DNA of 64,000 nucleotides from positions 38,001-102,000 of the forward strand of contig NW_027437456.1 of the NCBI RefSeq assembly GCF_964204645.1, written 5' to 3'. Below the pieces are notes generated by a model that made no database searches, was not told where the DNA came from, and was given only the letters and a program-made list of their open reading frames with translations. Origin of the DNA: Tubulanus polymorphus. Its lineage: Eukaryota > Animalia > Nemertea. Positions 1-64,000 of this stretch are shown piece after piece. Position numbers and translations under genes: made by a program. Position 1 is the first letter of the stretch, and the number at the start of each line of letters is the position of its first letter.

Positions 1-100
1 CATCGGGGTCTTGTAAATCTGGAATATCATTAGGGTCACTTTCATCATCATCTATAGAAGAACGAGATGTAGATTCATCATTAGTCTCAAGTCGTTCATG

Positions 101-2305
101 TTAAGATTCAGGTGCAATTTGGGCCCATGCATCTTCATATTCATCACACATGTTCAACATTTCATAGGCCATGTCAAATGTGTCAATATCTGCTTCAAAC
201 CAACTGCGATGTTCATTGACAATTTCTTTGACACTTACTAACGGCCCTAATCCTATACGCACATGTCCTGTTTCATAGAAATTTTCATAAGTTTCAAATC
301 CTGGGGGTTTCAATTGTATATCCTGTCGATACGGCAGAAATAATTGTAGACTGGTTTGAAAGTGTTTTTCTGGTTGTTTCGTTTGAGAAAATCGGGCATA
401 TCTGACAACTGCAGGGGCTGTGTTTGTTCGCTCTCTGATATATCCAGTGTCATTTTTCAATGCTATGCTGCTTTCATTCACTTGTGATTTGGCTAAAATT
501 CTGTATTTAGAGCAAAACTGTGCGAGACACATTTTTTCCTCATCATCAGGGCGATTTTGATAGCGTTCTACAATACCTGTCATCCATACGTCATCATCAT
601 TCAAATCATGATCAGCGTTACGTGATTGCAATACACTCAAGGGTTTGCTCAATTTAATGATATTGTCACCAGTTGGAATAAACTGAACTTTTCTTGAACC
701 TTCTTTCATTATTAAATTACATACGCGATACACTGCTTCTTGTGCAGAGACTTCACGATTATGTAGGGAGGTTGACCCAAGAGATTTAATGGCTTGTTTA
801 GCGCTTTGATTATCCTCTGCAGCCTCCGCCCTGGTGTGTTCTAACAAAAGACCCATTTCTCGCTCACTCTTTGAGATATATGACACAATAAATACTACGC
901 ATGCGAATGCATCAGTCACATATTGGATGTCCATATTTGCTTGCCAGGCTCTCAATAATGCAGGATTGTATTGATTTACCCAACATTCATTTGGTTCTCT
1001 TTTCAACACAACACCATTTTTACGCGATAGACAACGATAAGCTTCTTCAAACATATCTTGTGTGATACCAATTGATCTGAATAATGATTCTGTTGTTGTT
1101 AACTCAGTTAACTCTGTATTCATTATTTTCCACACAGTACCAAGTATCTATTTTGCTCTAGCTGGGCTCATTGCATTCATAGCTGCATCATGTTGTATTT
1201 TCTGAATTTCTTCATCTGGTTCATTGCTTGTTGGAGGGGCTTCATATTTCATTTGAGTTAGAAATGTTTGTAGGGATGGATTTCTGGGGAAATTGAACCT
1301 GCATACAGTACCTTTTTTACGACATGTCTTAGAATGTCTTTTACTATGCATTTGGACACTGGTGGCAACCTCATGCAATTCAGGATCTTTGGATTCTTCA
1401 GGCAATCTGCAGGTTATGTATCTATCTACAAACTCAGTGACATCAACGTCATCATCGATTCCTGACTTAGGTGCATCTTTCACCCATATCAAAGCATGAA
1501 CATGTGGGCTGCCGCGCATCTGGAATTCTACACGATAAAAGTAGTCCTGTATTTCACCAATCGGTTGTGCAGGGGACTTGATAACAGTGTTGAGGAACGT
1601 ACGAAATCTATGATCAAACATCCTGGCTGCAGTTACTGGGTTTCGTCTCAATATACCACATTTCACGGACCATGACATGTCTCTCACAGGCTTATCACAA
1701 CCATCAACTCCAATTATAGCCTCTAAATGGTCCTCCCATCTCATTTCAGCTGCAGAGAATGACACAAAGAATGTTGGCACACCTAATTGTCTTACCATAG
1801 CCAGCAAGTCTTTTTGAGCAGCTTCCCAGAACGGAGGTGTTCCTCTGATAGGTTTTAAAAACTTATAACCGTCATTATGTTTCAACAATTCGTTCATATT
1901 TTCAATGTTTTTCAAAGTATTCAAGTCAATATTCAAACTTTTCTTACCATCTTTCACTCCTTTCCGCAATGCAATTGAGACATTTGAGTTGACCTGGTTG
2001 ATTTCAGACAAACACTGTGCATAAATTATGTAATCCGTGTTTCTCGAGAATCTAGGGTCGGCATTCATTAAACGTGTGTGTAAGTAGCGTGATAAAGTAA
2101 TCCTGTGTCCTCGAATATCATGATATGTAAATCTACCTGTCGGAAAGAGAGTGGGGAAACACCTGGCCTCCTCATTCTCAGTACCAGTCAAAATGTTTAT
2201 TGGGCTATTATCTTCAGCAGGAGCCACACACAAAATGTCGTCGAAATGTGCGTCAAGAATTTCCTGGCCGATATTAATTGGTTGCAGGCAGGATTTCATG
2301 TACAT
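101..2305 (-). pseudogene. Helitron Rep (HUH endonuclease) region, split by one in-frame TAG at 1148-1150
   Basis: Motif 1 PTFFVSFSAAE, motif 2 VEFQMRGSPHVHALIW, motif 3 [14 protein letters not shown] (first Tyr is Phe here, Tyr in copy B), and [11 protein letters not shown]. ORFs 1148-2305 and 101-1135 are in the same frame. Confidence 0.92.
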
Positions 2306-2440
2306 TCCATGCAGATTTTCAGCATCAGTTTCTTCCTGGTAGTTGACATCATTTTGTCCTTGTGCTGTGGAATTATTGTCAAGATTGGGCAGTTCTTCAT
2401 TTTCAATTGTTTCTGTATCTAATATCTCATCCTCAAGGGA

Positions 2441-3167
2441 TCATCTCTCAGATACTTCATTGACTTCTTCAAGCGGGTTATTCCACTCATAGTTTAATTT
2501 CACATCTCGATAATGCGGATTAATTGATTTCAATGTACACAACGCGTCCATTATCTTTTTCTGCTCAACGAATTGATACTTGTAATGTCCTTTGAATGTA
2601 AGTTTTCGTTTCAATTTTACCTTCATTATTTGATCATCAGAAGAATTTCGTGGTAATATGTCTGTTGTTTTTTTTACATTGCTCGGAACACATACGACTG
2701 GCCCATGAGATCCGTGCTGACCTTGTTTCGGTAAAGCTATCATTTTAATGAATGGTATGTTTATTGAAACGAGATGAACTTCTAGCGAATTCAGTTGTGT
2801 GAGCATATCGGGAATACTTTCTAATTGCAAGTTATTTACAGCAGCTTCACAAGGTACAGTAGCTGACAGTAATTTACTGTGACAACAATGACATATCCAT
2901 GATTTTCCACAGGGTTGATCTTTCAAGATACATGACTGAGAGCAAGTATTGCTACATGTATGTAGATAGGTATCTGTTATGCATTCTCGCGCAACAGCTT
3001 GTGTTTGGAACGTGTTTGGAACTGCGAGTACTATACATGCTAACATCCAATCTTTTCACCTGATTATGAAAAAGTAAACGTTGACAAACAGCACATACAT
3101 ATTCAGGGCCTCTCTTTGCTGTGTCCCGAAATATTGATATCACATAATTGAAATCCAATTTCTTCAC
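2441..3167 (-). pseudogene. Helitron Cys-rich / DUF6570-like region upstream of Rep, frameshifted
   Basis: GPEYVCAVCQRLLF, WICHCCH, LNSLEVHLVS, GQHGSHGPVVCVP, KLKRKLTFKGHY. Confidence 0.8.
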
Positions 3168-3289
3168 CTTTTCATTTTCCCGCCTAAAATTATTTTGGCC
3201 TTTGATAAAATTTTTGAATATCGGGTCGTGTGCATACCTATCTATACTGTGGGTTATTCACAATATGTTGATGGTCCAAATTAGTTTTG

Positions 3290-3725
3290 TATTTGTCAAT
3301 GCTGTAGCATTTGACCCTTTCTTGATGCTGAATGTCCTTTCGATATTTCCCAATACTGTATGTCTTAACGTGGTCTCGATGCTCAATGTCGTTCCGATAT
3401 TTCTCAATACTGTATGTCTTAACTTGGTCTCGATGCTCAGTGTCGTTCTGATATTTCTCAATACTGCATGTCTTAACTTGGTTTCGATGCTCAGTGTCCT
3501 TTCGATATTTCTCAATAATGTATGTCTTAACTTGGTCTCGATGCTCAGTGTCGTTCTGATATTTCACAATACTGTATGTCTTTACTTGGTCTCGATGCTC
3601 AGTGTCATACTGATATTTTGCAAAACTGCATTTCCTGACTTGTTCTCGATGCTGAGAGTCACTTTTATATTTCTGTATACTGTACGCTTTCACCTGATTT
3701 CGAAATACATCATCCTGTTTATAGT
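3290..3725 (-). repeat. 54-nt coding tandem repeat (18 aa, KYxxDxEHRxQVKxYSIx), about 8 units, inside the Helentron ORF
   Basis: Visible in ORF 3238-3885 and in the DNA (cttggtctcgatgctcagtgtc recurring every 54 nt). Confidence 0.9.
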
Positions 3726-3796
3726 TCATAGCGGCTTTCCTTTTCAGATTATTACAATAGTTACGATCATCGTGGTATTTCTTAACAGTATTTAAT

Positions 3797-5089
3797 TTAA
3801 TCTGCTGGCGGAATTCCAAACTGTTGCTGTACTTCATTTTTTTTCCCTGTGTTTTGGTTTTGGCGATAAGATTCATCGTTCTCATATTTTAGAGATGCAT
3901 ACGTTATCATCTTGTTGCGATACAGTTTATCCTGCCGATAGTGCTGATTATCGTAACGCCTTTTGACTGCTTTCCTGTTCCTGATTTGATCTTCACGTTT
4001 GTTATTGGTGGCATAATTTATTGAATTATACTCGTTCCCGCACCATGCGCATATTTTATCATATACATCAGAACAGTTTACGCACACAACAACCTCATAG
4101 TGCATACCACTACTGTTTCTAAGATAAATATTACCATTGGATTCATATTGATGTTTAACAGTGGCTAAAACTGAACCTGAAAATTGTTGCCATTGGTCAT
4201 CTATATGCGTATAGATATCTATATGCAGTAAATCAGCTGTGGCCAATGTTTCAACTTCAGTCGCCCATGTCTGTACGTATTTCAACCGGGATGCTTCAAT
4301 ATATTGATCTACAGTAATATCTGGATTTCTCAAATGCGGTTGAAACCTCTTTGCGTTGTGTTTCATGTGGTTTACTACTTTTGTACGTATGACCCTGTGA
4401 TAGTTTTCAGTTCCACAGATAGAATAAGAGATAGCTCTGAAAAAACAGTTACCATCACCTTTTATCTTATGGGTACTGCATGGTGAGCCGAGCGGTCCAG
4501 TATATGCAGGCATACAGTCATATCCTAGTTCAGCCATTGGAATACCTACAACAGATCGTGCTGGTATATCTAGAATAGAGCATAATGACAAACACTGCAC
4601 TTTTTCTAGAGGTCTGTATACTAGTGAGGTGTGATGTATGGAGCTACCCACAACTATAACATCATCATCAAAGACTTCATTTAAATGGGACGGTTTTGGT
4701 CGATTGAGGCTGCGTGTGGTTAATGTTTCTCCTGTAAGATCCTTTTGATCACAGCAGTTTATATCAACACCTGTTATTTCATATTGCATCGGTTCAATTA
4801 AATTCATAGAGGCGGTAAGTCTGTGACAATGTTTTTCTAATTCATTTAAACTTCTATGACTTACTATCACGGCAAATCCATCAGCAGTCATCATTCCATT
4901 TGAGTCACGTGAATGAGAGTCGAATACCCAGTACACACCATCCTGATTCAAAACACAAAATGTATTACCAGCAAATGTAACAAAGCAAGCATCATATTCA
5001 TCTAGTATTGTGTGTAAACATTCAGACAATTCCATAATTACACCAAACTTTCCGGCTTTCTTATGCAGAAGGCAGTTTGAATAGGCCAC
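3797..5089 (-). pseudogene. Helentron N-terminal segment: C-terminal half of a herpes-tegument-like (VTD/C76) deubiquitinase plus an OTU deubiquitinase
   Basis: WVFDSHSRD (VTD Asp-His). IKGDGNCFFRAIS...WATEVE...HYEVV (OTU Cys/His). Confidence 0.85.
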
Positions 5090-5093
5090 TGAA

Positions 5094-5249
5094 CAGTGTT
5101 TTCAATAAGAGCCAGGTCCCAGACCTGTCTGTTGTTTGTAAAGGACCTGCCTGTTTTTCAAACCAGCTTTCATTTCAGGGACTGTGACAAATGGGACCCT
5201 CCTCTTTTACAAAGGGACCTGGCTTGTTAATTTCTTAATGAAAACACTA
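5094..5249. mobile_element. Small MITE at the Helentron A truncation point
   Basis: Inverted termini cagtgttttcaataaga / tcttaatgaaaacacta, subterminal ccaggtccc / gggacctgg, and actgaa on both flanks. Confidence 0.6.
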
Positions 5250-6482
5250 CTGAAGTAAGTGGATATTTTGCTGCTGCAACATTATTTTAGTAATTACAAC
5301 AAAAATTACAGCAAAATGTACCTGTAAATGCTAACTGGAATATTCAGTTTTCAGTAAAATATCCACTACTTGCTCGTAGGGCTGGCAGGCGATGCCTATA
5401 GGACATGCATGATCGTTAGAATAAAGCGTTCATAATAATTAGTGTCAACAAGCGTCATCCAGCGTCAACCGATCAGAATTCAACGTCAAGGGGTTGATTT
5501 AGGAACCCAAGTCTATCTAAAGTTAGGGACATACGAGTGTATTTTTTCGCCTGATCGCGACGATTAAATTCGCCAGCGAATTAGTACGTCTGATACGAGT
5601 GGGTACAGGTAGCGATCAAACCAAAATTCAGTCAGTGACTGCCACTTAGTGCGAGAGAGTTAACAAATCACATGATATCAACAATGCATCCTAGTGGTTG
5701 ATAAAAATGCCATTTTATGGATCGCTCGGCGAAATTCGCCGAGTGCGGGCAGACGAGCTAATTTGCGGACCATTCGATCGGCGTAAATATCAAACAAGTT
5801 TGTTTGATACGGGCGATTCGCCGGGCAATAGTCGGCCGACGAAATCATCATCATCATCACCGTGAGTGGTGACACGAGCGATTTTTTTAGTCGATTTATA
5901 AAGTTGCCGTGATCGGGCAAAAAAATACGCTTGTGTGTCCCTACAGCAACATGAATTAAAATTAAAACTGACCAAAATAAGTAATTCGTGGAAAATGACT
6001 AACGAACTGCAAGATAAGCCTAATTTGTCAATTGACTTAGGCCTGGTATTGTCATTCCCGGCAGAAAATTTATTTAGAAATGCTAATAAGTTATTAATTT
6101 GTCGCTTGTTGACGTTTTTAAATCTTGACACAAAACGTTGAAACTTGGGTTGTTGACGCGCCGCTAATTTAGTAATTAGCATACCCAAAATAAAGTACTA
6201 TTTTCTGATTAACCTACCTATCAAATTCGAAGGCCCTAATGCGGAGAAAATCTGATGCCAGGTTTATTAACACACGGCGAAGTTAGAACTGCCGAGTTAG
6301 ACGAGACTAGTTAGTAGAGGATTATATAAGATTAAGATGCCTGCCTTCTCTCTCCAAATTTCGTCGATAACAATTTACCGACTCAGTGGGCCTAGCTGCG
6401 GCGCTCGTGCGCGTGTAGTTTACCAGTTTACTGGAAGCTCAGTGAAACGACACGATTGTTCACAGCGACGCTTCGCGCAATC

Positions 6483-7778
6483 CACAGGGACTTGTCACGA
6501 TTGATAATGGATGAGACCAATGATGGGGGTACCAGTATCCCTGCTACTGTATAATAAAATAACAAGGGTGGCAACAAATTTTCAATCTGACAATGACTTC
6601 TCCACTTCAATCGACTGTAATTCCAAAAATTCTGAACCGATTCACATGAAATAAGCTTTAATACAACCTAGAAGACTTTCTGCTTCGAACGAGCCTTCAA
6701 CCACCACTCTTGGACAATTATCTCACAACGAAATCACCTTTTTTTGACGAGAGATAGCTCAAAATGGAGGTCTACCGATTCTATGGTGGACAGCAAAATG
6801 GTCGTTTTTTTCACTTCAAACGATGATTTCTATGTGAGATCTTAGAGAAAACCCCAACAAACCATACATTTTTTAAAACTACGCGGTCATACTTGTACGC
6901 TTATTTCATTTATTTGTATAATCCACGCGATGGGTGAGCTCACAAGCTCAAAATCGAAAATGAGGACGAACACGGCGTTCAACTTGTCATCAACTGGGCG
7001 GCCATTTATCACGTGATATCGTAGTAACGGGCTAAATATTTCACGCGCACTGATTGGCTTAGAGATTTCGAAAAACATTACAAAATTTATTAAAAGTTCT
7101 GTTAATTAATAAAATATCCGTATTATGAAAATATAGTGCAACATTCGTCTGAGGGGTGGTATTATTAGTAAATATTTCCTTTTTTCAAGTCTACAGACGT
7201 AGACTTGTCGCGGTTCTATTAACATAGCCCGAACCTATTCACGTCACGTGATTAATGGCCGTCAGCGCGATAGTGCGAGGTGACTTTTTCGTATATTTGT
7301 TCGATTTTGAGCTTGTGAGCTCACCCATCGCGTGGATTATACAAATAAATGAGATAAGCGTACAGGTATGACCGCGTAGTTTTAAAAAATGTATGGTTTG
7401 TTGGGGTTATCTCTAAGATTTCACATAGAAATCATCGTTTGAAGTGAAAAATACGACCATTTTGCTGTCCACCATAGAATCGGTACACCTCCAATTTGAG
7501 CTATCTCTCGTCCAAAAACGGAGATTTCGTTGTGAGATAATTGTCCTAGAGTGGAAGTTAAAGGCTCGTTCGAAGCAGAAAGTCTTCTAGGTTGTATTAA
7601 AGCTTATTTCATGTGAATCGGTTGAGAATTTTTGGAATTACAGTCGATTGAAGTGGAGAAGTCATTGTCAGATTGACAATTTGTTGCCACCCTAGTTTTT
7701 TATATTATACAGGGATAGTGGACCTGGTCATTGATATTGGTTTTATTCATTCACTATCAATTGTGACAAGTCCCTGTG
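6483..7778. repeat. Large imperfect inverted repeat (core arms about 6547-6958 and 7300-7712)
   Basis: About 410-bp arms are near-identical reverse complements. Weaker similarity continues outward (acagggacttgtcac / gtgacaagtccctgt) and inward (ggccattwatcacgtga). Confidence 0.9.
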
Positions 7779-9184
7779 TCGCAATCAAACAGAAAGTTAG
7801 CATCAGAAGGATGGATCACTTTCAACGTACACAAAATGGCGATCGCCCTTCCGTTGAATTGAATTGCCGTTGTAGGGAATCGGCATACGAAACGGACGGC
7901 ACTCGGACGATAGTCCGATCCGCGCAACAATCCGACGACCATCGTAACACCCCGAAATTGTTTATAGCATTGCAAACACTATTTTATTTAATAACGTATC
8001 ATGAATAAAATTTAAAGATTGGGCTTCATGTATCAGGTAGGCTGTATGAATTTTTTTTCAGTTAAAAATGTAGCAAAATTGAAATTCTTGTTGTTGATAT
8101 AATTCATTTGTTATATAGGCATTTCATTGATCAAATGAATATGAAGATCAGGAGAGCTAATCAGCTGCTTGAAGAAGTTTGTCAGGTAGGGCCTAAATTG
8201 TCATTGTTGTTGTGATGACATATTCTATGTCTTCAACATTTTTTAACAGAAATCACTTTTATTCACTGGTATTTTCTGTTTTAGGTTTATGGTTTTACAA
8301 CATTTATCAGTCATGATGACTTTGATGAATATCTAAATGACTTTTTGTGTGCCGATGGATTTCATTTTAGTCGGCTTGGTATCAAGAAGATGGCGGCTTC
8401 TTTATTTGAAAACATGAGATGGTAAGCAGAATAGTATTTAATTGTAACCGCAAACATGGAGTTTTTCATTAAGACCTTTATCTCATGTGTGACCTGTTAC
8501 TCGGGTTGGTTTTCTATAAGATCAATAAGCAGTAGTGTTTGCAGCTTTCGTTATCTGACTATATGGGTTATTGTGGTTGACAATTCTTCGAAAATACTGT
8601 TTGCTAATTATCTACCAACCGACCAACCAGTAGTTTGACCTAATAAAAAACATGCATTTTGTAATACATCGGTTGAGAATTTTTGGAATTACAGTCGATT
8701 GAAGTGGAGAAGTCATTGTCAGATTGACAATTTGTTGCCACCCTTGTTTTTTATATTATACAGGGATAGTGGACCTGGTCATTGATATTGGTTTTATTCA
8801 TTCACTATCAATTGTGACAAGTCCCTGTGGCGCAATCAAACAGAAAGTTAGCATCAGAAGGATGGATCACTTTCAACGTACACAAAATGGCGATCGCCCT
8901 TCCGTTGAATTGAATTGCCGTTGTAGGGAATCGGCATACGAAACGGACGGCACTCGGACGATAGTCCGATCCGCGCAACAATCCGACGACCATCGTAACA
9001 CCCCGAAATTGTTTATAGCATTGCAAACACTATTTTATTTAATAACGTATCATGAATAAAATTTGAAGATTGGGATTCGCTTGGAAATATGACACATATA
9101 TTTCATGTAAATCGGTCACTTGAAAGAAGAAACAATTAATTAGACCGTTTGAATTTGATTTGTATTTATTTAATTCCGGGATTA

Positions 9185-9238
9185 TAGACTGGTTGCCTGT
9201 CCCATTCAAATTGAAGATAGATACCGGTAACCAGTCTA
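9185..9238. repeat. 54-bp palindromic mini-element (tagactggtt...aaccagtcta)
   Basis: Terminal inverted match. The left half recurs near 20252 (tagactggttacctgtcctattcaa). Confidence 0.5.
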
Positions 9239-9717
9239 CCTGGATTAAAGCTGTATAGGCAACAAACTCCACATTCACGAATTACGTGGCTGTCAGATTG
9301 CAAAAACCGTTTAATAAACAGACCGCATTCAAGCAAAAAATGGATGCTGAAACCGATTTTTCAAAATGTACGCCCCTAGTGGTTAAAATAGGAACTAATC
9401 ATGTGAGGGGTTCGTTCCATTTAGTAACCAGGTACATGTGAATGAATTTTTATAGAAATCCATTGATACTCCTAGTCGATATAGATGAAAATGCGTTTTC
9501 CAGGGTATTTATAACTGCTTAAGATAAAGTAATGAAATATCGAATGCTTTCATCTTTTGTCTCTCCAAATAAGAAAATTATCATTTTGCCGTAATCTGGC
9601 CAATATTAACACTTGGTGAGAAAATACTTGTGAAAAGATAGTTGGATTTATGCTAACAACTTTTTTATTAACCTTGAATAATGTAACCGAAATAACTGAT
9701 ATTGATTTTCATTACAG

Positions 9718-10192
9718 GGCCGAAGTCCAGTGAATGTGCGGGATGAGATGGTGTGCCTTTTCAGCAGACTACGATCATTCAACCCACAGTGCCTGATATA
9801 TGTATCAGGTAGGCTGTATGAATTTTTTTCAGTTAAAAATGTAGCAAAATTGAAATTCTTGTTGTTGATATAATTCATTTGTTATATAGGCATTTCATTG
9901 ATCAAATGAATATGAAGATCAGGAGAGCTAATCAGCTGCTTGAAGAAGTTTGTCAGGTAGGGCCTAAATTGTCATTGTTGTTGTGATGACATATTCTATG
10001 TCTTCAACATTTTTTAACAGAAATCACTTTTATTCACTGGTATTTTCTGTTTTAGGTTTATGGTTTTACAACATTTATCAGTCATGATGACTTTGATGAA
10101 TATCTAAATGACTTTTTGTGTGCCGATGGATTTCATTTTAGTCGGCTTGGTATCAAGAAGATGGCGGCTTCTTTATTTGAAAACATGAGATG
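9718..10192 (+). pseudogene. SGNH/GDSL hydrolase-like exons (partial duplicate at 8119-8421)
   Basis: Exons translate to GRSPVNVRDEMVCLFSRLRSFNPQCLIYVS / HFIDQMNMKIRRANQLLEEVCQ / VYGFTTFISHDDF...LCADGFHFSRLGIKKMA. DGFH (10125-10136) matches SGNH block V DxxH. The N-terminal GDS exon was not found. Confidence 0.65.
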
Positions 10193-11590
10193 GTAAGCAG
10201 AATAGTATTTAATTGTAACCGCAAACATGGAGTTTTTCATTAAGACCTTTATCTCATGTGTGACCAGTTACTCGGGTTGGTTTTCTATAAGATCAATAAG
10301 CAGTTGTGTTTGCAGCTTTCGTTATCTGACTATATGGGTTATTGTGGTTGACAATTCTTCGAAAATACTGTTTGCTAATTATCTACCAACCGACCAACCA
10401 GTAGTTTGACCTAATAGAAAACATGCATTTTGTAATACAATGATATGTATGTTGTCAACTTTTCAGGAATTTACATGATTGCTATTGAACTGCTGGATGT
10501 TTAATTTTTTTTAAATTACTATCTAAAGGAAACCGATGCAAGTGTGTGAGGAGAATTTTGCTGCAGATGACTATGACTTCAACTATCCTCCCTTATCTAA
10601 TTTCACACGTCCAGTGGAAGTAACCAATGAATTTCCACGTTCATACTCGAGTGTTTGTGCTTTGCAGCCAGCATTATGTAAGTATAAGAATGATACTTAA
10701 AATGGCATTTTCAGTTTAACGCATTGGAACATGTAATGAAAAATATTGGATTATTTTCATTGATTTCAAGCTGAACCAAAATCTGAAAGTGTAGTGATCT
10801 CATGTAGACGAACGAGAATCATTTCAAGGGTTAAAACTGACAAATCAACGAGTACCCGACAATCTAAGAAGAAACATCTCAGAAGACGACATGTGAGGAA
10901 ACAGACAACAGTGAAGAACACTGATTTTAGGACTACAAACCGGTAAATAATCATGATTCCAGATACCATTTCTTCAGAATATTCAATGTACCGCAATGTA
11001 ACCTTTCTATTTTTCAGGTGTGATTGTTTAACTGTGGAGAAAGTAAAGAAGGATATTTGGATTGGTGAGCAGTCTTCAACATATGCAGCTGTTCGTCAAC
11101 CTGCTAAGAGACTGGAGTGTTGGTGCAACAAATTTCATTATGAAAATGACATGGAATTGTTAGATCATGTGATAGATCACCATGTATCAAGGTAAAAACA
11201 TTGTAAAGCAAAGCTGAAATTATTTCTAAAACTTATTACTGTATTTTCAATGAATATGAGTATCTTACTTATATTCATTGCCTTACTAAGGCAGAATACG
11301 CAACAGCTGCACTAATGAATTACGGAATAATAAGTTATTAGGCTCTTAATAATCTTTTTGGTCATTTTACTGTTAGTATGATGTTGTTTGACTTGTCTAC
11401 TTATGAAGTTGTGAATATAATTAATGCGAGATTTTAAATTTCCTTTCAGAGAAAAATTGCTGATAGGAAATATAGAACAGAATTGTAGGAGCAAGAAACC
11501 TAATGACATTACATCAAGGTAAATATCAATTTGGGTGGTCATGAAACAATAACATTTCCCTGATTGATACTGATGGAAATTATTTTTAAG

Positions 11591-12650
11591 GTCAAGCGGT
11601 GGTGGATATGAAGAGGAAGTTATATTGATCAGCGATGATGAAACCAGCGACGTGAATGCAGAGACTACAACTAATGAGACAACAACACTCAGCGATGGAC
11701 TTGAGCATTTTTCAACATTCAATATTCCAGAAACCAGATCATCAACTAGTGTCGATTTTGTTATTTGTTCTGAAGAGTGCGAGAAAGCAGATCAGTCAAG
11801 ATACACACCACCTTTAAACCAGCTAAACCACATCAAAACTCAACTTCAAGATAGACTGACAAGTGGAACAGGGCACGCACATGTAAAACTTGATTATGGA
11901 TGCTTTAGTTTGGGTGAGATAAACAGGTTTATTTATATTTTAACTATTGTCAAAGCAAAGACAAATGAATTTAAGAAAGTATGTGACTGGTTTAATTCTG
12001 AGCCCTCCAACCACCCTCTTACAGAAACAGTCACCAGTGTTAATAATTTAAGATATTTCTTTGAGTGTGTAACTAAAATGGCCGATGAAAGATTCATTCA
12101 ACTTATGAATTACAGTGCTCAAGTTGATGAATTGCAAACTATGTATTTAGATAAATGGTATGAAGGTTCGATTATGCATGGCTTTGCCAGTTTGATTAAT
12201 CATACCTCTCCCCATGTGTTTGCTGATATTATGAATCAGACATTTTCCCTGTTAATTTCTGACCGTCTTTTAAAAAGGTTTGGAACTATTGAACAATGTG
12301 ATAGAATGATTCTTTTCCTTCATGTTGGTTGCATTAATATTACTGTTTTAAATGCTCACAATGCTAATCATTGGGCCCTTGCGGTTTATGATAAGGCTAA
12401 CAACAAGCTTTTTTATTTGGACACATTGGGATGGTCCTGTCCAATAGCATTAGTGGCTAATATCAATGAATTATGTTCAAATTTAAAACTACCATTGCCC
12501 ACTCTAATTTGTTGCCATGATGCTGAACAGCATAATACAAGCCGCCCAACTGTCAATTGTGGTAGGTGATGTGCACCTCTTTATCGGATTCAAACATGTG
12601 GTTCTGTCTGCGGTCCATCTGCTGTTCTCATTGGATGTCTTGCTGACCAG
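11591..12650 (+). pseudogene. Ulp1/SENP-like (C48) cysteine protease domain
   Basis: NHWALAVYD...YLDTLGW, then past the TGA at 12567 the frame continues as RIQTCGSVCG (His, Asp, Gln, Cys in order). Confidence 0.8.
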
Positions 12651-12883
12651 GATATTGAGGAATTTTCAAACCTAACTAGTTTCAGTCCTGTATCTTCAAA
12701 ACTTGCGTATTTACGTGATATAAGCAAACATTCACATTTTATACGCAAAGTTCTTATTGACTGGATAATTGGACAATCAATTCAGTTGAGTCATATTTTT
12801 TCGACTGAATCTCCAGTGATGCGAACAGAGAATCGTTTAGCATCTAAACTGAAGCGGAAATGTACGAAAATAATCTCAATTCC

Positions 12884-12884
<1 letters not shown>

Positions 12885-12921
<37 letters not shown>

Positions 12922-12977
12922 GTGATGGTGATGGTGATGGTGATGGTGATGGTGATGGTGATGGTGATGGTGATGGT
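12885..12977 (+). repeat. (GAT)n(GGTGAT)n microsatellite inside the transposase exon
   Basis: Directly visible. Confidence 0.97.
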
Positions 12978-13440
12978 GAGAAAAACGTCATTCAAAGATG
13001 ATGATAAAATTACTCCAGTATGCCATAATATGTCCACAGTAAGTCATTCAGAATATACACACATTGACCTCAAGAAATCTCAAGGCCCTACTAGAAACAG
13101 CCCTGTAGTAGATGGAAAATGTTTTAACAAGGTAAGTGACTTGATAAGAGGGAAACCAATGATTCATCATCGATACAGGTACAATAAGCATACATTGGAA
13201 TTGAAAGTCACTTTGAAAACTGGAAAGCGGTTGCATAAGACATTCTTATGTACAGATGCTGGTAATGATGATAAAGTTTCAATGGATAAAATCAATGAGT
13301 TTTTGAACAATGGGGAGGCTTGTAATTGGATTCTAGAATCAAATAAAATTCAGTGGTAAGAAGATGGTGTATTAGAAACTGGTGTAGAAACCAAAAATTA
13401 TTTCAGTAAATTTACATTTGATATCACCAAAAAAGTAAAA

Positions 13441-15819
13441 ATGTTTGACAATAAAAATGTGCGTGCTGTTTATCCAGGGAATCAAACAGCTATGAAGGTA
13501 TCGGTTACAGAAAAGGCTGGATGGGGGAAAACTCATAGATTTGATGAAAAATATGAGTTCATATCAGGAATCAATGAAAAACCTGATGGAAAAATTGTTG
13601 AATTGATCATAAAATGTTCATCGAAATCAAATGATTGTCGCTCCGCATGTGGTGAATTACTTAGTAGTTTAGACAGATCAACAAAAGCTATGAACTGTAC
13701 TGCATGTGGTCTAAACTTAGAATTGCCTAATAACATTTGTGAACACTGTGCATCTACGTCGAGTCAGAAATGGATTTTAGATGTTAATGGTAGAAAACTT
13801 TGTAGTACTTGCTACAATTATAAATTGAGAACAAACAGGGATCGGCCAGCCCAGATAAGATTAAATAATCAATCAAAACGCTTTCATCACCCTCATCTAG
13901 TTTGCGATTGGAAATTAAAGCTTGTCTTATATGGTGATAACCTTTCAATGTGGAAGGTATATAAACATTGCGATAATGATAAATATCATAAGAATGTTCC
14001 TGTACAATTAAATAAGCGTCCATCCCTGGCAACCAGAGATAAATGGGATCAACAACGAATTGTACTTAAAGCTACTCCAAAACAAGTTCTTTCTGCTACA
14101 AACAATCAACAGAAAGTCCATTTGTCAAATGAAAATGAGGAAAGCTCCTCATCAAATCATACATTAAAGCAAGTAAGTGATCGATTGCGTTATATCGATA
14201 GGGAGGCTGTTAGAAAAAGTATGCGAAGCCAAGATGATATCCCTTTGATTGGCTCAGATTGGCGCAATACTGAAAAACTATTAGAGACTGAAGTAGAATC
14301 GGTGATTTTATTTCAAAGAGGAGATCGCAGTTTTAAAAGAAATTATCATTTTGTATTAGCTCCTGAAAAAAATCTTTCATATTTATCAAAGTTTGGGCGT
14401 TCGGTTATAGGAATGGATGTTAAACATGATTTCAATGCAGTTAGATTTAAAACAAGCTTTATTACATTTACTGATAGTTTAAATGAAGGTCGTATAGCAG
14501 CAGCTTCAGTGAGCAATTCCGATGATGCAGATTCGCATGCTCTGTCGCTTCAGATTTTATGTGCTAATACACCTTGTCAAAGAAAAGAATGTCAACATCC
14601 TAGAAAGTTCTATATATACAATGATGGCTGTGGTTTTTTCTCAATCCGTCCATGTTCTTTCATTCAAGCCCTTTCTCCTCTGGTTCAACATGACAAAGAT
14701 ACTGCCCTTAAAAGGGGAGCATCATTAAATGGTTTGCTGTCTGTACTGTGTAATTTTCATGCTTTACAGTGAATTCGACGTACTTTGAATGACAATTCAC
14801 AATTGAAATTGCTTATCAGGCCATTAGAGAAAGGATTTAAATGTGTTATGCGCTCATGGGATGAACCTTCTCGCAATATCCTTGCTAAAGAATTTCTTAA
14901 ATTTATAAAGAATAATATCCCTTCAAATTTACTAAGCGATGACTCAAAAAAAAAATTTGATAAATTATCTTGAGACAAATAGGTTTTCATCCGAAACATG
15001 GTCAGACATATTTAATGCTGCGCCATTATATCGTACCATAGCTACTGAACGTCACAATCCCCTTCTTATGACAGACAATGTTACTGAACGAAAATTCAAA
15101 GATATAGATTCAACGTATTTAAGCAATCATCTCAACCGTTTGATTTCAATTTTTGTAGTAAAAATACTCCGTTATGTATTTGATAATGATTTAAAAGCGG
15201 CCAATTTAAATTACCAAAAATCTTCAGAGAAGATTCGAACTATACGAAAGAAGACATAAGTGCGAGAAACCTGTGATAGAGCACTTGAATTAGTAAAGGG
15301 TGGATTTTTGGTTGCGTGTGATGGAGATGGTTGGGGTGTTTTTGAAAGTCCTCGTAGAAAGTCGAATAGAAATAAATGCGGGTCTGAAGATCTATCAGAT
15401 GAGCCGCTGCCTGATCAATTTTTGAAAGTGTCAGAATGTTAGAAGATAGATTACCATCAAGTACACCTATAAGTAGTCAGTTTCTCTCCTCCTGTGATTT
15501 TAATCAGATCTCTAATGAACACAGTTATGATATGATCAGCAAATGTCGCAGTTATGTTGGAGACTTAGATTCACTTGCTGCGAGACTTTATTTTAAGTAT
15601 TTATTCACCTTGGTTCCGGATGCAATACAAGAGAAAATAGGCGATAATTCTCATATAGTTAATCTTCAACTAGGTATTTGTAGCAGCGAAGCATTTATTA
15701 TGAAGGGTCAACCTTACTTCTGCAAACATCTATTTGCCCTAATGGCTCACAACAAGAAACTAAACAGTGTTGAAGCAATCATTTTTTTCTCAGAGTTTAA
15801 AAAAAATCATATACTTTGA
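13441..15819 (+). pseudogene. GATA-like zinc finger, MULE DDE core and SWIM finger
   Basis: CEHCASTSSQKW...LCSTCYNY; VIGMDVKH (D1), VQHDKDTAL (D2), LCNFH (CxxH), TDNVTERKFK (E); CSSEAF...FCKHLFA (degenerate SWIM). Confidence 0.82.
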
Positions 15820-16235
15820 TAGTTCATTTAAAAATGTTGACTGCCTTCCGGAAGTCATGGAAGGCAACCTGGATCCGCCCCTGATAAATTAGGAAAAACG
15901 GTACTCGATGAAAAGATTGACTTGTCACAAAATGTAATTAGTGAACCAAAATAAACCAGCTGAAAGTGAATTGCAAGTGAATCATAATAAAGAAAACCCC
16001 GACTTAGGTATTGATAATGAAGATGATATTGGTAATGATGACTCGACTGTAGATAAAAAAAACATGTGAAGTTACTTCAGACCTAAAAGAAACAAATAAA
16101 AGTGTTCCTGTCAACACAAATAAGACAGTTCTATGTTCGTTATGCGTAAAAAATAATTCTGAATCTCCTTATATTTGTTCAAGTCGTCCGGAGCTTGATA
16201 AACATATATCTGTTGTCCATGACCTAAAACTTATC

Positions 16236-16718
16236 ATGTGCTCAATATGTTGGGCATCGGGTGTTACTTTATCTTTTCCTAGTATACCACATTTAGAAAA
16301 ACATGTTAAACTTGTACATAAATTCAATAGAGTTAAAAGAGTTAAATACTCAAAGACTAGAAATAAGAATGTCACAGAAAAAATATCAGAGGTAAATAAA
16401 TGTAACAATGAAGTCGATTTGGAGAAATTAACAAACAATATTGGTTCCCCTGGTATTCGAAATATTGCTAAGTTAAAACTAAAAGATGTCTGTAAAGATA
16501 AGAAAGAGAAAAGTCCATCTGAGATTATGGCAGAAACAAAAATACAAACACAATGGAGGTGTCCTGTATGCAAACAGAATTGTAGCTCTAACCCAAGTAA
16601 ACATCAATCAATTGGGTGCGATACATGTGACCAATGGTTTCACTGGAAATATGTTGGTTTGACTGATGAACCATTGACTGAGAAATGGTTTTGTCTTTGC
16701 TGTGACCCGAACATGTAA
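16236..16718 (+). pseudogene. C-terminal C2H2-like and PHD finger segment of the MULE gene
   Basis: CSIC...HVKLVH; CPVC...IGCDTCDQWFHWKYVGL...WFCLCC (one ligand Cys changed to Tyr). Confidence 0.8.
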
Positions 16719-16885
16719 ATTCCTTCGATTTTGCTTTGAGAAAGTTGCGGAGCGAGTACCTGGGAATAAAAACGTGGGAAGGGTGATTTCTCTGTGACTT
16801 TTTTGAAGTGCAGCAATTCTCTTACAAGAAAAACAAGAAATCAAAGTCTGTCACTCCAGGGCTGACGTTTTCTTTTTTTACCGCA

Positions 16886-17213
16886 TTATGTGATAGTAGA
16901 TTTCATTGAGTGAAAATTGTTATGTGATAGTAGATTTCATTGAATGAGAGTGGTTAAGTGATAGTAGATTTCATTGAGTGAGAGTTGTTATGTGATAGTA
17001 GATTTCATTGAGTGAGAGTTGTTATGTGATAGATTTCATTGAGTGAGAGTTGTTATGTGATAGTAGATTTCATTGAGTGAAAATTGTTATGTGATAGTAG
17101 ATTTAATTGAGTGAGAGTTGTTATGTGATAGTAGATTTCATTGAGTGAGAGTTGTTATGTGATAGTAGATTTCATTGAGTGAGAGTTGTTATGTGATAGT
17201 AGATTTCATTGAG
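16886..17213. repeat. 34-bp minisatellite, about 10 units (atgtgatagtagatttcattgagtgagagttgtt)
   Basis: Head-to-tail copies with no spacers. Confidence 0.95.
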
Positions 17214-17646
17214 ATCTAATGTTTAATACAAACTTGTGGATTCATCAACATCTTTCTTTTTTCAGATGGATTTATCTGCATGTGGGTTTATTTATCCCTT
17301 TTCTTATTCTGCCCATCCCTCTCAACATGTACCCTCATGTATTTACATTCCATCACATTGTGTTGCGTAATAGTTATTGAAATAAATATACAGCTGTACA
17401 ATTTAAACTTTCATCTCTTTTAGCTTTATATGGTATTGTATATTGTATAACAATTATCAAAATTAATATTCAATTTAAACTTTTATCTTTTAGCTTTATA
17501 TGAAAAGGTAATGAAATTCATGTTTTAACTATATACATGTACTACACATTCACTTGTAAACATTCTTGCACGCGTACAATATTCTTCGTGCTGGTTTCTT
17601 ACTGGTGCTTTTGTTGCTTAGGTTTAATATCTCACATCTCTATGTA

Positions 17647-17835
17647 CAGTCAACCCCCCTCCTCGATATACTGCGCCCAAATCGGTGCAGGACAATTTTC
17701 GCTGTGTAAAGAGTATGGCAGTATATCGGCGTGTGTTTTACTATATATTTGTATGGAGTAATACATAGAGCAAACCTGGTCGTAGGCATGTGTGGCGGTA
17801 TATGGGAGGGCGGGGCGGTATATAGGGGTAGACTG
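17647..17835. mobile_element. Tc1/mariner (pogo/Tigger-like) MITE
   Basis: TA-cagtcaacccc ... ggggtagactg-TA. Confidence 0.7.
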
Positions 17836-20800
17836 TACTTCTTTCACTTTAATATTATTTATATGATTTATTCCAGTGGTATTGTTTTCTCTTTACATCT
17901 TTGTTGTTCTTGTTTTACTTTGATTATAGACGTATTGTTTTTCTATACATCTGTGTTGTACTTTTTCTACTTTGATATATTATTTATTATAGATGTATTG
18001 TTTTTCCCTACAATTTTGTTGTACTTGTTTAAGTTATGTATTGTTTTTATAAATCCTCGGTAGAGAGTCGAGTTAAATAACCATAAAAGCGTAAACATGA
18101 TGCATCTCATTTTCAAATGAGGAAATAAGTTTATAAATAATGAACGTTTTCATAAAACAAGTGACTACAAATGGATAACAAGATACCTTGTTCCTGAAAA
18201 CGTTCTTTATTAATGAACTTATTTACTCGATTGAAAATGAGATTCATCGTGTTTATACTTTTATGGTTATTGTTTTTATACTTACATCTTCGGTGTACTT
18301 TCTCACTTCAATGCATAAATTGATTCAAGATGTATTGTTTTTTTACATTGTCAGTGTACTGTTGACTTGAATGTATGTATGTTTTCTACGTGTATGTTTT
18401 TTAGATGCCCCAAAAGACATGTGTACTTTAAGATCATGTAAATCAAATGATCTTCAACCTTGTAATTATGGCTATTTCCAAAATCTCGATGTATTAATTA
18501 GGCAGCCAAGAAAATTCACCCCAATCAGTCGCTTGCCGGTTCAGACTGACTGAAGATTGTTTCGAATGAACCGGAACCGAATTTCCCAATTATGTACTTC
18601 GATTTAAACAAAAAATTCTGTAAACTCGACCGCCGATCACACAACTATATCTGTACTTCGATTTCCGATTTCGAAATTAAACCCCCTGTTTCGCTCCCGG
18701 CAGGTGTGGTGGGTTTGTCTCAATCGAAAGATCGAACGAAATTTACCAACCAAATAAATAACAGGGACAATCCCTATTTTAAGATAAAAAAATATCATGT
18801 AAATCAAAAAATAATCTAAAACCAATTGCTTAAATGATGTGTTTTGGTTTTGCATCAGTGTCTTTGTACACTATAGATAGGTAAACATTGAAGTTACTGG
18901 TATTGCTGTTAGCATTTATGTTGACAAAACTATAATGGTATCCCCTAACTATTTTCTAATGTACATGTACTAGAAGTTAAGCTAGAATAATTTTGGAGCT
19001 TGGTGCATTATTTTCCACAGATAACTTAGTAGATCATTGTGCAGTATTATGAGAATAAGTTGGTATTATTGCATTCACAATTAATTATGATTAAAATTAA
19101 TTACAATTTATTAATATTGGTATTATTGCAATCACAGAGGTACTTTTATTTCACTGCTTTTGTGGCTGTTGTGGGGTGAGTACCTGGGAACTAAAACGTG
19201 GGAAGGGTACTTTCTTCATGACTTCCTAGAGGTAGTGGTTTAATTTTTACCACTAGAAACTTGTTTGATAAAAACATTCTGTCAACTATATGTCTAGATA
19301 ATCTCATCTTATGTTTATACGAACAAGTGAATTATTAAAATAAATTGATTCCATTCATATTATATATTTCTCTAGTTATTCAATCAATCAGGAGCCTAGT
19401 TCCATAGGTGTGAGTTATGATTCGACCAATTTTAACCCACAACCAACACAACAGGATCACAGCATTCTACGATTTTGCCAATAATTGCTTAAGAGGATCA
19501 TTTGTATTTTTGAGGATGACAGGTGTTCAAGTGGGCTTCCTGTAAGCTGAAGATATAGGTCTATACCGGTACATTGAAAAAAATGATGTATTTTTCTGTT
19601 ACTCATTCGGGATTCGAACCTTGCACATACATACACCCTGGGTTTATCAAAGTTTATTATTTCATATTCGGGATGCTATAACATTTTTACACGGCAAACA
19701 ATAAACCAGTGACACTTACATCATTAAAGTTCATGTCGAAACGGTTTGAAATACGATGGGTAATTTTCGGGATTCGAACCTAATAGCGCCACTTAAAAGA
19801 TGAACCAGCGCAATAAGATCAATATTTCATCAATATTTTACGGGATTCGAACCTAATAGAAATTGCGTAGAAACTACAGCGACTTATAGTCATTAAAGTT
19901 CACATGCTGTTCACATGTAGTGACGCATGCGCCCTCTGCCGATTTCTCGACTTAGAGCAATTTCCTGCACTGACTAATGCACATGCGTCAGCTAGAAACG
20001 GAGACTTGGGGAACTTTACGGTTTTTGCGATAACTATAAGATTACGCAGAGCAAAACAGTTCCGTCGGTTCCGCGATGTTTATAGTTCCACTTGATAGTA
20101 GTGTAAATTTTATTTGTTTCACAGCTATGATTTTCTAATATTTAACATTAAAAATTTAAAAAAGTAGTTTCACAATAGATGATTTGATAGCAAAGGTAAA
20201 GGGAGTAAAAATTCAGTTAGCGTAAGGATACGCAACAGAGTGATGACGCCTTTAGACTGGTTACCTGTCCTATTCAATATCATACTCGCTTGCCAGTGGT
20301 CCAGTATGGCTCTCCGAACGAACTCGCTTCCACCAGCAGAATGGCTTTAGCTTAGTGGCCGGCTATTTATACTGTGCTCAAATGTATTTGTAAAATACGT
20401 ATGGAGGACGATTTTGAATGTCGACCAGTCACTGTCTGAGAGGAATTAAATGTCTTTGCACAGATATTATTGCTATTAGTATTAAACTACCAGTAGCAAT
20501 TATCAAAAGAAATATACTGTTTCAGGTGGTTTTGCAAAATCATTGAAGACATCATTGAAATCATTTAAAGCCTCTAGAAATATTATTTCTTGAGTTATAG
20601 AGGTACCAGTTATAAAGAATGCATACGCCATATATATTAAGGAGTAAAAAGTAAACAAAAAACATTTTCTTTATTTTGAAAAGAAAACATTGCAATATGA
20701 AATAAAGTACATGTAGATGTAAATTATAACATAGAATCATGGATGATGAAAAATTGAATTACAATAAATAAATTGTACAGTCATCATGTAATCAAATATC

Positions 20801-21732
20801 AAACATCACAGTGTTAAAATAGGACAATTTTTACACAAACCAAATTTAGCTAAAGCAACATTCGTGAATCATATAATTAGAACAATTAAATTTGTACGGT
20901 AACAGAAATGACATAATGAGTCATAGTCATGTTGAACAATTTCATGTAAAATCAGAGCGGAGTGAAGTAAACATAAACTTACATGTAAAATGAAGAGATT
21001 AAAAGTTTAGGAATTTTCAATTTTGCATGTATAAGTCAAAATTGTTTCTATAGAACTTAGAAATTAAGATTGATTTGAAGTTAGAAATTGTGTTACGGTT
21101 TCACAAGTCGCAGTTTGGGTTTTTTATACGTTAAGCGTTGTAGTAGGGCAACCAAAAAGAATAACAGTAATAAGCAAGTTTTCAATAATACTTTTGAAGT
21201 ATAATACAGGTCTTTCTAAAGATAAAGTTTGGACTAAATTGTGTTCTGGCAACCATTTTTTGGTTCATGTGCCTTTTGCATAAGTATAGGTCAGACACAA
21301 GCCTAGAAGCAACCAATTGACGTAACAGCTTGTCCTCAGAAAGTAATGTTGATAAATAACGACGGCAAAAATGATTATCACATATCTGCAACTGTTATTT
21401 AGTAGGATGCAACATCTTTTTAAATAAATACATATATTACTAAAGGAAATACACACGGAGTAGGAAATGAAAGTGTTGACAATATATAAATTATACAGAC
21501 ACACTATCTAATGAGAATATATATGAATAAAGAAATATATTTGATTAAATATATTTCAATGATGCTAATATTTGATTCTAGCGTATCGACATATTCTTTG
21601 TTTTACATAAACTTCTTGTCAGTTGGATTCCTGTGTTCGATGAATAGTTGCAAGAAGTGGCATATTCAGAATACAACAACGAGTCTATAACAGTATTTAA
21701 GTAATGCTTCTTAAATGTATATTGTTGAGTGA

Positions 21733-22645
21733 GCGTTGCAGCTTGTTAATTGCTGAAATGATAAAACATTTTTGTAAATAAATTAGGAATTATAAGGCTA
21801 ACTAAATCACATAAGTGCATATTAATGTTACATGAATGCAATGACAATTACCTGATTTATAGTCAATTCAGACACATGACTCGAATGAACTCATCTTAGG
21901 GATGCGAGCAACATCCCATTTATACAGGAATGCAACAGTTGTTTGTTGAGTTGTAGGTATAGTTGTGTTAAGTTGTTGCAGCAAGTTGTACTTCCACAGT
22001 ACCAGACAGCGGAGTCAAGCTGGTTGAATCAATTTAAGACCAGCATATATAATTAAAGAAAGCTGTCTCTACATGTATTTCCTGAAAGTTAGCAAGATAT
22101 TGAAATGAGTAATCATTGAGATAGAAAAATGGAAACTTCTTTATATGCACAGGACTATTTTACCTCTTTTTACCTCTTGAACCATGAGTTAAATATCATT
22201 ATAGATGTAAATGGTATGTTTTGAAATAACTGTTTCAAGTAATGTTTCTTATGTTTTCTTTTGTTGGGTCTGCATTGCAGCTTGTTAATTGCGAAAATGA
22301 TCAATATAAAAGTTAACAATTTTTGCAAATAAATTGAGATTTATAAGGAAAAGTAAGAGTATATCAATGAGTAATGAATGAATAAACATTACAAGTACCT
22401 GATTTAAATTCAATTCAGACATATGACTCTAATGGGTTGTTAAGAATATGAGCAACATCACATTTATACAAAGCAACAGTACTTTACGGCTGTAGAGTTG
22501 TTGGTATACTAGTTGTGTAAACTTGTTGCAGCCTTTGTAGTTCGACAGGAATAGATTGCGGACTCAAGCTGGTTAGAGTAATTGAGAACTGGCAAGTAGA
22601 ATAATAGGAAGTTATATCTAATTCTTAAAAGTTAGCAAGATACCG
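21733..22645. repeat. Old diverged tandem duplication, period about 540 bp
   Basis: ttgcagcttgttaattgc, tacctgattta..tcaattcagaca and aaagttagcaagata each recur about 530-545 bp apart. Confidence 0.7.
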
Positions 22646-24448
22646 AAAATCACTAACAAATGAAATTGAAACATGCTAATTAGGGTTTTCTGTTACATCA
22701 CAGAAAACCCTATTGAGATTCGCGTGTTTCTTCTTATTATTATTTTATGTCACACTATTTTCACTAAAAGAACTAAGGCTTTGTTACCTTGCCGATGTTG
22801 TCGATACAATCCGTATGATATCGTTCAGCTTACTGAGATCTACAAATACTCCGCGTGTTTTTTCACGAATCATCGTTATAAAAGCACTGTCGGGCCGTAA
22901 ACATCGAAAATTTAGCCCCATTCAATGGGCGACATGTTTTTCGAGTCGTCATCCCGAAATCAACCCGCAGGCCGATATTCACTTCGAATATCAATTCAAG
23001 TATAAATGAACTAATTTATTGCCGCAGACTTCACATTCCGCCGCGGTCTTCAAACAGTAATTTTAACAATAGCTCATTTTCTTCATCAAATAATTTTACC
23101 GATACACTGGAAATTTACTACTTTAGATTTTAAAAGCACTGTCGAGCCGTAAACATCGACGAATCGACGTGTGTCACTACATCGTCGTTCCGTGGATCAG
23201 CTGCGAGTTTCTCCTCATCATGAGAATCAAATCGAGTGCTAATTAATTTATTACTACCAGTGATTTGGCTGCGGGTTTCAAGGAGTTAGTTTAACAATAC
23301 CTATTTTTCATTACCGAATTAACTGTGTATTTACTAAGATAAATCTTTAGTGTACTGGGGAGTCGTAGGCCTAAACTAAACACGCCGAAGAGATATAACA
23401 GAGAAAAGTTGTTATGTCGACGAGGTATCAAAATAAAAGAATAATTACTTTATTCGGCCGCGGGCTTCAACCTCTATATCAATACCATCAATACTCTATA
23501 TTTCCTACAGTACATACCGATCATTGTCAAATGCACAAGCTTTTTACTAAATACAAGTATATAACACACTCCTATCCGTATGCTGGACTCACACTTGACA
23601 TTCGGAGTAAGCGTTCGCTGTGGGGGAAAGGAGATCGTTCGCTGTGTCGCTTGAAGATTGAGTTTTACGCGACCTTAAGGTTTTAGGCCTACCGGAAATG
23701 ACCTTTAATGTCTCAAACAAACACAGTATAATTGTTGCGTTTATAAACGGACTCATTGGATTGAACTTCAAAACAAAATTTACGATATCTAGGAGGGTTG
23801 TTATTCAATAGGCCTACGACCAATCTGTCCGGATGTTAGGCCTACGCATATACATAGGCCTACGTAGGCTGGTAGCCTCTACTAGGTTAAAGCTAAGTTC
23901 ACTGTAAATGAGGAATCAGATTTATTAAAATGCATGTGTAATTAGTGAGTAACTGGTTCTGACTTGCAACGATCAATCACCATTATCAAATTTATTGGCA
24001 AAAATGAAGATTTTTTTTAAATTCCGTCTGAGCAGACAGCTTTATAAGCCAATGATGAAAAAACTAAAATGAAAAGTCTGGCTTATAAAGCTGAGTTTTT
24101 TCATCATAAATGAAACTGGTATTTCATTAATTCCTTATAACTTAAGCCGGACGTAGGTCGGCTTTGCGACGGCTTGTGACTCACTGGGACGCCATTCACG
24201 GCAACCGCCAGCGACGATTGTGTCGCAACTACTCATCGACCTACGCTCCCTTGCGACGGGTTGCGACTGTCAGCAACGCCAGTCACAAGGAGTCGCACCT
24301 GTTCTACTTTCTGCGCCGCGACGCGACTGTCACAACCGACCTACGCGCTCTTGCGATTGGCAGAAACTATAGTCGAAAAAAGTTACTGACAATCGTATCG
24401 CAACCGACTTGCATCGAAACTTGCGATGCAACGCAATGATCGCATCGC

Positions 24449-24910
24449 AGTAATAGGGATAATAGGCTTTCAAGCCAAAGGTCGAACGGTCGAGCTCGTA
24501 AAAAATGAAAAACATGAAAATAATAACAATTTCTACTTGAATTACTCGCGAAACTCATAAAAATGAAAAATAAATTCTCACACGCTCGAATTTATTTTTC
24601 ATTTACTCACCCGCCCGTTCAACCTTTAGCTTGAAAGCCTATTATCCCTATTACTCTTAAAATATTTATATACATAAATAAAATATATATGAATAACATA
24701 TAAATTGATAGATTATTCAATATAAAAGTGTGAGCTCTTATTGAATAGATATAAAAGTATATATTTACAACATTATTTCAATATTCATATTTGTGTGAGT
24801 TAGATTTTTAAACATTAAAAGTGTTAGTAAAGTGTGATTGAAATAATGCATAATATAAATCATTGAACTTCTAAAATCAATTTAGTAAAAAAATATGTAT
24901 AATAAATGGA
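24449..24910 (+). repeat. Polinton left TIR, containing a terminal hairpin at 24449-24655
   Basis: Reverse complement of 41449-41971, apart from a ~60-bp deletion in the inner hairpin arm and a few substitutions. Confidence 0.95.
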
Positions 24911-25574
24911 ACCAGAACAACCACAAATTATCAATATTACAAATAACAATGGTGTCATAAATATATGTTACAAGAAGTGTTCTAAATGTGAATTAGATAA
25001 ATTAGCTATAACAGAATTTAATAAGCGTAAGATTAGCAAAGATGGTTTTCAATATTGCTGTAAAACTTGTTTTAAACTATATACCAAACAATATTGAGAA
25101 GATAATAGAGAAGCTTATAATGATTATATGACAGAATATATGAGAGAAAGATATCAAACAGATCTTAATTTTAGATTAAAACAATGTTTAAGATCTAGAT
25201 TAACACAATTATTCAACAAAGAAACACATTCAGAAACACTATCTAGTTTATTGGGTTGTTCAGATGAATTCTTAGAATCATGGATAATATATCAATTCGA
25301 TGATAAAATGAATATAGATAATTATGGTGAATACTTTCATATTGATCACGTGTTGCCGATTTCTAAATTTGACATGAGTGATGATTATAATAAGAAGCTA
25401 ATATGGAACTGGAAAAATTTAAGGCCTTTAGAAAAGAAGGAAAACATAATTAAATCTAATAAACTAGATTTACAGTTATATTTAGATCAACTGGATAAAG
25501 CAAAGACATTTGTTGAATTATGGAATAGTATTTCACAGAATCAACCGCATTCTGAGGTTTTGATCAGTGGTTAG
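24906..25574 (+). pseudogene. HNH/His-Me finger endonuclease with N-terminal CxxC...CxxC finger; one premature TGA at 25095
   Basis: KKCSKC...KDGFQYCCKTC; FHIDHVLP...WKNLRPLEKKENIIKSNK. The two ORFs are in frame; an intact homologue lies at 54759. Confidence 0.85.
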
Positions 25575-25945
25575 AAAGCTGGCAATTCTATTTGAGCTTT
25601 GTATGTATATAATACATAGCTTTTGCTTACTACTAAAACATATGTTGCCAAATATATCTTGTTTTCAATTCTAAAGAATTAATTAACTTCATCATAAAGA
25701 ACATCTGTGCAGAAGTAATTAGTTTGGTCAGGGAAGTGTCATCACACTTCCCTGGTTTGGTCAAACGTGCGCCACGTCGGCAGTTAGAAATCAACTTTCA
25801 CATAAATAGTACGTATTGGATATTCTCTCTCAAAACACAGTTTACAGTTCTAAATCTAAATATTAGTACATATATTATGAAGTAGGGAAACCTTTAAACA
25901 TATTTAAGTACAGGAATTCATTTTCACAACATCTTTTAGATTAAA

Positions 25946-26413
25946 ATGGAATACAGAGATCAACCAGAAATTCTAAGCCAACCAACGTATGAGGAACCAG
26001 AAACGACGGATAGTGAAACTCAGGAATCAATAGAAATGGAGGATGAAACTCTCGTAATTGACGAACAAACTTCACAAAAATTACAAGAGCATTTGGACTA
26101 TCATCAAGAAATGGTGAAAATTCTGAGTGATGTAATACATAATAAACAATTACCGCGCGAACTACAATTACCAAAATTACCAGCAACGCGACTTGAATTG
26201 CTGTTGGGACTCAAAGAATCGAAAACTAAGAAAATGAGTGGAGATATCAGTGCCGGCTTTGAAAGAAAACTGGGAAGAGTAGGTGGATTAATAAAATATG
26301 AAAAATTCAAAATATTAGGATTAGCATTTAGTGAAGTAGTAAGATATTTACCAGAAATTGAAGAAATGATTGGAAACAATCCAGGAATTAAAGAATTCTG
26401 GACAAAATTATAG
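25946..26413 (+). CDS. Polinton hypothetical protein, 155 aa, acidic N-terminus
   Basis: Open ORF with ATG context attaaaatgg; no motif recognised. Confidence 0.55.
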   Translation: MEYRDQPEILSQPTYEEPETTDSETQESIEMEDETLVIDEQTSQKLQEHLDYHQEMVKILSDVIHNKQLPRELQLPKLPATRLELLLGLKESKTKKMSGDISAGFERKLGRVGGLIKYEKFKILGLAFSEVVRYLPEIEEMIGNNPGIKEFWTKL

Positions 26414-27133
26414 ATTATAACACAGGTCTTTGTAATATAGATATCAAAAATGTAATCTCGATTGTATATATTTGTTTTAATATTGTATTGTTTACTGTTA
26501 ACTAAGTATTGCGCAATAACCGGTCCGATTGGACCGCATTTCTATTGTTCTCCATTGTTCTATTATTGATCGTTGTTGACTGAAACAGCTGCTCAATATT
26601 GATTGGTTACAGTTCTATGTTTGAATGTTGTAGTTTACAGAATAAAAATATAACTGTGTATTGCGCAATAACCGGTCCGATTGGACCGCATTTCTATTGT
26701 TCTCCATTGTTCTATTATCGATCGCTAAAATTTACATAATAAATATATGTGTTTATGAAATAGAATTCCACCAGTCGTTTCTTTGAGTTTATTTTCAGTT
26801 TGAGGATTTATTATCGATGATCCGAAATGACTTATCTGGACAGTTATAATTACTGCTCCTAATAGATAGACAATAGTAGTGAGATATTAAATCCTAATTT
26901 AAATAAAATATAATAAAAAAACAATAACTTCAATTAGCTAGTGAATTCTATTATATTTTTAATATTTTCTTTTGGTAATTCTAATTGACATTAGATTGAA
27001 TAGATTTTGAATAGATTTGAATAGAAATTCTTTAACTTTAACTAACCTAGTCAATTTAGTATTAACCCAAAGAGATACTAGTATCATTTGAAGAATACTT
27101 ATTATATTTTCTTGTTATTTTTATCCTATATAA

Positions 27134-27736
27134 ATGTCAAAGAAATCTAATAAGAATAGTATTGATATTGAAAAGACATTAGATGATTTGGGTATAAGTG
27201 ATAATAAAGATACAGTTGTAACTAATTGTGCTCAAGTTAATTGTAATATAGATTATGAATACTATTTATATTGTAAGCATCATCTTGAATTATTAATTGC
27301 TGGCGGGAAATCTAAGGATTTCTTGGGAAAAATAATAACTTTTCAAGAATTAGATGCTATGAAACCCGATAAAGTAATAAAATATTTTAAGATTTATGAA
27401 GAAGCTAGATTAGCTAGAATAAATGATTCTATTTCAGATGGTATTGTCAAATGTTATTCTAAGTTATGTAACCAGTTAATACCAATCAATGATGAAAATA
27501 AATTATATAGTGATTTGAAAAATGACTACTTAGTTATGACTGAATTACAAAAATGGGTCGGTTATGCTTCATTTCAATTAGGATCGGTTATGACATTAAT
27601 TTCTACTGGTGTCATTACATTTTCGAACATCAAGCCTATGGAATGTAAATCAGGTAAGAATGAAACAGATGTACTACAACCAAACGTCGAAACAGAAAAT
27701 GAATCAGAACAAAAATTAACTAAAATAAATGAGTGA
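27134..27736 (+). CDS. Conserved Polinton hypothetical protein, 200 aa
   Basis: LIAGGKSKDFLGK...QELDAM...YFKIYE resembles a protein recurrent in invertebrate Polintons (recognition only); TAAATG start. Confidence 0.65.
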   Translation: MSKKSNKNSIDIEKTLDDLGISDNKDTVVTNCAQVNCNIDYEYYLYCKHHLELLIAGGKSKDFLGKIITFQELDAMKPDKVIKYFKIYEEARLARINDSISDGIVKCYSKLCNQLIPINDENKLYSDLKNDYLVMTELQKWVGYASFQLGSVMTLISTGVITFSNIKPMECKSGKNETDVLQPNVETENESEQKLTKINE

Positions 27737-28122
27737 TGGCGTTAAGAAAAAGGCTAGATCCGAGAAACAAATTAAATGGGCAAGAGAATTAGGTAAAAGA
27801 TCTTCAGAATTAAAAAAAACTAAGAAAAAGAAATTAACTGATATAAATGAATCACAGACTTTATCTGATATTAATTCAAATAATAATCCATCTAATTCTT
27901 CTAATAGTGGAAGAAATAATTACTTATATATTACAATTGGTAACAGTTATTATATTATCCGGTGTAATATATAAATCAAAATTCAAATCTGATGATAAAG
28001 ATGATTCCGATGATAATCAGAAACTTAGTTATCCGTGTACAGACAATAAACCTATTATATCAGAAAATAAGTCAAATCCTAAAACCATTGAAACTAATTC
28101 TAAATTATTATTAATGGATTAA
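27729..28122 (+). pseudogene. Small basic protein with hydrophobic segment, frameshifted
   Basis: Overlapping ORFs 27729-27974 and 27847-28122; TAAATG start. Confidence 0.5.
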
Positions 28123-28128
28123 AATAAG

Positions 28129-29110
28129 ATGAAAAAAGAAGAATATTTAAGAGAGTTATATTATAACCCGGAAAGTGAAGTATCATATTCTAACGTTACA
28201 GAATTATGGGATAAAATTAAATCTGATAATGGTGGTATAAAATATAGTGAATTGAAATCATGGTTACAAAATCAACCAACATATCAAATCCACAAGAAAA
28301 TGGATAAAACTTATTTAACAAGAAAAGTTATGGTTTCATATATCGATCAACAATGGCAAGCTGATTTAATTGACATGAAGAACTTGGAAGAATACAACAA
28401 AGGATATTTCTGGATACTGAATGTTATAGACATATTCAGTAGATACGCATGGTCAATTCCAATCAAAAATATAACTGGAATAGAAGTTACAAATGCTTTT
28501 AAATCTATATTTAAAGAAGCTATTCCAGATAAGATACAATTTGATGAAGGTAAGGAATTTTATAACAAACATTTTAAAAAACTATTATCTGATAACAATG
28601 TAGATTATTTTTCAACACACTCAGATAAAAAAGCATCTATTATAGAAAGATGTAATAAAACATTGAAAACTAGAATGTGGAAATATTTTACTGCTAATGA
28701 AACATATAAATATATCGATGAGTCTATAAATATATTAGATGATTTAGTGAAAGGTTATAATAATTCTAAACATAGTTCTATAAATATGAAACCTATACAA
28801 GCTAGAAAAGAAGATAATTCAGAAATAGTTTGGAATAATTTGTATGGTGCGTTTGTTACACATGATTTCGGTGAACCTAAATTTAAAATAGGACAACACG
28901 TAAGAATATCTAAATATAGAAAAACATTTTATAAAGGTAATACCCCAAGAATTATCACTTGTACCAAATCCAGATGAAATAGAATACAAAATAGAAAGAG
29001 TATTGAAAACAAAAACTCTTAAAAGAAAAAAGTTTGGTGAAATATAAAGGGTACGATGATAAATTTAATGAATGGATTTTATCTAGTAAAATTAAAAGAA
29101 TAAATGAATA
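28129..29110 (+). pseudogene. Retroviral-type (rve) integrase with C-terminal chromodomain; deletion and frameshifts in the C-terminus
   Basis: QWQADLID, IDIFSRY, IQFDEGKEF, KASIIERCNKTLK, YNNSKHSSI. Downstream frames give YKIERVLK...LVKYKGYDDKFNEWI. Confidence 0.95.
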
Positions 29111-29705
29111 AAGATTTATTTATATTCGAACCGCATAATATGTTAGTTACTGGTGTAACCAATTGTGGTAAAACACATTTCATATTAGATTTGTTAGAAA
29201 CTATTTATAAGATAATATAATATTATTCTGCCCCACTTATGAAATGAATAAAACATATAATAGAGATATAGTTAAGATAAAAAAGTTTATTATATTAAAT
29301 CCTAAAACAGTAATAGAAAATTTAGATAATTGTATAAAAATAGCAATTGATACTTATAAAGGATCAAATACATTATTCATTATAGATGATTGCACAAATT
29401 TACATGATTCAAAAGTTAGAGAAAGTGAGTTATGTTATCTAGCTTTCTCTGGGAGACATTTTGGGATAACAACATGGGTTTTAAATCAAAAATATAATTC
29501 AATTGTTAAAGACTTTAGGGAGAATATAAGATTTCTAGTTTTATTTTATAACAAAGATAGAAAATCTATGCAACAATCATTGGAAGAAAATCAAATTATA
29601 CCTACTGAATTACATGATGAATATATGAATAAATTAAAGAATAATCAAGGTTCAAAATTATTACTGAGACTTCAATTTCCCTATGAATATAAGTTTATAA
29701 AATAA
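29104..29705 (+). pseudogene. A32/FtsK-like DNA packaging ATPase, frameshifted
   Basis: From ATG 29104: MLVTGVTNCGKT (Walker A). ORF 29244: FIIDDC (Walker B) and SGRHFGITTWVLNQKY. Confidence 0.92.
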
Positions 29706-29721
29706 CTATTTATATATCTAT

Positions 29722-30050
29722 GTATTAGATACCCTATTAGATACCCTAATACCTGATACCCTATTAGATACCCTAATACCTGATACCCTATTAGACACCT
29801 TAAATACTTAAAACCCCCTTTTTTAAAATAAATATTATTCATATAATTTTTAACCAATTTATTTTTATTTTTTCAACTAATATATGAATAAGTTTGAAAA
29901 TAATAAAGGTTATTTATTATTACTGAGGTTTCAATATAAATTTAAAAAAGAAATATAATTTAAGGTATTTTCAAATAATATATATTAGATACGTATTAGA
30001 TACGTATTAGATACCCTATTAGATACCTTAATACTAAAAACCCCCTTTTT
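29722..30050. repeat. Two clusters of short tattagatac(cc/g) repeats in the intergenic region between convergent gene blocks
   Basis: Clusters at 29722-29822 and 29984-30050, each ending ttaatact..aaaccccc-tttt. Confidence 0.75.
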
Positions 30051-30115
30051 TATTCACTATTATTTTATACAATTTTCAACTAATATTATTATTTGGGTTA
30101 AATATAATTAATATC

Positions 30116-31072
30116 TTAATCACTTTCACTATCATACCCTAACAATTTTCTCAATTTCTCTACCGAATTTTCTTCTTCAAATTCTTTATTATTTTTATGC
30201 TTATTCTTCACCCTTTTTACCGTATCATCAATAGTTGTTTCACTGTTATGCTTACTCATCCTTTCTATCACATCATCAATAGTTTCTTCTTTATGTTTCA
30301 TAGAATCTTTATTATCAATATGCTTATCTGTAACTATATCACCATGTGGGTGCCGTATGGCGCCATTTTCATTATCATCTTTATTAGTGTTTGATCCTAA
30401 TATTTCATTTACAGTGTTTGATCCTAATATTTTATTAGCATCGGTTAAATCTAATTCATCTTTATTAGGTGTTGCTAATAATAAATCTTCATATATTTTT
30501 TCACCATTTACTTTTTTATTTGAAACAAATTTTGTAACATATCTAAATGGGTGTTCTATAAATTCTCTTAAACCAACACGTTCTATAACATTAGTAATTT
30601 GTATTTTTGTATTCATATGTTTATTCCAATTTGATGGGGCGTTTGAAAATTCACCTTTACAATAATCACAATAATTTCTATTTTCACTAACATTTAATAT
30701 TATTGCATTATTTGATGTAGAAGGTATTACATTATTAGATGTAGTAGGTATTACATTATTAGATGTAGTAGGTATTACATTATTAGATGTAGTAGGTATT
30801 ACATTATTAGATGTAGTAGGTATTACATTATTAGATGTAGTAGGTATTACATTATTAGATGTAGAAGGTATTACATTATTATCAATTACATTACTTAAAT
30901 TATCAACAACTTCACTTTTATTATTATCGATTTCTATTAGTTTAGTTTTATAAATTTTGAAAATAGGATCAAATATCAAAGCTATATTACAAGGTATTAC
31001 ATAATATAAACCATCATTATTTTCATGTGTATCGATGTATGGAATATGTTTATATACTTTACCTCCTTCCAT
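30116..31072 (-). CDS. Polinton hypothetical protein, 318 aa, with 7 x NNVIP(T/S)TS repeats and a zinc-finger-like motif
   Basis: 24-nt tandem repeat at 30712-30880; YCDYCK...WNKHMNTK. Confidence 0.7.
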   Translation of the reverse strand: MEGGKVYKHIPYIDTHENNDGLYYVIPCNIALIFDPIFKIYKTKLIEIDNNKSEVVDNLSNVIDNNVIPSTSNNVIPTTSNNVIPTTSNNVIPTTSNNVIPTTSNNVIPTTSNNVIPSTSNNAIILNVSENRNYCDYCKGEFSNAPSNWNKHMNTKIQITNVIERVGLREFIEHPFRYVTKFVSNKKVNGEKIYEDLLLATPNKDELDLTDANKILGSNTVNEILGSNTNKDDNENGAIRHPHGDIVTDKHIDNKDSMKHKEETIDDVIERMSKHNSETTIDDTVKRVKNKHKNNKEFEEENSVEKLRKLLGYDSESD

Positions 31073-31104
31073 GTATTATATATATTTTTATTAAAGTTAA
31101 AATT

Positions 31105-32341
31105 TTAATACTTAACACTATCTAATTGTGTATTTACAATATTTAATTGCGCGTCAGATATAATATAAATGTGCATTTTGAAATTTATTCTTTGTCATGA
31201 ATAATTGTATTCCATCTTTAGTGTTTTGTAATTTTTTTCCAGAACCATGTAATGAATTATCCTCTGTTGTTCTAAAATCTAACCATAATGCATATTTATT
31301 ACCGGTATAATAATCAATTTGATTAATATTACAATTTTCAGATGATTTCACTTTTTCATTCATAAAATGTTTTCTAATTTCTGGCCATTGATCAATCATT
31401 CTCATTCCTTGACAAAATATTTTATTTGCTATTCCTTCGATAGTTATTTCTACTTTTGTTATTTCAGGATTATAATACTTATCAACCTGTATTGCACCAT
31501 TAGTATATGTTGCAATAGTAAAAAATATTAATATACCTTAAATAGATCTTCTTGGGAAGTTAATAATCTCATTAATTATTTCATCATTTGCATTAATACT
31601 TACGGTTTTAAATTTATCAATATAATCATATAATAATGAAAATCCTTGATTGTATTGAGTTTGAATTATACTTGAAATATTTTCATCAGTTACTGTGTCA
31701 TATTCTAAACATATATTCGATAATTTATAACTCATATCTTTAACAACGCTAGATAATACAATTTCATTAACAGTAGCAAATGTTATTTCGAATATAACAT
31801 CTTCTTGAATTGCATATTTATATAAAGGTGCATTATTATTTATCAATTCAAAGTCTAATGGAATTTTATATTTGCGTCCATATATACTTTATATAAATTT
31901 ATCTACAGCATTAGTTAATATTGCATAATGTGCTTCTGATCTTAATTTATTTTCGTTTTCTGATTGGATTCCTTGAAATATCATATTATTTCTGTTTTCT
32001 TTAGTTAACCATAAATCTTTATAATGCATAAATAAATTATAATCATCTAATGAGAAAACTGTTTCTGGACCAATCTTTATTGTTAACTTTTTAATCAAAT
32101 ACCTTCCAACATTATCAACAACATAATTATTATTATTACCAGTTACTTTTATATCAGCTGATAAATAAATACTATTTGGAACATAAAAAGTATTTTGTGT
32201 TAATCGAGGAATTCTAACGTATAAAGTTTCATCGGGATTAATATTAAAAGGGTTATGAGTAATTATATGATGTGATCTTTCTGCTTTAATAGCATTAGAT
32301 ATTCTAGAAATCTTAGAAGGACTTATATAACTCCCACTCAT
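31105..32341 (-). pseudogene. Major capsid protein (double jelly-roll), fragmented
   Basis: ITHNPFNINPDETLYVRIP, DNVGRYLIKK, LSNICLEYD, KYALWLDFRTTEDNSLHGSG and the C-terminus IISDAQLNI. Total about 410 codons. Confidence 0.85.
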
Positions 32342-32361
32342 TTATTTAACAAAAAAATTAA

Positions 32362-33431
32362 TTATTTATTTTTTATCATATTCACTAACCCAAAAATAAT
32401 AGCACTTACAACTGTAATTAAAAATAAAATAATATGTTCAGTAGCAAAGTTAATAATGTTTCCTGCAGATTTCAATATAAAACCAACAATTGATGCAATA
32501 ATTCCTGGTAAAGCTGCAGCAGATTTTTTAGATAGTTCCCATAAATATTTTGCTAATTTCTTTAAACCATCTTTAACTTTATCTTGTATAGAATTATTAT
32601 CATTTGGGGGTTTATCTGGTTTATTGGGAGTAGAAGTAGATTTCAGTGAATTTGATATAGCTAAACCAATTGTTCTAAATAACATAGTTACAGCTGTTAG
32701 AATTGAAAGAATTGTTATTCCTTCAAACTTAAATAATAATTTTATTCTATCTTTCAATGTTATTTTAGAATTTGGTTTTATTAGATATCTTTTAAAAACA
32801 TCTTTTAATCTATCAATATTATAATCATATGATTTTAATTATAATTTAATTTCTTCTTTTTGTAATTCTATGTTATATTCTAAATCATCTTTTTCTTTTT
32901 CTAAACGTAATTCTTTTTGTCTATATTCTATTTCATCAATAACTTTATTATCTCTATCTAATTTTAATTGTTCTATTTCTTTATTCTTATCAGTTAAGTC
33001 TTTTTCTAAAAATCTAATTTTAAAATCTCTTATTTCTTTTTCATGCGCAATTTTATCAGACGCAAGTCTTATACTAATAATTTCTCTAATTGCTTTATCA
33101 GAAAATATATCTAAATCTTCTAATTGTTGATCTGTTGCATCAAGTAATCCCTTCGGTAAAAGTTTTTCAGTTTGAACTTCTCTTGAATTAGGTCTACTAG
33201 TTTCTTGTTCTAAATTATTATCGATTGTTTCAAATAATTTATTAATTCTTTGTTTAAATACTCTTTCATTTTTAATAATTTCTTCTTGTGTTACATCTTC
33301 TATTTCATTACTATTTCTTATTCTTTTAATTCTAGATAGTAATGAGTCAGACTTAAGCAAAGTTGATTCTGCTAATATTTTTTTTTGTTTTTTATAAGAG
33401 ACATTTCATAATCTTCTCCACCTTCTGCCAT
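32362..33431 (-). pseudogene. Coiled-coil protein with C-terminal hydrophobic/amphipathic helices (putative membrane-active virion protein), frameshifted
   Basis: ATG at 33431 (MAEGGED). ORFs 32839-33360 and 32362-32757 (AAALPGIIASIVGFILK). Confidence 0.7.
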
Positions 33432-33446
33432 TTACATAATAAAAAA

Positions 33447-34754
33447 TTAAAATTTAAAATATAATATTCCTCCGATTACAATTCGTATACAGGTTATAGC
33501 TAATTTAACATTTTCATGGGATTTATTATCATCATTAAGTTTAATTATATCATGCTGAATAATATCAGTTTTTATATTTTCTGATGTATTATAATCTTTT
33601 ATTTTAGAATCATTATTTAATTTAATATTATTAGTTTTAGTTTCTGTTGATTGAATGTGTTTTTTATTTTTTTCACCTTCCATTAATTTTGGAGCAGTAA
33701 TAATCTTTTTATTTATATCATTCAATCCAAATGAATTATTTATTATTGCAGTTTTAATTAGATTATTATAACCAATTATATTTCCCATCTTTAATACTAA
33801 ATCATTAGAAATAACAAATAGATTAGGGCCTATACAATAATTTAATCTAATATGTGATTTATCTAAATAATTTTGATATCTTACAATGTTTTCCGGAATC
33901 GATCTATTTTTATCATTATGAATTGAATCTTCAAATAATACTTTGAATTGTTTCTGCGCATCGAATGAAGTGTTATCATTTCCAATTATTGGGGATCTTG
34001 TTTCAACTTGCGCACCTAGAATACATATCAAATAAGTTCTAATAGATTGATTTATTCTTTGTATACCAGCTTTAGTAAAACCTTCACTATTTTCTAAAAT
34101 GAAATTAACCCAACCATTATTGTTTTGTTGTTGTATATTATTATAATATTTTGGTAATTCATTCCAATTTAGTGTTCTTATATCTGAATTTGTCATTATT
34201 TTTCCAAATTCTTTAGTATATAATATTCCTTATCCACCCATTGTTCCAATTTTTGCTCTAAAATCTTTATTTGAATTAATATTAAATTCATTACATATTT
34301 TATAAAACTTAGAAAAATTAATATTATTATTCAATTCTTTAAAATATTTTGAACCTGGTAAAGGACATTCTAATTCATCTAATATTAATTTTATTTGAAA
34401 ATATGTATGAAATCTAAAAAGTGATAACATCAATGGTAAACTTGGTTTGTTTAAATGATCATTCCATCTAATTCCACATCCTGTTGTAGCACAATAAACA
34501 GCAAAATTTAATTGGTTCTGCCAATACTTCATATTTGATTTTAATAACCATTGTTTTGCCTCATTTAAATTTTTGAAATTAATTGTATACACATGAAATA
34601 TATTTTCCATCTTCACATTAAAATTATTACTTTCAGTAACATAAATATATAAATCAATTAATGAATTTAAAACTTCATTTCTATATGTTATATCTTTATT
34701 AAAATCTATTGCTGGAATATTATATTGGAAAGCTTTTGGAAAACTATCTGCCAT
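33447..34754 (-). pseudogene. Conserved Polinton hypothetical protein (WQNQLNFAVYCATTGCG type), split in two
   Basis: Adjacent ORFs 34230-34754 and 33447-34196; motifs FRFHTYFQ and EGFTKAG...SIRTY..CILGAQ; hydrophobic C-terminus. Confidence 0.7.
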
Positions 34755-34887
34755 TTATATAATTAAAAAATTAATAATTAACTAATTCTTTTAATAATTT
34801 ATCTTGTTCTTCAACTGTTATATGACCATTTAAACTTATTATATAATCTAGTGTATTCTTTAATTTATTAATTTCTTTTATATTAGT

Positions 34888-35205
34888 TTAAATTTTATCT
34901 TTATTACTTTTTATATTCAATTTTGAACTTATACCAGTTAATACACTTGAACTTAATCCTAATACACCAATTGATATAGCTAAAGGTGTTAATGGACTGA
35001 ATATTGCTAGAAATGTTATTACAGAACTAATTGTAACCGAACCACTTATAATCAAATAATATATAATTTTAGATTTTAAATATTTTTTCTTTTTAACTTT
35101 TAAGTCACTTTCAAATTCTAATATTTGTTTTTCTAAATATGTTTTTAATTTAGTTTTATTTATATCATGAGGAATAATGTCAATATCATCAACTTTATCT
35201 TCCAT
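34888..35205 (-). CDS. Small two-transmembrane protein, probably C-terminally frameshifted
   Basis: Two hydrophobic stretches; TAAATG start. Confidence 0.6.
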   Translation of the reverse strand: MEDKVDDIDIIPHDINKTKLKTYLEKQILEFESDLKVKKKKYLKSKIIYYLIISGSVTISSVITFLAIFSPLTPLAISIGVLGLSSSVLTGISSKLNIKSNKDKI

Positions 35206-35225
35206 TTATTTAGCAAAAAAAATTA

Positions 35226-35648
35226 CTAATTAGTAAATTTATATGCTACAAATATAACAATAACAGTTCCACCTAAAATCCATATTATTTCATATTTCTT
35301 CTGTTCATTACTTGGGGTATAATAATCTGATAATTTAGGTTTGTATAGATGTAATTTTTCTTTATTGGTTACGGCGTTATATAAACTCATTGCATCATCA
35401 ACTGATTGAAAATCTCTATGTGAAATCTTCTGATCATATAATTCCTTGTTAATATAATCCATATAGTTTTGCCTCTTTTCTCTATATTCTTCTGCTGCTT
35501 TATTGTATTTCTCTAATGCTAAGTTATGTCTTTTTTGTTCTGTTAATGATCCATTTTTATCAATATGCTTAAATAAATAACCACCACCAGTAAATGCTAA
35601 AGCGTTAACAATTGCTGATCCTATAATAGTTTTAACTGCAGAAGCCGT
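35226..35648 (-). pseudogene. Conserved small Polinton protein (VNALAFTGG...KRHNLALE); start codon mutated to ACG
   Basis: The frame is open upstream of ORF 35226-35462 to taaACG at 35648. Confidence 0.7.
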
Positions 35649-35672
35649 TTATTTAGTAAAATAATTATGTAT

Positions 35673-35889
35673 TTATATGGGAGGAATATATTTTTGTTTT
35701 TCCAAATAATCAATAGTTAAATTAGATAAAGTAACTGCTAATGTTAATTTTAAAATATCATTTATATCAAATCAATCAACACACTTCCCATTTTAAATAC
35801 TTTTTTAATACCATTGAATAACCAACAGTTCCAACTGATAGTAATGCTCCATTATATAATCCAGTTATTATCCACTTATTATCACTCAT
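35673..35889 (-). pseudogene. Small hydrophobic Polinton protein, frameshifted
   Basis: MSDNKWIITGLYNGALLSVG...EKQKYIPPI; TAAATG start. Confidence 0.5.
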
Positions 35890-36240
35890 TTATTTATCAA
35901 AAAAATTACTATCATCAAAATATATCTTATTTACGATTAATTCAACATTTATTTCATTACTAGTTTCATTTGTATATATTTCAATTATTATTCTTTTAAT
36001 ATCATCGATGATAAAATCTTCATCTAATTCATAAAATCTTAAAGATTCTCTAATCAAATTAGTAATCTTTTCTACATTTAAAGTTTCTTTATCTATTGTT
36101 GTTTCATACTCAAATGTTGTTTCATTAGAAAATGCAATATTTTTGATATTTGTAATTACATCATTAACGTTAAATTTCATTTCTTTCTCACGTTTAAAAT
36201 CAAATCCAAAACATATACTCGGTCCAAGAGTTATATTCAT
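35890..36240 (-). CDS. Polinton hypothetical protein, 116 aa
   Basis: Open ORF with TAAATG start, tightly packed. Confidence 0.6.
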   Translation of the reverse strand: MNITLGPSICFGFDFKREKEMKFNVNDVITNIKNIAFSNETTFEYETTIDKETLNVEKITNLIRESLRFYELDEDFIIDDIKRIIIEIYTNETSNEINVELIVNKIYFDDSNFFDK

Positions 36241-36256
36241 TTATATAATGAAAAAA

Positions 36257-37015
36257 TTACTCTTTACATCTTATAATTAATTCATAAATTACAGGAAAGT
36301 TATTCAAATCAATTAAATAACCATTGTGATTTCTTATTTCTAATTTAAAATTATTAAATTTAGGAATGCAAGGTTTGAAATCACATTCTGTTAACTTATA
36401 ATTTATTTGCGTTCCAAATTGTTTAACATTCTTTAATGGTAAAATATTTAGTATACTAGAATTACAAATTGTATCTTTAGTTGCTTCGAATGTTTTTGTA
36501 GGATCGATTAAATTGCAATAAATATAAAGGTGTGTAAAAGGTATTATATTTGAATTACCATCTACGTTTCCTGTAACGGTATCTGGTACAATTCCTAACA
36601 GTTTAGCTATAGGTTTTTTTACCATAAATGCATGTTGACTTTCATCATATACCTTTATTTTAATTTTATTTGTGCTATCACTTTTTATAAATCTAATTAA
36701 AAATTTATCATCTTTTCTAATTTTCAACCGTGCTCTTCTATTAATTTCTTGAGCTAGTGTTTCTAAATTGTATAATCCTGGTTTTAAAATTAGATGAAAC
36801 CATTTATCTACATTTCTAATATGAATTAAAAAAGTATTATCTACAATAGTTTTATCCGTTATATTATAAAAAGAATTACATAAACTTATATTAACTAATT
36901 TTAAATCTACACAATTTTTATATTCCCTATCCAATCGAACTAGTAAATTATGAGATTTATAATTTGTAAGTTTTCTAGAATCAACAAATATTCTGTATTC
37001 TTTTAATTCCGCCAT
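36257..37015 (-). CDS. Minor capsid protein (penton, single jelly-roll)
   Basis: IFVDSR, NSFYNI, PGLYN, LYIYCNLI, IRNHNGYLIDLNN pattern; 252 aa; intact. Confidence 0.82.
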   Translation of the reverse strand: MAELKEYRIFVDSRKLTNYKSHNLLVRLDREYKNCVDLKLVNISLCNSFYNITDKTIVDNTFLIHIRNVDKWFHLILKPGLYNLETLAQEINRRARLKIRKDDKFLIRFIKSDSTNKIKIKVYDESQHAFMVKKPIAKLLGIVPDTVTGNVDGNSNIIPFTHLYIYCNLIDPTKTFEATKDTICNSSILNILPLKNVKQFGTQINYKLTECDFKPCIPKFNNFKLEIRNHNGYLIDLNNFPVIYELIIRCKE

Positions 37016-37032
37016 TTATTTTACATATTTTC

Positions 37033-37386
37033 TTATTCGAAATCTATTTCATGGTGCCCCTTTTCATTCTTACCTTTGTATACGAAATAGAAATCACCAG
37101 AACATAATTCTTCTAGATCTTCACTTGATAATCTATGAAATCTATCTGGTAAATATGTTCTGAATTTATATGTATTTCCTTTTAATCCTTCATATTCTAA
37201 GTGTATAACTAATTTATCTCCATAGTTATTAGTAACTGTATCAATATTTGTAATTAGATATTTCTTATGGATTGTTAATTCTGTTAACTTTTTGAATTTA
37301 TAATCTACTGATTTGACATTTGAAGTATCTTTTTTTCTATCCAGAAATAATTTGTTGTTCTCACTGTGTGCTTGTTTACTCTCCAT
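37033..37386 (-). CDS. Putative OB-fold ssDNA-binding protein
   Basis: FKKLTEL...Y.I....VTNNYGDKLVIHL...YLPDRF...FVYKG; lies directly downstream of pPolB. Confidence 0.55.
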   Translation of the reverse strand: MESKQAHSENNKLFLDRKKDTSNVKSVDYKFKKLTELTIHKKYLITNIDTVTNNYGDKLVIHLEYEGLKGNTYKFRTYLPDRFHRLSSEDLEELCSGDFYFVYKGKNEKGHHEIDFE

Positions 37387-37415
37387 TTTAATAACATATT
37401 TTTATTAAAATTTGA

Positions 37416-40400
37416 TTAACACGTTAGAATTCTTTTCCTTATCTCGTTCTCTTTTGTTTCTTCTCTTTTAAATTTTAAGTATTCATCTAAATTACAACCA
37501 TATGCAACTGTATGAATTCCATCATCTAAAATATATCTTTTATCATCAAATGGGTTTAGACTTATCTTTTCAATTTCTTCAATAAACATTTCATGATCTT
37601 CAGATCTTAAACATCTCATCTTATGTTTTCAAACTTCTTCATTGAATATACAATTGATGTAATCTTTGAAATGAATAGTCTTTTCTACTACACTTTTGGT
37701 TATTCCTTTTAACTTTTTAGCTTCATGTTCTTTAGTTTTATATGAATACATTTTAGATCTAATACCAACGAACTCTATCATTTCTTCACCACCTAACTCA
37801 TCCTTAAACTTCCCTGGAACTTTTTTATTATCATCGCTAAACAATTCATGAGTTTTAGAATAATTGCTGAAATCAAAATGATGTTTTGATGTTTTTAAAT
37901 CATCAGTTATGTTATCAGTTTTTATCTTTAATATGTAACTGTCGGTATCAAAATATAAGATTTCTATATGCTTTTCTCCAAAATGAGGTTGTAATATGTT
38001 ATAATAAAATTCATACATTAGTAATTTTGATAATTCTAAAACTGAAGCGCCAACATAGATTGGTTTATTAAATTTCATTGATGTTCTTCTCATCTTAACT
38101 GCAGCTAAATTTTCATCAAATATTCTGTTACCAATGAACTTAGGATATGATTGTAAATGTCTAATTCTTTTACCATTACTGACTAACTCAATATCATTTC
38201 TATTTCTAATATTTTCACAAGTCTTACCATAGAATGCATTATTCATTAACTTGAAGAAATCTTTTTCGAAATCAGTTTTAGCTTCAGTTCTCTGTTTGGT
38301 GTTAAAATCTATATATTTTTCTAACCACTTAGATTGGCTAAATGAATATATCTATGTACTTTTTTTAGAACCATTCCTTGATTCAAATAAAACTTTAACA
38401 TTCTGTAATGTACTACATAATTATATTTATCTTCTTGAGTTACCATTAACTTTTCTGTATGAATATGATTTTCAGGTTTAATTCTTTTTTGATAATTTGA
38501 TAATTCTTCATGAGTTACAGTTTTATGTTCGGGACAGTAAGCTAGATTTCTAGATTTAAATTTAATATGTTCAGGATATTCTAAATCTACAACAAAGAAG
38601 TAACCAGTATCTGAATCATCTGCAATATCTAGAATTCTTTTCTTCCAATCAAATTTATCATTATTTTCATTCTGTAAAACTTCAGTTAATTCAAATACTC
38701 CATAAGGTTGTGGTTCCATCATTGCCCAACCATACAAATTATTTGCATCTATATATAATAACTTATATCCAGGGTTATCATTTACATTGAAATATCTATC
38801 ACCTAATACACCTGAAACTCCTCCTCTTATAGATTTTTCAAATAATAATAATTGATCTATATTTGTTAACAAATCCATTTTTATATTTGTAAATTTTAAT
38901 CCACAATCCCATGTTAACCCTGGTGATGAATAACAATGACATGGATCAATATTGAAATATTTTAGGTTTACATCTCTAAACCTTTCGAATATATCCGATA
39001 ATAATAATACATCTGATTTTAAATATAAATCTACTAATTGCCCATGATTTTCTATTTTGAAATGATTCCAAATATTCAATGTTCTATTATATACTTCATC
39101 TTTAACATATTCATTTTTTAATTCATCATAAAATTGTTCTTTTATTAATTCAGTTATGTTAAAATCATTATGTGATTTATAGAAAGAATATGGAATTGCT
39201 CCTTTATATCTCATTAATTGGAATTCATCATTATTTGGGTAATGTTGCTTTAATATTTTTAATTCATCATCAACTAATGATTTTGATAAGTTATCTAATG
39301 AACTATTTAAAAATCTATATGAATCTATAAATCTTAGGCAACCAAATTGGAATGATATATAATTCTCAGATGTTTTAGCTAACATTTTAAATTTATAAGT
39401 TGGTATTTTATCTTTTGATCTATTTGAATTTAATATTTCTATTTCATTATTGATTTCTTCTATTTTATGACATAACTGTTTGATGAATAAATGAGCATCA
39501 TATCCTGATAAATTATGAAATATTACTGGTACAAAATTAATTTTCTTAGTTTGTAAGTTACAATTCTCATGTGCAGCGCCTCTAAACTTCAAATGATCAT
39601 GGTCTCTTACTTTTTTATCTTTATAATTAAATATCTTTTCACAATAATAACATTTATCTGCAAACGCAAATGCTTCTTTAACTTCTTCTGTCATTATAAT
39701 ATCTATATTTGTATTCAATAATTTACTAAATGTTATTTCATATTCAATTAATAAGTCACAAAAATGATTGATAACATTTTCATTTCTGTAATGATAATAT
39801 TCACTTTCAATTAGTTCTGGATAATCAGATTTTATATATAACCCGAAAGCTGCAGCTGATTGATGAATCTTTTTAATTGTATTTGTTTTTGGTGTTTCAT
39901 CTGAAAAATCATTTTCATTAGAATTTAAGTTCTTTCTTTTATAATATATTTTATTTCTATCTTGATCAGTTAATTCTTTATTTAATGATTCAAAATCTCC
40001 ATATATTACAAATGGTACTTTATTTTTGTAATCATATTTTTTGAATTCTAATATTTTATCCTTTTCATTTGGTAAAACTAATTAAAAATAATCAAGATTT
40101 TCGCATAATTGTTTATGATTTAATAATGTACTTTCATTACTGAATCTATGTAAACATTTTCTACATAGATATATTTTATTATGGTGATCACTTTCTGTTC
40201 TAAAGAATAAATCTATTTGTTTAATCCACATATAATGATTCTCATAATATAATATATCTATAACATCATTTGAATCATAATCTTTTGATAGGTATAAAGG
40301 TTCTAATGTATAATGTTTTATGTTGTTACCTTTTGTATTTGGTAATTTGATTAAATCAAATACATTTATTCTTAAATTATTATCTCTCTATTTTTGGGAT

Positions 40401-41453
40401 GTTTTTAATTATAACAGGATACTTATCTATATTATAATTATTTTCAAATGGTTTATAATGAGTTAATCTAAAACTATGTTGTTTATAATCTTCAACTGGA
40501 TGTAAACAACTTATTATAGCCCATAGAAAACATTTATCATCTTCATTTTGTACACTTATAACAGCATTAGTTTTAAATGGTAGTTTAATATAACTTGATG
40601 CTTCAATATCTGGTTCTTTATAATATGATACATTATTTTCATCAATTGGTTTTGATTTAGTTAACTTATTATATTTTGTGTTATAAACATGTAAAGTCAT
40701 AAATATTATTTCATCAAATATTAAACCAGATCCTTCAAAATATTTCTCTTCTATTTTAGTTTTTACGTCATTATAACATTTATCTAATTTATCATCTTTA
40801 ATATGTTGTTTTGAAATAATATGTTGTGAATGAGAATTTATATTATATATTGGTTTATCTTCAGATTTTATAAACTTTACTTTAACTGATATACTTATTT
40901 TAGGATATTCAACATCAGTTATTATTTTTATTATTTCTTTCATATTTTCTAAATGTTTTTTATTTTCTTCTAATGTTTTTCCTTTATGAAATTTAAACTC
41001 GATAGCTGCTGGGCCAATATCACTTTTAAATGCTTCGGTTATCTCTATATCTTTTTTATTATCTAATGAATTAATATATTTTCTTACATCTTCCATGTAT
41101 GGTCTTTTATTGTTTAATTTATTTTTTATGCTTTTAATTGTCTTCTGTTTCTTATCACTATCTTTATCAAGATAATCTTCACCTAAAATATCATTATTCT
41201 TATTTCCAATATGACTTTTAGATTTTAAATGTTCTTTATAATATCTTTTATCACTGAATGATTGATTACATGTATCACATTCGTATGTTTCTTTTTCATT
41301 CTTTAATTCTTCTAATTTAGTTTCTAATATATCATCTTTATATTCTAGTTTCAATTTATTCTCTAAATGTGTTTTAGTTTTATTGTGTCTTGCTTTTTGG
41401 GATCTATCTATATTGATATTACATGTTGGGCAGTAGTTCTTATTTGCTTCCAT
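37416..41453 (-). pseudogene. polB: Protein-primed family B DNA polymerase (pPolB), multiple frameshifts
   Basis: N-terminal zinc fingers, NEDDKCFLWAI (OTU-like), YGDFES exo I, RDHDH..RGAAHENCN (Endo VII-like insert), FHNLSGYDAH, YIDANNLYGWAM, KLMNNAFYGKT, YFDTDS, LNPFDDKR. Confidence 0.96.
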
Positions 41454-41971
41454 TTTAATACTAAATTTTTTATTAAAATTGATTTTAGAAGTTCAATGAT
41501 TTATATCATACATTATTTCAATCACACTTTACTAACACTTTTAATGTTTAAAAATCTAACTCACACAAATATGAATATTGAAATAATGTTGTAAATATAT
41601 ACTTTTATATCTATTCAATAAGAGCTCACACTTTTATATTGAATAATCTATCAATTTATATGTTATTCATATATATTTTATTCATGTATATAAATATTTT
41701 AAGAGTAATAGGGATAATAGGCTTTCAAGCTAAAGGTTGAACGGGCGGGTGAGTAAAAAATGAAAAACATGAAAATAATAACAATTTCTACTTGAATTAG
41801 GAGTGAAACTCATAAAAATGAAAAATAAATTCGAGAGTGTGAGAATTTATTTTTCATTTTTATGAGTTTCGCGAGTAATTCAAGTAGAAATTGTTATTAT
41901 TTTCATGTTTTTCATTTTTCACGAGCTCGACCGTTCGACCTTTGGCTTGAAAGTCTATTATCCCTAATACT
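41449..41971 (-). repeat. Polinton right TIR, containing a 268-bp terminal hairpin at 41704-41971
   Basis: agtaatagggataataggctttcaagc...gcttgaaagtctattatccctaatact around the loop gagagtgtga. Confidence 0.95.
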
Positions 41972-43218
41972 CATCGCTTCGAAAGGCCGACCTACGTCCG
42001 GCTTTAAGTTACTGCGGAGGACCAGAAATATCTTCTTTTTCGCTCAAAAGACCTTTCTCTTGATATTTCGTCGGAACAAAATTTATTTCGTTCGAACTAA
42101 TAATATTCTGTTCGATTCAACCAATTTGAAAAAATCGTTAGAACAAAGTTGAACAAACTTTTCTGTCCAAACAAAAGGTTTTTCGTTCGAACGATCGTTC
42201 GATCGAACAGGATCGTTTTAATTTGAACAGAATTTTCTTGTCAGATCATTAAGTTTTTCGTTTGAACAAGTATATTGTAAAACGTTTTTTCTCCGAACCG
42301 AAAGTAGTCCGTTCAATTGAAAAGAATTGTTTTCATCCAAACATTCGTTCGAAAAAAATTGTTTTCACTCAACCAAATTTTTTTCCGGGACAAAAAGTTG
42401 TTCATTTCAACAATAACATAGCTTTTTATTTCAAACACATTTTTTTTCAGAATGAAGAAAAGTTTTTGCTCAAACAAAAAGCGTATTGTTCGATCAAATA
42501 GAATTGTTTTCATTCGAACAAGATTTTCTTGTCGGAACATTAAGTTTTTGGGTCAAACAGCGTGTTATGGTCGTTTTGGTAATTTACTCGGTCTGGTATA
42601 TTTTGGATTACTGTGTATGTCATTTGTCAGGACATTAAACAGAAGACGACTTAGGATACTACCTTGCGTGACTCCACTAGTTAGACCGACTTATTCCAAG
42701 GTGAGGCGTTCCGTTGATTTCGGGTACAAGTTTTCGTTCAGAGATAACTGCTGAGCCATTTGGGCGACCTATCATTGATACTGTTTCCTAATAGCCTGTT
42801 TAGTAATGGCTGATGTTGTGCCTTATCAAATGTTTTGTCGAAATCCACCGTTGAACAGCATTCTAAGACTGTGCAGAAAACCCATTATCGCTGCTTTGCA
42901 GTTATATTTTCAATTAGATTTGTACAGGACTATTTTACCTGTTGAGATACAAGTTAAATATCTTCATAGATGTAAATGTTTTGAAGTTGCTGTTGCTGTT
43001 TCTTGCATGCATTGATACAAACTATTGAATCGCTTATTGTTGTATGTGAACTGCAAAAGATAAATCATTTACTAAGATTAAATGTTTCATCAAAAGATAA
43101 ACTTGATTGTTGGACTCAAATTACATGAAAATTGTGAATAGAAAATATAGTCGGTATTTCGTGAGAATCTCGGATCAGCATTCATCAATTGAGTATGTAA
43201 ATATCGTGTGAGAGTGAT

Positions 43219-43797
43219 TTTTCCCACCTACAAATGATTACTGACGACAACAAGATGACTGCCGTCATAATTGGTTTATCGAAAATACCTTTCTCAGGTA
43301 TAAAACATCCTTTTCCAAAGAATACCGATCACAAATTGCAATGAGAAAAAGCAAACCAGTAGGAAGCTCCAGGACTCAGACTTGGGGCCAAAATTGACAT
43401 TTTTGGGAACTAAAAAGGTCATAGGACAACGATCTTGAGTCTTAATTGACCCAATTTTTCTTATGTTGATGGGCCCTTGTGGGACTCAAATATATACGAA
43501 AGATCAAGGTAATTGATCAAAGCGTCTACAAAATTTCCCTCAAAAATGTGTACAAAGTGCTGATTTTAGCGAAAAACAATGGTTGCCAGTCAGCCATTTT
43601 GATTCTGACAGGGCCAGTTTTTGGGCTGAAGTAGTGTCTAGGGTAGTTAAATGTGTAATCCAAATATCAAGACATTACATTGAAGCGTCTTTAGAACTTC
43701 CCAAAATAACTGGATTCTGTCTACGGACGGACAACCGGACTGACGAAAAGTGAACGCAATATAGCCTGCTGCAACTAAAGTCCCAAGTGGGCTAAAA
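43219..43797 (-). mobile_element. Truncated DINE-1-like non-autonomous Helentron (same family as 53186-54253)
   Basis: Homologous to 53691-54253, including ggac repeats and the terminus gtcccaagtgggctaaaa. Confidence 0.8.
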
Positions 43798-44844
43798 AGT
43801 AATAAAATCCACTGTCAGAAGAATACTTTTGAGAAGACAGTGTTTTTTCTAGAAAAAGAAAAACAAATTCTTGATTAACATACCCATTTTAGTGATTGTC
43901 CCGCCCAAGAAAATGTTTTTCTTTTGGCATGCCCTTGAAATAATGACCTTAATCTACTTTCAGTAACTTACTTTTTCTCGAATTGTCATATCGATGCATC
44001 TTCTTCAATATGAAAGGCCATGTACAAGAAGCTGGTGAATGATGTGTAGTCAATGCAGCATTATTAATGTGACATAGACCAACAAAGTTACATTGCATAT
44101 AATTGTCCATTTAGGTTAGACAGCTATTCTTCAATGGGCAGTATCTGTCCATTGAAATTGAATTCTGGTATCTTGGTGACATTTGATACAATTAGGGTTG
44201 GTAAAAGTTGATGATCCTCTAAGCAAGGTTAATGTGTTTGATAATTCATTGTCTGGAAATAAATATTCAATCATTGGTCATTTCATATGAATCAAAATTA
44301 AAATTATTGTTTAAAGTTATATGCAATTTCATCATTTAAATAACAACTGAATCATTTAAACATGATGAGCCAAGGCAAAACTAATATAAACAGGTGATAA
44401 TTTCTAAGTAATTATGATTCGTATAGTGTATCATTACATTATGTGATTGATATATATTATCAATTTAATTATTTTGTGTGCAGGTTTATGCATCATCTGT
44501 GGTATAATAGCATAGATCTTAATTTCATAACAACCATATCAATAAAATAATGTATGAATAATTCACATTAAAAAGTCACGCAGTGTGTCTTAACAGTAGT
44601 ATCATTTATCAATACTTGTGTATTGAACAGTCAATTGTAATTACCTTATGTTGACAGAAAATGGTTATTTTGTGATTAACCTCCATTTCTGTTCAATCAA
44701 GATTCATTAGTTAACATCTAAATTAGATATCTTCAGGCAATATCAACAGGCTCTGTCTTAAAATACATTATATAGTAACAGGATTACAAATGGATGGTCA
44801 TTGTGAACATGTTGTTTAGGCGCTTTCATTCTTGTTTACAAATA

Positions 44845-47102
44845 CTAGATCATTTCATTACAGTGGAATCCTAGGGAAATAATATTGTGATGACTGTAGA
44901 AAGTTGGTATTATATAAAAGTGTGGTCGGCCAAAACCAGTGACATAGACATGATCAACAAGTGTACCAGCGTTGGTAGTTGGCAAAGTAACACATTGTGC
45001 ATATCCAAATGTTTCAAGCATATTTGCAACACTGGAAGATATTAATATATTTTCATTGAAATCACCAACAATAGCTATTTTATCAGAGTGAGCTTTTAAT
45101 TCACGAATAACATTTCTCAGAGCCAATTTGAATTGGGTTACATTGTATGAAGATGGACGGTATATGACAGCAAATGCTATTCCGGTCTTGTGATCCTTTA
45201 TGGCCAAACATTCAATATTATTTGTTTGAAGTGGAATCTGGTCATAATGTGATGTAATTTTAGCATAAATACCGACACCACCGTGAATCTGTGTTTTCAG
45301 TACATGTTGAATATCGTAACTCATAGATCTTGTCTGATGGTGGAAGTTATACCCTTGAATGTCGACTCTGTTGGGATCATCAGTTAACCAGGTTTCAGTG
45401 ATACAAATATAATCTATTCCAGAAAGCCTTTCATCATTGGCAATATCATTATGGTGGGCAGGTAAACCTTCAGTATTATGTAAAGCCATAGTGGGGGTAC
45501 ACTCGTTACATAGATCATTTTCAGTTTGTAAAAAAGGAGTCATATTCTCAATGCTAGGTTTAATGAGCTCATTGCAAAAAATTGCCTTGGGCGAATAATC
45601 TTCAAGAATTAAACCTTCAATAGATGTCACTCGACTCAGTGCTACGTATGCTTGACCAGGTGAGAAGATCTTTTTCAAAGAAACTACTGCATTTTGTGTT
45701 GTGACTCCTTGAACTTTATGAACTGTACAGGCCCAAGCTAATTTCAATGGGAATTGCCGACACGCGCCTTTATTTTTCATCGCTGATTCCTCAACTCGTA
45801 CCATTGGTGTATTATTTTCAGGCAAATTAGAAACATTAGAGGTACTACGTAGTTCCTGACCAATTTTTTTATCATCAAAAATCACATATACCGTTGTACA
45901 TTCGTGGTCATCATCAAATGATATATGCGACACAGTGGCAAGAACTCCATTGACTAATCCATCTGAAACATTGATAATTTTAGTCAGCATTACTCTTGCA
46001 TTTTAGCCAATAATAAGCTTTTTGTTAGTGACATGTTTTTATTGCTTATGTGGTAGTTAACTTTTTTTTATCAATCTGCCAGTTCTTGGATCTTTAGTCA
46101 AATCATGTAAAGCAATTACAACAATGTCAGTGCAGTTTTCTGTCAACATGGCAGTATTAACGTCGTCCGCTTGTTTGTTCGTTGAGTAAATACCTAAAGC
46201 AATAGTACTGCTTTCACCTGTAATTCTGTCTTTCATGGATTTGTCATCTGTATCTGATAGCACGTCTTGTTTCTTTTTTGTTCTTAGTCGATTCAACATC
46301 GCTGCAAATTCACTGCCTTTTTGTCGCATTATTTCTCGTAATCCTACAATTTCAAATACGTTAGTCCATAAATCAACACCATTATCAGGCGGAGAATACA
46401 GAGGTTTACCTTTGACTGGAGGCAGTTGATAGAAATCACCGACAGCTATAACACTGACATTACCAAATGGAGGATAATCAGGACATTGTTTTATTTGCCT
46501 CAATCTTCCGTGTACATAACCAGGCATTTTATGATCAACCATAGATATTTCATCAATTATCACTATTTGGAGACTGTTGAATTTCACATGTAATTCTGAT
46601 ATTTTGTCATCACTCAAAGGCACATATGGTAATTTTACTGTGATGTTAATGGCAAAGGTATTATGAATTGTAGTCGCACCGATATTGTATGCGGCGACAC
46701 CTGTTGGTGCAGTCAAACAAACAGTTACATCATCAGGGTTTTGGCAGTTGGTGCAAGAATTTGTGATGCCTCATAATTGATGGCCTTAATCAAATGTGAT
46801 TTACCTGTACCGGCTCCACCAGTTAAGAATATATGAAATGGTTTAGGGTTGTGACCATTACGAATGTCAATACACCACTGTCTTACTTTATAGAAGACCT
46901 CTTTCTGCTGATTGTTCAATGATCGAATTATTTTCCATGCAGTGTCTTTTGAGATGGATGAATTTGAATTCTCTATTGCATTGTCTCCTGGTGATTTTTT
47001 CTGTGGTATTCTGTACATCAGGTATATCATTAGGGTCATTTTCATCGTCATCGTGGGTATTAGATTGAGATTCAGCAATAGCCTCATGTCTTTCATGTTC
47101 AC
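44845..47102 (-). pseudogene. PIF1-family helicase fused to an AP-like (EEP) endonuclease
   Basis: GGAGTGKS, IIDEISMV, GDFYQLPPV, QFPLKLAWACTVHKVQG, GQAYVALSRV; then ITETWL, GGVGIY, IYRP, GDFN, VDHVY, SHH. Confidence 0.95.
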
Positions 47103-49830
47103 ATTCCGGTGCTATTTGAGTCCACGCATCCTCGTACTCATCATTTGTATTCAACATTTCTTGCGCCATGTCAAATGTTTCAATATCTGCTTCAAACCAA
47201 CTACAATGTTTGTCTACAATATGCTTAACAGCTGTTAATGGTGCTAAACCTATACATACATGTCCTGTTTCATAGAATACTTCGAATGTTTCAATACCGG
47301 GTGGTTTTAATTGTTCATCACAACGATATGGTAGAAATAATTGTAGACTTGTTAGATAATGTTTTTCAGGTTGTTTTGTTTTTGAGAATCTAGCATACCT
47401 GACAACTGCTGGAACTGTGTTGGTTCTTTTTCTGATATATCCACTCTCATTTTTCAATGCTATGCTGCTTTCATTCACTTGAGATTTCGCAAGAACCCGA
47501 TATTCAGAGCAGAATTGAGCCAGACACATTTGTTCAAATTCGTCATCATCTGGTCGATTTTGATATCGTTTACGATGCCAGTCATCCATACATCATCATC
47601 AGTCAAATCCTTAATCGCACTTTTAGATTGTAATACACTTAGTGGTTTACTAAATTCTATGATATTGTCACCTGTAGGTATAAATTGAACATAAATCGAG
47701 ATCCTTCTTTCTTTTTAAGATTACAAACTCGATACACTGCTTCTTGAGCTGACACCTTACGATTATGGAGATAAGTTTATCCTAAAGATTTCATGGCTTG
47801 TTTTGCGCTTTGATTATTATCTGCGGCCTCTGCTCTTGTCTGTTCTAATAAAAGACCCATTTCTCGTTCACTCTTTGAGATATACGATAAAATATATACT
47901 ACACATGCAAATGCATCAGTCACATACTGGATGTCCATGTTAGCCTGCCAGGCTCTCAATAATGAAGGATTATATTGATTTACCCAAAATGCATTTGTTC
48001 TTTTTTCAAAACAACACTATTCTTTCGTGATTAACAACGATAAGCTTCTTCAAACATATCTTGCGTGATATTAATTGATCTGAATAGTGATTCTGTAGTT
48101 GTTAAATCAGTATCTTCTTTGTTCATCAATTCCCACACATTTTGCAATATCTCTTTCGCTTGATCAGGGCTCATTGCATTGCTAGCTGCCTCAAATCGTG
48201 CATCTGATGTTTCTTCATTATTTGATGCATTAGTAGGTGGTGGTTCATATCTTTCTTGAGTCAAAAATGTTTGTAATGAAGGATTCTTTGGGAAATTAAA
48301 CCTACATTTAGTGCCTTTTTACGGCATGTTTTTGAGTGTTTTTTTGCTGTGCATCTGGACGCTGGTTGCAGTTTCATGTAGTTCAGGATCTTCAGATTGA
48401 TCAGGTAATTTACAGGTAATATATTGATCTACAAATGAAGTCACATCAGCGTCGTCATCAATTCCTGATTTAGGTGCATCTTTTACCCATATTAGTGCAT
48501 GGACATGAGGGCTGCCTCTCATCTGGAATCAACTCGAAAGAAATAGTCTTGAATATCACCAATAGGTTGCGCTGGGGATTTGATAACATCATTAAGGAAT
48601 GTATGAAATCTGTGATCGAACATACGTGCAGCAGTGACAGGATTGCGTCTCAAAATACCACATTTTTCAGACCATGACAATTCGCTAACTGATTTATTGT
48701 ATCCATCGATTCGCATTATAGCATGTAAATGTTCATCCCATCTCACTCAGTTCAGCGGCTGAAAATGACACAAAAAAAGTGGGGACACCTAATTGTCGAA
48801 CCATACCCAATAAGTCTTTTTGAGCAGCTTGCCAAAATAGTGGCATTCCTCTTATTGGTTTTAAAAACTTGAAACCATCATTATGCTCAAAGATATCATT
48901 TACATCATTCAGATTTCGTAGCCTATCCAATCCAACACTGAATTGCCGGGTGCTATCTTTCACTCCTTTTCGTAGTGCTGTCGATACATTTGATGCAACC
49001 TGATTTACTTCCGACAAAAATTCTGAAGCGTTCATCAATCGAGTATGTACATATCGTGCAAGAGTGATTCTGTCACCCCGAACATCATGATAAGTGAATC
49101 TTCCAATAGGAAACAATATGGGGAATGATTTTGCTTCATTTTCTTTGTCAGTTAATACTTGTATTGGGCTATTATTTTCAGCTGGTGCCAGACACAAAAT
49201 ATCATTGAAGTATGCATCAAGAATTTCTTGACCAATATCAATTGGTTGTAGACATGAATTCATATACATTCCGTGTAGATCTTCTGCATCAGTTTCTTCC
49301 TGTGAATCAGTTACATTTGTTTCCTTATCTGTTTTACTCTTTTCCACAAATCCACTCAGCTTTCCTCTATATTGGTTGACAATTCATCAGTTGACAGCAC
49401 TTCAGATTCTGATTCTTCATCAATTCTTTGGAGACAATTTGTCCAGTCATGGTTCAGTTCAATGTCACGATAGTGTTTAATTGATGGATTTTAAAGTGAT
49501 GAGAGCATCCATAAATTTTTTCTGATCAACAAACTGATACTGATAGTGACCCTTGTATGTCAGTTTGCGTTTCAATTTAACTTTTGTCATTTGATCATCG
49601 CATGAATTGCGAGGTAAAATGCTGGTAGTTTTTTTCAAATCACTTGGCACACACACAACAGGCCCATGACAACCATGCTGTCCATCCTTGGGTAAAGCGA
49701 TCATCTTAATAAAGGGAATGTTTATTGCAATAAGATGCTGTTCCAGTGGATTCAGATGTGTTGATTCTTTGGGAACTGTATCTAACTGCAAATTATTGCA
49801 AGCAGCCTCACATGGTATCTTTGCCACCAT
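46888..49830 (-). pseudogene. Helitron Rep region and upstream DUF6570-like region of copy B
   Basis: [36 protein letters not shown]. Confidence 0.92.
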
Positions 49831-50151
49831 TAACTTTTAAATTCACTGATCACGTAATTTATGTCTTTCTTATTAAATTTTTCATTTTCACGACGTGATC
49901 TTGTGGAGGCAACAACAATGTCCTTGATTTTTGGATCATTTGCATACTTGTTCATGCTTAGACTTTTGACGTTATTGCGATGTCGTTCATCATTCTGATA
50001 TTTTTCAACACTGTAAGCTTTGACTTGGTTCCGATGCTGTTCATCAGTTCGATATTTCTCAACATTATAAGTATTGACCTGGTTGCGACGCCGTTCATCT
50101 TGTATGTATTTCTGAATACTACAAAACTTGGCATTATCTCTGAACTCAATA

Positions 50152-51733
50152 TTAGTATTTTTCAGACCATTTCATCTTCACCTTCTCTTGGTACTCAATA
50201 TCATTATGGTATTTGCTAAGCACTCTAGATTTTTTCAATGCCCGAAAGCCTGAGTCATCTTGATATCTTTGATTATCATATTGTTTCTTTGTTGCTTTTT
50301 TAAGTTCAGGATTTAGCAATTTTTTGCACCATGAGCATTTAGTTGCCTCATATTGTTTGACACATAACACAACTTCATAATGTACATTTCTGCAGTTTCT
50401 TAAATAAATGTTGCCATTTGAACCATAAGCATTGGGAGATGCGTTAAGTGCTGAACCATCAAATCGTAACCAACGATCATCTGTATTTGTGTAAATATCT
50501 GTATGAAGTAAATCTGCTGTTGCTAATATTTCAACCTCTGTCACCCACGTACTTGTATATTTCATACGGGATTTTTCAATATAGTCGTTTACACTAAGAT
50601 TTGGATTTCTCAAATGTGGGCAAAATTCAGCAGCATTCTGTTCCATGTGTTTCAAGACTCTAGTACGTATAGCTCGATGATATTCCTCAGTTCCACAGAT
50701 GGTGTAAGAAATTGCACGAAAAAAACAGCTGCCATCGCCTTTAATTCTTTTTATATTGCATGGGGAACCAAGTTGACCATTGTATGAAGGCATACATTCA
50801 TATCCAAGTGATAAGGGTCTGCAATGAATACCTAGAATAGGGCATAATGTTTTGCACTGACCTTTTTCTAGTGGGCAATAAATTAAATATCATCATTCTG
50901 TATAGATTCACCAGTAATAATGACATCACATTCGTTATTCTGGATTGAATACATTCGTTCATCATCTGTACTGGTTTCTTGGTAATGTTGAATGTATGCT
51001 TGAGTTTGTGGTTCGATGACACTAGTCCCATCTGTAGTTTCTTGCAAACATTTGATATTACCTGCTGTTATTTCATACTGTATTGGTTCCCTTAGATTCA
51101 TCGAAGCTGCAAGATTCTGACAATGTTTGACAATACAATGAACACAGAAGTACCTTACTATCATAGCCTGTCCATTAGCAGTCATCATTCCTGATGCATC
51201 TCTTGAATGTGAATCAAATACCCAGCACTCTCCATACTGTTTCAAAACACAAAATGTATTTCCTGCAAATGTAATAAAACAGGAGTTGTATTCAAGAAAA
51301 ATATTGTGTAAACGTTCACTTAATTCATGGATAATTCCAAAATTTCCAGCTCTCGTTTCATCAGTTAATTATGATAGAGCAACTTGTGGGGCTCCAAGGC
51401 AGACATTATAAATTGAATTTCCAATCTCAACAGCAGTTGGTAGTTCACTAATTAATAAAGACATATTTGTAATTGCATTCATATTAGACAATGTTGCATA
51501 TAAATCATTATTAATACTGAATCAATATCATGGGGCGTCCAGTTTATCAAATCTTTATTTGATGCCTGAATCATTGCAGCTAATGCATTAGTTACACATT
51601 GCTTACCAGAATGAATACTGAATTTTGTATGGCCTTGGTGGTAGTTTCCGTGAATTGATGAGCTTCTAATATTGCCAACACTTGAACATGACTCACTGTT
51701 ACATTGATTTAAGTCAAAATTACCTGATTTCAC
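50152..51733 (-). pseudogene. VTD/C76-type and OTU deubiquitinase domains of copy B
   Basis: GNYHQG...SGKQCVTNAL...W...DID.VL and WVFDSHSRD (VTD); GDGSCFFRAIS...HYEVV (OTU). Confidence 0.85.
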
Positions 51734-53066
51734 ATCAATTGTCCCAGAAAACTTTTTTGCAACATGATTTGTAGTCTCACAATTATTCCAAGTTTGTCCA
51801 TAGTTTTCATTTCATGGTTCTCATTCATTTTCTGTTCATAGTTCTGATTCATTTTCAGTTCATTGCTTTTTCATTTTGAGTTTCTTGAGAGTTTTCATTC
51901 TGAGCTTTTTGAAAGTTCTCATTTTGAACTGTTTGAGAGTTTTCATTTGTAATTTCATTAACAATTTCATAAGCTGTGTCCTTGATTTCATCTTTCTTCT
52001 CATGTACAATTGGTATAGTAGAGGCTGAATAACCTGCAACCACTTCCGCTTTCTTCTGAAAATAGCACAGAAAATTCATTCACTTCTAATGATTGAGTTC
52101 TTCTGAGTTCTGACTAATGTAAATTTGATTGTTAATCACAATATAAACACTTAGAATCTATCCATATGTATATTCCTTATAGCATGTATTGGCAGATTAC
52201 AGACAACAGAAATCTGTTTATTTTACTGTAAACATTTACAAGGTAAGGTGTGCCTAAAACTGGCCTATGTGATTATGCATTCCTAACGCAGGAGGAAAAA
52301 AGCATACCACCATATACGACAGTATGTGATCTTTTCTTCAATTATATTAACGATCTTGAGGACAGAGGGTTAGGGTCTAGAGGGTTAGGGTCTAGACGGT
52401 GTTAGGGTTAATTAAACATTACGGAATATTTTATATAAAATATAGAATATAAACCTCCCTCCTCGATGACTTTTTGTACAACATCTGATGAGTATCAAGT
52501 AATTTATTTCATATGGCCTAATCTTCTCTTGGGAGTCCAGCCGATTCGCACATGCGCACTGGGGTACATCCATATCGCAGATTGAAAAGATTGTCTACAT
52601 ACCACATAGGGCAGGCCTCCTACATGTTGCATAAAATATTTGTGACAAAACACACGCACTCGCCAATGGGCTTGGGACACAGTCCTTGGGGTTTTTTTAT
52701 ATCGTATCTGTACTTTGACTGTTGATTCTGCAATACATCAGAGAATAACATCTCGCTACTGATACGTTTAAAAACATTATGGCCGCCGCTGGCTCCACGC
52801 ACGGCAACATCGCAAAACACTTACAAACGTTTTTCAATCTAAAATTAAAACTTTTATTCTATATGACACTTACTTGTAATATTACCGAATACATCCTATT
52901 ATTCCATCCATCTGTGGACTATGGAACGCCATCCTAGCAAAAACTCTACATCGCATTTTAACAACGTACTCGCAATCTTACGACCAGCGTTGAATTTCTT
53001 ATACAACCAACTCGCAATCTTACAACCAACGTTGAATTTCTTATACAACCAACATTGGATTTCTTA

Positions 53067-54550
53067 CAGTATGCCGTCATCGTACACCAGGTGGCGCTGG
53101 GGTAAACTATTACCGCTTTAACGGATTATACCGAACTTCGCAATACCATTCCGATTTTAGACACATTTAGATACTTTGATATATTAACTTGGGGTCCAGG
53201 GACACCATGCCCACTTGGGAAGTGGTTTCCAATGCTCAACAATCTAACAATTTCAATATTCAACACCCCCTGGTGACCATATACAAAAACCAATGACCTT
53301 GAAACTCACTACAATCATAGAACATGTCAGCAGCTACGATTTTGTTATTGATTGTGATAAAAAAATATGCCTGGTTATCACTAAGTAATTCTACTATTCG
53401 ACGCCCCCTGGTGACCATATGCAAAACCCAATGACCTTGAAACTCACCACAATAATAGAACATGTGATAAACTACAATTTTGCAATTGATCATGGTAACA
53501 AAATATGCCTAGGTTCCAATCTAATAAGGAAATACTAAGTTATTCTACTATTCAACGCCCCCTGGTAACCATATAGAATAATTTATGTCCTTAAAACTCA
53601 CCACAATCATAGACAATGTCATGAGCTACAAGTTTGCAATTGATTGTGGTAACAAAATATGATTAGGTATCAATATAATGTGGAAATCTTTTTCCCACCT
53701 ACGAATTAGATGGTACCAAGATGGCCAATTGCGTCATAATTGGCCTATCAAAAATACCTGGCTCAGGTATAAAACATCCTTCCAAACTTCCAAAGAATAC
53801 TCTTCACAAATTGCATTGAGAAATGGCAAACCAGTAGGAAACTACAGGACTCGGGGCAAAATTGACATTTTTGGGCACTTAAAAGGTCATAGGACGGTCA
53901 TCTTGTGTCCAATCGGCCCAATTTTTCTTATGGTGATGGGCCCTTGGGAGATTCAAATATATACGAACGATCAAGGTAATTGATTTAAGCGTCTTCAAAA
54001 TTTCCCTCAAAAAGTTCAAAAAGTGCTGATTTTGACAAACATGGCTGCCAGTTGGCCATCTTGATTCTGACAGGGCCAGAAGATGTGTCTAGGGTAGATA
54101 CATGTATAAACCAAATATCAAGACATTACCTTGAAGCGTCTTCAAAACTTCCCAAAACAACTGGATTCCGTCTACGGACGGACGGACGGACGGACGACGG
54201 GCGTAAAGTAAATGCAATAGCCCGCTGGGACTAAAGTCCCAAGTGGGCTAAAACTCAAAATTTTCAATTAGCACGATTTATCAAAGATGGTTTAGATGTA
54301 TATAGATCCCTCCTGTATCCTGTCAATTGTAAATAGTACACTGTATTTGTATATATTGTGAATAACCTTGTTAAGTTTTTAAAATCTTTTTATTTTTCTC
54401 TCAATATGTAAATATTTGAAACAAAATCATTTTTTCCTCCACGTACCATGGAAATGGTTCGAGAGTAATAAAATTATCTTATACACGATGACGGCATACT
54501 ATTAAAAATAATTCACCACAGTGTCACCTGGTGTACGATGACGGCATACT
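53067..54550. mobile_element. Non-autonomous TIR element (TA-CAG start, Tc1/mariner-like) containing a nested DINE-1-like element; right end cut by Polinton 2
   Basis: agtatgccgtcatcgtacaccaggtg (53068) is the reverse complement of cacctggtgtacgatgacggcatact (ends 54550). Confidence 0.75.
53186..54253 (-). mobile_element. DINE-1-like non-autonomous Helentron (HINE), complete
   Basis: Sub-TIRs gcccacttggga / tcccaagtgggc, a terminal stem-loop, (GGAC)n microsatellite, internal tandem repeats at 53255-53670 and a short hairpin at the other end. Confidence 0.82.
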
Positions 54551-56760
54551 AGTAATAGGGAATATGGGGGTTCAGATCAAAGGTCGAGAGGTCGAGTTCA
54601 TAAAAAATGAAAAAATTTCTCGCACACTCGAATTTATTTTTCATTTTTTATGAACTCGCCCTCTCAACCTTTGATCTGAACCCCCATATTCCCTATTACT
54701 CTTATAATATTCATATATATGAATATGAATAACTTCGAAAATCAATTTTAATAGAAAAATGGATATTAAAATGGAGCCAGAACAATCACAAACTAACAAT
54801 ATTACAAATAATAATAATGGTGTTATAAATATTTATCAGAAGACATGTTGCAAATGTAGAAAACGTAAGCCATTTAAAGATTATTATAAACGTAAGATCG
54901 GCAAAGATGGTTTACGACATAATTGCAAAAGCTGTTATAATCAAAGTAATCAACAATATTATAGAGATAATATTGAAGCAAGCAACGATACAGTTAAGCA
55001 ATGGAAGGAAAATAATCCAGAACGCATTAAAGCGTATCAAAATAAATATCATAAAGAAAGATATCAAACAGATTTTAATTTTAAAATGAAACAATGTCTA
55101 GGTAATAGATCATCACAATTATTCAGTAAAGAAGCGCATTCAGTTACACTATCTAATTTATTGGGGTGTTCAGATGAATTTCTCAAATCATGGATAATAT
55201 ATCAATTCGACGATAAAATGAATGAAAAAAACTATGGTGAATACTTTCATATTGATCATGTGTTGCCGATTTCTAAATTTAACATGAATGATGAACACAA
55301 TCAGAAATTAATCTGGGGCTGGAAGAACTTAAGACCTTTAGAAAAAGTTGAAAATATTAGGAAAGGAAATAAACTAGATATGAAATTATATTTGAAACAG
55401 CCGTGTAAAGCAAAGACATTTGTTGAATTATGGAATTCAACACAGAATGAAAAACACGTTGAATCTTAAGCGTTTATAATAAGAACTCTACTCGAGTCCC
55501 TCGTGTATATAGCCATGTGTGTATATAGCTATCCATATAACTGCCTATATGCATTTATACTAGCATCTGGCGCAGCTATATTCAGTTGAATGGGGAGTAA
55601 TGCCTCATTTGAATATTGATCGAACGTGCTCTTTCAATTGTAAGGAATTAATTAATTTCATCATAAAGAACACCCGTTACCATCCAGGCAAACGTACAGA
55701 AATAATCATCTTGGTCGAAGGTGCGCCACGTTGGCAGTTAGCAATCAACATTCACATACATAGGACGTATTGGATATTCTCTCTCGAAACACAGTTCACA
55801 GTTCTAAATCTAAATGTAAGTACCGTTTTTGTAGTTATTATGAAGTAGGGAAACCTTTAAACATATTTAAGTACAGTAATTCATTTTCACAACAACGCTG
55901 GGTTATTTGTATTGATATATATCTAACGACAGCTCCGTGACTTTGGAATACTCCGAGCTGTAATAAAGTGAAATACAAGCCACTTCCCAAACTCACAAGC
56001 AATGATTTGACTTGTGTTGAATTTTAACATAAACCTGGTTCAACTTCAAGTTATTATTATTTTCTACGCTAGATATCTTTTAGATAACAAAATGAAGACA
56101 ATTCAATCAAGAAGGTGAAGATGGATGGATTCTGAATCAGAAATTATGGATATTTCATCACAAGAGACTGAAGCTGTTTCATCATGCTGTATTATATATG
56201 CCGGAATTGCAGTTGCGCATACGTCAGTCGTTCGGTTGTTATTAATGGTGACGGCTGTTCTGTATTGATTGGTTACAATTCTATGTTTAAATGTTGTAGT
56301 TTACAGAATGAATTATACGATTGACACGTGCGCACTGAGCCAAAGCGGTCTTCTAGGACCGCTTTTCTATTGTTCTCCATTGTTCTATCTTCGATCGCTA
56401 CAATTTGCATAATGAATATATGTGTTTATGAAATAGTAATTCCACCAGGCGTTTCGTTGAATTGATTTTCAGTTGAGGATTTGATATCAAGGATCCGAAA
56501 TGACTTATCTGGACAGTTATAATTACTGCTCCTATTAGATAGACAATAGTAGTGAGATATTGAATCCTAATTTAAATAAAAAGTATTAAAAAAACAATAA
56601 CTTCAACTATATAGTGAATTCTATTATATTTTTAATATTTTCTTTTGCAATTCTAATTGACACTAGATTGAATAGATTTTGATAAGAATTGAATAAAAAA
56701 TTACATATCTTCAAATAGATAGTGAATTCAATTATATTTTTAATATTTTCTTTTCAAAAG
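54551..56760 (+). mobile_element. Left-end fragment of a second, related Polinton
   Basis: Starts AGTAATAGGG with a 150-bp hairpin (54551-54700), then the HNH gene, then blocks homologous to 25660-25930 and 26595-27030. No right end found. Confidence 0.88.
54759..55469 (+). CDS. Intact HNH/His-Me finger endonuclease with N-terminal zinc finger, 236 aa
   Basis: KTCCKC...KDGLRHNCKSC; FHIDHVLP...WKNLRPLEKVENIRKGNK. Confidence 0.88.
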   Translation: MDIKMEPEQSQTNNITNNNNGVINIYQKTCCKCRKRKPFKDYYKRKIGKDGLRHNCKSCYNQSNQQYYRDNIEASNDTVKQWKENNPERIKAYQNKYHKERYQTDFNFKMKQCLGNRSSQLFSKEAHSVTLSNLLGCSDEFLKSWIIYQFDDKMNEKNYGEYFHIDHVLPISKFNMNDEHNQKLIWGWKNLRPLEKVENIRKGNKLDMKLYLKQPCKAKTFVELWNSTQNEKHVES

Positions 56761-58462
56761 GAGAATACTTTATATTTTGATAAGATTTGAAAGATTTGGT
56801 TTTCTGCATAGCCATTCAGAATGATTGGAATTGTAGTAAATTGAAATACCGATACATGAAATAAAATGCATTGACAGATTCGAACCTAATATGCAAACAC
56901 TGTGTTAACGTCAAATATGATTCAGCTTTGAAACCGAAAATACGCGGACGTACAATCAACAAATATGAATTTATTTGACCAGGCATTTATTTTGGCATTC
57001 AAACATCATGATACTGTATTATCACCATGCTTAAAAATTGATCCGTCCTATTATCCGTCCTCTAAAGCACCTGCTGAGTCGATAGATTGAGTGAATTTAC
57101 AGATAAGAACGTATTATGATTTAGAATAGATTTAAGAAGTTAATGTTTTTATTGAAATATTTGAATAAATACATATATTGTAGTGTAGATTCAATCAATA
57201 AATTATGAATTGATTTGGTCTGGGTTTCCGGCTGATGTTGATTTTGGCTTTTATGGATTACAAATTCTATAGTGATAAACAATTGATACCTGCAACATGT
57301 GTGTAAATCAAACCTATTCCACTAGTTGCGTGTGTTTCCTAATAAACGGGAGAGTCCCACTAGTTGCGTGTGTTTCCTAATAAACGGGAGAGTCACTCTT
57401 GATCTGAGTTATTAGAAAAATAATGTTCATTTAGTTCATTGCCTTTTTGAAAATTCTGTAATAATATTTGTTCTTTCCTAATTTTTATTACCGTATGAAC
57501 CAATGATATGCTTTGTAAATATGATGTTATAAAATAAATTTGAATTTGAATTAAATTTGAACATGAGAATCAGGCATAACTTGTGTTTTTTCAACTTGTC
57601 TTTTGTTAACAGTTCCAGAGTTTCAATTACAATCAAATTCAAATTGGCTAAAAAAAGTACATAGGACTAAATGAAATGAACCGTTTAGTTACTGCAAACC
57701 TATTCCAGTGTTATGTCGATCGTGTTGAATCACTTTCCCTGAGTTAAAAGAATCAGATCTTCTATGGTACAACATCGGTCGAAGAGAGACATCTTGGTGT
57801 TGACGGTCCTTGACCATCTAACTACATGCATTTGACATTGGAATCAGCATCATACCCATTTGAACTGCAAAATATTCATACAACATGAAAACCTACAGTA
57901 CATGTATACAGTAATCAAACTTTCACCGATGTTGGATATTTGAATGAACATTAGGTTTATTTCAGTATTCTAAAGCAGGAAATAATAAGCCCAATCAATA
58001 GGCCCTATTCCCATTGGAACAATTGTATAATGCGTACGCTATACTGTACACTTATTAGTCAAGAATGGAGAAAACGGTATACCAAACCTACGAACAGCAA
58101 AATGTACATGCCTACAATGATTTCTGGTAATACAAGCCGTGACCACATGAACGTTTTGGTTTGACTAATAATGTCAGCAGGTCAGAGAAGGCCTGGCCAA
58201 ACTTAACCACATGGCTCAAATCAATTAGCCTTTCTGCGTGTGAATATTTCACTGTATTGTTTTAAAAATAGGCCTATCGAGTGAATTAGTACATAGAATG
58301 AATTAGACTTTAGGCTAGTCCTGACCAAATCCTATCCATGTTATAATGGCACCAGTTAGGCCCTATAGTAACATCACTGGAGGGCCGACGAGAGGAAAAA
58401 AGTTGTGTTTGTAGTACATAGGCATGGTAGGCTTGAGGTACTCACTTAATACTTAAAACGCT

Positions 58463-58787
58463 GTTGTTATCTGTACGTGACTGTACGGCGATTTCTACAG
58501 GTTAGCCGTATGTGAGTACGTTGACGCTCAGACTCGCAATATTGGGATTCGATACCAAACGAAAAAAAAATCCAGTTGAAGTCCGGTGATTTACCCACTG
58601 TGCCCCAGAACGTAACTGCAGGGTGGATGAAATTTGATTTACAAATAGCCTAGCCACACCTACCCCAAACTCTATTCTTTCACGCTTGCCCGTTTGCAGA
58701 TTATAGGAACTCACGTACAGCGTTTTTAGGGAACTCACGAACGGTTAACCTGTGGATATCACCGTACAGTCACGTACGGGTAACAAC
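58463..58787. mobile_element. MITE with ~55-bp imperfect TIRs
   Basis: gttgttatctgtacgtgactgtacgg... / ...ccgtacagtcacgtacgggtaacaac. Confidence 0.75.
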
Positions 58788-59560
58788 TATGTACTTAAAA
58801 TGCTATTGGGTACTATAAAATAGGCCTATATATAGACAAATAAATACCGATAGGTAGGCTTTCTTAGCTCCACACTTCCACACAACCGAACCAACTGACC
58901 AACCAGTATATTTATTCCCAGTACGCACCAACCGGCACAGGCCTAACACTGTTTGTCAACTGTGTGTACCGTAGTAGGCTATCGATAATCACCTGATACT
59001 TTTCTGTCGTTTGTTTTCTCTCTGAGACGAACGTAATTCTAGTAGCCCTCCGCGACTCAATTAAACTTGATCAATTCAAAATCTGTTTATTGACGCTTTT
59101 GGTTACATGAACTGATCAGCAATATACTTAAATGAAATAACCGGAATAACAAGAAATCAAAAATATTAAAGAGGTAACAAACAAATGCCCGTAAACCTGT
59201 TAGACACGCGAACGCCGGACTCGTAAACTCTTGGACTGGGACCCACTGAGCAATAAATTCATAAAATTGACTTTGAAATTGATTGTGGAGAAGAGAGGAA
59301 ATTATTCGATAGCTCTTCCTCGAAAAGAAGAGAGAAATTTCGAAAAAAAAACACAACATGGCTACTAATTGAGCGGAGCCAAATTTCCGATGTTTACGGC
59401 TCGACAGTGCCTTTATAACGTGGATTCATCAAAATTCCCATGCAGTATCTGGAGATTGAAGTGAGCTGAAGGATATCATACGGATTGTATCGGCGACAGC
59501 GGTATGGTAAGGAAGCCTTTACGCTTTTAACAAAAACTGTGTGGAAAAGGGAAAAAAAAT

Positions 59561-62551
59561 AATAAATATAGCTGCAAAGCAGCGATAACGGGTTTCTGCC
59601 TTGCTGGATACAATGTCGTACAAGCGTGCGTGCAAACATTTCACCGAAAGGTGCGCCACCTAGGGGTCAACTTATGACATGGATATGTTGACCCACAAGG
59701 GCTTCTACGCGCAAAGTACTAATGTACCAAGTTTAGAGGAAATCGAGAATAGCGAAGATACAGTATTTTTACCATTCCCTAGTGGCAGTTGTATGAACTA
59801 ATTTTGGCGGTTTGCGTACTATACTTATGTTTATGTACTCACACCAGGTTTTTGTTTAGGTCTATCATAAAATGACTAATTTCACGTAAGGAAACGGATG
59901 TTAGAATGAGTTTTCGAAATGTACGCCCCCTACTGGTTAGAATAGGAACTTATTATGAGAGGGGTTCGTTGTATCTTATATCCAGGTATACGTGTATCAA
60001 TTTTCATAGAAATCCCTTTATCCGCTTAGAAGATATGAATGAAAATGTATTTCCAGCAAAATGTAGGTGGCGCTCCTGATGAACCGTATAAGTTACCTAT
60101 TTAAACCATACATCACTTCAAGTATCTTGAAAAGGGCTGCTAACCACACATTGCAACCTCGATTCTATCGCCAACGGTTAAGGACCTAGGAGCAAAAATC
60201 GTTGTTTTCACAGTTCCCTGGTGGCAGTTGTATGAACTATTTATGCAGGATGGCATATTACACACATGTCTTTGTACTTATACCAAGTTTTGTGATTTTC
60301 ACAATAAACAGACCGCATTAAATGTGAAAAATGGATGTTGAAATCGATTTTTCAAAATTTACGCCCCCTAGTGGTTAAAATGGGAACTAATCATATAAGG
60401 GGTTCGTTTCGTTTAGTAACCAGGTACATGTGTATCAATTTTTATAGAAATCCATTGATACCCTCAGTCGATATAGATGAAAATGCGTATTCCAGCGTCT
60501 TATAGGTGGCGCTACTGGCGAACCATATGAGCTACATAGTTATACCATACATCAATACAAGCATCTTCGCAAGGGCTACTGGTCAATCGTTGCAACCACA
60601 ATTCTCTCCACCGCTTAAGGAGCTAGTTGCAAAAATCTCTTTGAAAAATTTGGGGGCCCATTTTCGAGCCCGTAGAGCCCAAACGGTTAATCGCAGATAG
60701 GGCGTGCCATTGAATTTTTTAGCCTCCAGGCTGTTATGAACAACTTTCGAGCTCGGCCGAAGCTGAAAACTCAAAGACAAAAATTTTTCTCACACAGTTA
60801 CTTTTCGATGTCAGAATTTTCAAATGTAAAACGCCCCCTGGTGGGTGAACGGGGTCCCCAATCAAAGATCCCTTCGACTTACCTCAAGGTACCTGTGATC
60901 CGTACATCTCACGAAAGTTTCAAGTTAATCCGTCAAGGAATATTGTAATGCTCACAGAATATAGCCATCTAGGCTCTCGCGTATAGATACCGTAGCTGCA
61001 TTCATTAGCTCTATCCAGGGAAGTTACTGCAAGGATGCTATTGCTTGTATATGAGGCACAAAAATTCCTCAGTTGCATTCACTCGAGACTGACCCCATTC
61101 AGTGCGCCACATATATATAGCACCCTAACGAAAGCCGGTGCTCGGGGAACTAAGCTCGGTACCTTTAAAATATATAATGTAACAATATCCGTAGTTATAG
61201 TATGATAGTGTATAATTCCAAAGCTAAAGCTGTTTATTTCTCGAATCGTGGAAGGCAAATGTGTTACAATATTTGATATGATAGTAGTAATTGTTTAATA
61301 TACATATAGATATTCATGCAACTATTTGCGACACTTCAGTCATTTTATCTCTTGCTATTATAATCGTAGTAATGAATCTAACATTCGTTATAAGTTAATC
61401 TTAATTCCGATCGGTCTTGACCAACTAGCGGACGTGAGCTAGTAAGCATCATAGACTTTTAGCCAACTTAAGGTAGAGCGGCGTGTGCTCAACTCTGACC
61501 GATATATTCTTCTCTCTAATATTTCAGTCATAATCCACTATGAATAATATGACTTCACAATTATCAATGTCAATTCAGTTATCTTCAAAATTGATAGATT
61601 TAAAAACAAAGTCTTCTTACCTTTAAAATATATAATGTAACAATATCCGTAGTTATAGTATGATAGTGTATAATTCCAAAGCTAAAGCTGTTTATTTCTC
61701 GAATCGTGGAAGGCAAATGTGACCCAAGACCGATCTTGGGTCCCCATCTCACCTTCCACAATCCACCAACCCCAATTCTTCTGATTGGTCAAAAACAAAA
61801 ACTGGTTAAAGATAATTGGTGGATACTTGTTGCCTGGTCAAAATGTTAAGTTGTCGCTTTGATATGAAACAGTTATAAAAAAATTGCATAACGAGGACTA
61901 TTTTCGGCAGAGAGGGCAGAGGATGTTTACACACATCTTAAAGCAGCTTAATGGAGGCCAGATGACTGACCCCCTGGATTTCGTTAGCAGCAGATAACAA
62001 CATTGTGTTGCTGCCCACGGGAAAAGTTTCGAAATACTTAACTATCAAAATACTGAACTATTATTGTTCCCAGACAACGAATATCCACATTTTGATGGAT
62101 ATAAAACTCGGTACATCCACTATAAAATCAATTTCATTATTATATAATCGATTACAACATCTGATAAATGGGAATATATGATAGATAAAATATGATAGAA
62201 TGTGAGAAAAAATGTCATAAACTGTCGCTTTGTTATATCTATATATAAAGATACTAAACACTACTGATCTAGTACACACGCTCTATCACTGCTTATAGGG
62301 ACACTGACATAAACAGACGCGCTGTGGGAATGACACGTAGGCAATACACATACGTAGATGGATACTGTTTGAATCGGGCCTAAATTTCGATGTTTAGAGG
62401 CTCACAGTGAGTAAACAGTGCAATTCTGATTAATATCACGTACATTATTTGTCAATGCAGCGTAGTACTTGTGATACAGAATGGTTTCACCGACAGTGAA
62501 AGTAAGTTGCAGTTGTTTATATCCTTTCAGTAAGATCCAGTGTGAAAAAGA

Positions 62552-62594
<43 letters not shown>

Positions 62595-62690
62595 CAGCAG
62601 GAATACAATAGGGTTTTGCGAAGGCAGCAGAAACCCTAATAATCAGCAGGAATACAATAGGGTTTCTGCGAAGGCAGCAGAAACCCTAAT
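59561..62690 (-). mobile_element. Second family of DINE-1-like non-autonomous Helentron, about 3.1 kb, with ~438-bp internal tandem repeats
   Basis: One end is agctgcaaagcagc hairpin plus gggtttctgc. The other end is (AAT)n plus the stem-loop tagggtttctgc..gcagaaacccta (duplicated). A fragment of the internal repeat also occurs at 9311-9503. Confidence 0.7.
61160..61721. repeat. 102-bp exact direct repeat (61160-61262, 61619-61721), period 459 bp
   Basis: acctttaaaatatataatg...ggaaggcaaatgtg occurs twice. Confidence 0.9.
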
Positions 62691-62735
62691 AATAAATATA
62701 GCTGCAAAGCAGCGATAACGGGTTTTCTGAGCAGG
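62691..62735 (-). mobile_element. Terminus of a further HINE copy abutting the previous one
   Basis: aataaatatagctgcaaagcagcgataacgggttt is identical to the terminus at 59561. Confidence 0.65.
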
Positions 62736-64000
62736 CGTGCTATTCATACTTTGAAAAGTGGATAATAGAAATACATGTATATCAATACGGGATACGCATT
62801 AGACGTGTCAAGTCATACCAATGCGGTTTAACATAACATAATTTATAGTTATAGTCAAATTGGGGGTTATTCGGGTCGTTTAGTTGTCTGCGGAGTCGAG
62901 TAGATTGGTTACCCGTCTGTAACATTGGTTACGGAAACGACTCGTCAGCTTGATGAGTTGTTGTATGTATTATGATTGTGCACCACCTGCATTTTCCGAA
63001 ATAATGTTCATATAATTATTTGAAGGGAGGATTGAAATCAATTATCAACGTACATCTGAATATGTAATAGTCCTTAGTAACTTTCTGTTGCAGAGGGCAT
63101 AGAAAAGATTTTGAAATTATTTAATTACAATATAAATTTTATTTACGAAAAATAAACTATTATGGTCAGTACAAATTGAAAATTCATAGTGTATTTTTAA
63201 GAACAAGCTTACATAGCTTATTGAATACATCACGTACATTTGAATTTTATAAGTGATGGGTAAAAATCAACGTGTGACAGAAAAAAATGTAGTTAATTAT
63301 TTAACAATATCGAAATATGTGCTCTCTTTTGAAACTAATGGAGTGATACGCAATTAATCACATGGCCTGTATTAAGAGATAGAACATACAAGTTGGATAT
63401 TTATAAGTCGAAACATGTGAACAGAAACTGCAACTTTGATGTCAGTGACCAGTATCGAATTACACAACGACAATTAAACTCAACAAACATTATTAAAGAA
63501 TGTTTCAAACAAAATGCTTTATATAACGACATGAATAAACTTGTTTTACAAAACAAGAAAGTACATTTTGAACTTTTCAATGGTCGAATCCCATTTATTC
63601 ACAGTAACCTGTGATGTGGCGATCCTCGGAGCCAACAAGTGGTCACGGCCGTCGCGTGCACTCATTTCTTTGAAAATCTAGCTTCCTCGCGGAGCGGGAC
63701 CTGGTGACGCTGTGCCCCGCCCCCTTCGCGCTGAGAAATATCTTATTCCCATTCAGCAGAGACAGGTTTTAAAGATCATAGAGTGCATCGCTGGAGGGTT
63801 TCGATCCAATTTGAATTGGTGCGGTGGCGCTCTCAATGCGGAAGTTTTTGTGAATTTTTCAGTCGGCGACGGACCTTTATCGTTGTAAGTGATGTAATAT
63901 GTAAAAAATGCAGGGAAACCTATCTCAATTTGTTTTTAGCGATGCAGCGGAACTAATAAGGAACATTTTGATATATAACATGACTATAGTACACTATCCC

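What the first reader, a model, noticed from the sequence alone, without database searches (positions are those of the whole stretch)
41704..41971. Polinton ends are long strand-asymmetric hairpins that would form a self-priming 3' end
Seen: each terminus folds back on itself (right 41704-41971, 268 bp; left 24449-24655; second element 54551-54700). The terminal AGTAATAGGG is repeated internally in inverted form, so the last 3' base pairs flush and leaves the genome as template. On the strand whose 3' end is terminal, the built-in mismatches are T-G wobbles, tandem G-A/A-G and G-G (gtgagt/acgagc, aggagtg/cgcgagt), and the loop is bracketed by GA...GA. On the other strand the same positions are destabilising A-C, C-T and C-C. 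Known: Polintons are modelled as protein-primed with plain TIRs forming a panhandle, whereas imperfect self-priming terminal hairpins typify parvoviruses. Inference: this lineage may use hairpin-primed second-strand synthesis, or have an ssDNA/closed-end stage, alongside or instead of terminal-protein priming. I do not recall this being described for Polintons but cannot check.
Basis: partly seen in the sequence, partly recalled or inferred. Interest (0 to 1): 0.92.

Follow-up and report, generated by a model that had tools for sequence, protein, structure and literature searches.

The report
Fold-back palindromes at Polinton ends
A decayed virus-like transposon (Polinton) in an animal genome ends in long imperfect palindromes that let the 3'-ended DNA strand fold back on itself, and a second, diverged copy keeps the same fold through matching changes in both arms, so the fold looks functional, though how it is used is not shown.

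Summary
Window 24449-41971 is a 17.5 kb Polinton with a 6-bp target duplication, ~445/507-bp terminal inverted repeats (TIRs), a protein-primed polymerase (pPolB), an rve integrase, an A32-like ATPase and capsid pieces. pPolB and the integrase are broken.

Its outermost 268 nt (right end) and 207 nt (left end, shortened) are imperfect palindromes that reach the last base. So are the outermost 150 nt of a second, ~20% diverged fragment (54551-~56770).

- **Co-variation:** across the two elements, 11 of the 52 outermost pairs changed on both sides and stayed paired.
- **Shared mismatches:** two non-Watson-Crick positions, 35 and 42 nt from the tip, occur in all three termini.
- **Orientation:** all three termini face the same way.
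- **Strand asymmetry:** the 3'-ended strand always folds better, by 4.7-11.5 kcal/mol. This rests on few independent events.

Self-priming is geometrically possible but untested. The pPolB keeps its terminal-protein-like N-terminal domain, no Rep-type nickase is present, and a fixed orientation argues against symmetric hairpin transfer. I favour fold-back ends that work alongside protein priming.

A July 2026 preprint already reports terminal palindromes, with a hairpin-priming model, in protist virophages and a Polinton-like virus.

The parts
24443..24448 (.). Left copy of the 6-bp target-site duplication (CATCGC)
   Evidence: Read directly; identical hexamer at 41972-41977.
24449..41971 (.). 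Polinton/Maverick element E1, 17.5 kb, GC about 0.23 against about 0.36 in the flanks
   Evidence: Composition; TIRs; gene content.
24449..24894 (.). Left terminal inverted repeat
   Evidence: pairs I2, I3; 8 substitutions and 2 indels against the right copy over about 445 nt.
24449..24655 (-). Left terminal palindrome, 207 nt; its inner arm is 61 nt shorter than in the right copy. The minus strand has the terminal 3' end.
   Evidence: I12; -49.8 against -57.9 kcal/mol; alignment A1.
25128..25574 (+). HNH (beta-beta-alpha-Me) nuclease-like ORF next to the left TIR; shorter than its homologue in E2
   Evidence: PHROG 1035 'endonuclease VII', E 2e-5; alignment A2.
28129..29105 (+). rve integrase, broken (2 frame changes)
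   Evidence: Pfam rve, E 6e-9. Relatives of 359-362 aa carry a chromodomain. tblastn counts.
29244..29705 (+). A32-like packaging ATPase ORF; covers only the middle of the family profile, so probably incomplete
   Evidence: Pfam Pox_A32, 25.7 bits against a cut-off of 22.8, profile positions 80-164 of 242.
31538..32341 (-). Major capsid protein pieces (at least two ORF pieces); breaks not counted
   Evidence: Pfam Capsid_N, E 7e-4, below the cut-off; ORF layout.
37497..41453 (-). [quoted passage not shown]
   Evidence: Pfam DNA_pol_B_2, E 1e-11. Relative P0126, 79% identical. Counts. Invariant Cys in A3. Model and fold matches.
41465..41971 (.). Right terminal inverted repeat
41704..41971 (+). 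Right terminal palindrome, 268 nt, arms about 129 nt, 10-nt loop. The plus strand has the terminal 3' end, which pairs flush.
   Evidence: (I5).
41972..41977 (.). Right copy of the 6-bp target-site duplication (CATCGC)
54551..56770 (.). Element E2: a left-end fragment of a related Polinton, colinear with E1 24449-27064 at 74-88% identity. No second end lies in the window.
   Evidence: blastn and tblastx; pattern search.
54551..54700 (-). E2 terminal palindrome, 150 nt, 64 pairs of which 2 are non-Watson-Crick
   Evidence: (I9).
54759..55469 (+). E2 HNH nuclease-like ORF, 236 aa, open, with an N-terminal Cys-rich motif
   Evidence: PHROG 1035, E 8e-14. Five homologues. The model is poor and the fold search is not significant.

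Best explanation
The terminal palindromes are an inherited, selected part of this Polinton lineage's ends. They are not chance and not insertion debris.

They act when the end of the linear genome is single-stranded. The strand that carries the terminal 3' end folds back locally, so its outer arm lies on its inner arm.

I think the most likely use is alongside protein priming.

1. The fold rebuilds a duplex end on a displaced single strand. It does this locally, in place of or in addition to the long-range pairing of the two TIRs. The element's terminal-protein-polymerase can then start there and unfold the hairpin as it copies to the tip.
2. A shortened 3' end can be re-templated from the inner arm.

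**Shown:**
- The anatomy of the ends.
- Co-variation between the arms.
- The same orientation at all three termini.
- The direction of the strand bias.
- A terminal-protein-like domain in the pPolB.

**Inferred:** that the fold forms in vivo, and everything about its use. Whether the flush 3'-OH is also extended as a primer stays open.
For: **Constraint on pairing**
- Across E1 and E2, 94% of cells in the 52 outermost pairs are paired.
- 11 pairs changed on both sides, matched by 0 of 500 shuffles; slid controls are 32-47% paired.
- The termini diverge about as fast as the adjoining coding DNA: 77-81% against 74-88% identity.

**Arms and their mismatches**
- The outermost 27-34 pairs are perfect in E1-left and in E2. 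They hold 8 of the 11 double changes, including transversion types. Re-templating of the outer arm from the inner arm would produce this.
- Non-Watson-Crick positions 35 and 42 are shared by all termini. Each lies in one copy of a hexamer (GGTCGA) that is intact twice in the outer arm and altered once per copy in the inner arm, in both elements (sequences).

**Orientation and strand bias**
- One orientation at three of three termini.
- The 3'-ended strand is more stable at three of three termini, against the local GC skew.

**Protein priming retained**
- The full-length relative aligns over 1312 of 1319 residues.
- The OTU-type Cys is invariant in 30 relatives.
- The best PDB fold matches of the N-terminal model are Y-family little-finger domains, as published for the Polinton terminal-protein domain.
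- Viral fold matches are the N-terminal regions of adintovirus, MELD-virus and bidnavirus-like polymerases.

**Form that integrated**
- The integrated copy carries the whole palindrome as duplex, bounded by the target duplication. The integrating DNA therefore had open, extended ends.

**Precedent**
- In Streptomyces telomeres, palindromic 3' strands with purine-purine loop pairs work together with a terminal protein, including fold-back repair (PMC5449611).
Against: - Only two independent lineages are available, and both copies are dead. E1 has a broken pPolB and a broken integrase, and E2 is a fragment.
- Conservation of the two mismatches is not significant on its own, because 32 of 52 pairs never vary.
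- The strand bias rests on 5 to 11 events.
- The terminal-protein fold matches have E about 0.02 and low TM-scores.
- Three double changes lie deeper than the conserved mismatches. Simple deep re-templating therefore cannot explain everything.
- No data exist on the extrachromosomal form.
- The one published survey of such palindromes says they go mostly with non-pPolB replicases.
Confidence: 0.4

Rival explanations
1. The reader's model, self-primed 'rolling hairpin' synthesis. The flush 3'-OH of the folded end is extended by the polymerase along the genome. The resulting turn-around molecule is then resolved by a nuclease. This happens with protein priming or instead of it.
For: - The geometry is right: the last base pairs with the first base of the inner arm and the genome is left as template.
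- Imperfect palindromes carry conserved mismatches.
- An HNH/endonuclease-VII-like ORF lies next to the left end in both elements.
- A weak Endonuclease_7 motif lies inside the pPolB relative (below the cut-off).
- The same model has been drawn for protist virophages and a Polinton-like virus.
Against: - No HUH/Rep nickase is present.
- A terminal-protein-like domain is retained.
- All three termini share one orientation. A persistent strand bias is incompatible with symmetric hairpin transfer, so resolution would have to be asymmetric.
- HNH genes in these elements are usually taken for homing endonucleases.
- The HNH model is poor and matches no junction resolvase significantly.
Confidence: 0.2
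2. The palindrome works as duplex DNA. Both arms are binding sites for the same protein (integrase, terminal-protein-polymerase or packaging ATPase) in inverted order, or the region is a packaging or maturation signal or part of the promoter of the end-proximal genes. Intrastrand pairing plays no role.
For: - The tandem hexamer is conserved in the outer arm and spoiled in the inner arm, in both elements.
- An A/T-rich motif (AAAATGAAAAA) is repeated within the arms.
- The end-proximal ORFs start 59-250 nt inside the palindrome.
- In vaccinia, telomere mismatches matter for virion maturation (title cited).
Against: - Complementarity is kept over the whole 64-130 nt, spacers included, and not only at motif-sized patches.
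- E1 has about 59 extra pairs on both arms in register.
- The type of non-Watson-Crick pair is biased by strand. That bias means nothing for a duplex site.
Confidence: 0.15
3. The palindrome is a neutral by-product. An ancestor acquired an inverted duplication of its tip by template switching or snap-back of a strand-displacing polymerase, or by annealing at a break. The duplication was then simply inherited.
For: - The Halocafeteria preprint names accidental annealing as the alternative.
- Hairpin derivatives of a protein-primed plasmid are on record (kalilo reference).
- The integrated copies decay freely. Three of the four point differences between the two E1 hairpin copies break a pair; the fourth lies in the loop. 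One arm has also lost 61 nt.
Against: - Eleven double changes keep pairing, against four one-sided changes and two further positions unpaired only in the E1 copies, over ~20% divergence; 0 of 500 shuffles match this.
- E2 has no uncompensated change in 64 pairs beyond the two shared mismatches.
Confidence: 0.08
4. The 268-bp unit is a separate miniature element, two Polinton tips joined together, that sits at the ends by nested insertion.
For: - The unit is bounded by two proper tips in inverted order.
- Other short fold-back repeats occur in the window (I8, I13).
Against: - No target duplication flanks the unit itself.
- It is present at both ends of E1 and in E2, in the same place and orientation, and it is continuous with the rest of the TIR.
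- No solo copy occurs in the window.
Confidence: 0.04

Closest known systems
Terminal palindromes in endogenous virophages and one Polinton-like virus subtype of Halocafeteria seosinensis (bioRxiv 10.64898/2026.07.28.741278)
   Same: The palindromes lie inside the TIRs, directly next to the target duplications of rve-integrated elements of the same virus supergroup. A hairpin-priming model has been proposed for them.
   Different: - Those palindromes are about 52 nt, from a protist, and are said to go mostly with non-pPolB replicases.
- Here they are 150-268 nt, in a classical pPolB Polinton of an animal genome.
- Arm co-variation, shared mismatches, fixed orientation and a strand bias are shown here; the passages I read do not mention them.
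Streptomyces linear-replicon telomeres (PMC5449611, PMC4513846)
   Same: Terminal-protein-capped ends whose 3' strand folds into palindromic hairpins with purine-purine (sheared G:A) loop pairs. The fold-back serves as template to restore lost 3' bases and works together with protein priming.
   Different: - Several short palindromes rather than one long one.
- Replication starts internally.
- The proteins are unrelated (Tap/Tpg).
- Bacterial.
Parvovirus terminal hairpins (rolling-hairpin replication)
   Same: Imperfect terminal palindromes whose 3' end pairs and can prime. Mismatch 'bubbles' can fix one orientation at an end.
   Different: - Parvoviruses have ssDNA genomes of 4-6 kb.
- They need an HUH nickase-helicase, which is absent here.
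- Many show flip/flop, which is not seen here.
- This element has a protein-primed polymerase with a terminal-protein-like domain.
Adenovirus, PRD1 and phi29-type protein-primed replicons, and the Kapitonov-Jurka Polinton model
   Same: pPolB with a terminal-protein domain, and TIRs. The displaced strand restores a duplex origin by pairing of inverted repeats.
   Different: The known systems pair the two distant ends, forming a panhandle or racket. Here each end can restore the duplex on its own.
Poxvirus, asfarvirus and chlorovirus hairpin telomeres
   Same: A/T-rich, incompletely paired terminal hairpins with functional mismatches.
   Different: - Those ends are covalently closed, occur as flip and flop, and are resolved by a RuvC-like enzyme.
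- Here the integrated form carries the whole palindrome as open duplex.
- No such resolvase was found here.
Bidnaviruses (PMC4061559)
   Same: A Polinton-derived pPolB with TIRs in a parvovirus-derived ssDNA virus. Fold matches of the N-terminal pPolB piece include such polymerases.
   Different: Their inverted terminal repeats are reported not to form hairpins.

Membership tests
Polinton / Maverick | [quoted passage not shown] | tested here: met
   Pfam DNA_pol_B_2, E 1e-11. A 1319-aa relative, 79% identical, aligns over 1312 residues. The gene is broken.
Polinton / Maverick | Retrovirus-like (rve) integrase | tested here: met
   Pfam rve, 36.5 bits against a cut-off of 32.6. 586 relatives, named ones from animals. 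The gene is broken.
Polinton / Maverick | Long terminal inverted repeats and a 6-bp target-site duplication | tested here: met
   TIRs of about 445/507 nt, 97-98% alike. CATCGC on both sides.
Polinton / Maverick | Capsid module: double jelly-roll capsid protein, packaging ATPase, maturation protease | tested here: inconclusive
   ATPase above the cut-off. Capsid_N below the cut-off. No protease domain among ORFs of 90 aa or more.
Protein-primed linear replicon | Terminal protein (PRD1/adenovirus-type D1 domain) fused to or beside the polymerase | tested here: inconclusive
   The model of the N-terminal piece has pLDDT 83-94 over residues about 130-260. Its best PDB matches are Y-family little-finger domains at E about 0.02, probability 0.9-0.99. 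That is the published signature of D1. There is no sequence match in the PDB.
Protein-primed linear replicon | [quoted passage not shown] | not testable with these tools
   This needs data on the extrachromosomal DNA.
Parvovirus-type rolling-hairpin replicon | Imperfect terminal palindrome whose 3' end pairs and leaves the genome as template | tested here: met
Parvovirus-type rolling-hairpin replicon | HUH (Rep/NS1) site-specific nickase | tested here: not met
   No such domain in any ORF of 90 aa or more of E1. Only an HNH-type nuclease ORF is present.
Parvovirus-type rolling-hairpin replicon | Flip and flop forms of the termini | tested here: inconclusive
   Three of three termini have the same orientation. 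With random inversion this has probability 0.25.
Parvovirus-type rolling-hairpin replicon | Single-stranded packaged genome | not testable with these tools
   Only integrated copies are available.
Covalently closed hairpin telomere (pox/asfar/chlorovirus type) | Ends closed at the palindrome axis; RuvC-like resolvase | tested here: not met
   The integrated DNA carries both arms and the loop as duplex inside the target duplication. The integrating form therefore had open, extended ends. No resolvase domain was found. A closed intermediate cannot be excluded.
Terminal-palindrome elements of the Halocafeteria preprint | Palindrome inside the TIR, adjacent to the target duplication | tested here: met
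   compared.
Terminal-palindrome elements of the Halocafeteria preprint | Association with non-pPolB replication genes | tested here: not met
   This element carries a pPolB.

The most novel reading that the evidence does not exclude
An animal Polinton lineage copies its ends by a hybrid mechanism. A protein-primed-type polymerase extends the folded-back 3' end. The conserved mismatches and the outer-arm hexamers direct a one-sided resolution, possibly by the element's own HNH/endonuclease-VII-like nuclease, so the ends never invert. That would be a dsDNA virus-like element using parvovirus-like hairpin priming without a Rep protein.
Probability: 0.12. Interest if true: 0.9.

Novelty: new variant of a known kind. 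Interest (0 to 1): 0.6.

Why it matters
**Open question.** How Polintons replicate and rebuild their ends outside the chromosome has never been observed. The standard picture is protein priming plus a long-range pairing of the two TIRs.

**What this locus adds.** A lineage whose ends each carry a conserved, polar, self-complementary structure offers a concrete alternative: a local fold-back origin, end repair, or self-priming. Sequence census alone can test it.

**Wider pattern.** If the pattern holds across copies, it links Polintons with other linear replicons that combine terminal proteins and palindromic 3' strands. It also extends the very recent report of terminal palindromes from protist virophages to pPolB Polintons of animals.

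**Annotation.** Terminal palindromes of this length are likely to be collapsed or trimmed in assemblies and in consensus libraries.

Tried and rejected
**Hypotheses rejected**
- Nested miniature element: no target duplication flanks the 268-bp unit, and the same arrangement is seen at all termini.
- Regional base skew as the cause of the G-rich mismatches: the local skew on the same strand runs the other way.

**Searches that gave nothing**
- Rfam over the whole window.
- Pfam on the HNH-like ORF.
- PDB sequence searches with the HNH ORF, the N-terminal pPolB piece and the full-length relative.
- Model of the HNH ORF: poor, pLDDT 65, and its fold search gave no significant match. Its specificity is therefore unknown.
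- Kapitonov & Jurka 2006 and Pritham et al. 2007 are not in the library. I could not check whether they mention such ends.

**Host**
- Not identified. The relatives of the integrase and of the flanking Helitron that carry an organism name are all, or nearly all, animal proteins at 34-60% identity. Nothing suggests human DNA.

- A permutation null that would have rewritten the termini.
- Any joined read-through of the broken genes; their pieces were searched apart.

- One search printed the bounds of the three tblastn pieces in the relative's protein coordinates, which indirectly places the two frame changes of the pPolB.
- One search printed the positions of the differences between the two TIR copies.
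- I repeat neither list here, and nothing was deleted.
Full report
**1. What is there**

Window 24449-41971 is a 17.5 kb block with GC about 0.23, set in flanks of about 0.36.
- It starts AGTAATAGGG, ends with the inverted form of that decamer carrying one mismatch, and is flanked on both sides by CATCGC, a 6-bp target-site duplication.
- Its ends are inverted repeats of about 445 nt (left) and 507 nt (right), 97-98% alike.

Gene content:
- A protein-primed family B polymerase (Pfam DNA_pol_B_2, E 1e-11).
- An rve integrase.
- An A32-like packaging ATPase.
- Weak capsid pieces.
- An HNH-type nuclease ORF next to the left repeat.

This is a Polinton/Maverick, here called E1. It is decayed.
- The polymerase has 2 frame changes and 2 in-frame stops, counted against a 1319-aa relative that aligns over 1312 residues.
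- The integrase has 2 frame changes.
- The ATPase ORF covers only the middle of its family profile, and the capsid gene is in at least two pieces. I did not count those breaks.

A second element, E2, begins at 54551. It is colinear with the left 2.6 kb of E1 at 74-88% identity and stops being recognisable at about 56770. It therefore contributes one terminus only.

**2. Host, and what that meant for the work**

The flanks are Helitrons with OTU, Rep, PIF1 and endonuclease domains.
- The relatives of one of these Helitron proteins that carry an organism name are all from animals: hemichordates, fish, mussels, a sea cucumber.
- The named relatives of the integrase are mostly from animals too: a nemertean, amphioxus, a nematode.
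- The host is a metazoan that I could not identify. Nothing suggests human DNA.

The relatives of this element are therefore virus-like elements of animals. I did not fetch any related DNA, and I worked with the two copies in the window, protein-level searches and the literature. This is the main limit of the report.

**3. The observation**

It is confirmed.
- *Right end, 41704-41971.* An imperfect palindrome with arms of about 129 nt and a 10-nt loop.
- *E2 end, 54551-54700.* 64 pairs, of which only two are non-Watson-Crick.
- *Left end of E1, 24449-24655.* The same structure with an inner arm 61 nt shorter.
- *Boundaries.* The terminal decamer occurs six times in the window with at most one mismatch, always as an outer or inner boundary of these palindromes. 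The last 3' base therefore pairs flush and the genome is left as a 5' extension.
- *Folding.* As single-stranded DNA the stretches have z-scores of -12 to -25 against shuffles. The hairpin remains the dominant structure when the last 600 nt are folded.

**4. Strand asymmetry**

At all three termini the strand with the terminal 3' end is the more stable one, in kcal/mol:
- Right end: -111.0 against -99.5.
- E2: -70.8 against -66.1.
- Left end: -57.9 against -49.8.

At the right end, 13 of 14 non-Watson-Crick stem positions on that strand are G-T or purine-purine. Three positions are private to the right copy and so are later decay. Leaving them out, 11 of 11 are G-T, G-A or G-G.

The sign test gives 0.001 if the positions are independent and 0.06 if the clusters count once.

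Local composition does not cause the bias. The neighbouring non-palindromic part of the repeat has a GC skew of -0.27 on the same strand, while the mismatch positions hold G 18: C 1.

I did not run a permutation that rewrites the mismatches, because that would have generated changed sequences of the element.

**5. Is the fold maintained?**

I aligned the three termini on their 3'-ended strand (A1) and counted the 52 outermost pairs.
- 94% of cells are paired.
- 11 pairs differ on both sides between E1 and E2 and stay paired.
- Four pairs differ on one side only.
- Two further positions (48 and 49 from the tip) are unpaired in the E1 copies only.
- None of 500 shuffles reaches these values. Sliding the partner by 1-3 columns drops pairing to 32-47%.

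The termini diverge as fast as the adjoining coding DNA. What is kept is the pairing, not the sequence.

Two non-Watson-Crick positions, 35 (T-G) and 42 (G-A) from the tip, are present in all three termini. Each falls in one copy of a hexamer (GGTCGA) that is intact twice, 8 nt apart, in the outer arm of both elements and altered once per copy in the inner arm. With only two lineages this conservation is not significant by itself. It does show that the arms were not wholly copied from each other since the lineages split.

The loops are asymmetric and align directly. All three termini therefore have the same orientation.

E1 carries about 59 more pairs than E2 on both arms, in register. The one-arm 61-nt loss in E1-left overlaps the part that E2 lacks on both arms, so this part is prone to slippage.

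After integration the structure decays freely. The two E1 copies differ at four points within the palindrome: three break a pair in one copy, and the fourth lies in the loop.

**6. How it most likely works**

The integrated copy holds both arms and the loop as duplex inside the target duplication. The DNA that integrated therefore had open, extended ends, not ends closed at the palindrome axis.

The polymerase lineage keeps its N-terminal region.
- The relative aligns from residue 1.
- A Cys that fits the OTU-type protease motif is invariant in 30 relatives.
- A model of the N-terminal piece (pLDDT 83-94 over residues about 130-260) finds N-terminal parts of adintovirus, MELD-virus and bidnavirus-like polymerases among viral models.
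- Its best solved-structure matches are the little-finger domains of Y-family polymerases (E about 0.02). Krupovic and colleagues report exactly this for the terminal-protein (D1) domain of Polinton polymerases (PMC11161782).

Protein priming is therefore probably retained.

A strand bias can persist only if the palindrome never inverts, and the single orientation agrees with that. This fits end-to-end copying from a protein primer, or a one-sided resolution. It does not fit symmetric hairpin transfer.

My preferred reading has two parts.
1. The 3'-ended strand, when single-stranded, folds back locally. This restores a duplex end for the terminal-protein-polymerase without needing the other end of the genome.
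2. A shortened 3' end can be re-templated from the inner arm. The perfect outermost 27-34 pairs, which hold 8 of the 11 double changes including transversion types, are what such re-templating would leave.

Streptomyces telomeres are a documented case. There a terminal protein works with palindromic 3' strands, purine-purine loop pairs and fold-back repair (PMC5449611).

All of this is inference. Nothing here shows the fold in vivo.

**7. Rivals**

Against it: there is no Rep-type nickase, HNH genes in these elements are usually taken for homing endonucleases, and the HNH model matched nothing significantly.
- *A purely duplex role (binding sites, packaging signal, promoter).* This does not explain full-length complementarity or a bias in mismatch type by strand.
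- *A neutral by-product.* The co-variation contradicts this.
- *A nested miniature element.* This is excluded by the missing target duplication around the unit and by its identical placement at all termini.

**8. What is known**

The standard Polinton model is protein priming after pairing of the two repeats (as summarised).

A preprint of July 2026 on Halocafeteria seosinensis reports palindromes inside the repeats and next to the target duplications in four virophage subtypes and one Polinton-like virus subtype. It draws a hairpin-priming model and notes that the palindromes go mostly with non-pPolB replicases and particular rve integrases.

Bidnaviruses, which carry a Polinton-derived polymerase, are reported not to form terminal hairpins.

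Five full-text searches found no description of such ends in pPolB Polintons of animals. The two founding papers are not held.

I therefore rate this a new variant of a known kind. It is the same kind of terminal palindrome, found in a classical pPolB Polinton of an animal. It is three to five times longer, and it comes with evidence for constraint, polarity and strand bias.

**9. Slips and steps left out**

- One search printed the bounds of the tblastn pieces in the relative's protein coordinates, which indirectly places the polymerase frame changes.
- One search printed the positions of the differences between the two repeat copies.
- I repeat neither list, and nothing was deleted.
Broken genes were searched piece by piece.
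- I did not fetch related DNA and did not run a rewriting permutation.

**10. Verdict**

- The mechanism is open between a fold-back origin with end repair alongside protein priming (my preference, 0.4) and self-priming (0.2).
- Interest is 0.6.

Noticed in passing
window 101-5089 (minus strand) and 44845-51245 (minus strand): Two related Helitron copies of the Helentron type, with OTU protease, Helitron_like_N Rep, PIF1 helicase and an Exo_endo_phos endonuclease. They are split into several ORFs. Named relatives are all from animals.
   Followed up: partly
window 54477-54550 and 53068-53111: E2 abuts a 16-nt motif (ACGATGACGGCATACT) that occurs twice within 75 nt. That motif is part of an inverted repeat with 53068-53111 (I17). 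E2 seems to sit at or in the end of another repeat element.
   Followed up: no
window 6557-7701, also 8668-8752: A large fold-back repeat with arms of 402 nt, 96% complementary, 341 nt apart, plus a third partial copy (I1 and I6). It is unrelated to the Polinton.
   Followed up: no
window 18076-18271 and 58463-58787: Two further short fold-back repeats, with arms of 77 nt and 55 nt (I8 and I13), probably miniature transposons. Hairpin-forming repeats are therefore not rare in this genome.
   Followed up: no
window 30116-31072 (minus strand): An E1 ORF of 318 aa with about nine tandem copies of a 7-residue unit (NVIPTTS-like) and a C2H2-like motif. Only weak, sub-threshold zinc-finger family matches.
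   Followed up: no
proteins P0089 and P0114 (relatives of the E1 integrase): Two integrase relatives carry a precomputed Pfam PF08398 domain beside rve. From memory, that is the parvovirus coat protein N-terminal / phospholipase A2 family. It could be a fusion or a gene-calling artefact.
   Followed up: no
protein P0126 residues about 592-629; matching part of window 38321-39718 (minus strand): The polymerase has a Cys/His motif just before the exonuclease domain. It gives a weak Endonuclease_7 (recombination endonuclease VII) match, E 0.0095, below the cut-off.
   Followed up: partly
window 24449-24467 and 41953-41971: The first 19 nt of E1 contain an imperfect 9-nt direct repeat (GTAATAGGG / ATAATAGGC). 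It is weaker in E2. Short terminal repeats are used for slide-back in protein priming, so this may matter.
   Followed up: no
window 22751-22926 and 59368-59543: An inverted repeat of 176 nt, 77% complementary, that brackets both Polinton copies at a distance of 36 kb (I4). These are probably two copies of a dispersed repeat.
   Followed up: no
window 12886-13359: An ORF that opens with a long Met/Val run (ATG/GTG microsatellite).
   Followed up: no
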